From NCBI GenBank assembly GCA_964598205.1, contig CAZRBB010000003.1:17046-81045 (forward strand): a DNA stretch of 64,000 nucleotides, in the 5' to 3' direction. Every line of letters starts with the position of its first letter. Within the stretch, counting starts at the first letter, position 1. A model generated the notes under the pieces. That model was not told the origin of the DNA. It did no database searches and was given only the letters and a program-made list of their open reading frames with translations. This DNA is from an uncultured Candidatus Saccharibacteria bacterium. GTDB lineage: Bacteria > Patescibacteriota > Minisyncoccia > CAIUEV01 > JAHKAQ01. A program made the translations under genes and the position numbers. This document shows positions 1 to 64,000 of this stretch, piece after piece.

Positions 1-242
1 ATCCGACACTCTCCTTTTTCTTTGCAAATAAGCGCCTCTCTAGTTTCTATTTTAAAACTCAAAAAATCAATTCCTACTTCCTTGCAAGCTTTTTCCTTGG
101 CCTTAATATAAACTTCAGAAGCCGAATCATCTCCTACCTTAATAACAGCCAATTTAGGAGCTGTCTTAAAAGTCTGAACTTTTTTCTTAATTGCTTCTTT
201 TATTTTTGAAGAACACTTAATTCCGTCTAAAATTAGAGTCAT
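1..242 (-). CDS. folD: Methylenetetrahydrofolate dehydrogenase/cyclohydrolase FolD, 5' end only (N-terminal ~80 codons; 3' part of gene lies off-window)
   Basis: Manual reverse translation from a start at 242 gives MTLILDGIKCSSKIKEAIKKKVQTFKTAPKLAVIKVGDDSASEVYIKAKEKACKEVGIDF. This is typical of the FolD N-terminus, and it sits next to glyA (one-carbon metabolism). It is not in the ORF track because it is truncated. Confidence 0.7.
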   Translation of the reverse strand, partial: MTLILDGIKCSSKIKEAIKKKVQTFKTAPKLAVIKVGDDSASEVYIKAKEKACKEVGIDFLSFKIETREALICKEKGECR

Positions 243-437
243 TTAAAAAAATAATTTAATTGCGTTTAATTTAGCTTATTTGGGGAATAAAAAACAATCC
301 CTTCCAGAAATGAATCTGTAGGGGATTGTTGAGGATTGTTAATATAATTATAAGGTGCTTTTTGGGAAGACGAAAAAGAGCGTAGCTCTTTTCAGCGGGT
401 TGATCCCGAAAATTGTCAATGAACAGCTCCTTGTTGC

Positions 438-1253
438 TTAGCTTGCAGCTGGGAGATAGATAGCAAAGGTGGTTCCGGAATCATCGGACTCCGCCACCTC
501 TATTGCCCCCTGGCTTCTTTTGACAATGCCATAAGCCACAGAAAGCCCTAGACCAGCACCCAAGTGCGATGATTTGGTGGAAAAAAACGGTTCAAAAATA
601 AGGGGCTGGATTTCAGATGGAATTCCAGGACCGTTATCCTTGATTTTTATTTCCACAAATTTTCCGGGCTGAATATCTTTAGATAAGGCATTTTTGGCGC
701 TTAGAACTACTTCCTGCGCTTCAATGCTTACCTTTAAATCCCTCTCTTGGCCATTGTTATTGATCGCCTCCCAAGAGTTCAGAAGCATTCCAGCCAAAAC
801 ATTCTCCATCTCTGGGACACTAATTTTCACTATGGAATTATTAATAGCACAACGAAACTCCCCCTTTACACCCATTGACTCAAGTTTTTTAATGGAGTTG
901 GTAATTACCTCCCCTATTCCCACGGGTTCCGATTTCCAGATCATTGTCCGTTGGGAAATCTGGAGCAATTGTTCTATTAGCTTGGCCATCCTGTGCGATT
1001 CGCCCAAAATCTCCTTGACTTCTGCTCCAAGCTTAGGGTGATCCATTATTAGGAGCTCAAGCCGGTAGTCAACTATCTGCAGGCAGTTGTTCAGCCGGTG
1101 AGCCATCCCTCCGGCCAATCGACCAACCGCTGTCATTTTACAACTGCAGTTGTGCCCAACCTTGGGATTCTTTTTTTCAAAGATCCCCTTTTCATTTTTT
1201 TCCATTGTTTTTGCCTCCCTCAATCTTTGGTTTTGGTTTTTGATGAAAAACAA
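438..1253 (-). CDS. Sensor histidine kinase, cytoplasmic (HisKA-like H-box plus HATPase_c); no transmembrane or sensor domain
   Basis: H-box-like GGMAHRLNN; N/G1/G2 boxes (DNGPGIP ... GAGLGLSVAYGIV) typical of HATPase_c. No response regulator is visible nearby. Confidence 0.75.
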   Translation of the reverse strand: MFFIKNQNQRLREAKTMEKNEKGIFEKKNPKVGHNCSCKMTAVGRLAGGMAHRLNNCLQIVDYRLELLIMDHPKLGAEVKEILGESHRMAKLIEQLLQISQRTMIWKSEPVGIGEVITNSIKKLESMGVKGEFRCAINNSIVKISVPEMENVLAGMLLNSWEAINNNGQERDLKVSIEAQEVVLSAKNALSKDIQPGKFVEIKIKDNGPGIPSEIQPLIFEPFFSTKSSHLGAGLGLSVAYGIVKRSQGAIEVAESDDSGTTFAIYLPAAS

Positions 1254-1321
1254 AGGGGACTTTAAAAAAATCTAAAGTCCCCTTTTAGGGTAGGTATAAG
1301 CAGCTAGCTTGTCAATAGAAA

Positions 1322-2626
1322 TTACATTTCTGGATAAATAGGAAATTCTCTAAAAAGTATCCTGGTATGCTTTTCTATTTTTTTAAGTTCAAAAGGTCGT
1401 TTGTGATTTTCCAAAGCGTTACAAATACTTTCTCCTAGAATTTCCATTTCTTTTTCTTTCATGTTGCGAATAGTGGCGCAGGGCGTTCCTAAACGAATAC
1501 CACTGGGACTAAATGGAGGTCTTGGGTCGTTAGGAACAGTATTTTTGTTAACCGAGATCCCGATTTTTTCTAGGGTTTTTTCGGCATCGGCTCCTGTTAA
1601 GCCCTTGGAAGTAACATCCATTAAAATTAGATGATTATCGGTACCACCGGAAATAAGTTTGAATCCCCTACCAAGAAACACTTTGGCTAGGGCTTGAGAG
1701 TTTTTAACTACCTGCTGGGCCCATTTTTTAAATTGAGGCGTACTGGCTTCTTTTAACGCTACCGCTATTCCGGCAATGGTATGTTCATGCGGACCGCCCT
1801 GCAACCCAGGAAAAATGGCTCGATCAATCAATGTGGGCAGATCTTTTTTAGTTACTTTGTCTGGTTTTTTTAGGGGGTTGGAAGGATTTCCGTTGGTCAT
1901 AATAATTCCCGCTCGCGGACCGCGTAGCGTTTTATGGGTGGTAGAAGTAATTACATCCGCGTGCCCTACTGGTGTTTGATGCACTCCCGCTATTACCAAC
2001 CCAATAATATGAGCAATATCTGCCACAAAAAAAGCATTGTATTTTCTAGCTAGTTCACCAAATTTTTTAAAATCATACTCTCGAGGATAAGCAGTAGCGC
2101 CAGAAAAAATCAATTTAGGACGATGTTTTTTAAAAAGACTTTCTACTTGATCAAAATCAATGTAGCCGTTTTTGTCTACACCATAAAAAACAGAATTGTA
2201 ATACCGACCCGAAAAATTGACTTTAAGTCCATGGGTTAAGTGTCCTCCATGTTGCAACTGCATTCCCATCATGGTGTCGTTGGGTTCTAGGAGAGCAAAA
2301 TAAACCGCTTGATTAGCCGGGCTTCCAGAATAGGGTTGAACATTAACATGGCTTACTTTAAACAACTTCTTGGCCCTGTCTATTGCTAGTTGCTCAATTT
2401 TGTCTGTAAATTCTTGGCCGCCATAATAACGCTTTTTAGGAAATCCTTCGGAATACTTGTTATTAAAAATAGATCCCATTGCTTCTAGAACTGATCGGGA
2501 AGCATAACTTTCCGAAGGAATCATTTCTAGTCCTTTTTGTTGTCTGCTAAGCTCTCCAGAAATAAACTTAAAAACGGCCGGATCTGTTTTTTTGATATTT
2601 TTATAAACCTGATTTCTTTCTCCCAT
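1322..2626 (-). CDS. glyA: Serine hydroxymethyltransferase
   Basis: 434 aa; conserved SHMT motifs (IPSESY, PLP-lysine region TTHKTLRGPR). Confidence 0.95.
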   Translation of the reverse strand: MGERNQVYKNIKKTDPAVFKFISGELSRQQKGLEMIPSESYASRSVLEAMGSIFNNKYSEGFPKKRYYGGQEFTDKIEQLAIDRAKKLFKVSHVNVQPYSGSPANQAVYFALLEPNDTMMGMQLQHGGHLTHGLKVNFSGRYYNSVFYGVDKNGYIDFDQVESLFKKHRPKLIFSGATAYPREYDFKKFGELARKYNAFFVADIAHIIGLVIAGVHQTPVGHADVITSTTHKTLRGPRAGIIMTNGNPSNPLKKPDKVTKKDLPTLIDRAIFPGLQGGPHEHTIAGIAVALKEASTPQFKKWAQQVVKNSQALAKVFLGRGFKLISGGTDNHLILMDVTSKGLTGADAEKTLEKIGISVNKNTVPNDPRPPFSPSGIRLGTPCATIRNMKEKEMEILGESICNALENHKRPFELKKIEKHTRILFREFPIYPEM

Positions 2627-2645
2627 TAGTTTGGTTAAAAATAAT

Positions 2646-3263
2646 TTATTTTTTAACTTCGCTTCGCGCTACGCTCACATTTTTAAATTGACTGTTAAAG
2701 TCTTTATAATAAGCTTTGTAATTTTCTTCTCTGGTCCATTTTTTTAAATATCCTTCAGGGAGAGGCAGGCTAGGAAAAAGATCTATCTTGCTCCATTCTT
2801 TGCCCTTGTATAGAGGGTAGTTATAGTAAAGGGTTTCTTTGGAAATCCCTCTAATAAAAGCTACCTGTGGTATTTTAAAATAAGTTTTAGCTAAATAAGC
2901 TCGGTGCATACCATCGCAAACAATATTAGCCACTTCGCCATTTTCTTCAATGCTTTCTTCTACAATAATCGGTAAAATATCTCGCGGTTCTTTTTGCCCT
3001 TCTACCCAAAACCGGCAAAAACCGTTCAGATTAAAAATATCTACGGCTTTCTTTTTTAGTGCCCAATGAAGTTCAGCAATTTCTTTTAAATTATCTTCCA
3101 CTAAATACCTTTGAGGGCAGTAAAGTCCTTGAGGGCTCAGTTTTTCTAGGGTAACCACTGCTTTGTTGTATGGCTTTACTTTGGTGGCTTCCAGCATGTT
3201 TACCTCCTTCAACCTTCTTAAGAATTCTTTCTCACTGAATTGCTGGACTTTTTGGATTTTCAT
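2646..3263 (-). CDS. Hypothetical protein with ParB/sulfiredoxin-like (DGxHR) motif
   Basis: IVCDGMHRAYLA resembles the DGQHR/ParB-Srx nuclease-fold signature; no other recognisable domain. Confidence 0.4.
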   Translation of the reverse strand: MKIQKVQQFSEKEFLRRLKEVNMLEATKVKPYNKAVVTLEKLSPQGLYCPQRYLVEDNLKEIAELHWALKKKAVDIFNLNGFCRFWVEGQKEPRDILPIIVEESIEENGEVANIVCDGMHRAYLAKTYFKIPQVAFIRGISKETLYYNYPLYKGKEWSKIDLFPSLPLPEGYLKKWTREENYKAYYKDFNSQFKNVSVARSEVKK

Positions 3264-3273
3264 TTTTAGAAAA

Positions 3274-3915
3274 TTAAAGTTTATTTTTTAGGTCATAAAT
3301 TGTTGGTAGAGAAAAATCTGCCGCCACAGAAACACCCCAAGCCAACGCCGTTCGCATCCCGAGCTTTTTAGGAGGAAGAATATCGATTGTCTCCTTGTCT
3401 CCAATAAACAAGTGCTCTTCTGGTTTTCTTTTAGTGAGCTTAAGAAGACCCCGAAAACTATCTCCTGAAAATTTACCACCTAAAAAGTTGTCTCCAAATA
3501 TTTTATACCGAAAAATTTTAGGATCAATGCCTAATGCTTTTATTTTAGCAAAAGCGCTTTTCTTGGCCGATGAAGTCACTAAAAATAAAGTATATTTTTT
3601 GCTCAAATAACCTAGCAAGTGAATAAGTTTTTGGTCTTTTTTGATTGCTAAAGATAGGTCCGCTTCTTGGGAAATCTTTAAAGACAGTTTTTCGGCATTT
3701 TTGATTCCCATTTTTTCTAAAGCTTCGCGTCCGCTTTTTAGAATTTGATAATGTTTTTTGAATTGTTTCTTGGCCACTTCTAACTCTAGTCCCAACTCTT
3801 GAGCAGCTAGGCGATAAACGGTTTCTCTGTAAATTTTAAAAGTGAGCTTTGTTTCTTTGTAAAGCGTTTGGTCTAAATCGAACCCTATTAATTTTATTGT
3901 TTTAGGATCTAGCAT
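3274..3915 (-). CDS. HAD-superfamily hydrolase
   Basis: Motif I FDLDQTLY near the N-terminus and a C-terminal GD motif (FIGDKETID). Confidence 0.7.
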   Translation of the reverse strand: MLDPKTIKLIGFDLDQTLYKETKLTFKIYRETVYRLAAQELGLELEVAKKQFKKHYQILKSGREALEKMGIKNAEKLSLKISQEADLSLAIKKDQKLIHLLGYLSKKYTLFLVTSSAKKSAFAKIKALGIDPKIFRYKIFGDNFLGGKFSGDSFRGLLKLTKRKPEEHLFIGDKETIDILPPKKLGMRTALAWGVSVAADFSLPTIYDLKNKL

Positions 3916-4451
3916 TAAACTTGTTTTTCTTTTTTAGTGGCTACAATCCTTCCTCCTCTCCATTGTCCCCTGGAGGGATTGGACTTGCCTTTTACTTCTT
4001 GGAAAACAATAAAAGCAATCCTAGCTCCTAATTCAATTGTAAATTTGACCGGACCTAAATTAGCCAAACCAAAAGTTAATTTTCCAAAATATTCTGGAGA
4101 AACTTTTCCTGAAAGAAGGGTTACCCCGCTCCTAAAAAGAGTGCTTCTGGGGTAGACGCTAGCAAAAATGTTTTTTCCCATTTTGACTTCTTCAATAGTA
4201 GACACTAAGCAGAAATCACCAGGGAAAAGAGTAAACTCTTTATCTTTTTGTTTGGTGGAGATTGTTTTTTTAATGCTGGCCGTATGTCTTTCTTCTTTCC
4301 CCAAAAAACCTTGGCCAGAAATTAGACTGATTTCGCCGACGCGTAAATCAAACCCAGGACCTTCGGGAAAGTTGAGTTCTCGGGAAGAAAGATTCTTTAC
4401 CAGTCCTTTTTTTTTAACTAAATCTAGAATTTTTGCCGATCCTAGAATCAT
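3915..4451 (-). CDS. dcd: dCTP deaminase/dUTPase-family protein
   Basis: dUTPase/Dcd motif III-like PRSTLFRSGV and beta-rich composition. Adjacent to thyX-like and dCMP deaminase genes. Confidence 0.55.
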   Translation of the reverse strand: MILGSAKILDLVKKKGLVKNLSSRELNFPEGPGFDLRVGEISLISGQGFLGKEERHTASIKKTISTKQKDKEFTLFPGDFCLVSTIEEVKMGKNIFASVYPRSTLFRSGVTLLSGKVSPEYFGKLTFGLANLGPVKFTIELGARIAFIVFQEVKGKSNPSRGQWRGGRIVATKKEKQV

Positions 4452-4457
4452 TGTGTT

Positions 4458-6071
4458 TTATAATAAATTTAGCTTCTTCTGTAATTCTTCTTCCAGGCAA
4501 TCCTTCATGGCAACATGCAGTTCTTGGTTATAACTTGGGATAAATTTTTTAATATAACCACAGGTTTTTTCTTCTGGACAAAAGCCAGAAACAACGCATT
4601 TGGGTTCCATTAAATCAGCCAAGGACGCTAGTCCTTTTTTTCTGAGCGCTTTCTTGATTTCTCTAAGCTCACCCTTGGTTTCTTTGAAAATTTGTTCATC
4701 AGCAGTTACGCAGCTTCTTAGGGAATAATAGCCATCAATCAAATTAAAAAGATTGTATTCCTGAATCATTTTAATTCTTAAGGCTCTTGGAATAATCATT
4801 ACAGCGTCTTTTTCGGGAATACCCAGCCCAACTAGTTTTTGATAGGCATCTAGGGAAGAAAAAGCACAATCCAAGAAAATCTTTCTTTGATCGGAATTTT
4901 TGGCCAAAACCGGTGGAATGGCAAAAACTTGATCCACATTTTCTATTTCTTTTTCTTTTAGATCTTTCTCTTTTCTAAAAGAATCAGCGTAGCGAGAAAA
5001 AACAGCCAGTGCTTGATTAATACAATAATAAATTGATTCTGTGGTAATTGGGGCCGTGCGATGTCTTTTTTTGTCTCGCCATACCCTAAGACTAACATTA
5101 GACAATATTTTTACCGTAATCCCCGTTCCATAGTCGCGAATCAGCTTTCTCCTTAGGAAAAGGACTTTCCGCCAATTGGCTTTTAGTTTCTGGGGATTTT
5201 TAAAAATCTTTTTCTGCTCATTCTTAATAATGGTAGCTTCCTTTATAAAGTTCTTTCCTAGTACGCTGTCTATGCTTATTAAATGGAAATTTTCATTATT
5301 TTTTGCCACCCTAGGCACTGCTCTTTCTAAGTCTCTTGTTAAATTAACAGAAGCTGGGTCTTTAAATAAATTGGGGTATGGATAGGTATTTTTAGGAGAG
5401 GCAAATCTAGTGGAATAAAGAAGATCAACGCCCATTTTTTTAAGTTCTTTTTCTATTTTGGAAAGGAGTAATCCGGCTTCTTCTGGCATCCATTCTTTTT
5501 CTTGCGCATATTCATGGGCAAAGGTGACTAAGGATTCCACTGGCAAAACAATGACTCCTGTTCCATAGGTACCGTATTGGGCGAGTTTTCCCACTTCGTC
5601 TTGTAGTGCCCCCATTTCCAAAAGCTGACTCAATCCTTTAAGATTTTTTTCGGAAGCCTCCTGGTAAATTTTTAATGCTTTTTTATTTTTTAAAATAGAG
5701 GAAGGAAAAACAATATCTTTTTTACTTGCAATGGCGCGTCTGCCAGAATGCATTAAGGCCGAAGAAAAAGTAATCCCTGTAAGCATGGAGCCAACCATTT
5801 TAGAAGCCTCAAAAGAAAAACAAAAAACCGGCAAGGTTCCCATGGAAGCGTGCCCTCTTAGTGAAGATTTTTTTAAGATATTTTTTACTTTTTGTTTTAT
5901 ATCCTGATTTTTTGTTTTGGCTTCCAAAACCAAGTCCGATAAAGATTCACCTCGAAAAGTTAACAGCCCAGAAAAAGCAGCTATTTCTTGAGGAGAAAGA
6001 TTGGCTTTAGGGGAATAATATTGAGGAACGATCCCTAAAATTTTTATTTTAAGATCAGAAGTTTTTTTCAT
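4458..6071 (-). CDS. thyX: FAD-dependent thymidylate synthase ThyX-like, double length (537 aa)
   Basis: ThyX signature RHRX7S present (RHRTAPITTES) in the C-terminal half. The size suggests a tandem ThyX-fold duplication. Flanked by dCMP deaminase and Dcd-like genes. Confidence 0.55.
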   Translation of the reverse strand: MKKTSDLKIKILGIVPQYYSPKANLSPQEIAAFSGLLTFRGESLSDLVLEAKTKNQDIKQKVKNILKKSSLRGHASMGTLPVFCFSFEASKMVGSMLTGITFSSALMHSGRRAIASKKDIVFPSSILKNKKALKIYQEASEKNLKGLSQLLEMGALQDEVGKLAQYGTYGTGVIVLPVESLVTFAHEYAQEKEWMPEEAGLLLSKIEKELKKMGVDLLYSTRFASPKNTYPYPNLFKDPASVNLTRDLERAVPRVAKNNENFHLISIDSVLGKNFIKEATIIKNEQKKIFKNPQKLKANWRKVLFLRRKLIRDYGTGITVKILSNVSLRVWRDKKRHRTAPITTESIYYCINQALAVFSRYADSFRKEKDLKEKEIENVDQVFAIPPVLAKNSDQRKIFLDCAFSSLDAYQKLVGLGIPEKDAVMIIPRALRIKMIQEYNLFNLIDGYYSLRSCVTADEQIFKETKGELREIKKALRKKGLASLADLMEPKCVVSGFCPEEKTCGYIKKFIPSYNQELHVAMKDCLEEELQKKLNLL

Positions 6072-6089
6072 TAAAGAATTTATCTTCCC

Positions 6090-6569
6090 TTACTTTATAA
6101 AAACTATTTTATTGATCTTAACTTGGCTTTTTTTAAAATAATCAAACGCTACCTGATCTCCGTCGTAGTCTCTTAAATAAAAAACTCTTTTTATTTTGGC
6201 ATTAATGATTGTTTTGGCACAAGCCGCACAAGGACGGTAAGTAACAAAGAGATCGGCGCCACTAATGTTTATCCCCAAACTGGCCGCATTGGCAATAGCA
6301 TTCATTTCTGCGTGTGCTCCCCTGCATAATCCTTGATGTTTTTTTTCCACTCCTTTCACAATCTTAGCACAGCCTACTTTGTTGCAATGTTCAATTCCTT
6401 GCGGAGGGCCATTGTAACCCATAGAAAGCAATTGACTTCCCTTGGCAATCACTGCTCCAACCTGATAAAATAAGCAAACAGAGCGTTTTTGAATTACTTC
6501 GCCAATATTAAACCATACTTTTTCCCAGCAAGGTCGATCTTCCCCTTGTTTTATTTTCAAAACGCGCAT
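6090..6569 (-). CDS. comEB: dCMP (deoxycytidylate) deaminase
   Basis: Zinc-binding CDA motifs HAEMNAI and PCAACA. Confidence 0.8.
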   Translation of the reverse strand: MRVLKIKQGEDRPCWEKVWFNIGEVIQKRSVCLFYQVGAVIAKGSQLLSMGYNGPPQGIEHCNKVGCAKIVKGVEKKHQGLCRGAHAEMNAIANAASLGINISGADLFVTYRPCAACAKTIINAKIKRVFYLRDYDGDQVAFDYFKKSQVKINKIVFIK

Positions 6570-6587
6570 ACATGTAAGAAAAACGAG

Positions 6588-7265
6588 CTAGATTTTGATC
6601 TTTACACCAGGACTCATTGTTAGGGCCAAGGTAGCTTTTTTAATAAAGCGACCTTTTAGTTTGGCAGGTTTCTGTTTTTCTATTGCCTCGGCTACTGCTT
6701 GGTAATTTTCCAAAAGTTCTTCTGTTTTTAGGGAAATTTTGCCAATCATTTGATGGGCCGCTCCGCCAGCATCGCTTTTAATGTTGGCTTTGCCCTTTCT
6801 TAAAAGTTCTACTGCTTTTTTAATATCTTTAGTTACTGTTTCTGATTTAGGATTAGGCATTAATCCTTTGGGGCCAAGCACTTTGGCGATTTTGGCTAAC
6901 TTGGGCATTATTTCTGGACTAGCTAGCGCAATGTCAAAATTAAATTTCTCTCCTTGACCTATTTTATCTATTTCTTTTTCGCCAAATACTATATCGGCTC
7001 CCGACTCTTCGGCTAAACTTTTATTGTCTTTGTCTATAAAAACAGCAATGATTATTTTTTTTCCAATGTCGTGAGGCAAAACTAAAGATGCCCGCAATGG
7101 ATCGCTCTTCTTTTTCTTGCCAAAATTCAGCTTGAAATGGGCTTCTACTGCTTCGTTGAATTTGGCTGGTTTAAAATTTTTCAAAATTTCGATCGCTTCC
7201 TTGGGAGAAGTTTTGACTAATATTTGAGCTGAATTTTCCTGGTAACGCTTGCTTCTTTTTTTCAT
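6588..7265 (-). CDS. rplA: 50S ribosomal protein L1
   Basis: 225 aa with a characteristic L1 sequence; sits in the secE-nusG-rplK-rplA order. Confidence 0.95.
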   Translation of the reverse strand: MKKRSKRYQENSAQILVKTSPKEAIEILKNFKPAKFNEAVEAHFKLNFGKKKKSDPLRASLVLPHDIGKKIIIAVFIDKDNKSLAEESGADIVFGEKEIDKIGQGEKFNFDIALASPEIMPKLAKIAKVLGPKGLMPNPKSETVTKDIKKAVELLRKGKANIKSDAGGAAHQMIGKISLKTEELLENYQAVAEAIEKQKPAKLKGRFIKKATLALTMSPGVKIKI

Positions 7266-7278
7266 ATTTTTACATTAC

Positions 7279-7704
7279 TTAGATCTTGTTAACCGTCACT
7301 CCCATACTTCTTGCTGTGCCGGCTACAATTTTTTTGGCTGCTTCTAGATCATTGGCATTAAGATCTTCCTTTTTAATTTCTGCAATTTCAGCTAGCTGGG
7401 CTTCGGTAATAGAGCCAACCTTATCCTTCTGAGGAACACCGGAACCCTTTTGGATTTTAATCGCTTTTTTAATAAGCTCGGCTGCTGGCGGACTTTTCAT
7501 TATAAAATCAAAACTTCTGTCTTCGTAAATCGTAATCACCACCGGAATAATGTTGTCTCCTTTTTCTTTGGTTTTTTCGTTGAACTGAGTACAGAAATCT
7601 TGAATATTTAAGCCATGCTGACCTAAGGCTGGACCAACTGGAGGAGCAGGATTGGCTTTCCCTGCTGGAAGTTGTAATTTAACGAGCGCTTTTATTTCTT
7701 TCAT
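7279..7704 (-). CDS. rplK: 50S ribosomal protein L11
   Basis: 141 aa; PPVGPALG motif. Confidence 0.95.
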
Positions 7705-7719
7705 AAAAATGAATCAAAT

Positions 7720-8262
7720 CTAAAGTTTTTTTAATTGAAGAAAGTCTAGTTCTACCGGAGTCTCTCTGCTAAACAAACTAACTAATACTCTTACTTTACC
7801 CTTGGCCTTGTCAATGCTCTGAACTTTGCCATCAAATTCCTTGAACGGTCCATCTACAATCTTAATAGAGTCTCCTTTTCTTAGGCCTATATCGTATTTG
7901 GGCTCTTCTACTCCCATTCTTTTCTTTAGAGCATCTACTTCGTCTTGAGAAATAGGAATGGGCGTTGTTCCAGCACCAGTAAAGCCAGTAACATTAGGAG
8001 TGTTTCTAACCACATACCACGAATCATCTGTAACGGTCATCTCTACTAAAACATAGCCAGGGAAAATTCTCTCTTTAACAATTTTTCTTTTGCCGTTTTT
8101 TATCTTAATTCTTTTTTCTGTTGGTACTAAAACACTAAAAATCTTATCTTGCATGTCTAAGGATTCAATCCGTTGTCTTAGGTTTTTGGCAACATTTTCT
8201 TCGTACCCAGAATAGGTATGAAGAACATACCAAGCTCTTTCTTGCTCAACTTGTTGCTTCAT
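7720..8262 (-). CDS. nusG: Transcription termination/antitermination factor NusG
   Basis: NGN and KOW regions (WYVLHTYSGYE ..., C-terminal KOW). Confidence 0.95.
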   Translation of the reverse strand: MKQQVEQERAWYVLHTYSGYEENVAKNLRQRIESLDMQDKIFSVLVPTEKRIKIKNGKRKIVKERIFPGYVLVEMTVTDDSWYVVRNTPNVTGFTGAGTTPIPISQDEVDALKKRMGVEEPKYDIGLRKGDSIKIVDGPFKEFDGKVQSIDKAKGKVRVLVSLFSRETPVELDFLQLKKL

Positions 8263-8438
8263 ATAATCCTAGCAATAAACAAATTAAATAAAAAATCAAG
8301 AAGTCCCAAGAAGAAAGCCATCCCAAAGCTCATTAAGATGACCGACTTAGTGTTTTTAGACACTTGTTCTTTGGTGGGCCATTTTATCTTGGATAGCTCC
8401 TCTTTTGATTCTCCCAAAAAGGCAATTATTTTCTTCAT
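8259..8438 (-). CDS. secE: Preprotein translocase subunit SecE (59 aa)
   Basis: Manually translated minus-strand ORF MKKIIAFLGESKEELSKIKWPTKEQVSKNTKSVILMSFGMAFFLGLLDFLFNLFIARII, with the SecE KxxWP motif and a C-terminal TM helix. Its stop overlaps the nusG start. Below the ORF-track length cutoff. Confidence 0.8.
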   Translation of the reverse strand: MKKIIAFLGESKEELSKIKWPTKEQVSKNTKSVILMSFGMAFFLGLLDFLFNLFIARII

Positions 8439-8530
8439 GTGCTTGGTTTTAAAAAGACCTCCAAGAGGCCTTTCTTAATTCTCCTTTAAGGATACAGAAT
8501 TGAAAACAAACTGTCAAACAGAAGTTTTGC

Positions 8531-10504
<1,974 letters not shown>

Positions 10505-10616
10505 TCAGAAAAAATAAAAACACATTCTAGGTGTTCTTAGGCTTCCCGATATTATTGCTCAATAAAAAATAAAAGGCAACGCTTGGTTAAATCTAAAGCA
10601 ATGGTGATTTATTCTC

Positions 10617-10985
10617 TTATTCCGCAATAAAGTATGCTTCTAGCAGAAACAGAGAAACGGCTAATAATAGCGCGTCCCACCAATTTAGAATTCTTGATCC
10701 TTGCATTAAAAGCAAGCCCACCAAAAGAATAGAGATCCAAATTCCCTGCCTAAAAGAAATGCCCACTAGCCCAAAAAGCAGTTCATTGTTCAATATTTTT
10801 TGGCGTAATTTGAAGCCAATAATAGAAAAAAGACCTGTTAGTAGAAAAAAAAGAGTGAAGTAAAAAAACAGCAATCCAGATAATCCTTGCTCATAAGGAT
10901 CAATCTTGGAGATGACCAAGATCCATGCTGCCCCAGAAAAAATGGCTACAGCGACGGTTATATTAAAATAAGTTTTTAGACTCAT
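10617..10985 (-). CDS. Hypothetical small membrane protein (3-4 TM)
   Basis: Hydrophobic 122-aa ORF with no recognisable motif. Confidence 0.4.
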   Translation of the reverse strand: MSLKTYFNITVAVAIFSGAAWILVISKIDPYEQGLSGLLFFYFTLFFLLTGLFSIIGFKLRQKILNNELLFGLVGISFRQGIWISILLVGLLLMQGSRILNWWDALLLAVSLFLLEAYFIAE

Positions 10986-11043
10986 TTTTGATTTTTTTAT
11001 TATTTAGTCTAAAATACATAAACTATAAATAAATATTACAGGA

Positions 11044-11517
11044 ATGACTTTAAAAAGAAAAATCGTTATCGCCTCCGATCATGGGGGTTTTATTTTGAAA
11101 AAAGAAATAAAGAGCTGGCTCAAAAAACAAGGATACAAGATTCAAGATTTAGGAACTAATAATTCCAAGGGGGTTGATTACCCTATCTATGCGCAAAAAG
11201 TAGCAGAAGCTATTGGGCAAGAACTGGCTACGGAAGGAATTCTGATTTGTTCTTCTGGTATAGGAATGAGCATGGCTGCTAACCGTTTTCCTGGAATCAG
11301 GGCGGCTTTATGCAGGAACCCAAAAGATGCGGCCACTACCAAAAAGCACAACTTGGCTAATGTGTTATGCCTAGGAGCAGAAGAAACAGATTCTACCTTG
11401 GCTTTTCAAATAGTTAAAACCTGGCTTGATTCAGAAGCAGGCAAAGAAGAAAGATACCGAAGAAGAGCGGCTCTTCTTGATTTCTTAGGAAGATCTCATT
11501 GCTCTGGTTGTTTTTAA
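11044..11517 (+). CDS. rpiB: Ribose-5-phosphate isomerase B
   Basis: RpiB/LacAB family signature (IASDHGG ... CSSGIGMSMAANR). Confidence 0.9.
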   Translation: MTLKRKIVIASDHGGFILKKEIKSWLKKQGYKIQDLGTNNSKGVDYPIYAQKVAEAIGQELATEGILICSSGIGMSMAANRFPGIRAALCRNPKDAATTKKHNLANVLCLGAEETDSTLAFQIVKTWLDSEAGKEERYRRRAALLDFLGRSHCSGCF

Positions 11518-11530
11518 ATAATTTAAAAAT

Positions 11531-12184
11531 ATGAAACTTCAAGTAGCTCTAGATTTTTTGAATCTTGATCAAGCCCTGAAAGTGGCTAAGGATGTCGCAT
11601 TATTCGTCGATATTCTAGAAGCGGGAACCCCTTTAATCAAGTCTACCGGAATGGAAAGTGTCCGACAGCTAAAGGCTCTTTTCCCAGATAAAATAATTGA
11701 TGCCGATCTAAAGACGGCTGATGTGGGAGATTTGGAAGTAAAAATGGCCGCTGAGGCAGGAGCGTCTTTGATTCATGTTTTAGGGCTCGCTCCTTTGGAA
11801 ACAATAGAAGAGGCAGTTTTAGAAGCCAAGAAATTTCCTGGAGTAAAGATCGTGGTTGATATTTGCGGAGCCTTAGCCATTCTTTCTGAATCGGAATTCG
11901 AAAAGAGAATTCGGCAAATAGAAGAAACCGGACCGGACTATTTAGAAATTCATACCGCTATTAGCCAGCAAAGAAAAGGAGAAGATCCCTTTGGGGCAAT
12001 TAAGAAAGTTTCCTCAATCTCAAAACTTCCTCTGTCCGTTGCCGGAGGAATTAACAAGACTTCTGTTGAAAAACTAAGAGGAATTGCAAATTTGGAAATT
12101 ATAATCGTAGGAGGAGGGATTACGCAGGCGGCAAGTCCAAAAACAGAAGCTCAGGAAATCAAAAATATTATTCAAACTTTTTAA
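11531..12184 (+). CDS. hxlA: 3-hexulose-6-phosphate synthase (OMPDC-fold, HPS family)
   Basis: MKLQVALDF start and HPS-like barrel motifs; directly followed by a SIS-domain PHI gene. Confidence 0.7.
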   Translation: MKLQVALDFLNLDQALKVAKDVALFVDILEAGTPLIKSTGMESVRQLKALFPDKIIDADLKTADVGDLEVKMAAEAGASLIHVLGLAPLETIEEAVLEAKKFPGVKIVVDICGALAILSESEFEKRIRQIEETGPDYLEIHTAISQQRKGEDPFGAIKKVSSISKLPLSVAGGINKTSVEKLRGIANLEIIIVGGGITQAASPKTEAQEIKNIIQTF

Positions 12185-12762
12185 TGATTGACCAAGTAAT
12201 TCAAAAGTATTTAAAAGGAATAGAGGAGACTCTCTTGCCTCTTGATTCCAAGCAAACCGAGCTCCTAATAGAAGATATCCTAAAAGCAAAAAGAATTTTT
12301 ATTTTTGGAGCGGGAAGAAGCGGTTTGGTAGGCAAAGCTTTTGCCATGAGGTTAATGCATTTAGGGAAAAAGGTTTTCTTTATTGGAGAAACAACAACTC
12401 CAGCAATAGAAAAAAATGATGCTTTATTTTTTGTTTCTGGGTCAGGGAATACGCTCTCAGTAGTTAATATGATCAGAGCCACTAAAACAAAAAAAATAAA
12501 AATTTTAGGAATCACTTCTTGTAAAGATGGGGCTCTTTTTAAGGAAGGAGATAATGTGATCTGTATTGAAGGTGAAATTTGTAAACGCCAAGTTGATTAT
12601 CTGACCATGCAAATAATGGGACTAGCTCGCAAAATAGCACCATTAGGATCCAACTTTGAATCATCCGCTCTAGTTTATTTGGATTCTCTGATTGTCCTTT
12701 TAATGGCGAGAACAAATAAAAGCGAGCAAGATTTAAAAAAAAGACATGCCAACCTTGAATAA
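12184..12762 (+). CDS. hxlB: 6-phospho-3-hexuloisomerase (SIS domain)
   Basis: SIS motif FGAGRSGLVGKAF ... SGSGNT; paired with HPS. Confidence 0.7.
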   Translation: MIDQVIQKYLKGIEETLLPLDSKQTELLIEDILKAKRIFIFGAGRSGLVGKAFAMRLMHLGKKVFFIGETTTPAIEKNDALFFVSGSGNTLSVVNMIRATKTKKIKILGITSCKDGALFKEGDNVICIEGEICKRQVDYLTMQIMGLARKIAPLGSNFESSALVYLDSLIVLLMARTNKSEQDLKKRHANLE

Positions 12763-13708
12763 AAGAAAAGTAGTGAAAAATGATTTCGTGCTTTTAGGAG
12801 GGAAGGCTTCTTGGGAAATAGCTCAAAAAATATCTAAAGAACTTAGAAAGCCATTGGGAAAGGTTGAATATACTGTTTTTCCTAATCAAGAAACAAGGGT
12901 TAGGGTTTTAGAAAAGGTTGAACAAAAGACGGTTTTTATTATTCAATCCCTATCCTCTCCTTCGGAAACATCTTTGATGGAACTCTTTCTCTTGGCCAAT
13001 GCTGCTAAATACGGTGGTGCCAAAAAAATCATAGCTGTTACCCCTTGGTTGGCTTACTCCCCCCAAGATAAAATTTTTAGAGCAGGAGAAGCCCTTTCTT
13101 CCGCACTAATAGCTAGCCTTATTCGAGCCGCCGGAATCAAGGAAATAATACTCCTAGATGTCCATTCCTCTAAAAATATTGACCACCTTTTAGAAAACTC
13201 TATAAAAGTCCACCATCTGAGTGCTCTTCCTATTTTTGCCGAGAAACTGAAGAAAATAAAGGGTTCCGCTGATTGGATTGTGCTTAGAGTAGACAAGGGG
13301 GCCGATGAACGGTCTATCAACTTGGCAAAGTTACTAAATCTTCCTGTTGTTAACTTTGAAAAAAAGAGAGACAGAAAAACAGGAAGTGTTAGTTTTGAAA
13401 AAATTACGCTAAATTTGGCAGGGAAAAAAATTATTTCCTTTGATGATTTTATTTCGACTGGAGGCAGTCTTTTAAAATCAGTGGAGATTGCTAAAAAAAA
13501 TGGAGCAACTTCTTTTACAAATTGCAGTACTCATGGAATCTTAGCTTTAGATGCCACTGTAAAAATTCAAAAAAGCTCCCTAAATAACCTTTTCCTTACA
13601 GATTCCTACCCTATCCCCAAAGAAAAAAGAATCCAAAAAATAAAAATTATAAGCTGTGCTAAAATAATTGCCGAAAAAATTAGTGAGTTGATTTCTCTAG
13701 AATCTTAG
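12746..13708 (+). CDS. prs: Ribose-phosphate pyrophosphokinase (PRPP synthetase)
   Basis: 320 aa; Prs N-terminal motif (FPNQETRVRV) and C-terminal PRPP-binding region. Confidence 0.9.
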   Translation: MPTLNKRKVVKNDFVLLGGKASWEIAQKISKELRKPLGKVEYTVFPNQETRVRVLEKVEQKTVFIIQSLSSPSETSLMELFLLANAAKYGGAKKIIAVTPWLAYSPQDKIFRAGEALSSALIASLIRAAGIKEIILLDVHSSKNIDHLLENSIKVHHLSALPIFAEKLKKIKGSADWIVLRVDKGADERSINLAKLLNLPVVNFEKKRDRKTGSVSFEKITLNLAGKKIISFDDFISTGGSLLKSVEIAKKNGATSFTNCSTHGILALDATVKIQKSSLNNLFLTDSYPIPKEKRIQKIKIISCAKIIAEKISELISLES

Positions 13709-14225
13709 AAGCATTTTCTAAAATTACTACGGCATTTTCAGCGGTAAAATTGTCTATTTCGAAAAGAGGGTCATGAACAATGCTATTCCTTGTTCTGTGC
13801 GCTTCCCAAATATCATTCAGCTCTCCCAAAAGAGTGGCGTCGGTAATATTTTTAAGTCTTTCTCCTATTGTTTCTCCAGGAACTCCCGCTTTTTTTAGCC
13901 CGTCGTCGAGCGCTTTATCTGCTTCAATAACGGCTATCTTCCAGTCATTGGGATTAACCGAACGCAATTTGAATTTTATTTTATCCCAAGCACTCCCCGG
14001 TACCTTGAGAGTTCCTTTTTGATCTTTGGATCTCTTTTTCTTGTTTCCCCAGAAAGCATAATCCCAAAGATTGGGATATTTCTTAACCAAAAGAAGGAGA
14101 TCTAAAAAAACTACCACCAAGTAAAAAATTAAAACCCATTTTATTACCTGCCCCTGATAAGATCTGCGAAAATCAAAAGACGCCTCAGAAAGAAAGTTAA
14201 ATAGACTAATAATTTGATCAGCCAT
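13680..14225 (-). CDS. Hypothetical membrane-anchored protein
   Basis: N-terminal TM helix followed by a soluble domain; no recognisable motif. Confidence 0.4.
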   Translation of the reverse strand: MADQIISLFNFLSEASFDFRRSYQGQVIKWVLIFYLVVVFLDLLLLVKKYPNLWDYAFWGNKKKRSKDQKGTLKVPGSAWDKIKFKLRSVNPNDWKIAVIEADKALDDGLKKAGVPGETIGERLKNITDATLLGELNDIWEAHRTRNSIVHDPLFEIDNFTAENAVVILENASKILEKSTH

Positions 14226-14229
14226 TAAA

Positions 14230-15702
14230 TTAAAGATCGCAAGTTAGCTTTTCAAAATGATAGGCCCCTCTTAGCAGGGTTTCTTCGTCCCACCACTTCC
14301 CTATTAACTGAAAGCCTATGGGAAGTTTGTTCTTAAATTTAGTTCCCATAATTCCATTTGTTTCTTCTGGTGCATCAACCCATCCGGCATTAACCGAGAT
14401 AGCGCAAATTCCAGCCAAATTAACATAGCAGGAATAAATGTCGGCTAAATACATAGATAGTGGGTCAGCCTTCTCTCCAATCTTAAAGGCTGGAGCGGCC
14501 ATTGTTGGAGTTGCAATGAGATCAAATTTTTGAAAAACACTTTTTGCTTCTTCCTGAATTAACCTTCTAACTTGTTGCGCTTTTTTATAAAAAGCATCGT
14601 AATAGCCAGAACTCAAAGAATAATTGCCTAGAATAATTCTCCGTTTTACTTCTGGTCCCAAAAAATTGGTCCTTGTTTTTAAATAGAGATCTTTTAAATT
14701 TTTAGCGTTGTCGATTCTCTTCCCGTATTTTATCCCATCAAATCTTGCCAAGTTGGAACTGATTTCGCTAGGAACTAGAATATAATAGACGGCTACCGCA
14801 GGTTCTCCAAAGAGAGGAAGAGAAATCTCTTCTATCTTTGCCCCCTGTTTCTCTAGGCCTTTAAGCCGATCAAAAAATATTTCTTTAACCTGTGGGTCTA
14901 GTCCTTCTTGAGTAGCTTCTTTAGGATAGGCTATTTTTAACCCCGAAAGACCAAGGCGAAAATCTCTAGCAAAGTTTTTTCCCGAAAAACCAGAAGAAGT
15001 AGAGTCCTGCTTGTCTTTGCCGCTAATTACCGAAAGCATGGTGGCTGCATCTTCTACATTTTGAGTGATCGGAGCCACTGTATCAATAGAGGAACACATA
15101 GACATAAGCCCGTAGCGAGATACTCTTCCATAGGTTGGCTTAAGGCCTACTAATCCTAAAAAACTGGCTGGAGCCCTAGTTGATCCCCCCGTGTCTGTTC
15201 CAAGAGAAGCAACTGCCCCTCCGTAGCAAACAATCGCACCAGAGCCAGAAGAGCTTCCTCCAGAAACTCTTTTTAGATCATAAGGATTAAGAGTTGGGCC
15301 GTAGGCCGAATTTTCTCCACTTGCTCCATGAGCAAATTCATCACAATTAGTTTTAGCAATAATCACCGCCCCTGCTTTTTTTAGCTTGGAAACAGAAGTT
15401 GCATCGTAAGTAGGAATAAAATTATCTAATATTTTAGAAGAAGCCGTAGTCCTTAAGCCGGCAGTGCAAAGAACATCTTTTATTGCTACTGGAATTCCTT
15501 CTAATTCGCCTGTTTCTTTTTTTTCTTGTCTTTTCTTGTCTGCTTCTGCCGCTACCCTAAGAGCCTCTTCTTTGTTTAGCGTAATTACAGCGTTAATCCC
15601 AGCTCCTTCTCCTTTCTCTATTTTTTGTAGCGCTTCTTCCACTAAAAAGACGCTGGTCACCTCTCCTTTAGATAATTTATTTTTAATTCCTTTTATATCC
15701 AT
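14230..15702 (-). CDS. gatA: Glutamyl-tRNA(Gln)/aspartyl-tRNA(Asn) amidotransferase subunit A
   Basis: Amidase signature GGSSSGSGAIV; 490 aa. Confidence 0.95.
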   Translation of the reverse strand: MDIKGIKNKLSKGEVTSVFLVEEALQKIEKGEGAGINAVITLNKEEALRVAAEADKKRQEKKETGELEGIPVAIKDVLCTAGLRTTASSKILDNFIPTYDATSVSKLKKAGAVIIAKTNCDEFAHGASGENSAYGPTLNPYDLKRVSGGSSSGSGAIVCYGGAVASLGTDTGGSTRAPASFLGLVGLKPTYGRVSRYGLMSMCSSIDTVAPITQNVEDAATMLSVISGKDKQDSTSSGFSGKNFARDFRLGLSGLKIAYPKEATQEGLDPQVKEIFFDRLKGLEKQGAKIEEISLPLFGEPAVAVYYILVPSEISSNLARFDGIKYGKRIDNAKNLKDLYLKTRTNFLGPEVKRRIILGNYSLSSGYYDAFYKKAQQVRRLIQEEAKSVFQKFDLIATPTMAAPAFKIGEKADPLSMYLADIYSCYVNLAGICAISVNAGWVDAPEETNGIMGTKFKNKLPIGFQLIGKWWDEETLLRGAYHFEKLTCDL

Positions 15703-15705
15703 AAA

Positions 15706-15990
15706 TTATTTTGAAAAGCTTTTAGTCTTTAAAAATCCGGACTGAGAATCGGGAGCGTTTTTAATAATTTTATCTTGATTCAAAGGCAAAACAACTTTAT
15801 CCATAAAAACAATATCTTCTTCCAAGGAAGAACTGAGTAGTGGCTCAATATTTTTTGTATTAATTTTTTCAAGTTTTCTAAAAAAATCAACAACATTCGA
15901 AAGCTCCTTGAAGTATTTTTTTGATTCTTCTTCCGACAACTCAAGAAAGCTGAGTCTAGAAATCTTTAGAATGTCTTCTTGGGTGATCAT
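15706..15990 (-). CDS. gatC: Glu/Asp-tRNA amidotransferase subunit C
   Basis: 94 aa directly upstream of gatA, with GatC-like sequence. Confidence 0.85.
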   Translation of the reverse strand: MITQEDILKISRLSFLELSEEESKKYFKELSNVVDFFRKLEKINTKNIEPLLSSSLEEDIVFMDKVVLPLNQDKIIKNAPDSQSGFLKTKSFSK

Positions 15991-16205
15991 TTTTGAAAAA
16001 GAAATTATTTTATCTTAACTGATTTCCCATTTTTAACTATCTGTTTTTTAGCATAATTTCCAAATAAAACAAAAGAACTGACCGCCGTCTATGAAAGAAC
16101 TTGCCAGACCGTTTTAATCTTGATAAACATCAAATAAAGTTTTTTAAAATTAAAAATTGATGACTAGCTCAAAATTTTAAAAGACATATAATAGGATATG
16201 TTTTA

Positions 16206-16276
16206 GGCCAGGTGCCCGAGCGGTTAGGAGAAGGTCTGCAAAACCTTTCACAGGGGTTCAACTCCCCTCCTGGCCT
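16206..16276 (+). tRNA. tRNA-Cys (anticodon GCA)
   Basis: Cloverleaf by eye: acceptor GGCCAGG/CCTGGCC, anticodon stem AAGGT/ACCTT with loop CTGCAAA, T-arm AGGGG-TTCAACT-CCCCT. Confidence 0.85.
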
Positions 16277-16283
16277 CTTCTTT

Positions 16284-16370
16284 GCCCGGATGGTGAAATG
16301 GTAGACACAAGGGACTTAAAATCCCTCGAGATGTTCTCTCATGCGAGTTCGAGTCTCGCTCCGGGCACCA
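16284..16370 (+). tRNA. tRNA-Leu (anticodon TAA), class II with long variable arm and encoded CCA
   Basis: Acceptor GCCCGGA/TCCGGGC, anticodon loop CTTAAAA, long variable arm, T-loop GTTCGAGTC, 3' ACCA. Confidence 0.85.
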
Positions 16371-16699
16371 GTAATTGAAGGAAAGCAATTGTCTACATAA
16401 AGATGCTTGACTTTACTTTCTTTTGCGGTAGGCTTTTAAGAGTTTAAAAGTTAATCAGAGAAATTGATTGGTTTTTTATTCTAAAAAACCATAAGTTTCT
16501 TTGAACAGGAAGTTTAACCATTAGTAAAGAAGCTAAAAACCTCTTTAGTAAAAAGACCTCCAACGATTTAAGGAGGATTCAAAAAATTAAAAAAAACCCC
16601 TTAAAGTACTGTCTTCTTGTTTCCAAGGTTAAAGAATGGTGTGGCCGCCTGAATGCCATTCAAAGGAAAACGACAAAAAAGTTAAGGGGAGGACATTTT

Positions 16700-17746
16700 T
16701 TGTTTTTGGTTAACATAATAAAAAAGAATGCTGCAAGAACAGGTGTTCTTTTTTGTGCCGTTTTGGTTTCTTTCTTAAATGCAAAATCTCAGAATAAAAA
16801 ACTTTTCGAAGAATCCTTCCTTAAAGAAAAAGGGATCCTAACAACTCAACACCAAAAAATCGAACAACCAACTTCTTTAGCTTTGGCTCCAATCGCCGAA
16901 GCTCATGAAATGATAGATTACGAAAGATTCCTTAAGGAAGAAGGGGAAAAGAACACAGTCCTTGGCTCCTTGATGCCGGTGACCAATCCTACTCCCGAAG
17001 AATTTGGTAGCTCCGGACAAGATGTTTTTGTTTATAAGGTAAAAGATGGCGACACCATTGGTTCAATTGCTTTAAAATACTCTGTAACTGCCAACACTCT
17101 TCTTTGGGCAAACGATTTGGCTGATAATTCTGTTATAAAGCCTGGTGATGAGATTTTTATTTTACCAATAACCGGAATAAAGCACAGGGTAGAAAGTGGT
17201 GACACGGTAAAATCTTTAGCTAAAAAATACAAAACCAACGAACAAAAAATTATTTCCTTTAATAATCTTCCAGCCGATGGAGAAATGAAGAAGGGCGAAG
17301 AGATAATCATTCCCGACGGAGAGAGAGATGATCAATCTAGATACCGAAACGCAGAAGCCGATCTTTATGCCAAGCTCACCGGAAAAACTCTAGACGCCCC
17401 AGTAGCTTCTGTAGAAAATTCAAAGAAATTATACCAATACCCAGCTCATAAATTTCCTTATGGTTGGTGTACTTGGTATGTTGCCACAAGAAGGCATGTG
17501 CCATGGGGAGGAAATGCTGGAACATGGATTTATCATGCAAAAAGTTATGGCGCTCAAACGGGGAGAAGTCCTAGGGTTGGGGCCATTATGGTTACCGGAG
17601 AAAGTCGCTGGGGACATGTTGCTATAGTGGAAAAAGTAAAAGATGGAAACATAACCGTTTCAGAAATGAACTATAAAGGATGGGGAGTAAAAAGTCAGAG
17701 AACTCTTAGCTCTAGCAGCTCTGTGATAAAAGGATTTATTTATTAA
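16700..17746 (+). CDS. Secreted peptidoglycan hydrolase with 2x LysM and a C-terminal CHAP domain
   Basis: Signal peptide; two LysM repeats (DGDTIGSIALKY..., SGDTVKSLAKKY...); CHAP Cys/His region (GWCTWYV ... GHVAIVE). Probable TTG start, with a strong SD AAGGGGAGG 7 nt upstream. Confidence 0.85.
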   Translation: MFLVNIIKKNAARTGVLFCAVLVSFLNAKSQNKKLFEESFLKEKGILTTQHQKIEQPTSLALAPIAEAHEMIDYERFLKEEGEKNTVLGSLMPVTNPTPEEFGSSGQDVFVYKVKDGDTIGSIALKYSVTANTLLWANDLADNSVIKPGDEIFILPITGIKHRVESGDTVKSLAKKYKTNEQKIISFNNLPADGEMKKGEEIIIPDGERDDQSRYRNAEADLYAKLTGKTLDAPVASVENSKKLYQYPAHKFPYGWCTWYVATRRHVPWGGNAGTWIYHAKSYGAQTGRSPRVGAIMVTGESRWGHVAIVEKVKDGNITVSEMNYKGWGVKSQRTLSSSSSVIKGFIY

Positions 17747-17869
17747 AGGACTTTACGCGTTTGGCATATTCCTTCGTTAAACCCTGCGCCACTCGCTCAC
17801 CGTAACTTAATTACGCTTCGCTCGCTTGCTCGGGTTTGCCTTGAACTATACTCAAACGCGTAAAGTCCT
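17745..17869. other. Large perfect inverted repeat (17-19 bp arms, ~90-nt GC-richer interior) between convergent genes; candidate structured RNA, bidirectional terminator or MITE
   Basis: AAAGGACTTTACGCGTTTG at 17745-17763 is the exact reverse complement of CAAACGCGTAAAGTCCT at 17853-17869. The interior carries GCTCGCT-type repeats and is GC-rich relative to its flanks. Confidence 0.5.
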
Positions 17870-17872
17870 ATA

Positions 17873-19408
17873 TTAATCTTTGTTTGCTAAAATTTCTTTT
17901 TCTCCTTGGAATTGAAAAGCTTCGGCTATATGCTCTTTTTTAATTGTAGGACTTGCTTCTATGTCGGCTATTGTTTGGGCTATCTTGATTAACTTAAAGT
18001 AAGAACGAAGGGACATTTTTTTTAGTTCCATCAGTTTTTCTAAGAATATTTTTGCCGAATTTTTCATTTTACAATATTTTTCTATTTCCTTAGCTCCTAT
18101 TTCTGAATTGCTGTCTATTAACGACCCAGAGAATCTTTTTGACTGAATAGATCTTGCATTTTCTACTAATTTTCTGGCCATTTCTGAACTAAAACGATTC
18201 CCCTCTTCTTTTATTTCTCCCAAGGAAGATCTTCTCACCTCTACAAACAAATCTATTCTGTCCATAATCGGACCAGAAAGTCGTTGTCTATATTTTAGAA
18301 CAGAAAATGGACTACAAATGCATTCTCTTTCGGGATCTCCGGCGTATCCGCAAGGACAGGGATTCATTGCTCCTACTAAAATAAAGCGAGAAGGATATTT
18401 AACGGTTCCAGAAGCCCTAGAAATAACAACCGATCCATCTTCTAGCGGCTGGCGAAGACTTTCGAGTGTTTTTCTTGAAAATTCTAGAATTTCGTCTAAA
18501 AAAAGGACTCCTTTGTGCGCTAGAGTAATTTCCCCGGGATTGATTCTGGAACCGCCACCAACCAAGGCAACATGAGATGCTGAATGATGAGGAGATCGAA
18601 ATGGTTTTTCTGTAATTAATGGTTCTTCGGAAGAAAGGAGCCCGGCAATGGAGTATATTTTGGAAATTTCTAGTCTTTCCTCAAAGTTAAGCCGAGGCAA
18701 TATTGAAGGAATTGTTTTGGCTAAAAAAGTTTTACCAGTCCCTGGAGGGCCAAAAAGAATAATGTGGTGCCCACCGGCAGCTGAAATAATAATGGCTCTT
18801 TTTGCTTTCTCCTGCCCTCTAACATCTTTGATATCACAAAGGGGAGAGCGTTCTTCTCTTTTCTTTTCTGCCACAGCCCTGCTGGAAGGGAAATGGCCAA
18901 TATTGACCATTTCAATGTAGTCTTTAAGTTCTTTTAAGGGAATGAGCTGAATGTTCTTAACAAAAGAAGCCTCTTTTAAATTAATCCAGGGAATAAACAA
19001 TTTACTGAATCCTTTTTTTGAAGCTTCTATGGCAATGGGTAGGATGCCAGGAGTCTTTCTTATTTTTCCATCTAGGGCGAGCTCTCCTACAAAAGCGACT
19101 TTTTCTTTATTGCTTTTGATTTGTCCAGTGGCTTCTAAAATAGAAATGGCAATGGGAAGATCTAGTCCACAGCCAGTTTTTTTGATATGAGAAGGAGCAA
19201 GACAAACGGTAATCCTCCCAAAATGATGCGGTGGCTTGGCGCCACTGTTTCTAATAGCTGCATCCACTCTTTCTTTGGATTCTCTAACTGCTGTATCTGC
19301 TAATCCTACGAGAGAAAAATTGTGCAGTCCCCCCGATTTATCGGCCTCTATTTCTACTTCCTGGCATTCAAGCCCCACAACAACAAATGATTTTAGAGAA
19401 GAAAACAT
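17873..19408 (-). CDS. comM: Mg-chelatase-like AAA+ protein YifB/ComM
   Basis: 511 aa; N-terminal Lon-like domain, Walker A GPPGTGKT, and a C-terminal ComM region. Confidence 0.9.
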   Translation of the reverse strand: MFSSLKSFVVVGLECQEVEIEADKSGGLHNFSLVGLADTAVRESKERVDAAIRNSGAKPPHHFGRITVCLAPSHIKKTGCGLDLPIAISILEATGQIKSNKEKVAFVGELALDGKIRKTPGILPIAIEASKKGFSKLFIPWINLKEASFVKNIQLIPLKELKDYIEMVNIGHFPSSRAVAEKKREERSPLCDIKDVRGQEKAKRAIIISAAGGHHIILFGPPGTGKTFLAKTIPSILPRLNFEERLEISKIYSIAGLLSSEEPLITEKPFRSPHHSASHVALVGGGSRINPGEITLAHKGVLFLDEILEFSRKTLESLRQPLEDGSVVISRASGTVKYPSRFILVGAMNPCPCGYAGDPERECICSPFSVLKYRQRLSGPIMDRIDLFVEVRRSSLGEIKEEGNRFSSEMARKLVENARSIQSKRFSGSLIDSNSEIGAKEIEKYCKMKNSAKIFLEKLMELKKMSLRSYFKLIKIAQTIADIEASPTIKKEHIAEAFQFQGEKEILANKD

Positions 19409-19409
19409 C

Positions 19410-19859
19410 TTAGAAAACCTTTCTGTTATAAAGAATAAAAAGAAGAGATAGGGAAATTACAATAAAGGTGTCTGCAATATTGAAAGTTGGCCAAAGCCCC
19501 AAATCAATATAATCAACAACACATCCCAAGGAAATCCTATCCACGAAATTAGAAAAAGATGCACCCAACAAAAGAAACAGAAGGCTTTTCTTTTTAAAAG
19601 GACCTGCAACCTTCAATGCATAGAATAGTAGGGTAACGAGAATAAAAAAATTAAAAAAAAGAATTAAATTAAAATTAAAATCAATGCCAAAAGCCAGCCC
19701 CTTATTACAAATAAGGGTTGATTGTTCCGAAAAATAATTTGATCGGGAAAAATCTAAAAAAATCCGTCTAAAAACGGTTTCAGCAATTAACGGAAAGAAA
19801 AAAAGAAAAAAATACCAAGAAAAAACTCCTAAGCCCTTTTTGAAAAAAAGTGAAGGCAA
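19410..19859 (-). CDS. lspA: Lipoprotein signal peptidase (signal peptidase II)
   Basis: Conserved LspA motifs (FSNFVDR, VVDYIDLG, WPTFNIAD). Confidence 0.8.
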   Translation of the reverse strand: MPSLFFKKGLGVFSWYFFLFFFPLIAETVFRRIFLDFSRSNYFSEQSTLICNKGLAFGIDFNFNLILFFNFFILVTLLFYALKVAGPFKKKSLLFLLLGASFSNFVDRISLGCVVDYIDLGLWPTFNIADTFIVISLSLLFILYNRKVF

Positions 19860-19874
19860 GAAAATAAGTTTAAA

Positions 19875-20231
19875 TTATTGAGCGCAGTTTACACAATAAC
19901 GAGCTTCTGGTTTTATGGCCAGTCTTTCCCTGTTTATAGGCTGTTTGCACTTTTCACAAATTCCATAGCCAATTTTTTCTTTGATTTTTTTTAAAGCCAA
20001 TTCAACCCTTCCAAGATCGTTCTCCAACTGACCCTCTAGGATTACCTTTGTTTGATATTCGTCAACTTCTTCTGCATTGTCTTGCTCTTCTTTTCCATAG
20101 TCAGGAAAACAGACTTTATGATCCTTGTCTTTTTCGGAACCGGGATTGCAAGAAAAGCCGTCAATCTGCTCCTTTATTTCCTTGCTCTTTTTTAGAAGAC
20201 TGGCTTCTTGTTGTTTTAGGAAATCATCCAT
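19875..20231 (-). CDS. DksA/TraR-family C4 zinc-finger regulator
   Basis: C-terminal CEKCKQPI ... CVNCAQ four-cysteine finger after a coiled-coil region. Confidence 0.75.
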   Translation of the reverse strand: MDDFLKQQEASLLKKSKEIKEQIDGFSCNPGSEKDKDHKVCFPDYGKEEQDNAEEVDEYQTKVILEGQLENDLGRVELALKKIKEKIGYGICEKCKQPINRERLAIKPEARYCVNCAQ

Positions 20232-20313
20232 ACTTTTTGCTTAGCTAATAACTGGTTCCAGTTTAACAATTTTTATTGAAAATTCAAACTTACGCAATTT
20301 TGGAAAACAAAAA

Positions 20314-20446
20314 GCGGGGGCAGTGTTCCCCCGTTTATATTACTTTAGAGGGGACTGCCGCCCGCCGAGCTCGTTATTAGAAGGTCGTTGCCAGTCTTTT
20401 TTTGTAGGGTGACAAACCACAAAAAGACATAATCCAATAACGAGTT
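20314..20446. other. GC-rich structured element in the divergent intergenic region (candidate ncRNA or regulatory RNA)
   Basis: GCGGGGGCAGTGTTCCCCCG hairpin, with long-range complementarity to GGGGACTGCCGCCCGC. A 9-bp stem GAGCTCGTTATT/AATAACGAG encloses ~57 nt. All of this sits in an otherwise AT-rich spacer. Confidence 0.3.
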
Positions 20447-20665
20447 TGGGAACTTTCGTTCCTTTGTTTTTACCAAGCGTTTTTTAAGTTAGCTTCTTTT
20501 TTGTTTTTGTTTTCTTTCTTCTTTCTTCTTTTTTGTTTTTGTTTTATATTTACGCTCAGCAAAAACCTTTTAAGAAATTTTCCCAAAAGACTTTTCCCGA
20601 ACTTGTTCGTCAAATCATTGCCCCTATAGTATAACACATAAATCATAAAATATCAATCCTCTAAA

Positions 20666-21985
20666 ATGACGATGAGTATCCAGAAAATAAGCAGCTTTTT
20701 GTTTTATTGTGTTGTGTTCTTAGGGATGTATCAGTTTCGCCTCTTTTTTAGGCCAGAATTTTCTTTTGTTGGAAATTTTTTTGTTGAATATAACGGTTTT
20801 TCCATTTCTTTGGCCGAGATTGTTTTATTTGTTTTGGCATTATTGAATCATGCTTTCATATTATCAAAGATTAATCTTGTTTTGTCAAATAAATATCCCT
20901 GGCTCTTCCTTGTTCTTTTTTCTTTAAATATAGCCTGTTCAGAGAATCCAATCCTCTCTTTGTATAAATTTTTCCACCTTTCCTTGTGGTTCTGGTTCTT
21001 CTTTTTTGGAATAACTAAAATGAATACCAAAAAGAAGATGAGAATAATTATGATCGTTTTCTTTCTTTCAATATTACTGCAATCCTTTATCGGCATTGTT
21101 CAGTACGCAAATCAGGAATCCATTGGTTTTAAGTACTTGGGAGAAAGTGTTATAAACAAAGACACTCTTAGAGTAGCTAAGATAGACACTTCCAGCGGAA
21201 AAATAATAAGGGCTTATGGAACTCAACCACATCCAAATGTTCTTTCTGGTTTGCTGGGACTAGCCATTATTTTGGGGATAACCCTACTAAATACAGGGGA
21301 TTCCTCTAAATTGTTCCACGTGGAACAATTTAGAGGAATCCTTATTGTAGTTCTTTTTTTGATCACGCTGGCAATATCTTTTTCTTTTTCCAAGATTAAT
21401 TTATTAATTTTGTTTTTACTGTTATTCGGGGGATTTATTTTTTCTAAGAAAAAAATAATTATGTTTTTTTTAATCGCTCTTTTATTGGGATCAATCTTTT
21501 TGGGAATAGAAAAAACAAAAAGCCATTTTAATCCAAGCTCTAAAACATTTAAGGAAAATATCTCTTTAAGAAAAAAATATAGCGACAATGCAATAAAAAT
21601 AATAAAACAAAATCCTTTTATAGGAACAGGATTGGGTGGCTTTTGCTTAGAAGGTTCCTTTTTAAAGGAAAACTATCTAACGCCATGGTATATCCAGCCT
21701 GTTCATAATATTTATCTTTTGATTTTTAGTGAATCGGGAATCTTTATTTTTTTATTTTTTATTTTTTATTTTTTTAAAAAAATAAAATCTTTTTTTATTT
21801 TAAATTCAAATAGTAAATTATTTTTTATTAATTATTTAATTTTGTTTTTATTATTTTCTGGTATATTTGATCACTATTTATACACTTTGAGCCAAGGAAA
21901 TTTCATTTTTTCCTTTGGCTTGATCGCATTTTTTAATTTGAGCAAATTGTTCCACGTGGAACAATTTGCTCAAATTAAAAAATAA
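20666..21985 (+). CDS. O-antigen ligase family (Wzy_C) polytopic membrane protein
   Basis: About 10 TM helices; Wzy_C-like motifs RAYGTQPHPNV and GTGLGGF ... PVHNIYLLIFSESGIFIF. Contains two in-frame long palindromes (listed separately). Confidence 0.7.
   Translation: MTMSIQKISSFLFYCVVFLGMYQFRLFFRPEFSFVGNFFVEYNGFSISLAEIVLFVLALLNHAFILSKINLVLSNKYPWLFLVLFSLNIACSENPILSLYKFFHLSLWFWFFFFGITKMNTKKKMRIIMIVFFLSILLQSFIGIVQYANQESIGFKYLGESVINKDTLRVAKIDTSSGKIIRAYGTQPHPNVLSGLLGLAIILGITLLNTGDSSKLFHVEQFRGILIVVLFLITLAISFSFSKINLLILFLLLFGGFIFSKKKIIMFFLIALLLGSIFLGIEKTKSHFNPSSKTFKENISLRKKYSDNAIKIIKQNPFIGTGLGGFCLEGSFLKENYLTPWYIQPVHNIYLLIFSESGIFIFLFFIFYFFKKIKSFFILNSNSKLFFINYLILFLLFSGIFDHYLYTLSQGNFIFSFGLIAFFNLSKLFHVEQFAQIKK
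21298..21341. repeat. 44-bp perfect palindrome (core AAATTGTTCCACGTGGAACAATTT) inside the Wzy-like CDS
   Basis: GGATTCCTCTAAATTGTTCCAC|GTGGAACAATTTAGAGGAATCC checked base by base; encodes SKLFHVEQF. Confidence 0.9.
21928..21983. repeat. 56-bp perfect palindrome with the same 24-bp core, at the 3' end of the Wzy-like CDS
   Basis: ATTTTTTAATTTGAGCAAATTGTTCCAC|GTGGAACAATTTGCTCAAATTAAAAAAT checked base by base; it overlaps the stop codon and could also act as a terminator hairpin. Confidence 0.9.
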
Positions 21986-21991
21986 CCAGAT

Positions 21992-22357
21992 ATGAATCAA
22001 CGGAAAATACGAGGGAACAGAGGAGAAGACATTGCTTGTTATTATTTGACAAGAAAAGGATTTAATGTTGTTGCCAGAAACTACTCGGTTTCCTTTGGAG
22101 AAATCGACTTAATTGCAAAAAAGGGAAATCTTTTGGTTTTTGTAGAAGTAAAGTGCCGAAAACAGCAAATAAACAAGGACTCTGAAAATCCCGAATCTTC
22201 TATAAATGCTAACAAAATAAGGAAGATAAAGAAAACAGCTTCTTTTTTTATTAAGCAACAAGGATTGGATCCTGATGGAAATTATCGTTTTGATGCTATC
22301 TCTATTATAATAGGAAACAAAGTAATTTCTTTAAAACACATTCTTTATGCTTTTTAG
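21992..22357 (+). CDS. yraN: UPF0102/YraN-family endonuclease-like protein
   Basis: Typical YraN N-terminus (GNRGEDIACYYLTRKGFNVVARNYSVSFGEIDLIA ... VFVEVKCR). Confidence 0.85.
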   Translation: MNQRKIRGNRGEDIACYYLTRKGFNVVARNYSVSFGEIDLIAKKGNLLVFVEVKCRKQQINKDSENPESSINANKIRKIKKTASFFIKQQGLDPDGNYRFDAISIIIGNKVISLKHILYAF

Positions 22358-23675
22358 GTCTCAGGGAAAATTATCAAAAATTTATATTATCAGCGACACC
22401 CATATTGGAGGAGAAGGGGGATTAAACTCTTTTGAAGCAGAAAGTGAGTTGATTGCATTTTTAAAAGAGATTTCTAAGGAAAAAAAAGCTGGCGAAACCA
22501 AAGAGCTAATCCTTGCCGGCGATTTTTTAAATTTATGGGAAATAGAATCAAGGAAAGAGCTAGAAAAGTTAAAATTCATTATAAAGACCCATAAAAAAAT
22601 ATTTTCCGCCTTTAGCGAGGCAGCCAAAAAGATTACCATTACAGCCATCCCTGGAAACCACGACCAAGAACTATCTTTTGTAAAAGGCTACAAAGAAGAG
22701 CTTGAAAAATGGGGAATATCCTTGATTTGTGAAGAATTTATTGTTCGTTTCTTGGGAGGAAAGAAAATAAGAATAGAACATGGTCATCGCTTTGATCCGT
22801 TTAATAAGATAGCCGACTTTAAAAATCCAGCATCAACTTCTTATGGCTATCATATTAGTAAGAACATTTTTCTTAAAATAGCTAGAGTAGCTAAGAAAAA
22901 TAAAAAAAATAATTTTTGGTTAAAGGATTTAATTTGTTTTCAGCCAATAAATCTTGGTTTTTCGTGGTTTTTCTCTAACTATTTTTACCGAGAACTGGCC
23001 CCTCTTTTAAGATATTTCGTTTCTTTTTTTCTTGTAATGACATCTTTTTCTTTGGTTTTGCTTCTGTGGGCTATTGGAACAAGACTGGGTATTGTAGCGG
23101 TACCAAGTGTTTTTTATTTTACCCATCTCTTGGGGCCAATAAGATATTTGGCAAATTTTATTATTATTTTAAGTTTTGTTTTTATTTTTTTTCTTTTGGG
23201 CTTTTATCTTATTTTCCGCCTAACAAGAAGGGATCTTTTAAAAAATCTTAAGGATTATGGAATCACATCGACAGGAATTTGGGCGGAAAAAAGAGAGTCT
23301 AGTTACTATCAAAGAGTTAAGAGATTTCTAAACAAAAACTTGGACATTGATATTTTGGTTCTAGGACATAGCCATACTCCCAAAATTATGGAGCTTAAAA
23401 GCAGGGGAAAGATCTTTGTAGTGGCTGATTCCGGTTCTTGGCTTAAAGCCTTTCGACCTGTTAGGTCTTGGTTTCGCCTGCCAAATGTTTACTTGTCCTT
23501 TTTTGATCTTTCTTATTTAGAAATCAAAAAACAAAAAGGTAGTGTCGCAATTTTTCTTAAATTCAAGTCCAAAATGGCAAAAACTTCTTTGACTTTCTTG
23601 GAGAAATTTTCGATCATGTTTAAAAACAGGGATCAAAAAACTACAAACCAAGCCTTCTTTATTAAAAAACAATGA
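22347..23675 (+). CDS. Calcineurin-like metallophosphoesterase with a membrane-embedded insertion
   Basis: Motifs ISDTHIG, AGDFLN, GNHD and GHRFD, then about 4 TM helices, then LGHSHTP. Confidence 0.75.
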   Translation: MLFRSQGKLSKIYIISDTHIGGEGGLNSFEAESELIAFLKEISKEKKAGETKELILAGDFLNLWEIESRKELEKLKFIIKTHKKIFSAFSEAAKKITITAIPGNHDQELSFVKGYKEELEKWGISLICEEFIVRFLGGKKIRIEHGHRFDPFNKIADFKNPASTSYGYHISKNIFLKIARVAKKNKKNNFWLKDLICFQPINLGFSWFFSNYFYRELAPLLRYFVSFFLVMTSFSLVLLLWAIGTRLGIVAVPSVFYFTHLLGPIRYLANFIIILSFVFIFFLLGFYLIFRLTRRDLLKNLKDYGITSTGIWAEKRESSYYQRVKRFLNKNLDIDILVLGHSHTPKIMELKSRGKIFVVADSGSWLKAFRPVRSWFRLPNVYLSFFDLSYLEIKKQKGSVAIFLKFKSKMAKTSLTFLEKFSIMFKNRDQKTTNQAFFIKKQ

Positions 23676-25105
23676 GCATTGCCTTGCCCAAGGAGGTAAA
23701 AAAAATTGCAGAAGTATTAAGGGAAAATAAATACCAAGTATTTTTGGTTGGTGGTTGCGTAAGAGACATTCTTTTAAACAAGAAGCCCAAAGATTGGGAT
23801 TTGACTACAGAGGCTTTGCCAGAAGATATTCAGCGCCTTTTCCCAGAAAGTTTTTACACAAACAACTTTGGAACAGTGGGAATTAAAAGCGAAGATCAAA
23901 AAATAGGAATAATAGAAGTAACAACATTCAGAAAGGAAGGAGAGTATTTTGACCGACGACGCCCGAATCAAGTTTTTTTTGTTAAAAACATAGAAGAAGA
24001 TCTTGGAAGAAGAGACTTTACTATCAATGCGATGGCTCTTGATCCCTTTTTGCACAGAATCGTTGATCCTTTCTGTGGAAAAGTTGATTTAAAAAACAAA
24101 TTAATAAGAGCGGTGGGAAATCCTTCTGATAGGTTTAGGGAAGATGCCTTGCGTTTACTAAGGGGTGTTCGTTTTTCTGCTCAACTTGATTTTAAAATAG
24201 AACCATTAACTTTTAGGGCACTTAAAAAAGAAGCACAGTTAATAAAAGAAATTTCCGAAGAAAGAATTGGAGAAGAGTTTAAGAAAATAGTTCTATCTCC
24301 TAAGCCAAGTCAAGGGGTTGAGCTTTTGGAACAGGCAGGCATTCTTTGCCTTATTATTCCGGAACTAGCAGGCACTATTGGCGTAAAGCAAAACCGACAC
24401 CATGTTTACACAGTTTATGAACATCTTCTTAAGTCCCTGGAGTTTTGTCCTAGCACTAAGCTTTCTGTAAGATTAGCGGCTCTTTTCCATGACATTGCCA
24501 AACCTCAGGTAAAAAGAGGCGAGGGAGAGCTGAGTACTTTCTACAACCACGATCTTTTGGGAGCAAGGATGGTAGAAAAAGTATTGGAAAGATTAAAGTT
24601 TTCTCAAAAAATAATTAAAAAAACATCCCTTTTGGTTAAAAATCACATGTTTTACTATGAAGCGGAGACAGTGACTCCGGCCAGCGTGCGAAGATTAATT
24701 AGAAAAACAGGCAAAGAAAATATAAAGGATCTTTTGGATTTGCGAATTGCCGACAGGTTGGGAAGCGGTTGTCCTAAGGCAAAACCTTATAAGTTAAGGC
24801 ACTTGGAATATTTGGTAGAAAAAGTTTCTAATGATCCTATTAATGTTGGGATGCTAAAAATAAACGGGAACGATTTGTTTTTGGCAGGGGTGGAAAAAGG
24901 TCCTAAAATGGGAGCAATCCTTGATGTTCTTTTGTCAAGAGTCCTAGAAGATCCTCTTTTAAATAAAAAAGGAGTCCTGGCCAAGGAGGCACAAAAATTA
25001 AACAACCTTGACCTAGAAGAATTAAAAACAAAAAGCCGAGAAAAAATAAAAGAGAAAAAAATGGAGGAAGATCGGATACTAAAAGATAAACATTGGGTTA
25101 AATAA
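23672..25105 (+). CDS. cca: CCA-adding tRNA nucleotidyltransferase (PolyA_pol head plus HD domain)
   Basis: LVGGCVRD ... DWD motif of class II nucleotidyltransferases; HD motif LFHDIAKP. Confidence 0.85.
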   Translation: MSIALPKEVKKIAEVLRENKYQVFLVGGCVRDILLNKKPKDWDLTTEALPEDIQRLFPESFYTNNFGTVGIKSEDQKIGIIEVTTFRKEGEYFDRRRPNQVFFVKNIEEDLGRRDFTINAMALDPFLHRIVDPFCGKVDLKNKLIRAVGNPSDRFREDALRLLRGVRFSAQLDFKIEPLTFRALKKEAQLIKEISEERIGEEFKKIVLSPKPSQGVELLEQAGILCLIIPELAGTIGVKQNRHHVYTVYEHLLKSLEFCPSTKLSVRLAALFHDIAKPQVKRGEGELSTFYNHDLLGARMVEKVLERLKFSQKIIKKTSLLVKNHMFYYEAETVTPASVRRLIRKTGKENIKDLLDLRIADRLGSGCPKAKPYKLRHLEYLVEKVSNDPINVGMLKINGNDLFLAGVEKGPKMGAILDVLLSRVLEDPLLNKKGVLAKEAQKLNNLDLEELKTKSREKIKEKKMEEDRILKDKHWVK

Positions 25106-25160
25106 TCGGAAGTTAGTTTGCCAAAAAAAATAGAAATGTAATAATTCTTTTTGAAGAAAT

Positions 25161-25237
25161 GCGAGAGTAGTTCAGTTGGCTAGAACGTCTCCTTGCCAAG
25201 GAGAAGGTCGCGGGTTCGAATCCCGTCTCTCGCTCCA
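25161..25237 (+). tRNA. tRNA-Gly (anticodon GCC) with encoded CCA
   Basis: Acceptor GCGAGAG/CTCTCGC, anticodon stem-loop TCTCC-TTGCCAA-GGAGA, T-loop TTCGAAT, 3' TCCA. Confidence 0.85.
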
Positions 25238-25249
25238 CTTTATATAAAC

Positions 25250-26089
25250 ATGGATCAATCTCAAATAGAGGCAGTCTTAAGAGAGTTGGGAGCTGCTTCT
25301 TTAAAAAAGGAGGGGCAAAATTTTCTTGTTTCTGTATCAGTTTTAAATAAAATCATAGAAACAGCCGATCTTTCTGGATCGGATTCTGTTTTAGAAATCG
25401 GTTCTGGACTGGGAGTGCTAACAGAAGTCTTAACTGCTTCTTCCCAGAAGGTAGTTGCAATAGAAAAGGATTCTAAGTTTAGCGCTTATTTAAAAAATAA
25501 ATTCCGGCAAAAAAAGAATTTTCTTTTGCTTAATCGGGATTTTTTAAAAATCAACCTGCCTCTTTTAATTCAAAATGATTTTTTAGAAGGATATAAGGTT
25601 GTTGCTAATATTCCCTACAACATTAGTTCTTTAATTTTAAAAAGTCTGCTAGAATTGGGGAATAAGCCAAGTTTAATTGTTCTTTTGGTTCAAAGGGAAG
25701 TGGCCCAAAGAGTCTGTGCCAAGCCACCACACGCCAACCCGTTAAGTCTTTTTGTTCAAATGTCTGGAGTAGCCGAAATAGTAGAGATTGTTCCTGCGAA
25801 TTGTTTTTTCCCTGAACCAAAGGTGGCCTCCGCCATTTTAAAAATAAAGACAAAGCAGTCCTTAAAAATTTTTGCCACTAGCGAATTAGGGATTTTAAAA
25901 AAGGTGATTAAGGTTGGATTTTCTTCACCCAGGAAAACTTTGGTTAATAATTTAGTGGCTGGTTTTAAAATAGGAAAAGAAGAATTGGAAGGTGCGGGGA
26001 TTTTGCTAGAAAAGAAAAGACCGCAAGAATTATCCTTAAAAGACTGGAGGGAGTTAACAAAAAAGCTATCCAGGCTGAAACATTTCTAG
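25250..26089 (+). CDS. rsmA: 16S rRNA (adenine1518/1519-N6)-dimethyltransferase
   Basis: GQNFL motif and SAM-binding LEIGSGLGVLT. The start was moved to the ATG at 25250 because the track ORF start (25193) overlaps tRNA-Gly. Confidence 0.9.
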   Translation: MDQSQIEAVLRELGAASLKKEGQNFLVSVSVLNKIIETADLSGSDSVLEIGSGLGVLTEVLTASSQKVVAIEKDSKFSAYLKNKFRQKKNFLLLNRDFLKINLPLLIQNDFLEGYKVVANIPYNISSLILKSLLELGNKPSLIVLLVQREVAQRVCAKPPHANPLSLFVQMSGVAEIVEIVPANCFFPEPKVASAILKIKTKQSLKIFATSELGILKKVIKVGFSSPRKTLVNNLVAGFKIGKEELEGAGILLEKKRPQELSLKDWRELTKKLSRLKHF

Positions 26090-26101
26090 AAAAAGAAGAA
26101 C

Positions 26102-26473
26102 ATGGGTAATACAAAAAACAAAAAAGGAGAGAAAGAGAAGGATTATAATTCTCTTGTTTTTATAGCGGCTTTGTTGCCAGCAATTGTGGCCGATCTTTGC
26201 GACATGATTCCTGTTCCCGTTTTAGACATTGTTCTTTCTGGATATTTTAAGCTGATAGTAGCTGTGATTCTGTGGCTTGAAATGGGAGGCAAGGACAAGA
26301 AAATGGCTCAAGCCGCCTCTAAAATAGTTCTTCCCTTGGTCCTTGATAGCTTGGCCGCCTTAATTCCGATTGTCGATGTGCTTACTCCAGGAACGGTTCT
26401 TTTGGTTCTATTTTCTTGGTTCTATGCAGCTAAACCAAAAATAGTTACCGCTATTATAAAAACTAATGATTAA
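26102..26473 (+). CDS. Hypothetical small membrane protein (3 TM)
   Basis: Hydrophobic 123-aa ORF immediately upstream of a secreted propeller protein and the T4SS-like cluster. Confidence 0.4.
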   Translation: MGNTKNKKGEKEKDYNSLVFIAALLPAIVADLCDMIPVPVLDIVLSGYFKLIVAVILWLEMGGKDKKMAQAASKIVLPLVLDSLAALIPIVDVLTPGTVLLVLFSWFYAAKPKIVTAIIKTND

Positions 26474-26478
26474 AAAAT

Positions 26479-27993
26479 ATGCTTAAGCAAAAAAAACAAA
26501 AAAGCAAGAAGCAACATCCATTAAAAAGAAAACTTTATCTGCTTTATTTCCTTGTCTTAGTTGTTGTTTTGGGATTAGGGTTTAAAAATATTTCCGAAAC
26601 CACTCGTTATGCCAAAAATAAACTCTGGGAATCGGCTAAATCCGAAGAAACGGCCCAACAACAAACCAACACCGACGCTCAGATTGAGGTGGGTCAAGAG
26701 ACTTCTTCTGGAGGTTCTATTCTTCGATCTAACGATGAGTGCACTAATGGTCGAATTTTTGTGGGTACGCTTTGTAAATGCATTGGAGACAAGGTTTATG
26801 TTTCTTCCCCTGGAGTAATTATGCCACAATCGGTGGGATCGAACCTGATCGGCGATGCACCATTACCGCAAAGCGATTCTAATAAATGGCGAATGTGGTA
26901 TGGAGGAATGGATGGTGCTAGTTGGCGAATTTACCACGCTAATTCTGAAGACGCACTAACTTGGCACAAAAAAAATAACACTATCCCAGAAGATTCTGCC
27001 TTTACAGGAACAGATGGGAGAATCCCAAGATCGCCAATTCCTTATATGGATAGTACACATGTTCATGATCCTTGGGTTCTGAAAGAAAGAATGGTGACCT
27101 GTAGCGGAGAAATAGAAACAACAAAGTTTAAAATGTGGTATTCCGGCTACATTAATGATTCTGCCGAGCTGGCCGCTTGGAGAATTTTTAGGGCCGATTC
27201 AGACGATGGCTTTACCTGGACCAAACAAAGATTAAACTTAGACATAAGCGACCTAAACGGTGAATATGATTGGTGGGATCCAACTAATCCAAAAAGAGGA
27301 GATAATAGAAAAAAGATTTCGGGTTGCGTTGATGTGGTGCATGTAAGAGAGCCATCGGTAGTTTTGGATATTAACAAAATTTGCATAAAAAGACCTCCTT
27401 GCTGTGTTGAAGCAAATAGAACTTACCATATGTGGTACGCCGGAGAAGATGGCCACCCCTCTTGCAAAGAAGCTTCCCGAATTTACTACGCCTCTTCTCC
27501 TAGTGGAAACTGGTTAAGCTGGGTAAAGGCAGGCGTAGTTTTGGACATTGGTAAAAAGGGAGACGGCGACGATATTTATGTGGCCGATCCTTCGGTAATT
27601 TTAGAAAAAACCTATAATTCCACCGTTTGCGGAGATTACTGTGAAGAAAAAGACAGAACTTACCATATGTGGTACGCCGGCTATGGCGGAATGGGAAGTC
27701 CGGAAAAGGTTGCTTGGCGAATTTTTTACGCTACTTCTAAAGACGGCATTAGCTGGACAAAAAAAGGCATGGTGCTAGATATTGGCGCTATGGGAGATGG
27801 TGACTTTATAGATGTAACAGGGCCAATGGTGGTTTCCGAGAAATACCCGCCTAAAGAAAAAACACCGCCTTACCGAATGTGGTACGCCGGAAATAACGGT
27901 TCTACTTGGATTATTTATGAAGCAAAATCACAAGACGGGACTAGTTGGGAAAAAGTAGACAATTCCTTTCCTGTTACCGGTTCCCAAAACTAA
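26479..27993 (+). CDS. Secreted BNR/Asp-box repeat beta-propeller protein (glycosidase-like)
   Basis: N-terminal TM/signal; five repeats of the form (Y/F)xMWYxG ... WRI(F/Y)xAxSxDGxxW, including S-x-D-G-x-(S/T)-W Asp-boxes. Confidence 0.55.
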   Translation: MLKQKKQKSKKQHPLKRKLYLLYFLVLVVVLGLGFKNISETTRYAKNKLWESAKSEETAQQQTNTDAQIEVGQETSSGGSILRSNDECTNGRIFVGTLCKCIGDKVYVSSPGVIMPQSVGSNLIGDAPLPQSDSNKWRMWYGGMDGASWRIYHANSEDALTWHKKNNTIPEDSAFTGTDGRIPRSPIPYMDSTHVHDPWVLKERMVTCSGEIETTKFKMWYSGYINDSAELAAWRIFRADSDDGFTWTKQRLNLDISDLNGEYDWWDPTNPKRGDNRKKISGCVDVVHVREPSVVLDINKICIKRPPCCVEANRTYHMWYAGEDGHPSCKEASRIYYASSPSGNWLSWVKAGVVLDIGKKGDGDDIYVADPSVILEKTYNSTVCGDYCEEKDRTYHMWYAGYGGMGSPEKVAWRIFYATSKDGISWTKKGMVLDIGAMGDGDFIDVTGPMVVSEKYPPKEKTPPYRMWYAGNNGSTWIIYEAKSQDGTSWEKVDNSFPVTGSQN

Positions 27994-28037
27994 GAACTTG
28001 TTTTATAATGCAGTCGGACTTAAGCAAAAAATAAAAA

Positions 28038-30794
28038 ATGAACACAAAAAAAAATAAAGCTTTTTGGTTAGTGGGGGTCTTTTTTGTGTGTTTTATTTTT
28101 TGGGGATTCTTTTTTCCAGAAGCAGCTCATGCTGGGATATGGGGGGAATGGCTTAAAGAAAAGCTTGGAGCTATAGCTTGGGAAACATTTGGTCTTCTTT
28201 TGGTTAAGCTTCCGATGACGCTTTGTTTGATCTTTGCCTGGCTAGCAGAATTTATTTTTTGGGTTCTTTTTGAAATTGCCACTGTAGCGGTTAATAAGTT
28301 TTTTGATCCAACTTTTTATAAAGATGAATTACAAGGGTTTGTTACCAATCCGGTAGTGCAAAGTGGCTGGAGCTTAATTGTAGGATTGGTAAATTTGTTT
28401 TTTGTAATTGTGCTTTTGTTTGTTGGCGTAGGAACACTGCTCCGTGTAGAAAAATACGACTATAAAAAATTACTAATTAAACTAGCTATTTGTGCGCTTT
28501 TAACCAATTTTAGCCTTCTCTTTGCTGGTATTATTCTAGACTTGACCCATGTGATTATGTTTTCTGATCTCTTTGGAAATCCGATTGCTATTTTGTCTGG
28601 CGCTGTTCGAGATTTGCTTTGGGATGGGTTTACTAAAATCCCTATACGACTTTTGAAATTAATTGGGGCGGATGATTTTGAAGAAGCTGCTGGACTTTCT
28701 ATGGGAGTATTTATGGAAGCAATCTTTGTGGCTTCGGCCGCCATGGTTATTATTGCCACCGCCTTTTTCCTTTTGCTTAGAGTGGTGGCTCTTTGGTTGC
28801 TCTTGGTACTTTCTCCTTTTGCTTATATTGCCCTGGTCCTGCCGGATACCAAAAATATTGCTGACCGATGGTGGAGTGCCTTTTTGAAGTATGCCTTTTT
28901 AGGACCAATACTTTTTTTCTTTGTTTGGTTTGCCGCTCAAATGACCCAAAAAGTAATTTTGTCTGTAGAGTTTACAAAAAGCAATGTACCTCAAGAACAA
29001 AACATTGCCTTAAACAAAGGACCTTCTTGGACAAATCCCGAAAAAGCCTTGGGAGATTCAAAGGCTATTGTTCAACAAAAAAAGGTTGAACTGGGAAGTT
29101 TATGGATAAAATTGACCCTTATTACGGTTTTGCTTTGGGGAGGGTTGCTCGCCGCATCTTCTATGGGAGTAGTCGCCGCCGGAGCAGTAATGGGAGCGGC
29201 GAAGATGGCGATGACGGGCGCAGCTGTTTTTACTACAATGGGGGCAGGTTCCGCCGCTCTTCGTTTTGCTAGAAAGAGATCCGAGGCTCGATCCGAAAAG
29301 CAAGGATTAAGAGCAGGTGAGGCGCGAACACAGTTGGCGGGCATGAGCCCAAACACCGAAGCATACACACAAAAACAACAAGAGATAGAACAGCTATCTG
29401 CTTCCGAATCTAAATGGAAAAAAACATCTCAAGGTCTTCGTTATGCCAATGCTTTTAATCCAATAAAAGTGGCTCGATCAATGTGGGCAGTCGCCAAAGT
29501 GTCTCGTAAACAAGAAGAAGTGGATGATGCTCAAGCTTTAGCAGGAACAGCCGGTCAGGTCTGGGATTCCATTACCGGAAAAACAAATATCAGAAGAAAT
29601 ATTGTTGAAGGGCAGGTTCAAAACGAAAGAAATGCGCAAAGAGAAAATGCAAAAGCTGTTGCTTTAAAGGGTGGGCTAGACATTGATGGCGTCGACATTG
29701 ATGACGCCGATATTGAAAACCAAATAGTGGCAATGGAAGATAATTTAAAGCTAACTTTAGGCATAGAACCAGAAGGAGATCTTAATTTAGGGCAGGCCGA
29801 GCAAACATTGATTAATAAGATCAGAGAACAAGAAATTGCTGTTGAAAAAAGCCAAACAGACGAAGAAAAACAAGGCAATCAAGAACAATTGGAATCATCT
29901 CGAGGCGATTTGTCTAAAGTAAGGGCTCTTGCGGCGTACACCGATCTTAATGAGGGCTTGGCAGAAAGCGAAGATCAGCAACATATTGCAGCAGCAAGAT
30001 CTTCGGTGGATCGTACTCGTTGGCAGGATACTTTTAATTATGACGCCGTTGATGACAAAAAAGTACAGGAAGCAACCAAAGGTCTAGAGTATATGGAAAC
30101 GGCCGAACTCATTTCTCTTTTCGCCTCTGCCGATGAAAGCAAGAGAGAGGCAATTGTTCTAAAGATTCAGGCTAATACAGATATGAACGATCTCCTTACA
30201 AAAAATGGTTACAATACCACACAGCACAATGAGTTCTTTAAAGATAACTTTTCCGAAAGAAGATCCGTTCGGTTGGCAGCTAGAGCTCAAGCAATTGGAG
30301 AACGAACCCGCGATTACAACAGTACTGAGTTTTTGGAATACGACCCCAAGGCCGGTAGAATGAGGTTAATTGAAGATAACGAAAAACGACAAAGGAAAAT
30401 ATTTAAAAAGACTCAAAAGGTTAGCTCGCGCGATTATGTTTCCAATCTTGGAGAAGATAATGTGCTTGCTAGGACCAAAGATGGTCGCCGTACACCCCTT
30501 CCTTACGCCGAAGATCTTTATGACCGCCTAGCAAACCAAGGCGTAGAAGCAGCTCACTTATTAAAACCAAGAGTTTTAGTCTACCTTAAAGAATCACAAG
30601 AGAATATAAAAAACAAAGTTCCGGGCTGGACAAATATTAGCGACAAAGCAAAGGAGAACTTGGATAAGTTCATAAAGGATGTAGAGCTTGCTCAAGCTTC
30701 AAGATTTAAAGCTGGTAAGAGTGGGCTGTCCAGCGCTACGAAAAAACCACAAGATGATCAAAACATTGTCCATCCTGGAGGTGGCAATATCTAG
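28038..30794 (+). CDS. Large polytopic membrane protein, VirB6/TrbL-like, with an approximately 500-aa hydrophilic coiled-coil C-terminal extension
   Basis: About 9-10 TM helices in the first ~400 aa, a Gly/Ala-rich segment, then a charged coiled-coil tail. First gene of a cluster with VirB4, PrgI-like and pilin-like genes. Confidence 0.45.
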   Translation: MNTKKNKAFWLVGVFFVCFIFWGFFFPEAAHAGIWGEWLKEKLGAIAWETFGLLLVKLPMTLCLIFAWLAEFIFWVLFEIATVAVNKFFDPTFYKDELQGFVTNPVVQSGWSLIVGLVNLFFVIVLLFVGVGTLLRVEKYDYKKLLIKLAICALLTNFSLLFAGIILDLTHVIMFSDLFGNPIAILSGAVRDLLWDGFTKIPIRLLKLIGADDFEEAAGLSMGVFMEAIFVASAAMVIIATAFFLLLRVVALWLLLVLSPFAYIALVLPDTKNIADRWWSAFLKYAFLGPILFFFVWFAAQMTQKVILSVEFTKSNVPQEQNIALNKGPSWTNPEKALGDSKAIVQQKKVELGSLWIKLTLITVLLWGGLLAASSMGVVAAGAVMGAAKMAMTGAAVFTTMGAGSAALRFARKRSEARSEKQGLRAGEARTQLAGMSPNTEAYTQKQQEIEQLSASESKWKKTSQGLRYANAFNPIKVARSMWAVAKVSRKQEEVDDAQALAGTAGQVWDSITGKTNIRRNIVEGQVQNERNAQRENAKAVALKGGLDIDGVDIDDADIENQIVAMEDNLKLTLGIEPEGDLNLGQAEQTLINKIREQEIAVEKSQTDEEKQGNQEQLESSRGDLSKVRALAAYTDLNEGLAESEDQQHIAAARSSVDRTRWQDTFNYDAVDDKKVQEATKGLEYMETAELISLFASADESKREAIVLKIQANTDMNDLLTKNGYNTTQHNEFFKDNFSERRSVRLAARAQAIGERTRDYNSTEFLEYDPKAGRMRLIEDNEKRQRKIFKKTQKVSSRDYVSNLGEDNVLARTKDGRRTPLPYAEDLYDRLANQGVEAAHLLKPRVLVYLKESQENIKNKVPGWTNISDKAKENLDKFIKDVELAQASRFKAGKSGLSSATKKPQDDQNIVHPGGGNI

Positions 30795-30841
30795 TTATCT
30801 ATTCGGGACCAGGCCCAAGACCAAAATAAAACAGAAAAAGC

Positions 30842-31918
30842 ATGAACTATAACGAAAAAGAAAATTTAAAAAGAGGGCTGATTGAAGAAGCAAGGGGTGT
30901 TTGGGAAACTCAACAAACCGGAGAGGCTTTGACGGTTTTGAAAAACTTAGAAGAGGATCTTTGGAGGGAAGTTTTTACAGAAAAAGAACTGGCTGTTTTA
31001 AGGATAAGGATGAACTGGGTTGCTTTTCCTGTAATTCCAGAAAAAGAACAAATGAAGCTTATTGCTGAGCACTTACTTTTGCCTCTTTACGATGGAGGTT
31101 TTGATCTTAAGAAACCTTTTGAAATAAAGCAGTTGCTTACACCGATTAGTATTTGGCCAGACGAAACCGTTCCCAAGCTAATTGAAACATTTTTACAAAA
31201 CCAAGAAAAAATAGGCGATCAACCAAGGAAAACAAAGACCGGAAAAGAAGTTTTGCCTACTATAGAATTTTGGCTGAAGGACTACTTAGATGAATATGGC
31301 ATGGACAAACAAGAAAGCGTAGCGATTATGCACTATCTTAGTCAATCAGAAAATGTTAACACCTTGAACAATAAAGAAAAAGAAGTCCTAAAGAGATTGC
31401 TTCTTTTGTTTGAATCAATAAAAGTTTTTTCTATTGATCAAATTTTTAGGGAGGTGCAAAAAATTGCCATCAAAGAAAATCAGGCCAATGCTGGTGCTCG
31501 TCCTTCTTTGCCACAACCCACAAAACAACCGACTACCCCTTTTGTTTTTAGCCAAAGAAGTGCTCCTTCTTTAGAAAAAACAGAGACAAGTGGTGACTTA
31601 ATAGCAAAGCGCACAATAAAACAGGCACTGGAATCAAGGCCTCAAATAGCTGCTCAGGAAATAACTAGTCAACCGGTTCTTCTTTTGGGGAAACAAGATC
31701 CAGTAAGGCCTACTGTTCAAAACTGGTTATTAGACTACCGAAGTCGTTTTGGAATTTCTGAGCACACCGCAGAAGACCAAAAATCTTTTATTGAAAAGTC
31801 TCCAAATACTAAAAACCTATCGGAACAAGAGAGGCAAAGAGTCTTTTTAGTGATCGACTCTTACGATAACGATTCCCTTCTTAATGTTTCTGAGACCAAT
31901 AAAAGACTTTTATTTTAA
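30842..31918 (+). CDS. Hypothetical soluble protein in the T4SS-like cluster
   Basis: 358-aa ORF with no recognisable motif; assigned by operon position only. Confidence 0.4.
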   Translation: MNYNEKENLKRGLIEEARGVWETQQTGEALTVLKNLEEDLWREVFTEKELAVLRIRMNWVAFPVIPEKEQMKLIAEHLLLPLYDGGFDLKKPFEIKQLLTPISIWPDETVPKLIETFLQNQEKIGDQPRKTKTGKEVLPTIEFWLKDYLDEYGMDKQESVAIMHYLSQSENVNTLNNKEKEVLKRLLLLFESIKVFSIDQIFREVQKIAIKENQANAGARPSLPQPTKQPTTPFVFSQRSAPSLEKTETSGDLIAKRTIKQALESRPQIAAQEITSQPVLLLGKQDPVRPTVQNWLLDYRSRFGISEHTAEDQKSFIEKSPNTKNLSEQERQRVFLVIDSYDNDSLLNVSETNKRLLF

Positions 31919-32316
31919 TGAGATTCAAGGTTCCCCAAAATATTGACATTGAAGACAAGATTGTTGGTCCCTTAACGGGAAAACAGTTCCTTTGGCTTTT
32001 AGGAGGAGCAGTTATTATGCTTCTTATTTGGAGGTTGGTAGACTTTTCTTTGTTTATTGCTTTTTCTGTTGTAATAATGGGAACAATGTGTGCTTTTGCT
32101 TTTATTCGACCCTACCAACAAAACATGATTGTTTTTTTGGGGAACATCTTTCTTTATTCCAGCAAGGGAAAGCAGTTTCTTTGGAAAAAAGAAGTCGGTC
32201 CAGTAGAAAAACGACTTTCTAGGAAACCAGAGGAAGAAATTATTATTGTTAAAAAGTCTTTTTCTTACAAAGAAGCAGAGAAGCTAGCAAAAACATTGGA
32301 CAGCCAAGAAAAATAA
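31918..32316 (+). CDS. PrgI/VirB3-like small membrane protein
   Basis: N-terminal FKVPQNIDIEDKIVGPLTGKQFLWL followed by two TM helices, the hallmark of the Gram-positive PrgI family. Located immediately upstream of VirB4. Confidence 0.5.
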   Translation: MRFKVPQNIDIEDKIVGPLTGKQFLWLLGGAVIMLLIWRLVDFSLFIAFSVVIMGTMCAFAFIRPYQQNMIVFLGNIFLYSSKGKQFLWKKEVGPVEKRLSRKPEEEIIIVKKSFSYKEAEKLAKTLDSQEK

Positions 32317-32321
32317 AAAAA

Positions 32322-33026
32322 ATGCAAGAAAGTCTAAATGCAAAAAAATTAATAAGGAACAACATTCAAAGTGCTAGCACCCAGCAGTTTTTGGATATCA
32401 ACGAAATAAAAGATGGGGTAGTGATTTTAAAAAATGGGGCACTGAGATCTGTTTTAATGGTTTCTTCTATTAATTTTGATTTAAAATCAATAGAAGAGCA
32501 GGATGCGATTATTTACCAATATCAAAGCTTTCTTAATTCTCTTGACTTCCCAATCCAAATTCTTATCAGCTCCAGAAGAATAAATTTAAAGAAATACATT
32601 GAAAGTTTGCAAGAAATTTCCAGAAAACAAACAAACGAACTGCTCCACATGCAAACAGAAGATTATATTCAATATGTTTCTTCTATGGTTACGGTTACCA
32701 ATATTGTGAATAAAACTTTTTACATTGTTGTTCCTTTTTCGCCAGTAGAAAACCAAAAAAGCGGAGTGGCAGATAAGTTCTTTGGTTTTTTTACTCCTAA
32801 AAAAACAGAGGACATAGAGAAGCAAAAAGGGTTTGTGGTTTATAAAAATCAGCTTTGGCAAAGAGTAGAACAGGTTCAGTATGGATTGAGCGGAGCAGGA
32901 ATTAGAATGGTTGCACTAGGAACTCAGGAACTAGTAGAGCTTTACTATTCAATGTATAATCCGGGATCTATTGAAAGACTGGAGCTAGCTCCAATAGAGG
33001 AGATGGCTATTAATACTTCTTTTTAA
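32322..33026 (+). CDS. Hypothetical protein, possibly a VirB4/TrbE N-terminal-domain-like fragment
   Basis: FLDINEIKDGVVILKNGALRSVLMVSSINFDLKSIEEQDAI resembles the VirB4 N-terminal region. Same reading frame as the downstream VirB4, separated by one TAA and 6 nt. Confidence 0.3.
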   Translation: MQESLNAKKLIRNNIQSASTQQFLDINEIKDGVVILKNGALRSVLMVSSINFDLKSIEEQDAIIYQYQSFLNSLDFPIQILISSRRINLKKYIESLQEISRKQTNELLHMQTEDYIQYVSSMVTVTNIVNKTFYIVVPFSPVENQKSGVADKFFGFFTPKKTEDIEKQKGFVVYKNQLWQRVEQVQYGLSGAGIRMVALGTQELVELYYSMYNPGSIERLELAPIEEMAINTSF

Positions 33027-33032
33027 CTTATT

Positions 33033-34838
33033 ATGTCTTTCTTTTTTTCAAAAAATAAAAACAACAAAACGCCGAATAGTGGCGAACGAGAATATCAAAA
33101 CGAGGTTATAACGATTAGAGACTTAATTGCACCGGCTTCTTTTTATGTAACGCCTTCGTCTCTGCGAGTTGGGGAGAAGCTGGTCAAAACAATTTTTATT
33201 ATTACTTATCCTCGCTATTTACAAACCGGCTGGTTTTCTTCGGTTATCAATCTGGATAAAATGCTAGATGTTTCCATGTTTATTCATCCCATTGATACAA
33301 ATGTTATTTTAAAATCTTTGCGTAAAACTGCAACACAAGTTCAATCTAGAATGACTATGGAGTCTCAGTCTGGAAAAATCAGAGATCCAATCCTAGAAAC
33401 ATCCCTTAACGACATTGAAGAACTAAGAGATCGTTTACAACAGGGGACGGAAAGATTTTTTCGTTTTGGTGTTTACATTACTATTTATGGAAACTCTCCC
33501 AAAGAGCTAGAAGATTTAAGCGCTTCGATTGAGTCTTCTATGGAGGCTCGTTTAATTTATTTAAAGCCCGCCGTTTTTAGAATGGAGCAAGGATTCGCTT
33601 CCACTCTGCCCATTGCTAACGACGAACTAGACGCTTCTACAAACCTCAACACTTCCCCGCTTTCTACTTCTTTCCCTTTTACCTCTTCCAATTTAAGCTC
33701 TAACGATGGAATTCTTTACGGGATAAATCGACACAACAACAGTTTGATTCTTTTTGATCGATTTAAAATGGAGAACGCGAACATGGTAGTTTTTGCTAAA
33801 TCGGGCGCAGGTAAGTCTTATTTTACAAAACTAGAAATTGTTCGCTCTTTAATGATGGGAGCGCAGGTAATTGTGATTGATCCAGAAAATGAATATAAAC
33901 ACCTTTGCGAGGCCGTGGGAGGGTCTTTTATTAAGATCTCCCTAAACTCCCCCAATCATATAAATCCTTTTGACCTGCCAGTACTTCAAGAAGATGAGAG
34001 CCCTGAAGATGTTTTGCGAGGTAATATTGCTAATCTTTTAGGATTAACAAGAATTATTTTGGGAAACATTACCCCTGAAGAAGATTCTATTTTAGATAAA
34101 GCAATTAAAGAAGCTTACGCGGCCAAAGATATTACCCCTGACTCTCCTGAGTTCCAAGCAACATCACAAGACCCCCCAACAATGTCTCTCCTTTATGAGG
34201 TCCTAAGAAACATGAGTGGCGGAGAAGACTTGGCCACTAGGCTTGAAAAATATACAGAAGGAACCTTTGCCGGATTCTTAAACAAGCCAACAAATGTTCG
34301 AATTGATACCCAGCTGGTTGTTTTTAATATCCGAGACATGGAAGAAATCTTGCGACCAGTAGCAATGTATTTGGTTTTGCAGTTTATTTGGAACAGAATT
34401 CGCTCTGATATGCGAAAAAGACTTTTAATTGTTGACGAGGCCTGGATTATGATGGCCCATGAAGATGCTGGCGATTTTATGTTCCAAATAGCCAAACGGT
34501 GTCGAAAATACTACACTGGATTAACAACCATTACCCAAGATGTTACCGATTTTATAAATTCCCGCTACGGAAAACCCATTATTACAAACTCTTCTCTGCA
34601 GCTCCTACTAAAGCAATCTCCGGCTTCGGTTGATATTATTTCTGAAACCTTTTATCTTACAGAACAAGAGAAGTTTCTCCTTTTAGAAAGCTCAGTAGGA
34701 GAAGGGATTTTTTTTGCGGGACTAAAACATGCTGCAATCAAGGTGGTCGCTTCTTACACGGAAGATCAAATAATCACATCTAACCCGGCACAATTAATAG
34801 AAATTGCTAAAGCCAAAAAGGAGCTAACACTAAGCTAA
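33033..34838 (+). CDS. virB4: VirB4/TrbE/CagE-family conjugal-transfer-type ATPase
   Basis: Walker A AKSGAGKSY; Walker B LLIVDEAW; typical VirB4 N-region (YPRYLQTGW). Confidence 0.85.
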   Translation: MSFFFSKNKNNKTPNSGEREYQNEVITIRDLIAPASFYVTPSSLRVGEKLVKTIFIITYPRYLQTGWFSSVINLDKMLDVSMFIHPIDTNVILKSLRKTATQVQSRMTMESQSGKIRDPILETSLNDIEELRDRLQQGTERFFRFGVYITIYGNSPKELEDLSASIESSMEARLIYLKPAVFRMEQGFASTLPIANDELDASTNLNTSPLSTSFPFTSSNLSSNDGILYGINRHNNSLILFDRFKMENANMVVFAKSGAGKSYFTKLEIVRSLMMGAQVIVIDPENEYKHLCEAVGGSFIKISLNSPNHINPFDLPVLQEDESPEDVLRGNIANLLGLTRIILGNITPEEDSILDKAIKEAYAAKDITPDSPEFQATSQDPPTMSLLYEVLRNMSGGEDLATRLEKYTEGTFAGFLNKPTNVRIDTQLVVFNIRDMEEILRPVAMYLVLQFIWNRIRSDMRKRLLIVDEAWIMMAHEDAGDFMFQIAKRCRKYYTGLTTITQDVTDFINSRYGKPIITNSSLQLLLKQSPASVDIISETFYLTEQEKFLLLESSVGEGIFFAGLKHAAIKVVASYTEDQIITSNPAQLIEIAKAKKELTLS

Positions 34839-34842
34839 AAAA

Positions 34843-35253
34843 ATGGAAAACATTAGTAAAAAAAAGATTTTTTTCTTTCTCCTGCTGCTCTTTCTTCTTG
34901 TTGTGCCAGTTATTGCTTCTTATGCCAAGTGGGATTTAGAGATTGATATTCCCGTGGATGGCGCTACCGATACTATCCCTGGATATGTTAACAAGATATA
35001 CAAGTTTGTTGTTACGGTTATTGGAATTTTGGGCGCCGGAATGTTTATGATTGGAGGGTTTCAGTATCTTGTTTCTGCCGGCAATACTTCTTCTGTGGGG
35101 CACGCCAAAGAAACTATTTTTGCTGCTCTTGCTGGACTAATCATTGTTTTTGCCTCTTTTCTTCTTTTGCGAATAATCAATAAAGAATTAACAGACCTAT
35201 CTAATCCAACAACACTAAAGGAGTCTTCTTATTTTTTGGCTCTGTTGCCCTAG
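34843..35253 (+). CDS. Pilin-like (VirB2/TrbC-like) small protein: signal peptide plus two TM helices
   Basis: 136 aa. N-terminal signal/TM, a central Gly-rich hydrophobic helix GILGAGMFMIGG, and a second TM; sits directly after VirB4. Confidence 0.45.
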   Translation: MENISKKKIFFFLLLLFLLVVPVIASYAKWDLEIDIPVDGATDTIPGYVNKIYKFVVTVIGILGAGMFMIGGFQYLVSAGNTSSVGHAKETIFAALAGLIIVFASFLLLRIINKELTDLSNPTTLKESSYFLALLP

Positions 35254-36667
35254 GGCGCTCCCTGTTCTCCTTTTCTACAAGACTAGAAAAAGCCAATAGA
35301 AGAAAAAATAAAGGCAATATAACTGGCGAATAAAGAGGCATTTCAAAAAAAGAGTGGATTAAAAACCAAACAAAAGAGCCCAAAAGACAAGCACTCAAAA
35401 GTGCTTCTTTTTTGTTGGAAAGAAACAATCCTCTTCTGAGTCCTTGAATAGCTACAAACAAGATGGCCATAAATAAACCGATTCCAATAATCCCTGTTTC
35501 TGCTAAGAGCTCTAAGTAAAGGTTGTGCGCATAAATTGGGTCTCTATATTCTGACAAAGAGTTGACCTCGTAAGAGAACGCTCCAAGACCAACTCCTAAA
35601 AGAGGATGTTCTTTGGAAATGGAAATGGCCTTGGCCCAAACAGCCAGCCGGCCCTGGTTAGAACCTTCTGACAAGTCGAACGAGCTTTTTAGACGACCCC
35701 CTATTGGACCAAGAAACAAAAGACCCGCAAGAATGGCGAAAAGAAAAAGATTTTTTGCTTTTTTTTGAATAGCTAAAATAACCACTGCAAGAAAAATTGC
35801 TCCTAAAAAACCAAGGTATCCTCCACGAGAAAAAGTTAAGGCTTCCGTAAAAACGCTTAAAATGACCGCAAATAAAAAAAACGCTTTCCTTTTTTTATTT
35901 TTTGAGTCAAAGAAAGAAAAAAGCTGAGCAGGCAGCGAAAAAGAAAGAAAAAAGCTGAGCATATGAGGATCAGGAAAAGGAAGAAACGCTCTTAGGAAGT
36001 CTTTTCCGGAAAGATCGACTAGCCAGCTAGGATTGTTTTTAACTGCTAAAGAAGCGGTGGTTCCCCAAAAAAAAGGACCAAAACGATCGGTGCACCAAGA
36101 GATAAGCGTTTTTGAGTCCACTAAAAATTGCAGAAGAAAAAAAGATAAAGCGAAAAAACAAACAACAGCTCCAGAAACTCCAAGAGCGGTAACTATTTTT
36201 TTTCTTAGAAGTAATCCTTTTTCCATTATTAGTCCATAAGCAACGAAAAAAATAGGGGCAATGGTTAGAAGAACCAATAATTTTCTTACTGTTCTTTCTG
36301 TAACGGGCGAGTAGAAAAGAGAAAGACAAGACCAGAAACAAAAAAGAATAATCAGAAAAGCAGTTTTATTTTTCGCCCAAACGGGTCGCCGGCCCCAACA
36401 GAAGCCCATGGCAAACACCCAAAATAAAGAGCATATAATTAAGCGACTAGAGGCAAGGTCTATTTCTGGCCCTAGGTTAAGAGCTGGTAGAAATGGCAAG
36501 AGGAAAATAAGAGAAACTAAGGAAAAAGAAAGGCTTAGAGAAAAAAAGAACAACGGTAAAGAAAAGATAATTATTTTTTCTTTGTAGCCAAACAGAAAGC
36601 CTAGCAAGACCGAAAAAGACAACCAGGAAGTTGCTTTAAAAAACTTACTTCTTTTTCCAATAAACAT
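35201..36667 (-). CDS. O-antigen ligase family (Wzy_C) polytopic membrane protein
   Basis: Motifs FSRGGYLGF and AHNLYLELLAETGIIG; more than 10 TM helices. Confidence 0.7.
   Translation of the reverse strand: MFIGKRSKFFKATSWLSFSVLLGFLFGYKEKIIIFSLPLFFFSLSLSFSLVSLIFLLPFLPALNLGPEIDLASSRLIICSLFWVFAMGFCWGRRPVWAKNKTAFLIILFCFWSCLSLFYSPVTERTVRKLLVLLTIAPIFFVAYGLIMEKGLLLRKKIVTALGVSGAVVCFFALSFFLLQFLVDSKTLISWCTDRFGPFFWGTTASLAVKNNPSWLVDLSGKDFLRAFLPFPDPHMLSFFLSFSLPAQLFSFFDSKNKKRKAFFLFAVILSVFTEALTFSRGGYLGFLGAIFLAVVILAIQKKAKNLFLFAILAGLLFLGPIGGRLKSSFDLSEGSNQGRLAVWAKAISISKEHPLLGVGLGAFSYEVNSLSEYRDPIYAHNLYLELLAETGIIGIGLFMAILFVAIQGLRRGLFLSNKKEALLSACLLGSFVWFLIHSFFEMPLYSPVILPLFFLLLAFSSLVEKENRERPRATEPKNKKTPLVLLD
35909..35961. 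repeat. Tandem direct repeat, 2x 22 nt (AAAGAAAGAAAAAAGCTGAGCA) with a 9-nt spacer, inside the Wzy-like CDS
   Basis: Exact copies at 35909-35930 and 35940-35961; encodes a duplicated LSFF/LSFSL peptide. Confidence 0.85.
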
Positions 36668-37475
36668 TTTTAAAATAAACAGGAAGCCGTAGAAAACAAA
36701 AAATCAAGCAAAACAATGCGTGGAAATGCTTTCTTAAAAACAAATCTTGCGACTGGTAATAGTAGCGCTTTCTCTTGGTAAAGGGAATTCTGCTTTTGCT
36801 TTCTAGGTGTTTAACAGAAACATCTTTTTCTATTAATAGCTGAACATTTTCTTCCTTTGCCCGAAAAGAAAAATCCTTGTCTTCAAAATAAAGAAAAAAG
36901 CCCGGATCAAAACCTTTTAGTTGCAAAAAAACTTCCTTTCTTATAAGAAAACAGGCGCCACTGAGCCAGTCAACTTCTCTTTCGGAATGCCCTGGCCGAC
37001 TAGAGCTGTTTATTGAGCTATTAAATTGTTTTTTTAAGAAAATCCGCTCTAAAAAACCAACTTGTCCAGAGGCATGTTTTTGTTTTGTGCCAGAAGAAGT
37101 GCTTAACAGGGGGGCGACAATGGTGGGGTATTTCTTTTGGCTTAGTCTTTTAAAAAGAATTTTGGCTTGACCAAAAGACAAGAAGCAGTCTGGATTAAGA
37201 AATAAGAGATTTTCTTGGATTGCCTTCTTAGCCGCTAGGTTACAGGCCCTTCCAAAGCCGATATTTTTTGAGCTTTTGATAATCTTAATGTTTTTGCACA
37301 GCTTTTCCCCTAAAATCGACGGCAAAGACTGTCTTTTGTTTCTTAGAAACTCTCCGTTGTCCACCACTAAAATTTCTGTCTGGCTATTTTCTTGCTTTTC
37401 TTCAATAAAAAACAAAATAGCCCTTTTTAGATTATGCGCTGAGTTATAATTAACAAAAATAACCGAGAGCTTCAT
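36645..37475 (-). CDS. Family 2 glycosyltransferase
   Basis: N-terminal SVIFVNYN and GT-A fold motifs; sits in the polysaccharide cluster. Confidence 0.8.
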   Translation of the reverse strand: MKLSVIFVNYNSAHNLKRAILFFIEEKQENSQTEILVVDNGEFLRNKRQSLPSILGEKLCKNIKIIKSSKNIGFGRACNLAAKKAIQENLLFLNPDCFLSFGQAKILFKRLSQKKYPTIVAPLLSTSSGTKQKHASGQVGFLERIFLKKQFNSSINSSSRPGHSEREVDWLSGACFLIRKEVFLQLKGFDPGFFLYFEDKDFSFRAKEENVQLLIEKDVSVKHLESKSRIPFTKRKRYYYQSQDLFLRKHFHALFCLIFCFLRLPVYFKNVYWKKK

Positions 37476-37478
37476 TTT

Positions 37479-38912
37479 TTAAGAAACATTATTCCCTTTT
37501 AGCATTTCCCTTATGTCTTTTATGGAAAAAATCCCAAAAAATCCAGCAAGAAGAAGATATGTTCCTCCGCCCGCCAAAATACGAAAAGGAAGAAAGAGGC
37601 TGTTTAGTGAAACAAGAACAAGGACCATCCCTGTTCCAGAAAGCAAAAGACGGAAAAAAATATTAGAAAAAAATATTTTCTTAAATTTTGAAAAAACAAA
37701 AAAGGCAGAAAGAGAAAAGACAACAACCTCTGTTACTGAAGAAATGACTGCTGCGGCTAAAAAGGAATATTTGGGGATGAGGATTAAGTTAAGGCTTATG
37801 TTTAAAAAGGCAGCTAATAGGAAAATTTTTAAAAGCCTTTTTTGTAGATTGGCTGCGATTAGAACCGAATTAAAATACTGTCCTAAAAATATTCCAAAAA
37901 TAGAAGGCGTTAGTAGTCTTAGTGCCCAAACAGACTTTTCAAAGCCAGGCCCGTTGATAATTTTTACAATTTCCGGTGCTAAAGCAAAGACCCCAAAAGA
38001 GATCCCTGTAGCAGCTAGAGCAATCGCCTTTAACGACTCTAGGCGAATCTTGTTGAATTTTTCATGGTCGTTAAAAACATAGCGAGAAAATAACGGAGCT
38101 ACAAGCCCCATAAACATTGCAGGAAAGTAGGAAAGGTTTTCTATTATTTTGTAAGCGGCACCATAAAGTCCAACATCTTGAGAGCCCTTAACCACAGAAA
38201 GAATAATAGTGTCTATTCGAAAATAAAGAAAGGTAACAATGGCTGAAATTCCCAAGGGAAGCGCTTCCTTGATTAATCTTTTAGCCGTTCCTCCGCTCCC
38301 CAAAAAGCTAATCTTGATTTCTTTTTTAGTTATAAAAAACACTCCTAAAAAAGTTATTGTCCAGGAAAAAACAAGGCCCCAAAGAATCCATAAAAGACCC
38401 TTGTCAAAACTAAAACAAGCCCAAACCCACAACAAGTTGCAGATTCTTCCTAAAAGCTCTAAAAAAGACACCTTGTATGCTAAAAGCCTTTTTTGAAAAA
38501 TAGCAGAAAGCGTTTGGTATCCAGAAGAAAAAAACAAACCAAGAGAAACCAGGACAATGCCCTTTTTTATGTCGAGAGAGTAGGGAAGGAGAAGGGCAAA
38601 GAGTAGCGCCAGGATCATTAGGATGGCAGAAGACCCCATTCTAATTAGAAGGGCGGCGCTGATAATTTTTTCTTCTCCCTTAGAGTCGTTTTCTTTTCTG
38701 GAAATTTCTCTTAAAACAACTTGGTTTAGCCCTAAATCACCCAAGGAAGAGAAGAAAAAGAAAAAAGCCAAAATTGTGGCGTACTTTCCCAAACCTTCTG
38801 CGCCTAACTGTCTTGCTGTTAGCCCCCAGGCAACCAGGGCAACAATGGTCCAGGTGATTTTTGCCGTGGCAGAAAGAAGGGTGTTTATGGCAATTTTAGC
38901 AGAAAGATTCAT
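37479..38912 (-). CDS. wzx: Polysaccharide biosynthesis protein / O-unit flippase (Wzx, MOP/PST family)
   Basis: 477 aa, about 12-14 TM helices with PST-family architecture. Confidence 0.8.
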   Translation of the reverse strand: MNLSAKIAINTLLSATAKITWTIVALVAWGLTARQLGAEGLGKYATILAFFFFFSSLGDLGLNQVVLREISRKENDSKGEEKIISAALLIRMGSSAILMILALLFALLLPYSLDIKKGIVLVSLGLFFSSGYQTLSAIFQKRLLAYKVSFLELLGRICNLLWVWACFSFDKGLLWILWGLVFSWTITFLGVFFITKKEIKISFLGSGGTAKRLIKEALPLGISAIVTFLYFRIDTIILSVVKGSQDVGLYGAAYKIIENLSYFPAMFMGLVAPLFSRYVFNDHEKFNKIRLESLKAIALAATGISFGVFALAPEIVKIINGPGFEKSVWALRLLTPSIFGIFLGQYFNSVLIAANLQKRLLKIFLLAAFLNISLNLILIPKYSFLAAAVISSVTEVVVFSLSAFFVFSKFKKIFFSNIFFRLLLSGTGMVLVLVSLNSLFLPFRILAGGGTYLLLAGFFGIFSIKDIREMLKGNNVS

Positions 38913-38921
38913 CGACTCTCT

Positions 38922-39680
38922 TTATTTTTTTCCTCCTACTGTTTTCTTAATAAAATATTGCTGCAAGATTGAAACCGCCGTGCTTATGCTCCAGTAAAAA
39001 GGAAGGCCTGCGGGGAAGCCAAGTGCAAAAACAAAGGCCATTATCGGCATCATGTAAAGCATTTGCCCGCTAAGAATGTCTTGAAATTCTGGTTCCCTTG
39101 AGCCTTCTTCGGATTTTTCTTTTTTCTTTGGAGCTGGTGGCATGATTTGCTTAGAGTAGACAAACTGTAACGCCCCACTTAGTAGGGCAAGGAAGAAGTT
39201 TTTTTGAGCCAAATCAACAATCCCTAGAAAGGTTGTGTTCATTTCGGTTACTCCTTGAAAGAAAGAATGCCCATAAAGCAGTCCCTGAGAGACCGCTAAA
39301 TGTCCATCAACAAGAGAGAGTGCGGCGTTACCAGGAATTAGAACCCTGTACAAAGCAAAAAGAACGGGAAGTTGAATCAGGGCAATTAAACAACCCAGCG
39401 CAGGGTTTATGTTCTCTTTTTTATAAAGCGCTAAAACCTCTTTTCCTTGCTGTTCTTTGTTGTTTTTGAATTTTTCTTTTATTTCTTTTATTTGCGGTTG
39501 GAGGTTTTTTATTTGATGTTGAGAAGTGGCCTGTTTTTTAGTTAGGGGATAAAGAATTGTTTTAATAAGAATTGTTAAAAGAATAATGGCGATTCCAAAA
39601 TCTCCAAAAAACTTATAAAAAACAATCAGGGCGTTAAATAGGGGGCGGTAAAGCAGTTCGTCAAATAAAAATTTGAACAT
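38922..39680 (-). CDS. yidC: Membrane protein insertase YidC/Oxa1 (short form)
   Basis: Conserved ILLTILIKTILYPLT ... LYKKENINP region; downstream of rnpA. Confidence 0.85.
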   Translation of the reverse strand: MFKFLFDELLYRPLFNALIVFYKFFGDFGIAIILLTILIKTILYPLTKKQATSQHQIKNLQPQIKEIKEKFKNNKEQQGKEVLALYKKENINPALGCLIALIQLPVLFALYRVLIPGNAALSLVDGHLAVSQGLLYGHSFFQGVTEMNTTFLGIVDLAQKNFFLALLSGALQFVYSKQIMPPAPKKKEKSEEGSREPEFQDILSGQMLYMMPIMAFVFALGFPAGLPFYWSISTAVSILQQYFIKKTVGGKK

Positions 39681-39980
39681 TTATAATGGTTTTTTATTAA
39701 AGTGTCTTTCTAGGGAGCGGTTAATGTTTGGAAAAGAAATATTTACGCTCCTTACTAAAACAATAAACACCAACTCTTTAAACTGAGGATTTCTTTTTTT
39801 AAAAAAAAAGACAGATTCCCTGATTCTCCTTTTAGCTAGGTTTCTTTTTACTGCTCTTTTTTCTGTCTTTTTAGAAACCAAAACGATTGTTTTAGGTTTT
39901 AGGCTAGTCGCTTTTCTTAAAGAAACCACGCTTATACCGCTTAAAACATCTTCCTTTAAAAGGCTTTCTTTTTTAGACAT
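39681..39980 (-). CDS. rnpA: Ribonuclease P protein component
   Basis: 99 aa, basic, RNR-like motif [11 protein letters not shown]; classic rpmH-rnpA-yidC order. Confidence 0.85.
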
Positions 39981-40116
39981 TGGTTATTTTCTCTCTCTTT
40001 TTTTTCCTTCTTCTTGCTAAAACCTTTTGCCCTCCTTTGGTTTTCATTCTGCCACGAAACCCACAGCTTTTACTTCTTTTCCTTTTTTTTGGTTGATATG
40101 TTCTTTTGGTAGCCAT
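39973..40116 (-). CDS. rpmH: 50S ribosomal protein L34
   Basis: Manually translated [47 protein letters not shown]. Overlaps the rnpA start. Below the ORF-track cutoff. Confidence 0.85.
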
Positions 40117-40267
40117 AAACTTATTGTTATTTTATTAGCACATGTTATAAGGTAAACATAGGCTGTTTGATTGTCAATTTTTTCTTTTCAACAGCTTTTG
40201 AACATTTTTTATTTTTTTAAAAAAAGGAAGTATGCTAACATATTTTTTCCTCCCCTAAGACACTCTT

Positions 40268-41659
40268 ATGAACAAAAAGGAGATTTGGCAAGCGGTCCTT
40301 GGCGATGTTGAAATTACAATCAGTAAGGCGACTTTTGTTACTTGGTTTAACAATACCTTTATCTTAGAAATAAACAACAAGCAAGCAGTTGTTGCAGTGC
40401 CCAACGGCTTTAGTAAGGAGTGGTTAGAAAATAAATATTCTTTATTTGTTAAAAAATCATTGGCTAAGCACTATGGAGAAATAGAAAAATTAGAGTTTAG
40501 AATTACTCAACCTCAAAAGCCGATTTTAAAAAACAACCATTCTGCTGAGCCCCTCCCCAATGCCTTCTCGGAAAACCACTTAAACTCCGAAGACAGTCAA
40601 GAAACGGCAGGTCAAAATTTCCACCCCACCCAAACAACCGAAACAGGCCTTAATTCAAGATATACCTTTAACAATCTTATTGCTGGCAACCACAATGAGC
40701 TTGCTTTCTCTGCTTGCAAAAAGGTTGCCCTGTTCCCAGGAACCAAATACAATCCTCTTTTTATTCATGGAGGGGTTGGCTTAGGGAAAACCCATTTATT
40801 GCAAGCTATTGGGAATAGTGCCAACAAGAACGGTGGGCTGATTGTAAAATATGTTACATCGGAAAGGTTTACCACAGAGCTGGTTGGTGCTATTAAAAAA
40901 CAACAAATAGACTCTTTTAAGGAAGCTTATCGTCGTATCGACATTCTTTTAATAGACGATATTCAATTTATTGGAGGGAAAGAGAAAACTCAAGAAGAGT
41001 TTTTCCATGTTTTTAACGCTCTTTATCAAAACAATAAGCAGATTGTTCTTTGTTCTGATCGTCCACCAAAGTCAATTGCAACATTAGAAGAAAGGTTGCG
41101 TTCTCGTTTTGAAGGAGGAATTATTGTTGATGTTTTAAAGCCTGACCTTGAAACCAGGATGGCAATTCTCACCAGAAAAGCTCAAGAAATCTACCCAGAA
41201 GAAATCCCCCAAGAAACGCTTCTTTTTATTGCTCAAAGCATTAAAACCAATGTAAGAGAATTAGAGGGAGTTTTAAATCGATTATTGGCAGTTTGTGAAT
41301 TACAGCAATCTTTTCCTAGTTTGGAAAATGCTGAGAAGTTTTTAGGCAAAATAATACAAACAAGCGAACCAATAAAACAAACCCCAGAAAAAATAATACA
41401 AGCCGTGGGAGAGTTTTTTGGAATAAAAAAAGAAGAAATAAAAGGAAAGAAAAGGGGGCGAGAAATTATGAAGCCTCGGCAGGTTTCTATTTACCTAATT
41501 AGAAGACAATTAGGTCTGTCTTATCCAGCGATTGGTAAAGAGTTTGGAGGTAAAAATCATACAACAATTATGCATAGCTATAACAAGATTTCAAAAACAA
41601 TAGAGCAGGATCCGTTATTAAAACAAGAAGTTTCTTCTATCCTAGCTCGTATCTGTTAA
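40268..41659 (+). CDS. dnaA: Chromosomal replication initiator protein DnaA
   Basis: 463 aa; AAA+ Walker A GGVGLGKTHL; C-terminal DNA-binding domain. Confidence 0.97.
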   Translation: MNKKEIWQAVLGDVEITISKATFVTWFNNTFILEINNKQAVVAVPNGFSKEWLENKYSLFVKKSLAKHYGEIEKLEFRITQPQKPILKNNHSAEPLPNAFSENHLNSEDSQETAGQNFHPTQTTETGLNSRYTFNNLIAGNHNELAFSACKKVALFPGTKYNPLFIHGGVGLGKTHLLQAIGNSANKNGGLIVKYVTSERFTTELVGAIKKQQIDSFKEAYRRIDILLIDDIQFIGGKEKTQEEFFHVFNALYQNNKQIVLCSDRPPKSIATLEERLRSRFEGGIIVDVLKPDLETRMAILTRKAQEIYPEEIPQETLLFIAQSIKTNVRELEGVLNRLLAVCELQQSFPSLENAEKFLGKIIQTSEPIKQTPEKIIQAVGEFFGIKKEEIKGKKRGREIMKPRQVSIYLIRRQLGLSYPAIGKEFGGKNHTTIMHSYNKISKTIEQDPLLKQEVSSILARIC

Positions 41660-41826
41660 TTAACTGTTTAAAAAATTGTTTATAGGTTGTGTTGAAAAAT
41701 AAATACAGTTTTGCAGTTTTTTATGCACAAACAAAAAAGTTTTCTTGATGAAAAAATCTTCTTTCTAGAAAAGGCTTTTGGGGCGTTCTCCACTTTTACA
41801 CACTCTAATAATAATAATAAATTTAA
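41660..41826. promoter_or_regulatory. Putative oriC segment (dnaA-dnaN spacer) with degenerate DnaA boxes and an AT-rich unwinding element
   Basis: TTATGCACA (1 mismatch to TTATCCACA), TTCTCCACT, and an (AAT)n tract just before dnaN, in the conserved rpmH-rnpA / dnaA-dnaN context. Confidence 0.4.
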
Positions 41827-42945
41827 ATGAAAATAACTCTTACTAAGGAGAACATTCAGAAGGCTGTTAAAAAGTGTTTGTCTTTAACAACCACAAACAC
41901 ATCTCTTCCTATTTTGTCTAGCGTTCTTTTAGAAGCAATAAAAGGGGAGCTTGTTTTAAGTGTTACTAATTTAGAGTCTGGCTTAATTGTTAGGTCTAGA
42001 GCTTCAGTGGAAAGAGAGGGGAAAGTTGTGGTCTCTTTTAAAATTTTAAGCGGAGTTATTAGTGGGTTAGTTTCCAATGTTCTAACTTTAGAGAAAAGTG
42101 GCAATTCTTTGAAAATATCAACAGATGTTTTTGAAGCAGAAATAAAAATAAACGAAGACGAAGAGTTTCCTTTGATTCCGCAAATAAAAAAAGAAAATGA
42201 TTTTTTATTAAGTCCAGTAACACTTTCGGAAGCTATTAAAAAAGTATTACCAGCAACAGCTGTTTCAGGAATGAAGCCAGAATTAACTAGTGTTTATTTA
42301 GCTTCTTCTAAGGATGGGCTAAAAGTGGTTGCTACTGACGGTTTTCGATTAATCGAGGTAACATTAGGGAAGGAGGTAGGGAAAATTGATCCAATTATTA
42401 TTCCTTATAAAACGGCCCAGGAGGCTTATAAAATATTAAGCGGTATTCAGGGGGAGGATGTTTGTTTTTATACCCGAGAGAGTCAATTTATAATAGCTGG
42501 AAGCGATTTTTATTGGGTGTCTCGAGTGATTGATGGTCATTACCCAGATTATTGTAAAATAATTCCTCAAACAAAAATAACAGAGATTCTTTTTAAAAAA
42601 GAAGATTTTTTAGAGGCGGTAAGGGGCGCAGCAATTTTTGCCAACAATGAAACAAACGATGTGGTTCTTGACTACTCTTTAAAGAGCGGAAAAGTAACCG
42701 TTTTTGCCGAATCACAAAAAACAGGAAAATTCTCTGTGAAAATAGATAGCAAGATAGAGGGAAAAGAGGGGCGCATCTGCTTGAATTATAGATATTTATT
42801 AGATGGGCTTTTATGTTTAGAAAGCGAGGAAATTATAATGCTTATAAACCAAGAAACCAGCCCAGTGCTTTTAAAAGCAAAAAAAGCAAAAAAAGAAAGC
42901 AGTGTTCTTTGTTTAATATCGCCAATCAAAAAAAACAATGCTTGA
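41827..42945 (+). CDS. dnaN: DNA polymerase III beta sliding clamp
   Basis: 372 aa with three-domain beta-clamp organisation, immediately after dnaA. Confidence 0.95.
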   Translation: MKITLTKENIQKAVKKCLSLTTTNTSLPILSSVLLEAIKGELVLSVTNLESGLIVRSRASVEREGKVVVSFKILSGVISGLVSNVLTLEKSGNSLKISTDVFEAEIKINEDEEFPLIPQIKKENDFLLSPVTLSEAIKKVLPATAVSGMKPELTSVYLASSKDGLKVVATDGFRLIEVTLGKEVGKIDPIIIPYKTAQEAYKILSGIQGEDVCFYTRESQFIIAGSDFYWVSRVIDGHYPDYCKIIPQTKITEILFKKEDFLEAVRGAAIFANNETNDVVLDYSLKSGKVTVFAESQKTGKFSVKIDSKIEGKEGRICLNYRYLLDGLLCLESEEIIMLINQETSPVLLKAKKAKKESSVLCLISPIKKNNA

Positions 42946-43237
42946 TTTAGGACAAGAAGTGCAGGGCGTTTGGAAAAGAGCTGTTTTTTCTGGTGAGTTT
43001 AAATCCTTCCTGATTTGTCGTTATGCTACCGAGAGTATAGAAAAAATCACTCAACTTTCTGTGGGAAAAATAAAAGCAAAAAAATATTGCCAACAAACAA
43101 AAACACTAGAGATTGAAATGGAAGGCGTTTCTATTGGACAAGTGATTCGGAGGCAAGAAGAAAGGATTATAGAAGATGTGAACAAAAGAATTGGTGCTTG
43201 TTGTTTAAGGAAAATAAGATATCGTCTTTTTTCTTAG
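42938..43237 (+). CDS. Hypothetical protein, possibly DUF721/DciA-like (located after dnaN)
   Basis: 99 aa with a C-terminal pattern (TLEIEMEG ... IIEDVNKRIG ... IRYRL) reminiscent of DUF721; positional support only. Confidence 0.3.
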   Translation: MLDLGQEVQGVWKRAVFSGEFKSFLICRYATESIEKITQLSVGKIKAKKYCQQTKTLEIEMEGVSIGQVIRRQEERIIEDVNKRIGACCLRKIRYRLFS

Positions 43238-45453
43238 TTTTCCTCTTTTCCTTTGCAGCCGGTTTTTTCTGGAGGGCTTGGGTCTATATTGTTTTCTTCG
43301 GCCCATTTTTTTACGCCATCTTCCCAGCTTTTAAACTGAGGATCATTTTTTGGTTCTTTAGGATAAGGACCTCGGGGATCGTCTTTGTCTATGTAGAAAA
43401 GAATAGAATGGCTTTCTCTAAAGGTTTTTTTCTTAGTGTTTTTAGAGGAACAGGTTTCACTAGCCAGGTACCCTGATTTTTTATCAATACGCAGTTCTAC
43501 TTCTTTTTCTAAAAAACCTCCAATCATGGGCTTATTTACATCTTCTTCTTCTGGTCGGATAAAGTCTTCTTTTGAGTAATCATTAATAAAGCGGTCCATA
43601 AAATTCCTCCAGATAGGGGCTGCTACAACAGAACCATCTGCTCCTTGCTTCATTGGAAGATTATTGTTATTGCCAACCCAAACACCAACAGCTATTTGGG
43701 GCGTGTAGCCAACGGTCCAGGCGTCTCTAAATTCTTGAGTGGTTCCTGTTTTGCCAGCAGTGTTTTTCCCAGAGATATATAGCGGATTGTTTCTGCCAAA
43801 AACAGGAGCTCTGGCGGAATTATCGGAAAGACAGTCATTTATTTGTCTGGCTATTTGAGAGTTTAAAACCCTTTTTCCGCCAGGACTGATATTTTCTTTA
43901 ACAAGCCCTCCCTCAGAGTTTTCAATTTTTAAAATGCTTTTTTCTTCTTGTTTAAGGCCGTCGTTGGCAAAAACAGAGAAGGCCTGGGTTTCTTCTTTTA
44001 GGGTAACCTCTCCTCCTCCTAAGACTAAAGCTAGGCCATAGCGACTTCTGTCTTTTAGTGTTTTAATTCCCATAGATTCGGCCAGGTCAATAGTTTCGTT
44101 AATTCCAGAAAGATAGAGCGTTTTAACGGCAGGAACATTTAGCGACATGGCAAGGGCGCTCTTCATGCTTATTGGGCCAATGAATTTCCCGCTGTAATTT
44201 TGGGGAGAGTATTTTACGCCAGGTCGATCTTCAAAGTCTGTTTTTACATCAAAAAGAATGGTTTTTGGTAAGTATCCTTTAATAAAAGCTGCGGCATACG
44301 CAAAGGGCTTAAAAGAAGACCCTGGCTGTCGGGGTCTTAGGGCAACATTTACATTTCCATTATTCTCTTTGTCAAAATAGTCAACAGAGCCAACCATTGC
44401 TAAAACTTCTCCATTTTTAGGATCAATAACCACCATAGCAGCATTAGTAGCTCCAAAATCTTTCTTATTTCTTTCTGCTTGTTGTTTTATTGCTTCTTCG
44501 GCGGCTATTTGTAGTTTCCAGTCTAGGGAGGTGTATATTTTTAGTCCCCCGCTTTCTATAAAGCCTTCTCCATATTCATCGACTAGTTTTTGTTTAACAT
44601 AAATAACAAAATGAGGGGCTTTAATTAAAGTGGCAAAGGGTTTTATTTTAGAAATAGTGTCTATTTTTAAGGCTTCTACTGCTTCGGATTGTTTAATGTA
44701 GCCCAAGTCTTCCATTCTTTTAATGATCCATTCTTTCCTCCAAAGGAGTCTTTCAATATTGTTGCCATAAGGAGAATAAAATGTTGGGGCCTTGGGAAGC
44801 GCTGCTAGAACGGCGCTTTCGTCTAAAGAAAGCTCTATGGCTGGTTTTCCAAAAAAGGTTTGGGCAGCGGCTTCAATCCCATAAGCATTGGAACCATAAG
44901 GAATTTCATTGAGATACATTTCTAGGATTTGATCCTTAGAAAAGCGTCGTTCTAATTCTAAGGAAAGAATGGCTTCTTTTACTTTTCGGGTATAAGTTTT
45001 TTCTGAAGAAAGAACAGAGTTTTTAATAAGCTGTTGTGTGATAGTAGAAGCTCCTTGGGATTTTGAATGCTTAAGATCTGCCAAGATGGCTCTTAAAATA
45101 GCTTTAAAATCTAATCCATGATGGTTATAGAATTGATCGTCCTCTGCAACAATGGTTGTGTTTTTTATAAAAAGAGGCATTCTGTTAAAAGGAATAACAG
45201 TCCTCTTTTCTTCTCCATGGATCTCATAAAGAAGAACTTCTCCGGTGCGATCAAAAATTTTAGTGGACTCGGCCATTTTCCTTTGGGATAGCTGGCCGGA
45301 AGAAGGAAGCTCTCTTGAGTAGTAAATAAAAACTCCTACCGCAAAAACAATTGCCAAAAGAAACCCGCTTACAAAAAGCTTAGCCAAAAAGAAAAAAAGA
45401 CTTCTTTTTTTTGGTTCAGGGAGTTTTTCTTTGGAAGGTTTTTTTGTGATCAT
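43234..45453 (-). CDS. Class A penicillin-binding protein (transglycosylase plus transpeptidase)
   Basis: N-terminal TM anchor; GT51 motifs (EDDQFYNHHGLD, ITQQL); transpeptidase domain with SxxK/SxN/KTG-type regions. Confidence 0.9.
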   Translation of the reverse strand: MITKKPSKEKLPEPKKRSLFFFLAKLFVSGFLLAIVFAVGVFIYYSRELPSSGQLSQRKMAESTKIFDRTGEVLLYEIHGEEKRTVIPFNRMPLFIKNTTIVAEDDQFYNHHGLDFKAILRAILADLKHSKSQGASTITQQLIKNSVLSSEKTYTRKVKEAILSLELERRFSKDQILEMYLNEIPYGSNAYGIEAAAQTFFGKPAIELSLDESAVLAALPKAPTFYSPYGNNIERLLWRKEWIIKRMEDLGYIKQSEAVEALKIDTISKIKPFATLIKAPHFVIYVKQKLVDEYGEGFIESGGLKIYTSLDWKLQIAAEEAIKQQAERNKKDFGATNAAMVVIDPKNGEVLAMVGSVDYFDKENNGNVNVALRPRQPGSSFKPFAYAAAFIKGYLPKTILFDVKTDFEDRPGVKYSPQNYSGKFIGPISMKSALAMSLNVPAVKTLYLSGINETIDLAESMGIKTLKDRSRYGLALVLGGGEVTLKEETQAFSVFANDGLKQEEKSILKIENSEGGLVKENISPGGKRVLNSQIARQINDCLSDNSARAPVFGRNNPLYISGKNTAGKTGTTQEFRDAWTVGYTPQIAVGVWVGNNNNLPMKQGADGSVVAAPIWRNFMDRFINDYSKEDFIRPEEEDVNKPMIGGFLEKEVELRIDKKSGYLASETCSSKNTKKKTFRESHSILFYIDKDDPRGPYPKEPKNDPQFKSWEDGVKKWAEENNIDPSPPEKTGCKGKEEN

Positions 45454-46900
45454 GAGGGGCTTTATGAGTTTGGGTGATATGGAGGGATTGATAGGTGGCC
45501 TTTACCACAGAAGCTCCAAAGGCATTGAGCCTTGTTCCCATATTTTGGCTTATTTGGCAAGAGAACACAACCCTGAAAATGCGACCGGGATCTTTTTTGT
45601 TTATTTTTCGAGGAAAAGAAGGAACGCCGTCTACTATTAAAAATTCTTTAGCGTTTTTAATCTGAGAAAAAGAAAATCCTTTTCTTTTAAAAACAAGCTT
45701 TTTATTCTTTAAGCAATAAACACCAGCTCTCAGAGAACCTTTTATAAAAGCCGGCTTATAAGGAGCTCGGACAAAGAGATGGGCTTTTTCCGGAGACTTA
45801 ATAGAAAGTGTTTCTTTTTTTTGATACAAAGCTCTAGGAAGGGGTTGTTTAAGAAATTCTAAAACATGAAAAGCAACTAATGGAATTTCTTTTTTTTGAA
45901 GCTGAATTAGCGTAGAAACAGGGAATGTTCCTAAGAGTCGAGGGTTTAACTCTAATGGGAAAACATTTTTTTGTTTCCAATCAACAATAAAATCAACACC
46001 AAAAATTCCCCTAAAGCCTTCTTTTCTTAGGGCTATGCCTATTTGCTGGACTGTTCTTTTCATTTTGCCCTGTATTTGTTTTTTAATTTTAAAAGCCTCG
46101 CTCCAGTCGTGCCCGCAAAAGACGCCTTGGCCCTTTGCTTGAGGGAAAAGCTCTTGGATGTCGATTAATTGAAGCTGAGGAGGGATTTGGAATATTTTTT
46201 TCTTAGTTACGCATCCTGTAATGCTAGGAGAAAACCCATCAACAAATGGAGAAACAACAACAGAAGAGCTCCAAGAAAGTTGCTGGTCTTTTTTAAGCAC
46301 GGTAATGGCAGTTGCAAAATCGGTTTTGTTTTTTATAAAAAAAGTTCCACCACCACCTCCTCTTTTTGGGTTTTGAACAACAAAGACAGAGGAAAAGATG
46401 CGAGAAGCGTTGTTGTATCCCTGTTTTTTAAGAACGGCTAGTGTTATGTTTTTTTTAAGCAACCCAGAGAGCGAGGCTTTTTTTAAAAGTTTTTTAAAAA
46501 AAACCTTATTTTCTAGCTTTTTTTCTAGAGATATAGGATTGGCAGCAAGAATCCAGCCCTTTTTCTTGGCCAAGAATTCCAAAGACGAACTGCTTTTATA
46601 AAGAAGGATGACGGGAGGATTCTTTTTGTTTGCTAATCCAATAAAAGATTGCGCGTTTTTATCCTTAAGAACAGAAAAAGGGTTTCTTTTGGTTTCTTTT
46701 GGGATTTTTTTAAGAGATTCTTCTAGGCAAAAAAGAGGAATGCCAAACTTTCTTATATGTTCGATTTCCGCCGAATAGTTTAGGCAGGCAATTTTGAAAT
46801 TTGGAAAAATATTTTCACAACCAATACGACCAAAGGCCTGAACAGAAGCTCCAATAATGGGGTTTTTAATTTTTTCAAAGAGAGTTTTGGTGCTGGTCAT
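45416..46900 (-). CDS. ATP-grasp family ligase (second of two tandem ATP-grasp genes)
   Basis: Glycine-rich loop KRGGGGGTFF and C-terminal ATP-grasp motif FGVDFIVDWKQKNVFPLELNPR. Confidence 0.6.
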   Translation of the reverse strand: MTSTKTLFEKIKNPIIGASVQAFGRIGCENIFPNFKIACLNYSAEIEHIRKFGIPLFCLEESLKKIPKETKRNPFSVLKDKNAQSFIGLANKKNPPVILLYKSSSSLEFLAKKKGWILAANPISLEKKLENKVFFKKLLKKASLSGLLKKNITLAVLKKQGYNNASRIFSSVFVVQNPKRGGGGGTFFIKNKTDFATAITVLKKDQQLSWSSSVVVSPFVDGFSPSITGCVTKKKIFQIPPQLQLIDIQELFPQAKGQGVFCGHDWSEAFKIKKQIQGKMKRTVQQIGIALRKEGFRGIFGVDFIVDWKQKNVFPLELNPRLLGTFPVSTLIQLQKKEIPLVAFHVLEFLKQPLPRALYQKKETLSIKSPEKAHLFVRAPYKPAFIKGSLRAGVYCLKNKKLVFKRKGFSFSQIKNAKEFLIVDGVPSFPRKINKKDPGRIFRVVFSCQISQNMGTRLNAFGASVVKATYQSLHITQTHKAPHDHKKTFQRKTP

Positions 46901-48300
46901 CTATTCTTGTAAATAGTTCTCGGTTTTTGGGGGTCTATAATAAAGCTTTTAAGCGCTGCTCGACCAATAATTGCCTTACACTTTAGCTCTCTTCGATCGG
47001 CAATGGTAGCGGGAACTTCAAAAGAAACGCCTCCCAATGACAGGCTAATCCGTACTTTAGGGCGAAGGGTTTTTCCATTAGCAGAAAGAACACTAACTGC
47101 TCCCAAAAAAAGAGGATGAGTTTTTAGCTTTTCTTTTTTGGCGTGGTTATTGAAGTAAGGGTTAAAGCTTTCTAAGATTTCCCCAAAACCCAAAGATTCG
47201 GCTAGCTCAGAACAAATAGAAGTAGAATAGGCGCCAGTGTCTATTTTAGCCTCGACTGTTTTTTCTAGATTAGATAGAGGGTTTTTTACAGTAATAGATT
47301 CAAAAATTCCAATAATTTTCCTTCCAGTAAGATCTTCTATGTCTTCTTCTATTTCTCCGCCAAAAAGATCTTGTCCTACACGAACACCTCTTTTAGCCGA
47401 GATTATTTTAAGCCCCTCTACCTTGTTTAGTCTAGATTTTAACGGAGCAAGGTTGGCAATTTGAATGCCCAGTCCTGGTCGGGCATTGAGTTCTGCAACA
47501 ATAGGGCCTCTTTCTCTGTCGATCATAATATCTACTCCCAAATATCCAATTCCGGAAAGCTGTTGTGTTTTAATGGACATTTCTAGAACTTCTTGCCAAA
47601 AAGGGATGGCGATTCCTGAAAGAGAAAGACGGGTTTTGGGAACCTTTTCTAAAAAGAATTCTTTCTGGGTGGCCATGTTTCGAGTAATGGCAGTGGTGGT
47701 GATTCCAGTGGCTAGATCTATCCCAGCACAGATCCCTCCCAGATGAAGATTGGCTCGACCGCCAGACTGCTCGGTAGGGAGTCTTAGCATGGCCATTATT
47801 GGAACATTGTTAAAAACAATAACGCGAATGTCTGGAATTCCCCGAAAACAATAGGGCTTGAAAAGTTTAATAATTCGAACCCTTTCTTCAAAGAAGGCAG
47901 AGTCAACAACCCCAGACAACGAATAGTTTCCTTCTAGGATATTGATAATGTGTGTTTTTAAGTCTTGGACAGAGACTTCTTGTTTGTCTGCTTTTACCCA
48001 GTTACCGTTTTTTTTCTTTCCATAAACAACAATAATCCCTTCGCCTCCAAGACCTTTGTTTGGTTTAAGGGCAAAGGAGCTGGGTAGATTTTCCCAATTA
48101 AAAGAATCAAGCTCTTTTAGGCTGGAGATTTTTCCTATTAAAGAGGAAACAGGAATATTGTTTTTTCGGAGTAGTCGTTTGGTTAGGAGTTTGTTGTCGG
48201 CAAACTTCCGCGCTCCCTTTTTGTTATAGGGCCGGGTATATTCTAGATTGCGGGAGTTCATCCCCAAAAGCTGGCTACTTTTTTTCAGGAATTTCAACAT
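46897..48300 (-). CDS. Alpha-L-glutamate-ligase-related ATP-grasp enzyme fused to a C-terminal retropepsin-like (DTGA, clan AA/DUF785-type) domain
   Basis: ATP-grasp motifs (ANLHLGGICAGIDL, GYLGVDIMIDRERGPIVAELNARPG) followed by KIDTGAYSTSI and a beta-rich tail typical of the putative ATP-dependent zinc protease/retropepsin-like family. Confidence 0.65.
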   Translation of the reverse strand: MLKFLKKSSQLLGMNSRNLEYTRPYNKKGARKFADNKLLTKRLLRKNNIPVSSLIGKISSLKELDSFNWENLPSSFALKPNKGLGGEGIIVVYGKKKNGNWVKADKQEVSVQDLKTHIINILEGNYSLSGVVDSAFFEERVRIIKLFKPYCFRGIPDIRVIVFNNVPIMAMLRLPTEQSGGRANLHLGGICAGIDLATGITTTAITRNMATQKEFFLEKVPKTRLSLSGIAIPFWQEVLEMSIKTQQLSGIGYLGVDIMIDRERGPIVAELNARPGLGIQIANLAPLKSRLNKVEGLKIISAKRGVRVGQDLFGGEIEEDIEDLTGRKIIGIFESITVKNPLSNLEKTVEAKIDTGAYSTSICSELAESLGFGEILESFNPYFNNHAKKEKLKTHPLFLGAVSVLSANGKTLRPKVRISLSLGGVSFEVPATIADRRELKCKAIIGRAALKSFIIDPQKPRTIYKNR

Positions 48301-48934
48301 TTTTTATAACTTCTTTGAACCTAAAATATTCAGAAAAACGAAGACCTGTCCATTTTCCTAGGGCAATATTAAAGAGAATAACTAAAATAATAAGCCAAGG
48401 ATAACTAAGTAAAAGTGTTCGCAAAAAATCGGCACTAGCTACAAAGTAGGCCAGAATGGAAAGAAGAAGTGTTTCTAAGGACAAAAAAATAGCCGTTTTG
48501 GCCCCCTTTTCTATTTGAACCAAAATAAACTTTTCCATTAAAGTGATCATGATTAAAAGAGGGAAAATAGAGACCGAGGCTAAGCCAGTTCTTTTAAAAT
48601 AACCTCCAAGCATTAATACAAAAAAAATGGCTACAGAAACAAGGGAGAGCATAATAGATACTCGAGGAAGGTGCAGTAAGCGAAACCCCTTAAGAGTAAT
48701 GCGAGAAATGGTTCCAGCTATTAAAATGATTAGAAAAAGGAAAACTCCATATTTTAGTCCAGTGGAAAGGAAGGCAATGGCGATAATAGACGGAGTGTAA
48801 ATACCAAAAGCCTTAATTCCAATAACTTGCCTGGCAATTGCCATGGTAGTTACAATCAGGGGGAAAATTAAAATTAGTTCAATGGTTTCTTGGGGAACGC
48901 CTTGGGTTGATGCAAACCTAACAATGTTGTGCAT
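48275..48934 (-). CDS. Seven-TM membrane protein (partner of the ATP-grasp/retropepsin module)
   Basis: 219 aa with seven predicted hydrophobic helices; first gene of the overlapping operon. Confidence 0.5.
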   Translation of the reverse strand: MHNIVRFASTQGVPQETIELILIFPLIVTTMAIARQVIGIKAFGIYTPSIIAIAFLSTGLKYGVFLFLIILIAGTISRITLKGFRLLHLPRVSIMLSLVSVAIFFVLMLGGYFKRTGLASVSIFPLLIMITLMEKFILVQIEKGAKTAIFLSLETLLLSILAYFVASADFLRTLLLSYPWLIILVILFNIALGKWTGLRFSEYFRFKEVIKNVEIPEKK

Positions 48935-48993
48935 TTTTGAAGATTAATAAAAATCGCTATTAGCTTATACTTTAGCAAAAAGAAAAACAAGAA

Positions 48994-49464
48994 TTAAAGG
49001 CGAGAATTAAAATGGCAAAGAGAGGCAGCGAGGGCGTCGGAAGCGTCGTCTAGCATGGAACATTTTTGAAGACCTAGAATAGTAGTGACCATTTTTAATA
49101 CTTGATTTTTATCGGCTCGACCATAGCCAACCACTGCCTGCTTGATTTGTAGCGGAGTGTACTCAAAGACGTCAAGACCTGCTTCTTTGACGGTTAAAAT
49201 AAGAACCCCTCTGGCGGCGGCCACTGCCATTGCGGTCTTGGAATTCTTGGCAAAAAAAAGACTTTCTATTGAGGCTACTGTTGGGTGGTATTGCTTGATG
49301 ATTTTTCTAAGATCTTTTTTGATCTGACAAAGACGTTCGGGAAAACAGTCGTTCTTAGAGGTGGTAATACAGCCAAAGTCTAAAACATTAAAAGAGCGTT
49401 CTTTAGAAAGAACACCATAGCCAACTCTTGCAAATCCAGGGTCAAGACCTAAAACAATTTTCAT
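48994..49464 (-). CDS. ruvC: Holliday junction resolvase RuvC
   Basis: MKIVLGLDPGFARVGYGV N-terminus and RNase H-fold catalytic residues. Confidence 0.9.
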   Translation of the reverse strand: MKIVLGLDPGFARVGYGVLSKERSFNVLDFGCITTSKNDCFPERLCQIKKDLRKIIKQYHPTVASIESLFFAKNSKTAMAVAAARGVLILTVKEAGLDVFEYTPLQIKQAVVGYGRADKNQVLKMVTTILGLQKCSMLDDASDALAASLCHFNSRL

Positions 49465-49472
49465 AGATAGGG

Positions 49473-51398
49473 CTAAAAATTAAAAACAGAAAACAAAAAG
49501 TTAACAAAATAATTCTTAAGATTCAAGAGGGACAGGCTGTTTTTGGGTTTTTTAAGAGAAAGAGGATTGTTGAACATTTCTTTTGATTCTTTTGTTGGCG
49601 GCTGGGTTTTTAAAAGGGTGTTTGCTGGTTCATTGTTGGTCACGGTCTTTTGTTGGGAAGCGGTGGTTTTTTGCGTGGCCAGCATTAAGGATTGGTTGAT
49701 AGAAATAGATGTTTTAATTTCTTTTATGCTGTTTGTGATTATTTTTTTTCCACCGAGAGAATCTTCTTCCAATATCCCTTTTACCTTAAAAGAAGAGTTT
49801 TTCTTTATTGCTAAAAGGTCCTGATCGATCTGTGGAGGAAATTCTAGAAGAAGTTCGAATCCATTTTTGTTTTTAATTAAAAAGCGCTTGTTTTTAGCAT
49901 AGGAGATTGTTCCAGAAAATTCAACCAAAGAAGCAACAAGAGGGGAACAGTCTTTTTTGCTAAGGCAAATATCTAAAGATGCTTCGTTGAGTTTTTTTTG
50001 ACCGTCTGCTCTTGCTTGTTCTTCTTTTTCCGATTTAAGGAAAAGACGATCGTTGTTTTTATAAAGAGTGCCAGAAATAATGAGCCGATCTTGTTCTTGG
50101 AAGGAATGAATATAGCCTGTTTTTACAAGAATACCGCCACCGTTGAGCTGTAAATAAAAACCGCTTTTACCAAAAGGAGAGGCAAGAGAAGAAACCGTTC
50201 CCACAATAAGAACAGAAGAAAGGTTGGGCTTTTTTTTTAGGGAAGTAAAATGGCTTTGGGCTTGGTCGGTCTTTGTTAGGAAATCTTTAGGAAAAATAAG
50301 TTCACGAGAGGAGCCCGAAAGAGTGGCCGATTCCGTGCTTGGTGTGGCAGAGCTTGATGGACAGGACTCTTCTAGGCATTCAGGGTTGATCCAAAAAAGA
50401 TAGCCATCGTTATTTTTAAAGAAAACCTTATTTTCTTTGGCTGACTCTTTAAAAGAAAGAGAATTGATTAATGTCTTGTTTGGGGCAACCAGGGAAATGG
50501 TTTCCGAAGAATTATGAAGGTCAAAACCAAAGAAGTTTCCGAATAGCTGTATTGTTTTTTTAGGACCAAGAATAAGGTCTGTGTTGAAAATAAAATCATC
50601 TTCGCTTTGATTAAGAAGCTTCCAGTTATAAAGATTAACATTAAAATTGTTGGGGTTTGAAATAACGACAAACTCTTTTTCTTTTGTGTCTAGGCCAGAG
50701 GGGTTTGGGAAAATTGCCTGAACTACAAGAGAAGGATAGCTGTTTGTTTTTTCTTGAGCTGATAATAACGATGGATTTGATGGTTCGGCGGAGGAATTCG
50801 TAGTGGCGTTGGGTGGATCGGTGGTGTCACTGGAGGACCCTGGCAAGATAGAGGTTGGGTTAAGGGAAGAATCTTTTGGTGCTGTTCCGGGAGTGCCGTA
50901 TTCAGAATTTTCCAAAAGAGAGGTGCTTGCCTTCCAAAGATTGGAGCTTGGGAAAAACTCCAAAGAAACGCCTTCTTTTACTGATGATGCTTGATATTCC
51001 AAGGAGGAGCATTCTTTTTGTTCTGATCCAAAAATAATTTTCCCACCAGAATTAACCAGAGAAAGCTTTTCGTATTGATAAAAACAGGGAATGTTTTTTT
51101 GAGAAAGAGCTTCTTTGTTTCTGCAGGCAACAGAATAAGAGAGTGGTTCTAAGAAAAAATCTTCTTTAATGGTAAAGGAAGATTGATTGGCAATAAGGGT
51201 AAGATCTTTTAAATTTACAGCAACAGCAGATTCATTAAAAAGCTCCAACCATTCTCCCTCAGTATCGGAAAAAATGGCGGGGTTAATCATTGCTTCGCTT
51301 AAGACGACTCCCGGTGGGCAATCGGCAGCGAAGGTTGCCGAGGGGAAGAAAGACCAAATACTTCCAAAAAATAAAACAGAAAAAAATAATGGCTTCAT
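49473..51398 (-). CDS. Secreted protein with two lamin-tail (LTD) domains and a Ser/Thr-rich linker
   Basis: Signal peptide; LTD motifs (EAMINP ... EWLELFN ... VNLKDLTL; and IFPNPSG ... EFVVISNP ... VNLYNWKL); low-complexity S/T-rich region. Confidence 0.6.
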   Translation of the reverse strand: MKPLFFSVLFFGSIWSFFPSATFAADCPPGVVLSEAMINPAIFSDTEGEWLELFNESAVAVNLKDLTLIANQSSFTIKEDFFLEPLSYSVACRNKEALSQKNIPCFYQYEKLSLVNSGGKIIFGSEQKECSSLEYQASSVKEGVSLEFFPSSNLWKASTSLLENSEYGTPGTAPKDSSLNPTSILPGSSSDTTDPPNATTNSSAEPSNPSLLSAQEKTNSYPSLVVQAIFPNPSGLDTKEKEFVVISNPNNFNVNLYNWKLLNQSEDDFIFNTDLILGPKKTIQLFGNFFGFDLHNSSETISLVAPNKTLINSLSFKESAKENKVFFKNNDGYLFWINPECLEESCPSSSATPSTESATLSGSSRELIFPKDFLTKTDQAQSHFTSLKKKPNLSSVLIVGTVSSLASPFGKSGFYLQLNGGGILVKTGYIHSFQEQDRLIISGTLYKNNDRLFLKSEKEEQARADGQKKLNEASLDICLSKKDCSPLVASLVEFSGTISYAKNKRFLIKNKNGFELLLEFPPQIDQDLLAIKKNSSFKVKGILEEDSLGGKKIITNSIKEIKTSISINQSLMLATQKTTASQQKTVTNNEPANTLLKTQPPTKESKEMFNNPLSLKKPKNSLSLLNLKNYFVNFLFSVFNF

Positions 51399-51468
51399 TT
51401 TTTTAAATTAATAAAGCCATTGTTGCAAAATAAAATAAACTTTTTTTAAAAAACAATTAAAATTAAAA

Positions 51469-52494
51469 TTAAAATAACTTTTCCGGGCTTAGGCCCAAAT
51501 GGGAATAAGCTTCTGGGGTAGCAATTCTTCCCCTAGGAGTTCTTTCTAAGAAACCGATTTTTATTAAATAAGGCTCATAGACTTCTTCTAGTGTATCTTT
51601 TTCTTCTCCGGTGGCAGCGGCTAGAGCAGAAATGCCGGCTGGGCCACCATTAAACTTTTTGATTAATACATCTAAAAGCAAGCGATCGGCGTTTTCCAGC
51701 CCTGTTTCGTCTATCTCTAGCATTTTAAAAGCTATCTGGGCGATTTTATGGTCAATAGTGCCGGTTCCTTTGATTTGGGAAATATCCCGAACTCTCTTTA
51801 GTAGTCGATTAGCTACGCGCGGATTTTTCCGGCTGCATTTGGCGATTAAAGAAAGCCCGTCTTTTTCGATAGGAACTTTTAAAAGCTTGCCAGAGCGTTC
51901 AATGATTTGGCTGATTTCTTGATCAGAATAAAAATCAAGTCGGTAAGAAATGCCGAACCGGCTTCTTAGGGGAGAAGAGATAAGGCCAGCACGAGTGGTG
52001 GCACCGATTAGAGTAAATCGAGGAAGATCTAGTTGTAGTGTTTTAGCAGAAGGACCTTTACCAATAATAATGTCTAGTTTATAGTCTTCCATTGCCGGAT
52101 AAAGAGCTTCTTCTACTAGCTTGTTTATTCGATGAATTTCGTCAATAAATAAAACATCTCCATCTTCTAGGTTGGTTAGAATAGAGGCTAAGTCTCCAAC
52201 TCTCTCTATTGCAGGGCCAGAGGTGGGTTTAAAATTTTTGCCCATTTCATTGGCAATGACATGAGAAAGGGTGGTTTTACCAAGGCCGGCTGGGCCATGA
52301 ATTAAAACATGTTCCAAGGATTCCTGTCTCTTTTTGGCAGCTTCAATAAAAATTTTTAGGTTTTCCTTAATTTGTGATTGGCCAATATAATCCGCAATTG
52401 TTTGGGGTCGCAAAGTGAACTCCAGTTGGGGGTCCTTTTCGGAAGCAGAAAATATTTTTTCTTTCTTTTCTTTTTTAAATGAAGATTCAATCAT
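51469..52494 (-). CDS. ruvB: Holliday junction branch-migration helicase RuvB
   Basis: Walker [11 protein letters not shown]; 341 aa. Confidence 0.95.
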
Positions 52495-52550
52495 CTTGAC
52501 TTTATTTTAAAGATGAGCTAGTATATTTTGTTCTATTAAAAATTTCCTAT

Positions 52551-52697
52551 TTGGTTCTGTGGACATAGGGGTCTTTACATTAAAGGCCCAGGAAGTTAGC
52601 CTAGATTTCAGGGCTTTTCGGTTTCGACTGGATTGTTCCTCGGGTTGATTTTTCTCCTTGCGTTTTCAGCGAGAATGTGTCTACAGAATTAAGCAGG
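52551..52697. other. Candidate structured ncRNA (~147 nt) closed by an 11-bp terminal helix in a 212-nt spacer
   Basis: TTCTGTGGACA at 52551-52561 pairs with TGTCTACAGAA at 52687-52697 (one G-U). An internal helix AAAGGCCC ... GGGCTTT is also present. The spacer is GC-richer than its flanks. The strand is undetermined. Confidence 0.3.
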
Positions 52698-52705
52698 AAA
52701 TTTTT

Positions 52706-55700
52706 TTATTCTTCTGTAGCGCGAATAATTTCTGCCATACTAGTAATTCCTTCAACTACTTTTAGGACACCGTCTTGAGCCATCGTCAACATGCCTTCGG
52801 AAACGGCTTGCTTTAGAATAACAGAAGTGGTGGAGAAACGGGAAATTAATTCTTCTAGGGCTTCGGACATGACCATTACCTCTGTGACCGGAGCAATCCC
52901 GGAATAGCCAGTATTTTTACACTTAAGGCAACCTACGGGAACAAAAATTTGTTCTATTTTTTGAGGGATAGCAATATGAGCCGTTTCGGGAATGCTTCTG
53001 ATAACGGTTTTTATTTTTTCTAAAACTTCTGGACTGGGGTTTTCGGCTCTTTTGCATTCTGGGCAGAGGCGACGAACTAGTCGTTGTGCCATTAGGGCAT
53101 TAGTGGCAGAAGCAATGTCGGAAGGGTCAATGTTCATGTTAAGCAACCGCTGGACAGAAGCTACTGCATTGTTGGTGTGAAGGGATGAGAGAACTAAATG
53201 GCCAGTCAGAGAAGCTTGGATAGCAATCTTGGCAGTTTCTTCGTCTCTGATTTCTCCAATCATTAGAACATCTGGGTTTTGACGGAGCAGTGCGCGAAGA
53301 GCGCTGGAAAAATCGTAACCTTCTTCGGTGTTGATTTGAGTTTGCAGAACGCCCTTTAGGCGGTATTCAATTGGGTCTTCTACGGTGATTATTTTTCGTT
53401 CAGGAGTATTGATTTTATTTAACAGAGAATAAAGAGTAGTAGTCTTTCCACTACCGGTGGGGCCAGTGTTTAAGATAATTCCATTGGGTTTCTCTACTTC
53501 AGCCAAGAGTCGGCTTAAGGTTTCCGACCGAATCCCTATTGCATTAATGTCTAGAGAACGAGCTGATTTATGAAGAAGTCTAATCACAACGGTTTCCCCA
53601 TATCCTCCTGTAATAATAGAAACACGAGCGTCAATTTCTTGGTCGGCAATATTTTCTAGAGGGATTTTGAGCTTAATACCAAAACGACTATCGCGGACGG
53701 CCTGATGAGAGCTAGCTTTAAAGCCGGAAAGGTTTTTAATTCTTCCAAGAAGAGGGAAATAAGTGTTGCCGGAAATGGAGCCAATGTCTTGGAGAATGCC
53801 ATCAATGCGGAAACGAATTTTTACCCCATCTCCTTCTGGTTCAAGGTGGATGTCTCCTGCATCAAAATACAGTGCTCCACCAATAACATATTCTAGAGAG
53901 TTTTGATTGGTGGCGCTTGTAATTAAGGCGGCTAGGGCCTGAGGATTGAACTTTGTTTTGAAAACATCTTTTAGCTGATCTTCTTCTAAAACGATTTGCA
54001 AAGAAAGAAGGCGACTCATTACATTGTCGTAAATTTCTTTTAAAAACTCTCCAGAACCAGTGGCTCGCTGAATTTCTTCCATGCTTGTTTCTCCAGTAAC
54101 GGCCTTAAGAATGCCGTCTTGCAAAAGAGTTACCATACCATCTTCCATGGCAGCGCTGAGAATATCGGAATCGGGCTTCATTTCTATAATTAAGTCTTCA
54201 ATGTTTTTATTTATTTCTAAAACCTCGAAAATGCCGATACGCCCTCGATATCCTAAGCTATGACACTTAGGACAACCAACGGCCCGAAAAAGAGTCTTAA
54301 TGTCTTTAGGGATTTCTAAGTTGGCCTTGGGAGAAATAATGGAAAGAAATTGGCCGATGGTTTCTAGGGTTCCCGAGGCGGGAACATATTCTTCCTTGCA
54401 GTCAGGACATAGGCGGCGAACTAAGCGTTGAGCAATAATGATATTGCAAGAAGGGCCGATTAGAGATGGTCGAACACCTAAGTCGACTAATCGGGGAATG
54501 GCGCCAGAAGAAGAGTTGGCATGAACAGTGGAAAAAACTAAATGGCCAGTGAGAGCAGCGTGGGTGGCAATGTCGGCGGTTTCTTCGTCTCTAATTTCTC
54601 CTACCAAGATAACATCGGGGTCTTGCCGGACAATAGAGCGAAGTCCCGTGGCAAAATCATAGCCTCTCTCTTTGTGAACTTGGGTTTGGGAAATGCCTGG
54701 TAACTTATATTCGATTGGATCTTCTATGGTAATGATTTTAGTGGAAGGAGAATTAACTCTTTTAAGACAAGCATAAAGAGTGGTTGTTTTACCGCTACCG
54801 GTGGGCCCAGTATTGAGAATCATCCCGTTAGGCTTTTCTATTTGTCCAAGCAATTGATCAAGAGCTCTGCCTCTTAATCCCATTTGGTCTAGGTCAACAC
54901 TAGACATGTCTTGGTTTAAAAGACGCATTACAATATTTTCTCCAAAGTTTCCCGGCAAAAGGGAGACTCTAACATCTACCGAGCCTAGTGCGGCATCTTC
55001 TAAATTTATTTCGAAGCGTCCGTCTTGAGCTTGGTCTTTAATGTTTAGCTTAAGCTGAGCAATCATTTTTACTCGAGAAAGAACATAAGGATAGACTCGG
55101 TACGGAACAAAACAGATGTTTTGCAAGACTCCGTCAATACGATAACGGAGGCGAACATTTTCTTTTTGAGGTTCCAAGTGAATATCGCTAGAGCTAACCT
55201 TGAGTGCTCCGGCAATTATAATGTTTAGGATTTTAGTGGTGGGGAGTTCTAGGATTTTTCGCTGAAGGTTGGATAACTCTTTAATTTCTTCTTCGAATTC
55301 GGCCAAGTCTTTTCCGGAAAGATTGATTTTTGTTTCTTCTAAAAATCCGCCTAAGTTAAAAACTTTGTATTTTTGAAGAGTGCGATTAAAGCCGGTTTTA
55401 GAAACGATGTAAAATCGACAAAGAAATCCTTCTTTTTTTTCTAAGTCGTAAACCGCTTTTTGGGTCATTGGATCCTTGGGGTTCAATGTGGCTACTTTTA
55501 GATTTTTTCCTGATCGCTGAATAATTAGAAGACCGGAATTTCTGGAAAAATCCTCACTGACAGTGTTTAGGGTGTCTATATCTACTGGGAAAATATTTAA
55601 ATCCAAGTAGGGCAACTTTTGTTTGGCAGCAAAAAAAGCAGTTTGTTCTTCTTCAGAATAAGAACGAACTTGTCGCGAGACATCTTGATATGGTAGTTCG

Positions 55701-55744
55701 TTAAATTGTGTTTCTTCTCCTGATTTTTTTTGGATAATAACCAC
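52706..55744 (-). CDS. pilB: Tandem-fused double type II/IV secretion ATPase (two complete GspE/PilB modules in one 1012-aa protein)
   Basis: Two GspII_E N-domains; two Walker A boxes (GPTGSGKTTTLYACL and GPTGSGKTTTLYSLL); two tetracysteine zinc motifs (CPDCK ... CPKCH and CPECK ... CLKCK). Confidence 0.85.
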   Translation of the reverse strand: MVIIQKKSGEETQFNELPYQDVSRQVRSYSEEEQTAFFAAKQKLPYLDLNIFPVDIDTLNTVSEDFSRNSGLLIIQRSGKNLKVATLNPKDPMTQKAVYDLEKKEGFLCRFYIVSKTGFNRTLQKYKVFNLGGFLEETKINLSGKDLAEFEEEIKELSNLQRKILELPTTKILNIIIAGALKVSSSDIHLEPQKENVRLRYRIDGVLQNICFVPYRVYPYVLSRVKMIAQLKLNIKDQAQDGRFEINLEDAALGSVDVRVSLLPGNFGENIVMRLLNQDMSSVDLDQMGLRGRALDQLLGQIEKPNGMILNTGPTGSGKTTTLYACLKRVNSPSTKIITIEDPIEYKLPGISQTQVHKERGYDFATGLRSIVRQDPDVILVGEIRDEETADIATHAALTGHLVFSTVHANSSSGAIPRLVDLGVRPSLIGPSCNIIIAQRLVRRLCPDCKEEYVPASGTLETIGQFLSIISPKANLEIPKDIKTLFRAVGCPKCHSLGYRGRIGIFEVLEINKNIEDLIIEMKPDSDILSAAMEDGMVTLLQDGILKAVTGETSMEEIQRATGSGEFLKEIYDNVMSRLLSLQIVLEEDQLKDVFKTKFNPQALAALITSATNQNSLEYVIGGALYFDAGDIHLEPEGDGVKIRFRIDGILQDIGSISGNTYFPLLGRIKNLSGFKASSHQAVRDSRFGIKLKIPLENIADQEIDARVSIITGGYGETVVIRLLHKSARSLDINAIGIRSETLSRLLAEVEKPNGIILNTGPTGSGKTTTLYSLLNKINTPERKIITVEDPIEYRLKGVLQTQINTEEGYDFSSALRALLRQNPDVLMIGEIRDEETAKIAIQASLTGHLVLSSLHTNNAVASVQRLLNMNIDPSDIASATNALMAQRLVRRLCPECKRAENPSPEVLEKIKTVIRSIPETAHIAIPQKIEQIFVPVGCLKCKNTGYSGIAPVTEVMVMSEALEELISRFSTTSVILKQAVSEGMLTMAQDGVLKVVEGITSMAEIIRATEE

Positions 55745-55853
55745 AGTTTTTGTTTAATGGGTGTATTTTTTGAAAGTTTATCTAAAAAAAGAGCTTTCGG
55801 CAAAGAAAGTTAGATGGGTTTACTTTTTTGTTTAAGCTAGATACAATTTTTTT

Positions 55854-57413
55854 ATGAAGAAAAGAAAATTGAATAAAATTTGTATTCTTGATTTTGGTTC
55901 TCAGACCACACAATTAATCGCAAGAAAGATAAGAGGTTTGGGGGTTTATGCTGAAATTGTACCATTCAATATTAAAGCTTCCCAGATTGATAAGGAGACG
56001 GTAAAGGGAATTGTTTTTTCCGGTGGACCAGAAAGTATTTACAAAAAAAATTCGCCTAGGCCAGATCCTTTAATTTATCAAAAAGGAATTCCTGTTTTAG
56101 GTATTTGCTATGGGCTTCAATTGATCACTAATCACTTTGGAGGAGAGATAACGGCTGGAGAAAAAAAGAAAGAGTATGGAGAGGCTTCTTTGGATCTTAA
56201 AAAAGAAAAAGATCAGGAACCATTTTTGACTGGGGTAAAAAAGAGTTCTTGTGTTTGGATGAGCCATGGTGATGAAGCCAAAAAAATTCCTTTTGGATTT
56301 AAGGTTTTGGGGGCGACAAAAAATTCTCCATCCGCCATTTTTTCTGACAAGAGAAGAGGTTTTTATGCAGTCCAGTTTCATCCAGAAGTTTCACAGACTA
56401 AAGAAGGAGGGAAGCTTTTGGCGAATTTTGTTTTTAATATTTGCGCTTGTTCTTTGGATTGGCTTGCCGGAGATATTGTTAACAATCTAACAGAAGAAGC
56501 AAGAGAAATTGCTGCGGGAAGAAATGTTTTAGAGGGTGTTTCTGGCGGGGTAGATTCAACGGTAATGGCTGTTTTGCTTCATCGAGCTTTGGGTAAAAAG
56601 TTGCGCTGTCTTTTGGTAGATACTGGTTTTTTAAGAAAAAATGAAATAGAGGTAATAAAAAAAAGATTCAATCATTTTTTAAAGTTCCCAGTAGAAGTAA
56701 GAGATGCTTCTTCTTCTTTCTTGACTCAAGTAGGGAGAGAGATTGATGGTCAAGTAAGAAGAAAAATTATTGGTCGAGAGTACATTAAGCTTTTTTTGAG
56801 CGAAATGGGGCCGAAAGATGTTTTGGCTCAAGGAACGCTTTATCCCGATGTAATTGAATCGGCAGCAGAAGTAAGTGGTCCGGCACACACAATCAAGACA
56901 CACCACAATAGAGTAAAAGAGGTGTTGGATTTAATGGAAGAGGGAAGAGTTTTAGAAATTTTTAAAGGCTTGTTTAAAGATGAGGTGCGAGCCATTGGTA
57001 GGGAGTTGGGCTTGCCTTTAGAAATAATCGCTCGCCAACCTTTTCCTGGACCGGGGTTGGCAATAAGAATTTTGGGAGAAATAACTACCGACAGACTAGA
57101 AACATTAAGAGATGCAGACGCAATTGTAATAGAAGAATTAAAAAAGGCTGATCTTTATTTTAAGATTGCTCAAACGGTAGTGGCGCTCGATGCGCACCAA
57201 GCAACCTGTGTTAAAGGAGATGCTAAAGGGTCGGGGTATTTAATCTTAGTAAAAAATGTGCAAACCCTAGACTTTATGACAACGGAAGCGTTTGATTTGG
57301 GCTTTGATCTTAGAAAAAAAATAACCACCAGAATTCTAAATGAAGTAAAAGGAGCGGGAAGGGTTTTGTTTGACGAGTCCAATAAACCACCAGCAACTAT
57401 TTGTTATCTTTAG
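55854..57413 (+). CDS. guaA: GMP synthase (glutamine-hydrolysing)
   Basis: GATase1 Cys (GICYGLQ), ATP-PPase SGGVDS motif, and C-terminal dimerisation domain. Confidence 0.95.
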   Translation: MKKRKLNKICILDFGSQTTQLIARKIRGLGVYAEIVPFNIKASQIDKETVKGIVFSGGPESIYKKNSPRPDPLIYQKGIPVLGICYGLQLITNHFGGEITAGEKKKEYGEASLDLKKEKDQEPFLTGVKKSSCVWMSHGDEAKKIPFGFKVLGATKNSPSAIFSDKRRGFYAVQFHPEVSQTKEGGKLLANFVFNICACSLDWLAGDIVNNLTEEAREIAAGRNVLEGVSGGVDSTVMAVLLHRALGKKLRCLLVDTGFLRKNEIEVIKKRFNHFLKFPVEVRDASSSFLTQVGREIDGQVRRKIIGREYIKLFLSEMGPKDVLAQGTLYPDVIESAAEVSGPAHTIKTHHNRVKEVLDLMEEGRVLEIFKGLFKDEVRAIGRELGLPLEIIARQPFPGPGLAIRILGEITTDRLETLRDADAIVIEELKKADLYFKIAQTVVALDAHQATCVKGDAKGSGYLILVKNVQTLDFMTTEAFDLGFDLRKKITTRILNEVKGAGRVLFDESNKPPATICYL

Positions 57414-57422
57414 TGCTTTTTT

Positions 57423-58292
57423 ATGCCTGAGCTTCCAGAAGTAGAAACCGTGACGAGAGGACTTAATGCCAATGTTTTGAGAAGAGAGATTATAGATGTG
57501 GAAATTGAACACTCAAAAATAGTAAGAGAAATTAGTACAGAGATTTTTAAGAAAAAAATAAAACATCGGCGGTTTGTTTTTTTTAGTCGCCTAGCTAAAA
57601 ATATTTTAGGAGAACTGGATAATGGAGATGTCTTATGGATTCACTTAAAAATGACAGGACATCTTCTTTTTAAGCCTCTAAAACTCGATGCGGTACTTGT
57701 TGGTAATTTAAACGACAAGTTTAATGGATATATAAGACTCTCTTTTATTTTTAAGGACGGTAGCCGCTTATGTTTTTCTGATCTACGAAAATTCGGTCGA
57801 ATTAAGCTGATAGAGGCTCCGATTAAATCAATTAAGAAAAATCCAGAGAAATTTGGACTAGGAAAGATTGGTCCAGAACCGTTAGCCAAGGGGTCTGGAC
57901 TTGATTTGTTTACCAAGGCGCTTTTAAGAAGCAAAAAACCGATCAAGCCTTTATTGCTTGTGCCGGCGGTAGTTGCTGGGATTGGTAATATTTATGCAAG
58001 TGAGATTTTATTTAGAGCAAAGATTAGTCCTCTGCGACTGGGTAATAGTTTAAAACAGAAAGAGATAAAAAATATTTGGCAAAAGGCGCACTTAATTTTT
58101 AAAAAAGCAATCAAATTAGGAGGAACTTCGGTTAGTGATTTTAGAAACATTAGAGGAGAAAAGGGTTGTTTCGGCAAGGAGCTTTTAGTATATGGAAGGG
58201 CTGGAAAAAAATGCCCAGTTTGTGCTAAAATTGTTCAAAGAATAAAACAGGGAGGAAGGAGTACTTTTTATTGTTCCTTTTGTCAAAAATAA
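57423..58292 (+). CDS. mutM: Formamidopyrimidine-DNA glycosylase
   Basis: N-terminal MPELPEVE and a C-terminal zinc finger C-x2-C ... C-x2-C. Confidence 0.9.
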   Translation: MPELPEVETVTRGLNANVLRREIIDVEIEHSKIVREISTEIFKKKIKHRRFVFFSRLAKNILGELDNGDVLWIHLKMTGHLLFKPLKLDAVLVGNLNDKFNGYIRLSFIFKDGSRLCFSDLRKFGRIKLIEAPIKSIKKNPEKFGLGKIGPEPLAKGSGLDLFTKALLRSKKPIKPLLLVPAVVAGIGNIYASEILFRAKISPLRLGNSLKQKEIKNIWQKAHLIFKKAIKLGGTSVSDFRNIRGEKGCFGKELLVYGRAGKKCPVCAKIVQRIKQGGRSTFYCSFCQK

Positions 58293-58306
58293 TTTTTAGT
58301 TTAATT

Positions 58307-59473
58307 ATGAAAAACATTCTAGAGAAAATCAAAACTGATTCTCGCTTGCGTTGGGGGTTGCTGGCTGTTCTTTTGGTGGTTATTCTAACGATTGGTTTTT
58401 TAAGATCTAAGGCAGGAAAAGATGCCAAAATTGAAATCCAGAAAAAGCAAGAAAAAGAGGTTGCGGACAGAGTTTCTTATTCAGCTGAGTTTCCTGATTT
58501 AGAAAAGGAGAAGCAAGAAGTACTAACTCCCGGAGAGGTTAGTCCAATTTCTGGACTTAAGTGCAACCCAGGAGAGAATCGTAATCGCCGGCCAATAGGA
58601 GTAATGCTGGCCGGAGATAAGGGAGTAAGACCGCTTTCTGGAACAGGAGAGGCGGACATGGTGTTCGAAATGCCCGTAATCACAGCAAGTATTACTCGAC
58701 TGATGGCAGTTTTTGTTTGTAATTCGCCAAAGGAAATTGGTTCAATCAGGAGCGCTCGTCACGACTATATTGCTTTGGCCAAGGGTTTAGATGCCATGCT
58801 GGCGCATTGGGGAGGCTCTCACTTTGCATTAGAGATGCTTAAAAACAAAGAAACAGCTCCAGACTTAGATGCTATGAGAAATGAAGGTGGAGCGTTTTTC
58901 CGTAAGGCAGGAATCTTGCCTCCCGATAATGGCTTTGCGGAGTACGACAAGCTTTTGGCTACAGCCAAGACGCTGGGATACAGAACGGAAAATCATTTTG
59001 AGGGTTATGTGCATAGAGCAGAGTCAGCCGTTAGCGATAGAGGCAAGGGTGGTAGATTGATAGTGGGATTCCCGGGAGTTTATCGGGTAGAATATGCTTA
59101 CGATGCAAAAACGAATTCTTATTTAAGAGAATGGGATGGCAAAGTAGATTTAGACCGAAATACTAATACTCAGGTAGCTCCTAAAAATGTGGTAGTGATC
59201 TTTGCTACTTCTAGGCAAATAGAAGGTCAGTACAACGATGTGGACATAGAAGGGTCGGGAGAGATGAGAGCTTTTATTGAAGGGCATGAATTTAAGGGAA
59301 CATGGGAAAAGAAAAAAGGGAACTGTGTAATAGGAAACGAGCTGGTTTGTGTTAATTCTGCAAAACTTACCTTTTTAAAAGAAGATGGCAAAGAATTGGA
59401 ATTTGTTCCTGGGCAGATTTGGGTAGAGGTTTTAGAGCCCGGACAAAAGCTAAAATGGACGCCAGAGGGATGA
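58307..59473 (+). CDS. DUF3048-family (YerB-like) membrane-anchored protein
   Basis: N-terminal TM anchor, then PIGVMLAGDKGVRPLSGTGEADMVFEMPV, typical of DUF3048. The start was moved to the ATG at 58307 to avoid overlap with mutM. Confidence 0.5.
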   Translation: MKNILEKIKTDSRLRWGLLAVLLVVILTIGFLRSKAGKDAKIEIQKKQEKEVADRVSYSAEFPDLEKEKQEVLTPGEVSPISGLKCNPGENRNRRPIGVMLAGDKGVRPLSGTGEADMVFEMPVITASITRLMAVFVCNSPKEIGSIRSARHDYIALAKGLDAMLAHWGGSHFALEMLKNKETAPDLDAMRNEGGAFFRKAGILPPDNGFAEYDKLLATAKTLGYRTENHFEGYVHRAESAVSDRGKGGRLIVGFPGVYRVEYAYDAKTNSYLREWDGKVDLDRNTNTQVAPKNVVVIFATSRQIEGQYNDVDIEGSGEMRAFIEGHEFKGTWEKKKGNCVIGNELVCVNSAKLTFLKEDGKELEFVPGQIWVEVLEPGQKLKWTPEG

Positions 59474-60414
59474 TTTTTCTTTTTACTGCTCCAAAAAATT
59501 CATATTTTCTTTTTCGAGAAAGAGAGCTGATTAAGGAAAGAGCAAAAGAAGCCCATGATCTTTGGGCTTCTTTTGATTTGGAAAATTGGCCCAAGAAAGA
59601 TGAATTAAATTCTTTGCTAAGTGCTAAGGGTTTTTTTGAGGAAGAAAAAAGCTTGGTATTTAAAAATGCAACACTTCTTTCGATTGATCAGGCAGGATAT
59701 TTAAAAGAATTAATTAAAAAAAGAAAAATATCGAAAGATAAGGAAACGAAGTTGTATTTTTTAGAAGAAGCTCCTTCTAAAAAAGCACCTCTCTATGTTT
59801 TTTTAAAAAAACAGGCTGAAGTTTTTAGGGAAATAAAAAATCCAACAGGAATTGAGTTTGAAAATTTTCTAAAAGAAGAAGCGCATCGTTTAAAGATAGA
59901 GATAGAGCCGCAAGCCGTTAAGAGGCTTGGTTTTTGGACTAAGTTTGACCCCTGGGAAGCGATAAAGATAATGGAGAGAGCCTTTTTGGTGGATGGTGGT
60001 CAAAAGGTTACAGAAAAAAAAATAGAAGAAATGGTGGAAAATGTTTTGGAAGAAAATATTTTTCTAGCTCTAGAAGCTTTGGCAAGAAAAGAGAAGGGTA
60101 AGGCCCTAGACTTGTTTGGTCAAGCGAGAATTAACGGCGGTCATCCGCTTTATTTGCTTTCAATGATTACTTACCAAATAAGAACGCTGGCAATTATTAA
60201 GAGTGTTCAAGAAAAAGGCTTGGGTCTTTCTGAAATAAGCAGGGAAGCAGGGATACACCCCTATGTGGTAGAAAAAAATAGCTCTCTTTTGGAAAAAATG
60301 GGAATGGATCAGATTAAAAAAATATACCAAAAATTGGCAGAAATTGATTTTTCTATTAAGACAGGAAAGCTAGATCCTTTTTTGGCACTAGACCTGTTTG
60401 TTATTTTTTCTTAG
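59470..60414 (+). CDS. holA: DNA polymerase III delta subunit (HolA)-like
   Basis: About 315 aa with helical clamp-loader delta architecture; the adjacent convergent rpsT matches the Firmicutes-type holA-rpsT neighbourhood. ATG at 59470 overlaps the upstream stop (ATGA). Confidence 0.6.
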   Translation: MIFLFTAPKNSYFLFRERELIKERAKEAHDLWASFDLENWPKKDELNSLLSAKGFFEEEKSLVFKNATLLSIDQAGYLKELIKKRKISKDKETKLYFLEEAPSKKAPLYVFLKKQAEVFREIKNPTGIEFENFLKEEAHRLKIEIEPQAVKRLGFWTKFDPWEAIKIMERAFLVDGGQKVTEKKIEEMVENVLEENIFLALEALARKEKGKALDLFGQARINGGHPLYLLSMITYQIRTLAIIKSVQEKGLGLSEISREAGIHPYVVEKNSSLLEKMGMDQIKKIYQKLAEIDFSIKTGKLDPFLALDLFVIFS

Positions 60415-60679
60415 ATTTTTCAGCTAGCTTGATAGCTAAGGAAAGACGAGATTTTTTACGGCCAGCGGTGTTTTTTTTGATCACCTTTTTTTGAGAGGCT
60501 TTATCTATAGCCTTTATGGCTTGCTTAAAGGTTTCTTTGGCCTTAGCGATTTCTTGTTTCTTAATTAGTTCCCTTGTTTCCTTAATGGCAGCGCGCATCT
60601 TTTTTTTGTAGACAAGATTTCTTGTTTTTTTGCGACCACTGGATTTAACGAACTTCTTAGCCGATTGCTTGATAGGCAT
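60401..60679 (-). CDS. rpsT: 30S ribosomal protein S20
   Basis: 92 aa, very basic helical protein with an S20-like sequence (MPIKQSAKK ...). Confidence 0.9.
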   Translation of the reverse strand: MPIKQSAKKFVKSSGRKKTRNLVYKKKMRAAIKETRELIKKQEIAKAKETFKQAIKAIDKASQKKVIKKNTAGRKKSRLSLAIKLAEKSKKK

Positions 60680-60796
60680 AATAACAATGAATGATTAAGT
60701 TGATAGTAATAGGGAAATTCAATATAGTAATTGTTAGCATGCAGAAAAGAAAGAGTAAAGAGGAAAATAAGCAAATTAAAGTTAATCAAAAATAAA

Positions 60797-61375
60797 ATGA
60801 TTGCTAGATTAGAAGGAAAAGTGGTTTCCAAAAAAGAAGATTTCTTAGTAGTGATGGTGGGAGGACTGGGGTTTAAGGTTTTTGTTTCTGCAGAGGCACT
60901 AGAAAAAGCAAAAGAAGGAGACGAGATTTCTCTTTTCACCTTTCTTGCTGTAAGAGAGAATGCCTTGGAATTATTTGGGTTTCTTTCCGAAAGGGAGTTA
61001 GAATTTTTTATGCTCTTGATTTCTGTTTCTGGTATTGGTCCCAAGGGGGCAATGCGGATTCTGGATCAAGCAACACCAGGAGAACTTCAGGGTTCAATTC
61101 TGGAAGCGGACAGTTCTATTTTGACCAAGGTTTCTGGTATTGGTACTAAAACAGCAGAACGAATTATTTTGGAATTAAAAAACAAGCTAGGAAAACTGCC
61201 TTCCACAGAAACACAAAACTCAAAGAAAGACCTAGACGCCTTAGAGGCGCTGGTTTCCTTGGGTTATTCCTCTGGAGAAACAAGACAGGCGCTAAAAAGC
61301 TTAAAAGGAGAAGAAATGACCACGGAAGAAAGAGTGCGACAAGCAATAAAGTTTTTGTCTCGAGGCCGTCATTAG
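60797..61375 (+). CDS. ruvA: Holliday junction DNA helicase RuvA
   Basis: MIARLEGKV N-terminus; HhH motifs (ISVSGIGPKGAMRIL, VSGIGTKTAERI). Start set at the internal ATG at 60797. Confidence 0.9.
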   Translation: MIARLEGKVVSKKEDFLVVMVGGLGFKVFVSAEALEKAKEGDEISLFTFLAVRENALELFGFLSERELEFFMLLISVSGIGPKGAMRILDQATPGELQGSILEADSSILTKVSGIGTKTAERIILELKNKLGKLPSTETQNSKKDLDALEALVSLGYSSGETRQALKSLKGEEMTTEERVRQAIKFLSRGRH

Positions 61376-62370
61376 GAGAGCCAACGGTAAAGTTTTTGAT
61401 AGATTTGGTAAGCGATTGGATAAAGAGGTAGGTCGTAGGTAGGATGGAAAACTGCTTCTGTTCCATTAAAACCCTTTTTAAAACGAGTAACTCCGGGCCA
61501 TTTTTCCGAATCCACTCCCCAGAAATCGTAATACTGGAGATTATTCTGGCAAGCGTCTTGAATTGCCTCCCATTGGAGCAGGTGTGGAGCCATCCAGTTG
61601 CGGAAAATGTTAGCAGAGGCTCCGTGTAAATAAGTAGCTGTTTTGTTGTGGTTGATCACAAGAATAGCAGCCAACGGGGTCTTTTTTTTGTAAGCGACAT
61701 AGATTGAAAGTTTTTTTTCGGGACCAAGAGAGCTGGCCATTTTTTGATAGTAATTTTTGGGGTGCAGTGAAAATTCGCTTCGCGAACCCGTTACTTGCAG
61801 CAGTTTCCACATGTCTTCTACCAGTTCTTTGCTGTATCCTTTCTTAACTATTAACTTCTTTTTTAGAGCAAGGCGAATATTGTAACGAGTTTTTGGCTTT
61901 ATCGCAGTAAGAATCAAAGATGGATCCGGGTTTAATTTTAAGAAAGAAGTGGAAGATGGTTGTTTTGTTTTTCCAATTGCAGGGAGAAGGTGAGATAGAG
62001 TTAGCTTTTTGTCTCTTAAGATAGGAGGATTGAATCGCAAAAAAAGACAGTGCTTTTTTTTAAACTGTTCCTTGATTTGATTAAAAATTTGAGCGATCTC
62101 TCTTTTTTTTAAGCCTTGATAAGGAATGTCTGGGCCAAAGGGGCAGTAGGCGTAAGATAAAAAGGGGAGAGGAGATCGAATCAAAAAAACAGCTTTACCG
62201 ATAATTTTTTTTTGATTGTTTTTTATTAAAAAAAGTTGAGGAGATTGGCCAGTATTAGTCAGAAAGCGATTCCAGGAAGCAGAGTAAGAAAATTCTCCAG
62301 GGAAAAAAGAAGAAGAGGGGTTTGATTTTTCCCAAAAAGAAAAATCAGTAGTTTCTTTTAAAGTAAACAT
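61372..62370 (-). CDS. FemAB-family peptidoglycan-bridge (aminoacyl-tRNA-dependent) transferase-like protein
   Basis: 332 aa with a GNAT-like Fem fold and FemAB-like C-terminal motif (YYDFWGV ... FKKGFNG). Confidence 0.7.
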   Translation of the reverse strand: MFTLKETTDFSFWEKSNPSSSFFPGEFSYSASWNRFLTNTGQSPQLFLIKNNQKKIIGKAVFLIRSPLPFLSYAYCPFGPDIPYQGLKKREIAQIFNQIKEQFKKKHCLFLRFNPPILRDKKLTLSHLLPAIGKTKQPSSTSFLKLNPDPSLILTAIKPKTRYNIRLALKKKLIVKKGYSKELVEDMWKLLQVTGSRSEFSLHPKNYYQKMASSLGPEKKLSIYVAYKKKTPLAAILVINHNKTATYLHGASANIFRNWMAPHLLQWEAIQDACQNNLQYYDFWGVDSEKWPGVTRFKKGFNGTEAVFHPTYDLPLYPIAYQIYQKLYRWLS

Positions 62371-62385
62371 AAAAATGGCCGGTGT

Positions 62386-62862
62386 TTAAAAAGAAAAAAA
62401 GTTTAAGATCCAAATCCAGAAAAAGGAGCCAATAATTCCTAGAACAAAACCGGAAATAGCTTCGGTTGCGGTGTGGCCCACTCTTTCTTTGAGTTTAGGA
62501 TAGTTCTTTTTTCCAGCTTCTTCTATAAAACGGTTAATGGTTTTTCCATAGTCGCCAATGTAGGCACGGAGCTTAATAGCGTCGTAAATGGTGAGAATTC
62601 CCAAAGAAAAGGCAACACCAAAAACAGGAGAATTAAGGCCGGCATAATAACCCGTAACAACCATTAAAGATGTGACACAGGCAGTGTGAGAGCTTGGAAG
62701 ATGACCGTACTCAAAAAGAAACTTCCAATCAAGCCCATGTTTAAATGAGTAAAGAAAGAACTTAATAATCTGGGCAGAAACCCACATTAATAAAGGAATA
62801 AGAAGGATTGCGTAATTTTCTGGAGCGGAAAAATAATTCATAATAAAGCTTACTTGATTCAT
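62386..62862 (-). CDS. Divergent PAP2 (DUF212) family membrane phosphatase-like protein
   Basis: GHLPSSHTA motif and four TM helices. Confidence 0.75.
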   Translation of the reverse strand: MNQVSFIMNYFSAPENYAILLIPLLMWVSAQIIKFFLYSFKHGLDWKFLFEYGHLPSSHTACVTSLMVVTGYYAGLNSPVFGVAFSLGILTIYDAIKLRAYIGDYGKTINRFIEEAGKKNYPKLKERVGHTATEAISGFVLGIIGSFFWIWILNFFSF

Positions 62863-62958
62863 TTTAACAAAACGGACAATAAAGAGAAGCCCTAATCGTT
62901 TGCTGGTGGCTTTAGGCTTAGTGTATAATCAAAATATGATTAATTTTAAATAAAATTT

Positions 62959-63519
62959 ATGACAACGATTGTGCTTGTGGTTGTGTTAGTTCTTTTTGGA
63001 GGGTTTATTGCAGGGCTGTATAATGGGCTAATTCAATTACGGAACAAAACTCAAGAAGCTTGGTCAGACATAGATGTTCAATTAAAAAGAAGATACGATC
63101 TAGTTCCTAATTTAGTAGAAACAGTTAAGGGTTACGCCAGGCACGAAGACAAGGTTTTTACAGAAGTAACAGAAGCTCGTTCCCGAGCAATGCAGGCAGA
63201 AGATCCTAAGACTAGAGGTGAGGCAGAAGCAGGATTGTCTGGTGCGTTAAAATCGCTATTTGCAGTGGCGGAGAGTTATCCTGAATTAAAAGCTAGCACT
63301 AATTTTAGCCAACTTCAGGAACAATTATCAGAAATTGAAGATCAGATTCAGAACGCACGCCGCTACTACAATGGTAATGTTAGAGAGCTAAACACCAAAA
63401 TAGAAGTTTTTCCTAACAACTTATTAGCACCAGTAATGGGTTTTAAGAAATTTGAATTTTTTAAACTGGAAAGCGAAGAAGAAAAGAAAAATGTTAAAGT
63501 AAATTTTTCTCAAAAATAA
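62959..63519 (+). CDS. lemA: LemA-family protein
   Basis: N-terminal TM plus a conserved LemA core (RRYDLVPNLVETVKGYA ... ESYPELKA). Confidence 0.85.
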   Translation: MTTIVLVVVLVLFGGFIAGLYNGLIQLRNKTQEAWSDIDVQLKRRYDLVPNLVETVKGYARHEDKVFTEVTEARSRAMQAEDPKTRGEAEAGLSGALKSLFAVAESYPELKASTNFSQLQEQLSEIEDQIQNARRYYNGNVRELNTKIEVFPNNLLAPVMGFKKFEFFKLESEEEKKNVKVNFSQK

Positions 63520-64000
63520 ATGCATACCAAAATTGTTTGTACCATTGGGCCTTCGTCTGCTAGCAAAAACAAGCTAAAGGCAATGATTAATTCAGGACTT
63601 TCTGTGGCAAGAATTAACTTGTCTCACGGTAGCCATGAAAGCGATGAAGCATTGATTCATAATGTTCGACTGGCAGCCAAGGAGTGCCAAAAATTCATAG
63701 GAGTAATGATCGATCTTCAGGGTCCTCGACTAAGAATTTTAAGTCTGGAAAAACCAGTTATTGTTAGAGACGGGGAAATGGTTGTTCTTTATGAAGGAGC
63801 GAGCAATAAAAAAGAAAAAGATTTTTCTTTGGGAATAGATGGTAAAGGTCTTTTAAAGTATTTAGAAAAAGGAGACTTTATATTGATAGACAACGGAATG
63901 GTAGAGCTAGAAGTTTGGTCGGTTGTGGGCGGAAAAATTTTATGCAAAGTAAAAACTGGAGGAGAGATCGGTCTGCGCAAGGGTCTGAACATTCCTCGGC
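63520..64000 (+). CDS. pyk: Pyruvate kinase, N-terminal fragment (runs off window)
   Basis: MHTKIVCTIGPSS ... RINLSHGS, typical of pyruvate kinase. ATG overlaps the lemA stop (TAAATG). Confidence 0.85.
   Translation, partial: MHTKIVCTIGPSSASKNKLKAMINSGLSVARINLSHGSHESDEALIHNVRLAAKECQKFIGVMIDLQGPRLRILSLEKPVIVRDGEMVVLYEGASNKKEKDFSLGIDGKGLLKYLEKGDFILIDNGMVELEVWSVVGGKILCKVKTGGEIGLRKGLNIPR

Follow-up and report, generated by a model that had tools for sequence, protein, structure and literature searches.

Why would a gene for a membrane protein carry two very long perfect palindromes inside its reading frame? The window analysed here, a 64-kb stretch of DNA from an uncultured member of the Patescibacteria, contains a gene of the O-antigen ligase/polymerase family (20666..21985, + strand) whose 439-aa product matches Pfam Wzy_C (E 1.3e-14, aa 227-366). 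Within this gene lie a perfect palindrome of 44 bp (palindrome 1, 21298..21341) and another of 56 bp (palindrome 2, 21928..21983); these and the shorter sites at their centres are given without strand. The lengths and positions of both palindromes, as reported in the original prediction, were confirmed. So too was the 24-bp core that they share, AAATTGTTCCACGTGGAACAATTT, which occurs exactly twice in the window (21308-21331 and 21944-21967) at a spacing of 636 bp, or 212 codons, compared to 0 copies expected in shuffled sequence. Both cores are in frame, as had been claimed, and each is translated as SKLFHVEQF in the ORF at 20666-21985. Palindrome 2 does overlap the stop codon, its last base being the first base of the TAA. 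The third-longest perfect palindrome of the window is a 24-bp run composed of A and T only. As DNA hairpins, palindromes 1 and 2 have folding energies of -20.1 kcal/mol (z -10.8) and -25.7 kcal/mol (z -11.2), respectively.

Two further metagenome assemblies were identical to the window over the stretches compared (11.8 and 20.8 kb), and another metagenome assembly differed by 1 SNP in 20.8 kb, located outside the palindromes. Since the same sequence was thus recovered in three independent assemblies, an assembly artefact is ruled out.

Identity of the palindromic core and its chromosomal setting

At the centre of each palindrome is the 16-bp perfect palindrome TGTTCCACGTGGAACA (parS-1, 21312..21327; parS-2, 21948..21963), an exact match to the consensus of parS, the nearly universal chromosomal centromere sequence of bacteria, recognized by ParB. 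The P. putida chromosomal parS consensus is listed verbatim as this 16-mer, and the P. aeruginosa and M. xanthus sites are essentially the same (PMC7022226 Table 1). Both sites displayed 0 mismatches to TGTTNCACGTGNAACA, and they were the only 2 parS-like sites in the window at ≤2 mismatches to it, compared to 0.12 expected. The 20-mer ATTGTTCCACGTGGAACAAT was present in at least 120 genome stretches representing many phyla; by our own estimate, ~0.5 occurrences would be expected by chance in 596 Gb. An ORF with a ParB box (GERRxRA) lay within 8 kb at 23 of 120 loci bearing the 20-mer, and a ParA-type Walker motif lay within the same distance at 26 of the 120. Judged by their sequence, both palindromes are very probably copies of parS. 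The earlier suggestion that a DNA-binding site had been reused as coding sequence was therefore borne out at the sequence level, the core being a perfect parS. The original prediction had named two findings that would speak against it, namely orthologues with the sequence as ordinary conserved coding DNA and a core absent elsewhere. Orthologues do carry the sequence; the core, however, is not absent elsewhere but abundant across phyla. Its abundance both elsewhere and in orthologues is explained by its nature as a cross-phylum protein-binding site.

The cumulative G-C skew reaches its minimum at position 20,983, shortly past the start of the Wzy gene and 0.3-1 kb from the parS sites, and the coding strand of the genes switches at 20232..20665, a divergent intergenic region (no strand assigned) with a long T-rich tract between DksA (-) and Wzy (+). 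This skew minimum makes it probable that the replication origin is close by. The dnaA gene (40268-41656, + strand; Pfam Bac_DnaA, 1.6e-66) lies 18.3 kb from parS-2 and is followed by dnaN (41827-42942, + strand; DNA_pol3_beta domains), the two genes together spanning 40268..42942. The gyrB and yidC genes are also within the window, and the layout of the origin region is alike in a 1.2-Mb relative. A search for the E. coli-type DnaA box TTATCCACA showed no enrichment in the window and so did not locate oriC. Taken together, the palindromes and the GC-skew switch would mark the centromere and origin neighborhood of an uncultured CPR genome.

We searched the window, both contig extensions and the CPR loci for ParB, first with a motif regex and then with an HMM trained on 24 ParB sequences. 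Canonical ParB or ParA was found neither in the window or its extensions (104 kb of the 187-kb source contig) nor in any CPR locus examined, and no ParB was found near dnaA in two relatives with complete genomes. The ORF at 2646-3260 encodes a protein with a ParB-CE domain in a nucleotide-metabolism cluster and is not a partition ParB. ScpA and ScpB are both encoded ~18 kb beyond the start of the window on the same contig; SMC was not seen alongside them on the 104 kb of contig. The literature searched for parS in CPR, and for ParB in Patescibacteria, Saccharibacteria or Parcubacteria, contained nothing relevant. By analogy with established ParABS biology, a ParB dimer would recognize each 16-mer, then close as a CTP-dependent clamp and spread onto the neighboring DNA, building a partition complex that would position the origin and load SMC-ScpAB. 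That such sites of a reduced CPR genome should have no parAB in the surrounding 100 kb appears unreported in the literature searched.

Placement of the sites in the Wzy_C gene and in its relatives

The gene that hosts both sites is the DksA-adjacent Wzy_C paralogue. Palindrome 1 encodes GDSSKLFHVEQFRGIL (aa 211-226), predicted by topology to form a short loop with a hydrophobic segment on either side, and in the protein alignment its position corresponds to a variable loop among Wzy homologues. Contrary to the earlier proposal, it does not directly follow a Wzy_C motif; instead, it comes after a conserved RAYGTxPHPN segment and shortly precedes the stretch matched by Pfam Wzy_C. Palindrome 2 encodes the C-terminal tail of the protein, AFFNLSKLFHVEQFAQIKK, and is separated by 8 nt from the ATG of yraN (21992..22357, + strand; UPF0102, a predicted PD-(D/E)xK endonuclease; Pfam UPF0102, 8.9e-25). 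The alignment advocated in the original prediction accordingly assigns one SKLFHVEQF site to a variable loop and the other to the C-terminal tail, and it is their location in a hypervariable loop and in the tail of the protein that would allow parS to be tolerated in coding DNA. The 636 bp between the cores, by comparison, encode the conserved Wzy_C catalytic core, which is colinear with all homologues and has invariant residues that include R302, G320, G322 and Q344-P345-x-H347-N348. At both parS sites FHVEQ is encoded by rare codons, with a joint probability of ~0.004 per site, indicating that selection acts on the DNA.

Two syntenic CPR relatives (L131 and L123), whose Wzy proteins are about 30-35% identical to that of the window, carry 4 and 8 perfect parS 16-mers, respectively, within and immediately downstream of the same DksA-adjacent Wzy_C gene, compared to the 2 sites of the window. 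No perfect 16-mers were found near dnaA or elsewhere in the flanks of either relative. The L123 orthologue also has a parS in its C-terminal tail, and in both relatives a parS lies at the Wzy-YraN junction, yraN being a conserved neighbor of the parS-bearing Wzy gene in L123 and L131 as in the window. The presence of perfect 16-mers in the same gene, despite a protein identity of about one-third, indicates that parS is kept as DNA beyond any coding need. Other CPR loci possess 5-11 parS per 1-1.5 kb. The extended CPR parS consensus is AA[A/T]-parS-[A/T]TT, and the 24-mer shared by the two palindromes is this extended consensus rather than a recent duplication.

Homologous CPR genes bear many copies of parS in all three reading frames, yielding FHVEQ, VPRGT and CSTWN. 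These peptides in the Wzy paralogue are driven by the DNA and could mislead protein-family analyses. Because the word index biases which many-motif Wzy homologues a protein search recovers, the association with the gene is based on DNA-selected and synteny-selected loci only. The more general notion that any Wzy_C gene hosts parS was rejected: a second, dnaA-proximal paralogue is devoid of parS in the window and in two other loci (L132 and L136). Some other CPR genomes have parS in other genes, for example in a RecF tail or a WecB/TagA-like tail. In the literature searched, a parS cluster within or just after the ORF of one Wzy_C paralogue, as found in the syntenic relatives examined, appears to be unreported.

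These findings bear on three other explanations of the cores, two of which were raised in the original prediction. Two in-frame insertions of a mobile palindrome (MITE, REP or RPE-like) would be in keeping with two identical 24-bp cores in one gene, both in regions that vary among homologues, and with the many copies in all three frames of homologous CPR genes. However, the core is the cross-phylum parS and not a lineage-specific repeat, the two copies are the only ones in 104 kb of the source contig, and the sequence outside the 24-mer differs between them, with neither target-site duplications nor flanking direct repeats. Moreover, the 24-mer is all but absent from viral contigs (3 of 2.9 million), and no transposase is annotated among the neighbors, making such an insertion highly improbable. 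The idea of a swappable C-terminal cassette, in which the cores act as recombination sites that invert or delete the 636 bp and thereby vary a surface-polysaccharide enzyme, draws on the fact that a surface-glycan gene contains two palindromic sites that are identical and spaced by exactly 212 codons. We consider it more improbable still: the segment is the invariant, colinear Wzy_C core, no ORF listed on its reverse strand exceeds 121 aa, the longest one being in a different frame, no recombinase is annotated among the neighbors, a single arrangement was observed in the three independent assemblies, and the corresponding sites of relatives number 4-11 and are unevenly spaced. Because the DNA between the sites encodes a conserved Wzy_C core, while the sites themselves occupy a variable loop and tail, we regard cassette, MITE and invertible segment as ruled out, and the palindromes should not be annotated as mobile DNA or phase-variation sites. 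Finally, the sites might be the target of some other CACGTG factor, such as a palindrome-binding regulator or a restriction-modification system, rather than of ParB. The palindromes are indeed centred on CACGTG, no ParB gene was seen locally, and a type III restriction-modification methylase is encoded past the end of the window; yet all 16 bp are conserved rather than just these 6, they are identical to parS, and the sites are clustered at the origin instead of dispersed and co-occur with parAB in other phyla. We therefore give this explanation very little credence.

Origin of the long arms

If both palindromes are copies of parS, their full lengths of 44 and 56 bp are not explained by binding, since ParB needs only 16 bp. 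Palindrome 1 consists of the 24-bp extended CPR consensus flanked by 10-bp arms specific to that site (GGATTCCTCT/AGAGGAATCC), and palindrome 2 of the same extended consensus flanked by 16-bp arms (ATTTTTTAATTTGAGC/GCTCAAATTAAAAAAT); beyond the 24-mer, the arms of the two sites differ. Among 55 CPR parS sites that were not selected by the query sequence, 10 had palindromes of at least 28 bp, compared to 0.63 expected. Likewise, palindromes of at least 30 bp were present at 12 of 142 cross-phylum sites, compared to 0.75 expected, with flanks that varied from site to site; this set includes palindromes of 56 and 66 bp in Bacteroidota. Such an excess is consistent with palindromes growing from a binding site whose perfect sequence is maintained by selection. 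That parS palindromes exceed what ParB needs, far above chance and across phyla, appears unreported in the literature searched.

Inverted repeats are documented to become perfect and longer through template switching (PMC8794818, PMC7202029, PMC13100816). We tentatively infer that the arms peculiar to each site, 10 bp on either side of the first core and 16 bp on either side of the second, could have arisen by intramolecular template switching during replication. The perfect core, maintained by selection, would nucleate a hairpin, and the polymerase would read the sequence of one flank off the other, making the two complementary; template switching would perfect and lengthen the palindrome where the protein tolerates change. 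Strain variants are identical at the palindromes and separated by a single SNP in 20.8 kb. In the next relative, with no intermediate one in between, the Wzy homologue aligns only in part and with an identity of about one-third, and a copied arm is thus not distinguishable from a template arm.

Alternatively, the core may be parS while the arms were themselves selected, either as an RNA hairpin (a terminator, attenuator, processing site or stabilizer, both where Wzy meets yraN and within the Wzy transcript) or as a DNA hairpin or cruciform that helps ParB or SMC to load at the origin. Across phyla, parS sites show more palindromy outside the consensus than expected, the two other very long palindromes lie exactly between convergent gene ends, and one of these, at L042, has A5/T5 runs resembling those of a bidirectional terminator. 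In the window, both palindromes fold very stably, and palindrome 2 reaches the stop codon, leaving 8 nt up to the start codon of yraN. In contrast, the arm sequences are conserved neither between the two sites nor among relatives. As to the terminator reading, put forward in the original prediction for palindrome 2, that palindrome has its T-run 5' and its A-run 3' and was not flagged by the terminator scan, whereas palindrome 1, which was flagged weakly, lies in mid-gene, where termination would truncate the catalytic domain. Cruciform extrusion, for its part, would melt the duplex that ParB recognizes, and in the literature searched (parS together with cruciform) a hairpin-dependent parS function is unreported. 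On balance, selection on the arms is an unlikely explanation. A known RNA family was also considered and rejected, as Rfam searches of the palindromes returned only sub-threshold matches to generic miRNA-like hairpins.

Taken together, two origin-proximal parS sites are likely to be the best explanation of the locus as a whole, with template switching as a tentative account of their arms. A broader proposal is possible, albeit doubtful: that in a clade of Patescibacteria the whole centromere lies within, and immediately downstream of, one origin-adjacent, DksA-adjacent Wzy_C gene with no parAB nearby, and that, in addition, parS cores either seed template-switch palindromes or form hairpins with a role in ParB/SMC loading or in transcription insulation. 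If true, parS would offer a natural, cross-phylum model of palindrome birth driven by a protein-binding site.

Comparison with known systems

While parS is a known kind of element, the long perfect arms and the conserved position within a gene appear to be unreported in the literature searched. The sites of the window share with the chromosomal parS of ParABS systems (B. subtilis, tGTTNCACGTGAAACa; P. putida and P. aeruginosa, as above) the same 16-bp sequence and its conservation across phyla, and they are likewise few in number, origin-proximal and located inside coding DNA. The first described B. subtilis parS site lies within spo0J. Unlike these ParABS sites, however, those of the window are nested in 44- and 56-bp perfect palindromes, and no parAB operon is adjacent to them or present within the 104 kb of source contig read. 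Their host, moreover, is an uncultured member of the Patescibacteria, a group for which the literature searched contains no report of parS.

The Rickettsia palindromic elements are selfish repeats of ~100-150 bp found in many genes of one lineage. As with these elements, palindromic DNA is here translated in frame at structurally permissive positions of conserved proteins. In contrast to them, the sequence is a putative binding site of 16-24 bp that is confined to the origin region and recurs in many phyla.

Quasipalindrome template switching and inverted-repeat expansion (PMC7202029, PMC8794818, PMC13100816) likewise generate perfect inverted repeats with locus-specific arms, and the palindromy of parS, extending outward from a pre-existing core, similarly exceeds the expectation from shuffled flanks. 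What sets parS apart from quasipalindrome systems is that its seed would be a protein-binding site that selection maintains as a perfect palindrome; the templating is in our case inferred.

Finally, dense origin-proximal clusters of parS are known from M. xanthus (22 sites) and C. glutamicum (10 sites; PMC7022226 Table 1). The CPR relatives resemble these species in packing 4-11 near-identical parS near the origin, but differ from them in that the cluster is squeezed into ~1-1.5 kb, mostly running through a single ORF of the Wzy_C family.

Two perfect palindromes with the sequence of parS

The DksA-adjacent ORF at 20666-21985 (plus strand) encodes a 439-aa membrane protein of the Wzy_C (O-antigen ligase/polymerase) family (Pfam E 1.3e-14, aa 227-366). 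As originally noticed, it contains two long perfect palindromes in frame, one of 44 bp at 21298-21341 (site 1) and one of 56 bp at 21928-21983 (site 2), with lengths and coordinates confirmed. The 24-mer AAATTGTTCCACGTGGAACAATTT is common to both (21308-21331 and 21944-21967, a spacing of 636 bp) and each site reads SKLFHVEQF, with palindrome 2 running one base into the stop codon; these features also proved to be as described. The arms outside the 24-mer are unlike between the sites (GGATTCCTCT/AGAGGAATCC at site 1, ATTTTTTAATTTGAGC/GCTCAAATTAAAAAAT at site 2). The runner-up perfect palindrome within the 64-kb window measures 24 bp and consists of A and T only. Assembly error was excluded as the source of the palindromes, because two further metagenome assemblies had identical DNA over the compared stretches and a third differed by a single SNP in 20.8 kb, away from the palindromes. 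The pair is a real, statistically extreme feature. That sole SNP among the three assemblies (C/A at 21789, S to Y) directly adjoins a 24-bp A/T-only perfect palindrome within the Wzy gene, TTTTATTTTTTTAAAAAAATAAAA, at 21764-21787.

A scan of 596 Gb, using one genome per species, matched the central 20-mer in at least 120 stretches from many phyla, compared to a chance expectation that we estimate at ~0.5. Acidobacteriota, Bacteroidota, Verrucomicrobiota, Clostridia, Nitrospirota, Bdellovibrionota and Patescibacteria, as well as others, were among the matches listed. The 16-mer at the centre, TGTTCCACGTGGAACA, is parS in its symmetric form; parS is a centromere-like sequence that chromosomal ParB/Spo0J binds. 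In a review table, the Pseudomonas putida parS consensus is exactly TGTTCCACGTGGAACA, those of P. aeruginosa and Myxococcus xanthus are near-identical to it, and Bacillus subtilis parS is given as TGTTNCACGTGAAACA (PMC7022226). Among the matches listed, the ParB box GERRxRA occurred in an ORF in 23 of 120 loci and a ParA-type Walker motif in 26 (8 kb per locus), a co-occurrence far above the chance expectation from one parAB operon per genome. Within the window, only these two sites matched TGTTNCACGTGNAACA with 2 or fewer mismatches, and extending the search to two further 10-kb stretches of the source contig added none.

The host gene and the origin region

Based on the codon usage of eleven long window genes, the probability of FHVEQ being spelled TTC CAC GTG GAA CAA is ~0.004 per site; hence the sequence is kept as DNA and the protein merely tolerates parS. 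The suggestion of a DNA-binding site reused as coding sequence was correct. In a 15-sequence alignment, site 1 fell in a hypervariable loop following the RAYGTxPHPN segment; several homologues likewise have FHVEQ or CSTWN there, and in those lacking parS the loop sequence is unrelated. The C-terminal tail that contains site 2 is shared with the orthologue of a syntenic 1.2-Mb CPR (Patescibacteria) relative (L123; KMFHVEHF). In the hydropathy profile, site 1 is flanked by two hydrophobic segments and site 2 follows the last such segment; both positions are permissive. The 636 bp between the sites correspond to the conserved Wzy_C core, with invariant residues, and were colinear with all homologues in the alignment, leading us to reject the proposals of a swappable cassette and of inversion. 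The NCBI MAG call for this gene is 437 aa. The JGI call (L121 10001-10849) uses an internal start and gives 282 aa, and JGI annotates the N-terminal half with two small ORFs on the minus strand. Since homologues align with the full ORF from the N-terminus, this shorter version is probably an error.

In this Patescibacteria genome, the window corresponds to the replication-origin region, with gyrB (8534-10489) and yidC (38925-39680) on the minus strand, and dnaA (40268-41656) and dnaN (41827-42942) on the plus strand. The closest DnaA in the protein collection was 62% identical, named relatives being 'Patescibacteria group', Moranbacteria and Parcubacteria. Gene strand flips from minus to plus at the divergent DksA/Wzy gap (20232-20665), and the cumulative G-C minimum, at 20,983, lies ~330 bp upstream of site 1; the position of the sites is origin-proximal. 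The gap itself contains a G+C-rich hairpin, AAGCGGGGGCAGTGTTCCCCCGTTT (20312-20336), that is terminator-like on both strands, and a polypyrimidine tract of ~70 nt at about 20480-20550. It had no Rfam match above threshold, and could be part of oriC or encode a small RNA missing from the annotation.

The gene order GatCA, LysM-CHAP, ComM, LspA, DksA | Wzy_C, YraN, CCA-adding enzyme, RsmA is common to two relatives. Perfect 16-mers numbered 4 in one (L131; NCBI JBDRHQ010000023.1) and 8 in the other (L123; ENA ERZ21869533 contig_5, 1.2 Mb), all within or just past the same Wzy_C gene, with none elsewhere in the flanks of either locus. There was likewise no parS around dnaA, ~20 kb away, in the 1.2-Mb relative (L132), the one relative checked there. 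Other CPR loci from the DNA scan had 5-11 sites per 1-1.5 kb, and in several (L017, L039, L074 and L083) the cluster lay inside a Wzy-like ORF. The host is specifically the DksA-adjacent paralogue: a second Wzy_C gene (35204-36703, minus strand; Pfam E 9e-24), which together with a GT2 glycosyltransferase and a Polysacc_synt flippase adjoins yidC (35204-38921, minus strand), has no parS, either in the window or in the loci L132 and L136. Some CPR genomes have parS in other genes, such as the tails of RecF or of a WecB/TagA-like gene. Among homologues retrieved with the Wzy query, parS-encoded pentapeptides from all three site frames (FHVEQ, VPRGT and CSTWN) numbered as many as 14 per protein; word-based retrieval enriched this set, which hence serves only as illustration. 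A Moranbacteria locus (GW2011_GWF2_35_54; L069 1004-2180) has eleven parS-like sites within 1.2 kb, many of them asymmetric TGTTTCACGTGGAACA/TGTTCCACGTGAAACA variants, with no ORF of at least 100 aa across them; this parS array appears to be non-coding, whereas those of other CPR genomes are embedded in ORFs.

Extended consensus and origin of the arms

We analyzed the flanks of 55 perfect CPR 16-mers, none selected by the 20-mer query. Preferences were symmetric, with A or T at position 9 from the centre and A at positions 10 (84%) and 11 (75%), giving an extended CPR consensus of AA[A/T]-parS-[A/T]TT. The 24-mer of both sites is therefore essentially the extended consensus, and gives no evidence of recent duplication. 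The mobile-element reading was rejected. Palindromy beyond this consensus is in excess: compared to shuffles that re-paired left and right flanks between sites, palindromes of at least 28 bp numbered 10 among the 55 CPR sites (0.63 expected), and those of at least 30 bp numbered 12 among 142 cross-phylum sites (0.75 expected). Flank sequences varied from site to site, and lengths like those in the window were rare (2 of 142 cross-phylum sites). These two are perfect palindromes of 56 bp in a Rikenellaceae MAG (L042 4009-4064) and of 66 bp in a Saprospiraceae MAG (L073 4970-5035), and they surround parS in short gaps exactly between convergent gene ends. The arms of the former contain A5/T5 runs and are bidirectional-terminator-like.

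Documented effects of intramolecular template switching include the perfecting of quasipalindromes and the expansion of inverted repeats (PMC7202029, PMC8794818, PMC13100816). We envisage that a perfect core kept by selection would seed hairpins again and again in DNA that is single-stranded during replication, and that intramolecular template switching would then rewrite one flank to complement its partner, producing arms. Such an origin would fit the difference in arms between sites, the excess seen across phyla and the confinement of long arms to permissive DNA (a loop, a tail or intergenic sequence). The close relatives available are all near-identical strains. As the main alternative, the arms may have been selected as RNA or DNA hairpins, consistent with the very stable single-strand folds of palindrome 1 (-20.1 kcal/mol) and palindrome 2 (-25.7 kcal/mol). 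However, palindrome 1 lies mid-way through an intact gene, and palindrome 2, whose T and A runs have the wrong polarity for a terminator, went unflagged in a terminator scan. Rfam returned only sub-threshold generic hairpin matches.

Neighboring genes and comparison with ParABS

Neither ParB nor ParA genes were found in the window, across 104 kb of the source contig (187 kb in total) or in the CPR loci examined. The ORF at 2646-3260 was rejected as a partition ParB; it encodes a ParB-CE domain protein (PF24392, E 1.6e-49) within a contiguous minus-strand nucleotide-metabolism cluster (1322-6587) that also comprises SHMT (1322-2626), a HAD phosphatase (3277-3933), a dCTP deaminase/dUTPase (3918-4457), an unusually long ThyX of 543 aa (4461-6089; Thy1 domain only at aa 330-480) and a dCMP deaminase (6093-6587). 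This setting hints at a pyrimidine or DNA-modification pathway for the ParB/Srx-fold protein, rather than partition. Between the parS sites and dnaA lies a conjugation or T4SS-like cluster (30842-35250) with PrgI (31903-32313) and a TraG/VirB4-like ATPase (33027-34835). Because it is conserved in the 1.2-Mb relative (L132 1-4905), there with a T4SS pilin and a TraC-like protein, the cluster is probably resident in CPR and not an island. Past the window end, the source contig encodes an HTH protein, a type III R-M methylase and a ResIII-family helicase/restriction subunit (L128 16811-20561); their arrangement differs in a second sample (L129), which suggests strain-level rearrangement of this restriction-modification locus.

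In established ParABS biology, a ParB dimer on parS forms a clamp that depends on CTP, spreads, and organises both the segregation of origins and the loading of SMC (PMC7022226, PMC7053999, PMC8367383). By analogy, each 16-mer here would bind a ParB dimer that forms such a clamp, spreads and serves in segregation and SMC loading; genes for ScpA and ScpB lie on the same contig. A literature search on ParB or parS in CPR found nothing, and the long perfect arms, the conserved housing of the cluster in one Wzy_C paralogue and the lack of a nearby parAB are apparently unreported, modestly interesting details. The palindromes are a pair of chromosomal parS sites at a CPR genome's origin, an element of a known kind and no new system.

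Follow-up and report, generated by a model that had tools for sequence, protein, structure and literature searches.

In Mol Biosyst 2009, Iyer, Abhiman, Burroughs and Aravind reportedly predicted that ligases of the ATP-grasp family considered here take part in ligating or modifying peptides, in concert with a peptidase and an inactive-transglutaminase 7TM protein. RloABC of Pseudomonas aeruginosa, an operon recently named and involved in stress tolerance, has since been studied genetically and structurally (Lormand et al., mBio 2025, PMC12239564). Deletion of rloB or rloC suppresses a triple deletion of rloA1-3, which places ligase, membrane protein and protease in one pathway, and the protease RloA has polyglutamate-binding residues and needs at least eight glutamates (PMC12239564). 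Pseudomonas rlo mutants have cell-shape defects, are sensitive to beta-lactams and are subject to hypo-osmotic lethality, and the Vibrio orthologues are part of the VxrAB cell-wall-integrity regulon; in a published survey, RloB was 96% proteobacterial (PMC12239564). In the related RimK/RimB pair, RimB cuts polyglutamate and stimulates RimK (Little et al., JBC 2025, PMC11957791). The RimBK hybrid of D. psychrophila (DP2392) is active as a protease and gave no glutamylation of RpsF from P. fluorescens SBW25 (PMC11957791).

The window, i.e. the whole stretch of DNA that was analysed, comprises 64,000 nt from an uncultured Candidatus Saccharibacteria bacterium (GCA_964598205.1 CAZRBB010000003.1:17046-81045). 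Reading of the window sequence confirmed four overlapping open reading frames on the minus strand between positions 43234 and 48934 (Table 1), and the same genes were called independently by another gene caller on a public contig. An earlier, sequence-only reading of this DNA had proposed exactly these four overlapping genes, and it had named their products correctly: a 7TM protein, an alpha-L-glutamate-ligase-like ATP-grasp fused to a PF05618/DUF785 retropepsin, a second ATP-grasp ligase and PBP1A. Its domain calls therefore stand; what has to be given up is the functional coupling to peptidoglycan synthesis, discussed below, and the description of the trio as predicted but uncharacterised, since it matches the RloA/RloB/RloC operon of P. 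aeruginosa (PMC12239564). The trio is also related to RimK/RimB. With a probability of roughly 0.55, we consider the module to be a Patescibacterial variant of RloABC made up of three genes, to which PBP1A is a syntenic neighbour, and which would, coupled to the membrane, build and trim polyglutamate or a similar acidic peptide. For comparison, two distant Patescibacterial lineages were used, of which lineage 1 is Moranbacteria-like; the fused proteins of lineage 2 are about 43% identical.

Table 1 Features of the gene block, with positions counted from the first letter of the window
Feature	Position	Strand	Length, families and residues
Class A penicillin-binding protein PBP1A	43234..45453	minus	739 aa; TIGR02074, Transgly and Transpeptidase
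Accessory ATP-grasp ligase GRASP2, biotin-carboxylase/PurK-type three-domain architecture	45416..46900	minus	494 aa; PF02655
Fused protein, ligase then protease	46897..48300	minus	467 aa; PF14397 and TIGR02291 over residues 8-313; DTGA at 354-357
RloA/RimB-type retropepsin domain	46897..47325, including stop codon	minus	residues ~326-467 of the fused protein
Acidic linker between the two domains	47332..47364	minus	F313-G-G-E-I-E-E-D-I-E-D323; conserved in lineage 1
RloC-type ATP-grasp (alpha-L-glutamate-ligase-like) domain	47326..48300	minus	residues 1 to ~325 of the fused protein
RloB-type seven-helix membrane protein, 7TM only	48275..48934	minus	219 aa; PF14402 7TM_transglut

The N-terminal part of the fused protein is matched by PF14397 (E 4.5e-65, 220 bits, cut-off 31.4) and by TIGR02291 (E 1.1e-80, 271 bits, model positions 9-313 of 317, below the trusted cut-off of 314.2), and the model of the RimK family, TIGR00768, reaches 52 bits where its cut-off is 143. 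The ATP-grasp motifs are not degenerate: K79, E138, D257, E270, N272 and R274 are invariant or nearly so in the 81 lineage-1 sequences, and K79, D257, E270 and N272 are present in 64 of 64 lineage-2 sequences. When the model of the whole fused protein was compared with the PDB by Foldseek, the best 50 matches were all ATP-grasp proteins, with ArgX/LysX and RimK as the nearest solved folds of the ligase domain; the C-terminal domain was matched through a viral library. LysX and ArgX attach an amino acid to a small carrier protein at its C-terminal glutamate, and ArgX/LysX as well as RimK act on C-terminal glutamates of proteins. As a separate observation, a single open reading frame in the window, at 52706..55753, ends in EE. 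Going by family resemblance, the RloC-type ligase may use glutamate as its substrate.

The region around the DTGA motif does have the retropepsin fold. An AF2 model (pLDDT 82) was matched by Foldseek to phage acid proteases (E 1.3e-9, TM 0.75) and also to the proteases of STLV-1 and HIV-1. A profile of the family matches PDB entries 9g59 and 9g58 at E 5e-6, the chains of which are labelled 'Putative ATP-dependent zinc protease domain-containing protein', plus 2pma, an RloA-like protein according to PMC12239564. Taken by itself, the C-terminal domain of the window protein scores 22.9 bits against PF05618, where the gathering score is 27, and the NCBIfam models for RloA, RloB and RimB match the module proteins weakly. 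The motif D354-T-G-A357 and G446 are invariant in lineage 1, and DTGA is also kept in lineage 2. K352, R413 and R436 align with the polyglutamate-binding residues K46, R114 and R137 of RloA, with an Arg-Arg spacing of 23 in both; they are invariant in lineage 1 and present in 63-64 of the 64 lineage-2 sequences (K or R counted at 352). Judged by these residues, both active sites of the fused protein are intact. The fused protein contains neither a signal peptide nor a transmembrane or other hydrophobic segment, and the conserved pair of disulfide cysteines of secreted RloA is absent; C363 and C441 of the window protein are unconserved, the family having mostly D and Y at these positions. It follows that the protein, including its protease domain, is cytoplasmic and not secreted.

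In Patescibacteria the two domains are fused as a rule: there are more than 5,500 matching protein clusters, and each of the best 120 is 456-498 aa long and contains PF14397, with PF05618 in most of them as well. Between the domains, the motif FGGE[IV]EEE[VIL]EE is 80-100% conserved at most positions in the 81 lineage-1 sequences, with positions 321 and 323 being more variable. In lineage 2, the linker is non-acidic, with an LFAERFADRV stretch, and the acidic linker is thus a lineage-specific trait and no general feature of the system. We have considered this linker as a site of self-cleavage or a pseudo-substrate and rejected the idea, because lineage 2 has lost the acidic character though the protease residues are kept, and because there are never eight consecutive glutamates, as RloA needs.

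The membrane protein matches PF14402 (E 9e-30, 104 bits, cut-off 25) and has seven hydrophobic segments. Lysines and arginines are distributed 14 to 4 between the predicted inside and outside, which gives an N-out/C-in orientation. The NCBIfam model of RloB covers it only through model positions 311-508 of 508, with 96 bits against a cut-off of 900, and in a profile search the 219 residues matched no transglutaminase family; the N-terminal inactive-transglutaminase ectodomain was not found. Conservation reaches at least 95% at more than 60 positions, among them R35, K41-P48, R85xLHLPR91, E134, E142, E154 and W195xGLR199. Of the 140 loci in which this could be tested, 139 have the gene immediately upstream of that for the fused protein (76/77 in one lineage and 63/63 in the other).

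The third gene encodes GRASP2, an accessory ligase, which is matched by PF02655 (E 1.6e-7) and, well below the cut-off of 684, by NF005096 (E 6e-28, 97 bits). Its Mg-binding motif ELNPR is intact. The AF2 model (pLDDT 90) resembles biotin carboxylase and PurK best (E 1e-16, TM ~0.6, 11-13% identity). A function as true biotin carboxylase was dismissed: the likeness is in fold only, and genes for BCCP or carboxyltransferase were in none of the neighbourhoods examined. GRASP2 has 121 homologues, every named one of which is Patescibacterial, and homologues with 33-35% identity adjoin the pair of 7TM and fused genes in three loci (L081, L084, L085).

PBP1A reaches 524 bits with TIGR02074, over the cut-off of 508.75; both PF00912 and PF00905 are present, and the motifs EDxxFxxHxG, SSFK, SLN and KTGT could be read. 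The junctions in the gene block are overlaps of 26 nt, 4 nt (ATGA) and 38 nt. Promoter or terminator signals above shuffled background were not seen inside the block, so that an operon is neither supported nor broken by these scans. PBP1A is probably co-transcribed with the module in this genome, and the sequence-only reading had thought of an envelope or stem-peptide modification, or of peptide tagging. In a pathway that modifies peptidoglycan or its stem peptide, the ligases would add amino acids to a wall precursor, the protease would edit them, the 7TM protein would serve at the membrane step and PBP1A would polymerise the modified precursor. Such a role is favoured by the overlap of all four genes, by the occurrence of PBP1A downstream of the module in 50 of 54 lineage-1 loci, in 47 of them on the same strand, and by a locus (L012) in which PBP1A directly abuts the fused gene. 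The Pseudomonas phenotypes and the VxrAB regulon in Vibrio (PMC12239564) point in the same direction, and wall-precursor ATP-grasp ligases are known, for example Ddl, whose gene is near the module in L092. The exact four-gene order is kept in two relatives (L001, L002). However, PBP1A is found within 8 kb in none of the 23 lineage-2 loci that have at least 8 kb of downstream sequence, nor is any other wall gene consistently present around the lineage-2 module. Even in lineage 1, PBP1A and the fused gene are mostly kept apart by a variable cassette of 1-5 kb, three loci (L011, L021, L033) have PBP1A on the other strand, and opposite-strand genes for TyrRS or AspRS intervene in two others (L081, L085). 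ruvC, upstream of the module in 67 of 72 lineage-1 loci, and dnaN-dnaA, downstream of it, are conserved as well as PBP1A is, which identifies the block as origin-proximal synteny. From this gene order, PBP1A probably belongs to a replication-origin block (ruvB, LTD, ruvC, module, PBP1A, dnaN, dnaA) and not to the module, the adjacency arising from synteny. Moreover, the protease keeps its polyglutamate-binding residues, which does not fit a stem-peptide substrate. We therefore regard the modification of wall precursors as unlikely, and the proposed functional coupling as unsupported by the distribution of PBP1A. Co-expression of the module with this wall synthase in lineage 1 is real and could be important, and an envelope-related role of the module is plausible by analogy with the Pseudomonas phenotypes rather than from the adjacency of the PBP gene.

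The variable cassette bears on another possibility, according to which serial ATP-grasp ligases produce a small non-ribosomal peptide, a cyanophycin-like polymer or a mixed peptide tag that is matured or released by the retropepsin and exported by the 7TM protein. Accessory ligases occur downstream in both lineages; in most cases one to three more ATP-grasp genes come after the fused gene, here that of GRASP2, and the cassette may hold RimK-like ligases (1-3), GRASP2, MATCAP-type carboxypeptidases (PF08014), a Mur-ligase-like protein beside a CphA-like ATP-grasp, and GNAT, YdjC and GT genes. A MacAB-type exporter is encoded immediately after the fused gene in L092, and in L086 a distant GRASP2 relative is found together with genes for an L-amino-acid-ligase, a radical SAM protein and Opp. 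This richness in ligases suits a serial assembly, but the cassette is highly variable and the core of 7TM and fused protein is constant, which makes one defined multi-residue product unlikely as the conserved function; in addition, the kept polyglutamate-binding residues point to a homopolymeric acidic substrate. We hold this possibility to be doubtful. Polyglutamylation and trimming of S6 (RpsF) in a wholly cytoplasmic system, as by RimK/RimB or RimBK, would account for a ligase and a protease that are cytoplasmic and joined, as in RimBK, for RimK being among the nearest solved folds and for the position of the module about 2 kb from rpsF-ssb-rpsR in L084. It is at odds with the assignment of the ligase to the TIGR02291/PF14397 subfamily rather than to the RimK family, with the obligatory 7TM partner, which RimK systems do not have, and with a domain order opposite to that of RimBK. 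RpsF was rejected as a target, because there is no rpsF in the 64-kb window and S6 of the module-bearing relative L084 ends in KRRGD, without a glutamate tail. Taken together, this makes a system directed at S6 very improbable. Defence against phages was also considered and discarded, as PADLOC matched none of the four proteins.

In analogy to RimK/RimB and to RloABC itself, the following scheme may be envisaged for the Patescibacterial variant that we favour. At the expense of ATP, the ligase domain would join glutamates through alpha linkages into an oligo- or polyglutamate, or would form a similar acidic peptide, either free or on the C terminus of a target. The tethered protease would act as a dimer and cleave long acidic chains, and this cutting would provide length control and turnover of the product, which is the part that RimB plays for RimK. 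The 7TM partner would anchor the fused enzyme at the membrane and might either allow passage of the product across the membrane or link the activity to envelope state or osmotic conditions, and GRASP2 would add one further amide-ligation step. One could go further and speculate that the fused enzyme and the 7TM protein make and export short glutamate-rich acidic peptides that become incorporated in the cell wall or attached to it, with the class A PBP co-expressed in the Moranbacteria-like lineage; such peptides would then be an anionic wall polymer or an osmotic buffer, and the same chemistry would lie behind the wall and osmotic phenotypes of the Pseudomonas rlo mutants. We consider this extension to be quite improbable.

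In Pseudomonas, tolerance of antibiotics, the formation of biofilms, cell shape and osmotic survival are all influenced by RloABC. The Patescibacterial form is a natural simplification, a single cytoplasmic ligase-protease and a bare 7TM protein, that a great number of reduced genomes have retained. This speaks for a conserved core of the pathway in which ligase, protease and 7TM protein work jointly on the cytoplasmic side of the membrane, and suggests that the transglutaminase-like ectodomain and the secretion of the protease lie outside this core. It also widens the known range of RloABC far past that described in 2025, which was proteobacterial for the most part, and offers compact constructs for biochemistry.

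How does the module compare with the known systems? Among solved folds, LysX and ArgX, which work with the carrier LysW, come nearest to the ligase domain, but the likeness is in fold only, at 17-18% identity; the module has no LysW-like small open reading frame, and there are no genes of lysine or arginine biosynthesis nearby. With RimK/RimB and RimBK it shares the pairing of a cytoplasmic ATP-grasp ligase with a polyglutamate-cutting retropepsin, for which a natural fusion exists in DP2392. In RimBK, however, the protease is N-terminal to a RimK-type ligase, whereas here the order is reversed and the ligase is of the RloC type; RimBK, which lacks a 7TM partner, is found for the most part in Flavobacteriales and Rhodobacterales, and the known target of RimK, S6 with a glutamate tail, does not fit the module. 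From RloABC of Pseudomonas the module differs in that ligase and protease are one polypeptide, in the order ligase to protease, in that the 7TM protein is devoid of the N-terminal inactive-transglutaminase ectodomain, in the additional ATP-grasp ligases beside the core and in the Patescibacterial host. Since the protease is secreted in Pseudomonas but cytoplasmic here, the picture of an exported substrate that is cleaved outside is not directly transferable. Patescibacteria are in general regarded as lacking an outer membrane. The parts themselves are nevertheless those of RloABC: a TIGR02291/PF14397 ATP-grasp (RloC), a PF14402 seven-helix protein (RloB) and a PF05618 retropepsin with DTGA (RloA), all in one operon, and with the polyglutamate-binding lysine and arginines of RloA kept.

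The four overlapping minus-strand genes of the sequence-only reading were confirmed in the window sequence, and an independent gene caller found the same four on a public contig. Successive junctions overlap by 26, 4 (ATGA) and 38 nt, and ruvC lies upstream with a gap of 59 nt. A sequence scan gave no promoter-like or terminator-like sites within the block that exceeded the shuffled background. Co-transcription is therefore plausible.

Coordinates of features in the window and in three relatives' loci fetched for comparison (L063, L086, L092)
Feature	Coordinates	Strand	Type
Membrane protein, 219 aa	48934..48275	-	ORF
Fused ligase-protease, 467 aa	48300..46897	-	ORF
ATP-grasp protein (GRASP2), 494 aa	46900..45416	-	ORF
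Class A PBP, 739 aa	45453..43234	-	ORF
Lamin-tail domain (LTD) protein, 641 aa	49473-51398	-	
99-aa ORF	42938-43237	+	ORF
Large ORF, about 1,012 aa	52706-55753	-	ORF
dnaA and dnaN	40.3-42.9 kb		
GC skew sign change, with GC down to 0.31	near 20-22 kb		
Region flagged with the skew change	20001-24000		
Second region flagged with the skew change	39680-40268		
L063, fused gene	5591-7667		tblastn match
L086, distant GRASP2 relative and neighbours	1000-11500		
L092, exporter genes	11281-14222	+	

The trio of ATP-grasp, retropepsin-like and 7TM proteins can no longer be called predicted but uncharacterised, as the NCBIfam model names led to two papers of 2025 on RloABC and RimK/RimB (PMC12239564, PMC11957791). 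Lormand et al. gave the Pseudomonas aeruginosa operon the name rloABC; its RloA product is a secreted, dimeric retropepsin-like protease that cleaves runs of at least eight glutamates, its substrate being coordinated by K46, R114 and R137, with R92, and RloC is a cytoplasmic ATP-grasp protein with 24% identity to RimK (PMC12239564). Mutants lacking all three RloA paralogues die under hypo-osmotic conditions, have an abnormal shape, are sensitive to antibiotics and form biofilms poorly, and these defects are suppressed by deletion of rloB or rloC (PMC12239564). Disruption of the RloB homologue in Shewanella leads to more membrane vesicles (PMC12096838). RimB is a retropepsin-like endopeptidase that strips polyglutamate from S6 and stimulates RimK; in Desulfotalea psychrophila a natural hybrid, RimBK, carries the RimB domain N-terminal to RimK (Little et al., PMC11957791).

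In the fused protein, PF14397 (220 bits) and TIGR02291, 'alpha-L-glutamate ligase-like protein' (271 bits, slightly under the 314-bit cut-off), cover residues 8-313, and the C-terminal part matches weakly PF05618, Asp_protease_2 and the NCBIfam models RloA, RloA2, RloA3 and RimB. In an AlphaFold2 model (30-sequence alignment, mean pLDDT 82) the ligase domain is closest in the PDB to ArgX/LysX and RimK (E about 1e-9 to 1e-10). The top 50 PDB matches were all ATP-grasp proteins; the C-terminal domain was then searched in a viral structure library, where it resembles a phage 'acid protease' (25% identity, E 1.3e-9, target-based TM 0.75). Further matches there are phage proteins that carry the label 'ATP-dependent zinc protease' and proteases from STLV-1, HIV-1, spumavirus and badnaviruses. 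The family profile matches PDB 9g59 and 9g58 (E about 5e-6) and 2pma, a RloA-like protein (PMC12239564), with the DTGA, R-P and D-R motifs in register. D354-T-G-A357 and G446 are invariant across 81 sequences, as are K79, D257, E270 and N272 of the ATP-grasp domain. The retropepsin fold of the DTGA region is thus real, and the ATP-grasp motifs are not degenerate.

K46, D48, R114 and R137 of RloA correspond to K352, D354, R413 and R436, all invariant, and the two arginines are spaced by 23 residues in both proteins. It is chiefly these equivalents of the polyE-binding residues that lead us to expect a substrate that is acidic and resembles polyglutamate. Neither a signal peptide nor a hydrophobic segment was found in the fused protein, and it lacks the two cysteines that are conserved among periplasmic RloA proteins, so that the protease domain must, by prediction from these features, act in the cytoplasm. 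In L063 the fused gene is apparently split or extended; the match extends over about 2 kb, with the end of the protein in a second, short ORF, which suggests an insertion or frameshift.

The membrane protein matches PF14402 (7TM_transglut, E 9e-30) in a family profile search and aligns only to the C-terminal 7TM part of the NCBIfam RloB model (positions 311-508 of 508). A hydropathy scan gave seven segments. With 14 Lys/Arg in the predicted cytoplasmic loops and tail versus 4 in the outer loops, an N-out/C-in topology is predicted; many Arg/Lys on the predicted cytoplasmic loops are invariant in the alignment.

Family matches of GRASP2, the second ATP-grasp ligase, are all weak: PF02655, and NF005096, a 'biotin carboxylase' model with a cut-off of 684 bits, of which GRASP2 scores 97. 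The predicted structure (pLDDT 90) shares its three-domain build with biotin carboxylase and PurK (E about 1e-16, TM about 0.6, 11-13% identity), the Mg-binding ELNPR motif is intact, and no biotin-carrier or carboxyltransferase partner genes were found in the neighbourhoods examined. We treat it as a putative amide-forming ligase. Every named match among its 121 homologues is Patescibacterial. Since members at only 33-35% identity still adjoin the 7TM and fused genes in both lineages sampled (see below), GRASP2 is a genuine accessory of this module. L086, which lacks the 7TM and fused pair, has a more distant relative (28% identity); the neighbours of this gene encode two RimK-like ligases, an ABC importer of Opp type, an ATP-grasp protein of the L-amino-acid-ligase type, a radical SAM enzyme and a protein with a beta-lactamase fold.

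More than 5,500 protein clusters match the fused protein, and the fused architecture is common: the best 120 clusters are all 456-498 aa long with PF14397, most also with PF05618. Source names among the matching clusters listed are Patescibacteria, mostly Moranbacteria. We sampled 80 genome loci of the window's own, Moranbacteria-like lineage (lineage 1) and 80 metagenome loci around a Shapirobacteria-type relative of about 43% identity (lineage 2). Among testable loci, 76/77 and 63/63, respectively, have the 7TM gene directly upstream of the fused gene and in the same orientation, and the four-gene order is identical in L001 and L002. In lineage 1, ruvC precedes the module in 67/72 loci; PBP1A comes after it in 50/54 (co-oriented in 47, on the opposite strand in 3) and is itself followed by dnaN and dnaA. 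A variable cassette of 1-5 kb usually separates the fused gene from PBP1A, and in L081 and L085 opposite-strand tRNA-synthetase genes also intervene. Lineage 2 has unrelated housekeeping genes on either side, with PBP1A nearby in 0/23 and ruvC in 0/47 loci; after the fused gene come RimK-like ligases in 38/41 and GRASP2 in a few. From these counts, the conserved unit is the 7TM protein, the fused ligase-protease and accessory ligases, without PBP1A.

The gene between ruvB and ruvC encodes a protein that starts with a hydrophobic segment and has a lamin-tail domain (PF00932, E 2e-16); a similar one occupies the same place in L001, L002, L051, L081 and L085. The 99-aa ORF overlaps the dnaN end, converges on the PBP1A stop codon and has no Pfam match; L001 and L002 conserve it (48-52 bits), and L081 has a called gene of 94 aa at the equivalent place. 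The large ORF, ending ...IRATEE, encodes the sole window product with two terminal glutamates. From their positions, about 20 kb separate the skew switch from the dnaA locus.

We give a probability of about 55% to a membrane-coupled RloABC-like system that makes and trims an acidic peptide, by analogy with RimK/RimB and rlo genetics. The ligase domain would build oligo- or polyglutamate or a similar peptide, which the tethered, dimeric protease domain would trim or release. The 7TM protein may anchor the fused enzyme and export the product or couple activity to the membrane state, and GRASP2 could add a further ligation step. Modification of S6, the RimB substrate, is very improbable here.

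The sequence-only reading had also proposed a functional coupling to peptidoglycan synthesis. The 739-aa PBP does pass the PBP1A family cut-off (TIGR02074, 524 bits), but its adjacency tracks a conserved origin-proximal block of lineage 1 and vanishes in lineage 2, which leaves a real peptidoglycan link unlikely. Of that reading, the observation and the domains hold and the 'uncharacterised' label does not; the coupling, its most striking claim, is weak. It is also doubtful that the cassette makes a mixed peptide or polymer. In the cassette are between one and three RimK-like ATP-grasp genes (66 ORFs in 43 loci, 22 in 21 loci), at times with MATCAP-type carboxypeptidase (PF08014), Mur-ligase-like, glycosyltransferase, YdjC or GNAT genes, and GRASP2 fills its position in 5/68 loci.

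Metallocarboxypeptidases of the PF08014 type (formerly DUF1704) recur in the cassettes of L026, L034, L046, L051, L057, L061 and L081, which hints at removal of C-terminal residues alongside ATP-grasp addition. In the L018, L035 and L056 cassettes a Mur-ligase-like protein of 410-442 aa (PF08245) accompanies RimK/CphA-like ATP-grasp ORFs, a pairing that looks like a split cyanophycin-synthetase arrangement. In L092, of lineage 2, HlyD, ABC ATPase and MacB/FtsX permease genes (a MacAB-type exporter) directly follow the fused gene, in the place held elsewhere by RimK-like ligases; a Ddl gene is nearby on the other strand.

The locus is useful for research on Rlo/Rim and on the Patescibacterial envelope, because it narrows the conserved pathway core and is simpler to work with experimentally. 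No new kind of system is involved; the fused form is an architectural variant, widespread and not discussed before, of one known only since 2025. Its protease has counterparts of the RloA substrate-binding residues K46, R114 and R137, but is part of the ligase chain and predicted to be cytoplasmic, whereas RloA is secreted. Compared with RloB, the membrane protein is a bare 7TM domain, and compared with RimBK the order is reversed, a RloC-type ligase being followed by the protease at the C terminus.

Follow-up and report, generated by a model that had tools for sequence, protein, structure and literature searches.

The ATPases PilB, GspE and PilT have been studied as homohexamers, and both the firing of their six sites (C2 rotary, C3 or C6) and their coupling to the platform protein PilC/GspF are debated (PMC6858323; PMC10790770). 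PilB from Geobacter metallireducens (5TSG/5TSH/6OLJ) and the PilF core from Thermus thermophilus (5IT5/5OIU) represent a layout consisting of an MshEN N1 domain, an N2D and a CTD with all motifs, and GspE/EpsE/PulE (1P9R, 4KSS, 4PHT), considered with GspF/PulF, belong to the same superfamily. The platform contains an internal duplication, TadB/TadC being fission products, and thereby sets a precedent, from within this very machine, of a chain with two repeats that trimerises into a six-domain ring (PMC6668835, PMC10790770). Specifically, the PulF trimer has been modelled as a ring of alternating Cyto1 and Cyto2 domains, each binding one ATPase N2D, with a 6:3 stoichiometry (PMC10790770). Genes for type IV pili occur widely among CPR bacteria, whose genomes lack the secretin PilQ and which apparently have no Gram-negative envelope (PMC6744442).

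Within the 64,000-nucleotide stretch of DNA analysed here (the window), one gene encodes two N2D-CTD cores of this superfamily in a single chain. This tandem architecture is absent from the solved GspE structures; no PDB chain with two modules was found in the PilB/GspE/PilT/VirB11 superfamily, and the searchable literature yielded no description of a fused or tandem PilB or GspE. It varies the architecture of a well-known family and does not establish a new kind of system; databases already list the protein under a generic name.

Architecture and family assignment of the tandem ATPase

The first-pass annotation had called a 1012-aa protein composed of two complete PilB/GspE modules fused in tandem. 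The ORF was confirmed, with a GTG start on the minus strand and an identical JGI gene call. PF00437 (T2SSE) matches the whole protein in two stretches with 733.8 bits (cut-off 24.9), and the protein is a member of the PF00437 (PilB/GspE/PilT 'T2SSE') superfamily. From the N- to the C-terminus it comprises N1, a linker, module A, a second linker and module B, encoded as follows:

52706..55744, minus strand: whole tandem PilB/GspE-superfamily ATPase gene, 1012 aa, about 113 kDa (ORF; two PF00437 stretches)
55367..55615, minus strand: N1 domain (MshEN / GSPII_E_N, PF05157), residues 44-126, single copy (Pfam, 29.2 bits, cut-off 23.1)
55229..55366, minus strand: N1-N2 linker of module A, residues 127-172, helical (predicted secondary structure)
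54059..55228, minus strand: module A (N2D + CTD), residues 173-562, canonical-type core (Pfam; half-to-half alignment)
54785..54808, minus strand: Walker A of module A (GPTGSGKT, residues 313-320), present in 100% of the 117 homologues
54263..54409, minus strand: tetracysteine zinc motif of module A (Cys 446, 449, 491 and 494), every Cys 100% conserved
53897..54058, minus strand: inter-module linker, residues 563-616, the true duplication junction (alignment; hhalign)
52715..53896, minus strand: module B (N2D + CTD), residues 617-1010, derived core without N1 (Pfam; half-to-half alignment)
53441..53464, minus strand: Walker A of module B (GPTGSGKT, residues 761-768; sequence alignment and homologue conservation)
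52919..53065, minus strand: tetracysteine zinc motif of module B (Cys 894, 897, 939 and 942), every Cys 100% conserved

The two cores are 47% identical over 394 aligned residues (E = 2e-133). Each half carries the Walker A, Asp and His boxes and tetracysteine motif (CxxC pairs at 446/491 and 894/939) that the initial reading had listed, together with a Walker B (GEIRD). What did not hold was the completeness of both modules: an N-terminal GspII_E domain had been assigned to each half, whereas PF05157 matches only once, at residues 44-126, and module B, preceded only by the linker of ~54 aa, has no N1. The inter-module linker has its homologue in the N1-N2 linker of module A (hhalign 90%, E 2e-7) and not in N1, indicating that the duplicated unit consists of linker, N2D and CTD, with a period of 1344 nt. 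The junction, previously located at ~54200-54400, had to be moved to 53897-54058, the former span being the zinc-motif part of module A.

The AlphaFold2 monomer of the tandem protein (pLDDT 80, pTM 0.47) presents N1 as an alpha/beta fold (pLDDT 77-89) and the inter-module linker as helical, with pLDDT of about 80-87 from residue 590 on. Foldseek comparison of this model placed the two-domain N2D + CTD fold at a TM of 0.88-0.93 to PilB/PilF cores, each module reached up to 0.93, and the best match had 41% identity; module A aligned with PilB 5tsh/5oiu at a TM of about 0.92, and sequence matches to PilB chains in the PDB reached an E value of about 1e-105. As for the N-terminus, 'RLGxx' is the N-terminal motif of c-di-GMP-binding MshEN domains, and none was seen by eye in residues 1-43. 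Promoter and terminator scans around the gene gave nothing above shuffled expectation.

Module A with its N1 reproduces the PilB layout. On the PilB equivalog model TIGR02538 (cut-off 675.65), module A with N1 scored 479.9 bits and module B 394.8, both below the cut-off; the 867 bits of the whole protein exceed it because the two modules add up. The T2SS GspE equivalog TIGR02533 (cut-off 630.25) likewise gave sub-threshold values of 478.8 for module A and 406.1 for module B, so that the tandem protein scores equally as PilB and as GspE. A role in a T2SS is nonetheless unlikely, given the lack of PilQ and the apparent lack of a Gram-negative envelope in CPR bacteria. Regarding the traits of assembly-type ATPases, the tetracysteine zinc motif is found in the CTD of both modules, while N1, expected on each core, occurs once per chain.

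Module B shares the lack of an N1 with PilT, as would be expected if a retraction ATPase had been joined to an extension ATPase. This PilB-PilT fusion was rejected and has practically no chance of being correct: module B retains the tetracysteine motif and C-terminal region of the PilB/GspE type, scores 395-406 bits on the PilB/GspE models versus 164.2 bits on TIGR01420 (pilT_fam, cut-off 319.1), and is 47% identical to module A versus about 25% structure-based identity to PilT chains.

Authenticity and origin of the duplication

In any metagenome assembly, a gene of this kind might result from misassembly, from the collapse of tandem genes or from two adjacent pilB genes being called as one; beyond this general prior, nothing was found in favour of such an artefact. 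The reading frame runs unbroken through the whole ORF, and at the nucleotide level the two halves agree in 56% of positions, sharing no identical stretch longer than 15 nt. Moreover, the exact protein is present on five contigs, including Logan and JGI assemblies, and the architecture is common to 117 full-length homologues with 42-69% identity among the matches listed (NCBI, ENA, JGI and Logan). Since the halves have diverged at the DNA level and the protein recurs in this way, an artefact can be dismissed as a vanishingly small probability; the tandem gene is genuine, as had been proposed.

Among the closest known relatives are the orphan single-module pilB genes of Paceibacteria (for example L017, 9995-11731; P0426, GCA_030693205.1), which occupy the same slot in the order polA/tsaE/DHH - pilB - ruvB - ruvC - PBP - dnaN. 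Their products, of about 563-578 aa, have the same N1 + core layout with a single core, are 49-56% identical to module A, and represent the pre-duplication state. A single-module pilB was found in the same pilB-ruvB-ruvC-PBP-dnaN block at at least 11 loci, and the closest single-module relative lies in this block as well. Judging by sequence and gene order, the tandem gene is orthologous to this orphan pilB and was duplicated in situ; it is a real gene, vertically conserved in Moranbacteria-like ultra-small bacteria. The duplication would have started from an orphan pilB lying in the housekeeping block of Paceibacteria/Moranbacteria-type Patescibacteria (polA/tsaE/DHH - pilB - ruvB - ... ruvC - PBP - dnaN), and would have consisted of an in-frame repetition of a 448-codon unit spanning the N1-N2 linker, the N2D and the CTD with its zinc motif.

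Among about 14,000 related representatives, some 15 carry two modules, which makes this architecture rare, and it arose on more than one occasion. A pattern-based scan of GTDB genomes, which is not a census, recovered seven tandem loci. Younger independent duplications with the same boundaries were identified in P0131 (modules 74% identical) and P0129 (57%), and one three-module form exists. The recurrence of the duplication, together with the three-module form, fits a nearly neutral step in which the ring is preserved.

Conservation of both ATP sites and the proposed assembly into a ring

Whether one half had become degenerate can be judged from the 117 homologues, in which conservation reaches about 98-100% for Walker A, the Asp box, the Walker B Glu, the His box and the four Cys, in one module as in the other. 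Residue by residue, each module preserves the Walker A Lys, the Asp-box Glu/Asp, the Walker B Glu, the two His of the His box and the Arg residues of the N2D (RxRxDG) at 98-100%. The Walker B catalytic Glu, which the earlier reading had proposed to check, is intact in both halves, and neither has lost catalytic residues here or in the homologues. Since both ATP sites are under strong purifying selection, we infer that both modules bind and hydrolyse ATP.

The modules nevertheless differ in what they have retained. Module A keeps 84 of the 89 positions conserved in single-module relatives and has lost none, whereas in module B six otherwise invariant residues are replaced (S630G, R668N, Q684K, G686S, P712L and D823N), five of them in its N2D. 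Mean pairwise identity is 0.72 in the CTD of module A versus 0.68 in that of module B, and 0.66 versus 0.63 in the N2D; the two modules evolve at similar rates, with B slightly faster. This faster rate and the loss of six canonical residues, including D823N beside Walker B, are what a degenerate duplication would produce if one module had become a catalytically dead regulatory pseudo-ATPase. Such an outcome is very unlikely in view of the conserved catalytic residues and RxRxDG Arg in both modules, and of the fact that all six replacements have gone to fixation (G630 and N823, for example, each stand at 99% across homologues), which places them under selection and not adrift. The divergence of module B looks like subfunctionalisation rather than decay.

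By its architecture, the tandem protein cannot be assembled as six identical single-core chains. In comparison with PilB, its two N2D-CTD cores per chain would yield six ATP sites from three chains, with three N1 domains per ring, and its modules are fixed as two distinct types. We consider it probable, with moderate confidence, that it is a genuine tandem assembly-type ATPase derived from an orphan pilB, with both sites active, which forms a three-chain alternating ring on a PilC/GspF-type platform. Three chains would most likely close into a single six-module ring of A-B-A-B-A-B order with only three N1 anchors, module A being the canonical core with the sole N1 and module B contributing a specialised N2D. 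This ring would act as a PilB hexamer does, on a platform whose gene lies elsewhere in the genome; both the pairing with a platform protein and a function in pilus assembly are presumptive. The PulE6:PulF3 model, with its alternating Cyto1/Cyto2 contacts to the N2Ds, provides a geometric rationale (PMC10790770), as alternating N2Ds could match the alternating Cyto1/Cyto2 ring of the platform trimer. PilC/GspF is a membrane protein of another family (PF00482), and its likeness to the tandem ATPase is architectural only. If three chains do alternate in a pseudo-hexamer, both modules should be intact and conserved in their own right, as observed.

Tandem duplications of P-loop ATPases often stack, as in KaiC, p97, ClpB and EccC. 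In KaiC, p97 and ClpB, which share the two-core chain with the tandem protein but belong to other P-loop families, both cores usually bind nucleotide and six chains form two stacked hexameric rings. By analogy, six chains of the tandem protein might place an A-ring on a B-ring, in the style of KaiC or type II AAA+ proteins, with only the A-ring facing the membrane platform. The restriction of N1 to module A is compatible with this arrangement, and the loss from the module B N2D of five residues invariant in single-module relatives would be expected if its platform contact had gone. We regard stacking as unlikely, however: it has no precedent in the PilB/GspE/PilT/VirB11 superfamily, neither module has lost any part of the N2D-CTD architecture or the zinc motif, and young duplications such as that of P0131, like the three-module form, are more readily explained if an existing ring is preserved than if new ring-ring interfaces are required.

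If the alternating ring is correct, the protein is a natural covalent dimer whose two distinguishable, conserved modules fix the subunit register. A mutation in A or B alone would then change exactly three alternating sites, for which engineered concatemers are otherwise needed. Furthermore, the tandem motor would be the motor-side counterpart of the ancient internal duplication of the platform.

Genomic neighbourhood and the possible link to pili

Unlike PilB, the tandem gene lies outside any pil operon, in a block that is housekeeping throughout (polA, tsaE, fpg, holA, PBP, dnaN). It is the block in which sister lineages have a single-module pilB. Two downstream genes, given for context only, are the sole conserved neighbours, the LTD gene less regularly than ruvB:

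51469..52494, minus strand: ruvB, conserved downstream neighbour (Pfam)
49473..51398, minus strand: secreted LTD-domain protein, often kept after ruvB (PF00932)

The ruvB gene adjoins the tandem gene or its single-module orthologue in more than 20 loci, with intergenic gaps of about 210-340 nt, and the LTD protein is found near the tandem gene at loci L005, L007, L008, L084 and L085. A DnaA-box scan of the window remained at chance level.

The first-pass annotation had linked the ATPase to a pilus/DNA-uptake machinery involving ComM and a T4SS-like cluster. That link proved weak: in the window, distances from the tandem gene are about 33 kb for ComM and more than 17 kb for the T4SS cluster, and neither is near it in the loci compared from other genomes. 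A search for pilC, pilM, pilN, pilO and pilin genes, which had been suggested as a check, and for pilD and pilT, found none in the 82 kb of contig around the tandem gene, and none within 10 kb at the other tandem loci except L091, where a deep-branching tandem gene has a PilM homologue at a distance of 8 kb. Nor were gspL or gspF found nearby.

These observations bear on whether the protein is a pilus motor at all. The orphan or tandem ATPase could have been co-opted, for example for DNA uptake or processing with RuvABC and the LTD protein, or for energising the patescibacterial T4SS in the manner of VirB11. In addition to the sub-threshold equivalog scores of each module, this would agree with the consistent position of the gene outside pil operons, with the conservation of the ruvB linkage, often with the secreted LTD protein, across homologues of 42-69% identity, and with the existence of canonical pil operons with their own pilB in other Patescibacteria. 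Yet the size of the ruvB gaps and the housekeeping nature of the whole block mean that the linkage may be plain synteny; T4SS genes are absent from the vicinity of the tandem gene in other genomes, the combination of MshEN N1, N2D and zinc-motif CTD is the domain set of an assembly ATPase, and L091 has its PilM homologue. Overall, we judge a non-pilus role rather improbable.

A more speculative proposal, to which we attach a slightly smaller chance still, is that the tandem ATPase and its single-module precursor constitute a separate origin-proximal motor, conserved beside ruvB and the secreted LTD protein, and do not serve as the extension motor of a canonical pil operon. Its three-chain C3 A-B-A-B-A-B ring might power an apparatus of its own in Moranbacteria-type CPR, for DNA uptake or for a surface filament, the alternating N2Ds having co-adapted with the paired repeats of a trimeric platform protein. 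For CPR biology, the locus marks an orphan motor gene conserved apart from pil operons. When a PilC profile was built from the canonical patescibacterial operons, its 120 best matches were almost all of the Doudnabacteria type.

Architecture and family assignment of the tandem ATPase

The gene of the tandem ATPase lies exactly where the first-pass annotation had placed it, and the JGI gene call gives the identical protein:

52706..55744, minus strand: tandem ATPase ORF, 1012 aa, GTG start (ORF and JGI gene call)

Pfam detected two T2SSE (PF00437) stretches, and alignment of the halves to each other, a check proposed with the initial reading, showed that module A (residues 173-562) and module B (residues 617-1010) share 47% of 394 aligned positions (E = 2e-133). 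With Walker A motifs (GPTGSGKT) at residues 313 and 761 and CxxC pairs at 446/491 and 894/939, the protein therefore contains two ATPase cores, each built of an N2D and a zinc-motif CTD. The description of two complete fused modules thus holds for the cores but not for a second N1 domain: the GspII_E domain ascribed to each half, MshEN (PF05157, former GSPII_E_N), is a single stretch (residues 44-126), and upstream of module B there is only a linker of about 54 residues (563-616). Profile-profile comparison (hhalign 90%, E 2e-7) finds this linker homologous to that between N1 and N2 in module A, so the duplicated unit comprises linker, N2D and CTD. The duplication period is 1344 nt, and the inter-module junction maps to window positions 53897-54058 rather than to ~54200-54400 as first suggested.

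An AF2 model (74-sequence alignment) reached a mean pLDDT of 80.4 but a pTM of 0.47; confidence therefore extends to the individual domains but not to how they are placed relative to each other. In Foldseek, each core matched PilB/PilF structures (TM up to 0.93, ~41% identity) with PilT and DotB far lower, in agreement with the PilB/GspE-type identity originally given to both modules; a PDB search found no chain with two such cores. The whole protein exceeds the NCBIfam PilB and GspE equivalog cut-offs (676/630 bits) only because the scores of its modules sum, module A with N1 alone scoring 480/479 bits and module B alone 395/406. Module B was also rejected as a PilT (pilT_fam, 164 bits; cut-off 319). 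These results place the protein securely in the zinc-motif assembly-type branch of the PF00437 superfamily and do not separate PilB from GspE.

Authenticity and catalytic conservation

Misassembly, raised in the first-pass annotation as an explanation that would undo the fusion, was ruled out. Codon alignment of the two modules gives 56% identity with a longest identical run of 15 nt, leaving an assembler nothing to collapse or chain; the best local DNA repeat between them spans 300 nt at 71%. The exact same protein is present on five contigs from different assemblies, and 117 proteins of 1000-1060 aa among the best 120 database clusters (NCBI, ENA, JGI and Logan; mostly labelled Patescibacteria, Moranbacteria or Parcubacteria) cover it over its full length with 42-69% identity. 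The tandem architecture is almost certainly real.

Tandem genes also occur on contigs binned outside Patescibacteria, namely L008 (CAZHQB010000030.1, 'uncultured Micavibrio sp.'), which has the tandem-ruvB-LTD order of the window and a RuvB 59% identical to the window's, and P0028 ('Candidatus Bathyarchaeia archaeon'). Binning contamination is a more likely source of these labels than horizontal transfer.

Across the 117 aligned homologues, conservation in both modules reaches 98-100% for the Lys of Walker A, E-D-P-x-E of the Asp box, G-E-I-R-D of Walker B, the two histidines of the His box, R-x-R-x-D-G of the N2D and all eight cysteines. The catalytic Glu residues, whose integrity had been in question, are thus intact, and both ATP sites are probably active. 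Modules A and B have similar mean pairwise identities, 0.72 vs 0.68 for the CTD and 0.66 vs 0.63 for the N2D. Of 89 columns conserved to 90% or more in 88 of the closest single-module relatives, module A retains 84 at that level and has lost none, whereas module B retains 80 and has six replaced: S630G, R668N, Q684K, G686S and P712L, all in the N2D, and D823N. The replacements examined for fixation are themselves fixed (G630 99%, N823 99%), which, with the conserved catalytic residues, speaks for subfunctionalisation of the module B N2D and against decay.

Origin, recurrence and proposed ring assembly

The window falls within a 187-kb contig (Ga0485169_0000006, JGI metagenome 3300045131), where the tandem gene is flanked by guaA/fpg on one side and by ruvB - LTD protein - ruvC - ... 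- PBP - dnaN/dnaA on the other. A ruvB just downstream, often with LTD protein, tsaE, DHH or polA genes nearby, also accompanies homologues of 56% and 42% identity, the three-module variant and the tandem loci of GTDB genomes. In at least 11 Paceibacteria/Patescibacteria genomes, the pilB-ruvB-ruvC-PBP-dnaN slot holds a single-module pilB (513-578 aa, 49-51% identical to module A), and the closest single-module relative in an exhaustive search (P0426, which shares 61% identity with the representative P0139) has the context DHH-pilB-ruvB-...-PBP. This shared position identifies the tandem gene as the in-situ duplicated positional orthologue of the orphan pilB, the single-module gene outside pil operons. 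The two genes pilB and ruvB are 210-340 nt apart, which hints that they are transcribed separately.

The block pilB - ruvB - (LTD/YebC) - ruvC - ... - PBP (transglycosylase/transpeptidase) - dnaN, beside dnaA, is conserved in Paceibacteria-type genomes with pilB single or tandem (window 41827-52494; L011, L016-L022, L024, L090). Between ruvB and ruvC, the window encodes a secreted 641-aa LTD protein (49473-51398, minus strand) that carries two Lamin Tail Domain stretches together with Ser/Thr/Pro-rich linkers; LTD (plus PKD) proteins are found again close to the tandem gene at L005, L007, L008, L084 and L085. Between ruvC and the PBP gene lie two ATP-grasp proteins (ATPgrasp_ST / ATP-grasp_3; 45416-48300, minus strand) beside a 7TM_transglut membrane protein (48275-48934, minus strand).

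With module B as query, a search of 1.84 billion cluster representatives (E <= 1e-30) returned 13,974 relatives, only about 15 of them two-module proteins, all top-ranked. Within the core family, A-A (0.69) and B-B (0.66) similarity exceeds A-B (0.495), which indicates one old duplication. Three further proteins, on contigs of 7-40 kb, carry independent duplications of the ATPase unit, and in each the two modules resemble one another more than they do the core family: P0131 (995 aa; modules 74% identical, ~45% to the core family) and P0129 (994 aa; 57%), younger events with boundaries matching those of the core family, and P0135 (1047 aa; 44%). P0002 (1460 aa; L084 10001-14383), seen only on the 77-kb contig Ga0248662_100121 (JGI 3300022698), carries three complete cores, the middle one chimeric, with its N2D of B type (66% to module 3) and its CTD of A type (64% to module 1). 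At the DNA level it shares only 57% with the neighbouring copy, and it is therefore old and not an assembly repeat.

PilB/GspE hexamers employ all six sites, and movements of their N2Ds are believed to rotate or raise the platform protein. The latter arose by an ancient internal duplication (PMC6668835), and in the PulE6:PulF3 model its trimer presents an alternating Cyto1/Cyto2 ring with one N2D per Cyto domain (PMC10790770). We propose that three tandem chains could form a six-module A-B-A-B-A-B ring with three N1 anchors, truly C3-symmetric and pseudo-C6, in which the divergence of the module B N2D could mirror adaptation to just one of the platform's two repeats. This alternating ring, which we consider reasonably probable, fits the conservation of both catalytic sites where all six are needed, a duplication unit whose linker could serve as a tether between modules, and the recurrence of the duplication; two three-module chains could again give six. 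Its main rival is a stacked double ring of six chains, as in KaiC, p97 or ClpB, which would likewise account for the divergence of the module B N2D; we regard it as unlikely.

Pilus partners and other features of the window

Type IV pilus components are reported to be widespread among CPR bacteria (PMC6744442). Partners were sought with probes from canonical pil operons and a class III signal-peptide pattern, with canonical operons (pilB-pilT-pilC-pilins-pilD-pilM/N/O) of Microgenomates and Doudnabacteria loci as positive controls. The search, which covered the pilM/N/O/C and pilin genes recommended initially as well as pilD, found none besides the ATPase gene in the window and 10 kb beyond each end (82 kb in total), and none at other tandem or orphan loci with one exception: at L091, a deep-branching tandem gene has a PilM homologue (Pfam PilM_2; tblastn E 1e-12) at a distance of 8 kb. 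A role of the tandem ATPase in type IV filament assembly is somewhat favoured. The L091 protein (21031-22605, minus strand; 524 aa) has a C-terminal extension with a predicted transmembrane segment and may be a PilM-PilN-type fusion.

The first-pass annotation had grouped the ATPase with ComM and a T4SS-like cluster, a link that is weak: both are distant in the window, and neither was found near the tandem gene in the loci examined from other genomes.

17873-19408: ComM, ~33 kb from the tandem gene
26479-35253, plus strand: patescibacterial T4SS cluster, >17 kb from the tandem gene

The cluster encodes 504-aa and 358-aa proteins without Pfam match, a 918-aa protein that matches TrbL/VirB6 below threshold (23.7 bits; cut-off 25.9), PrgI, TraC-like and VirB4/DUF87 ATPase proteins and a weak T4SS_pilin.

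Database names of the tandem proteins are generic ('GspE/PulE family protein'), and no account of an assembly ATPase in fused or tandem form turned up in the literature searched. The protein adds a new architecture to a well-known family rather than a new kind of system; it is conserved in a CPR clade and arose in an orphan motor gene. As a natural tool it is useful for studying motor symmetry, and it points to an unstudied orphan motor.

Elsewhere in the window, GC falls to 0.31 at 20001-22000 and GC skew turns from negative to positive at ~21-22 kb, even though the position of dnaA and dnaN is 40.3-42.9 kb; 9-mers resembling DnaA boxes occur in the window at chance level only. ThyX (4458-6071, minus strand) is, at 537 aa, about twice the usual size, with a partial Pfam Thy1 match at residues 324-474 and an N-terminal region of ~320 aa outside it.
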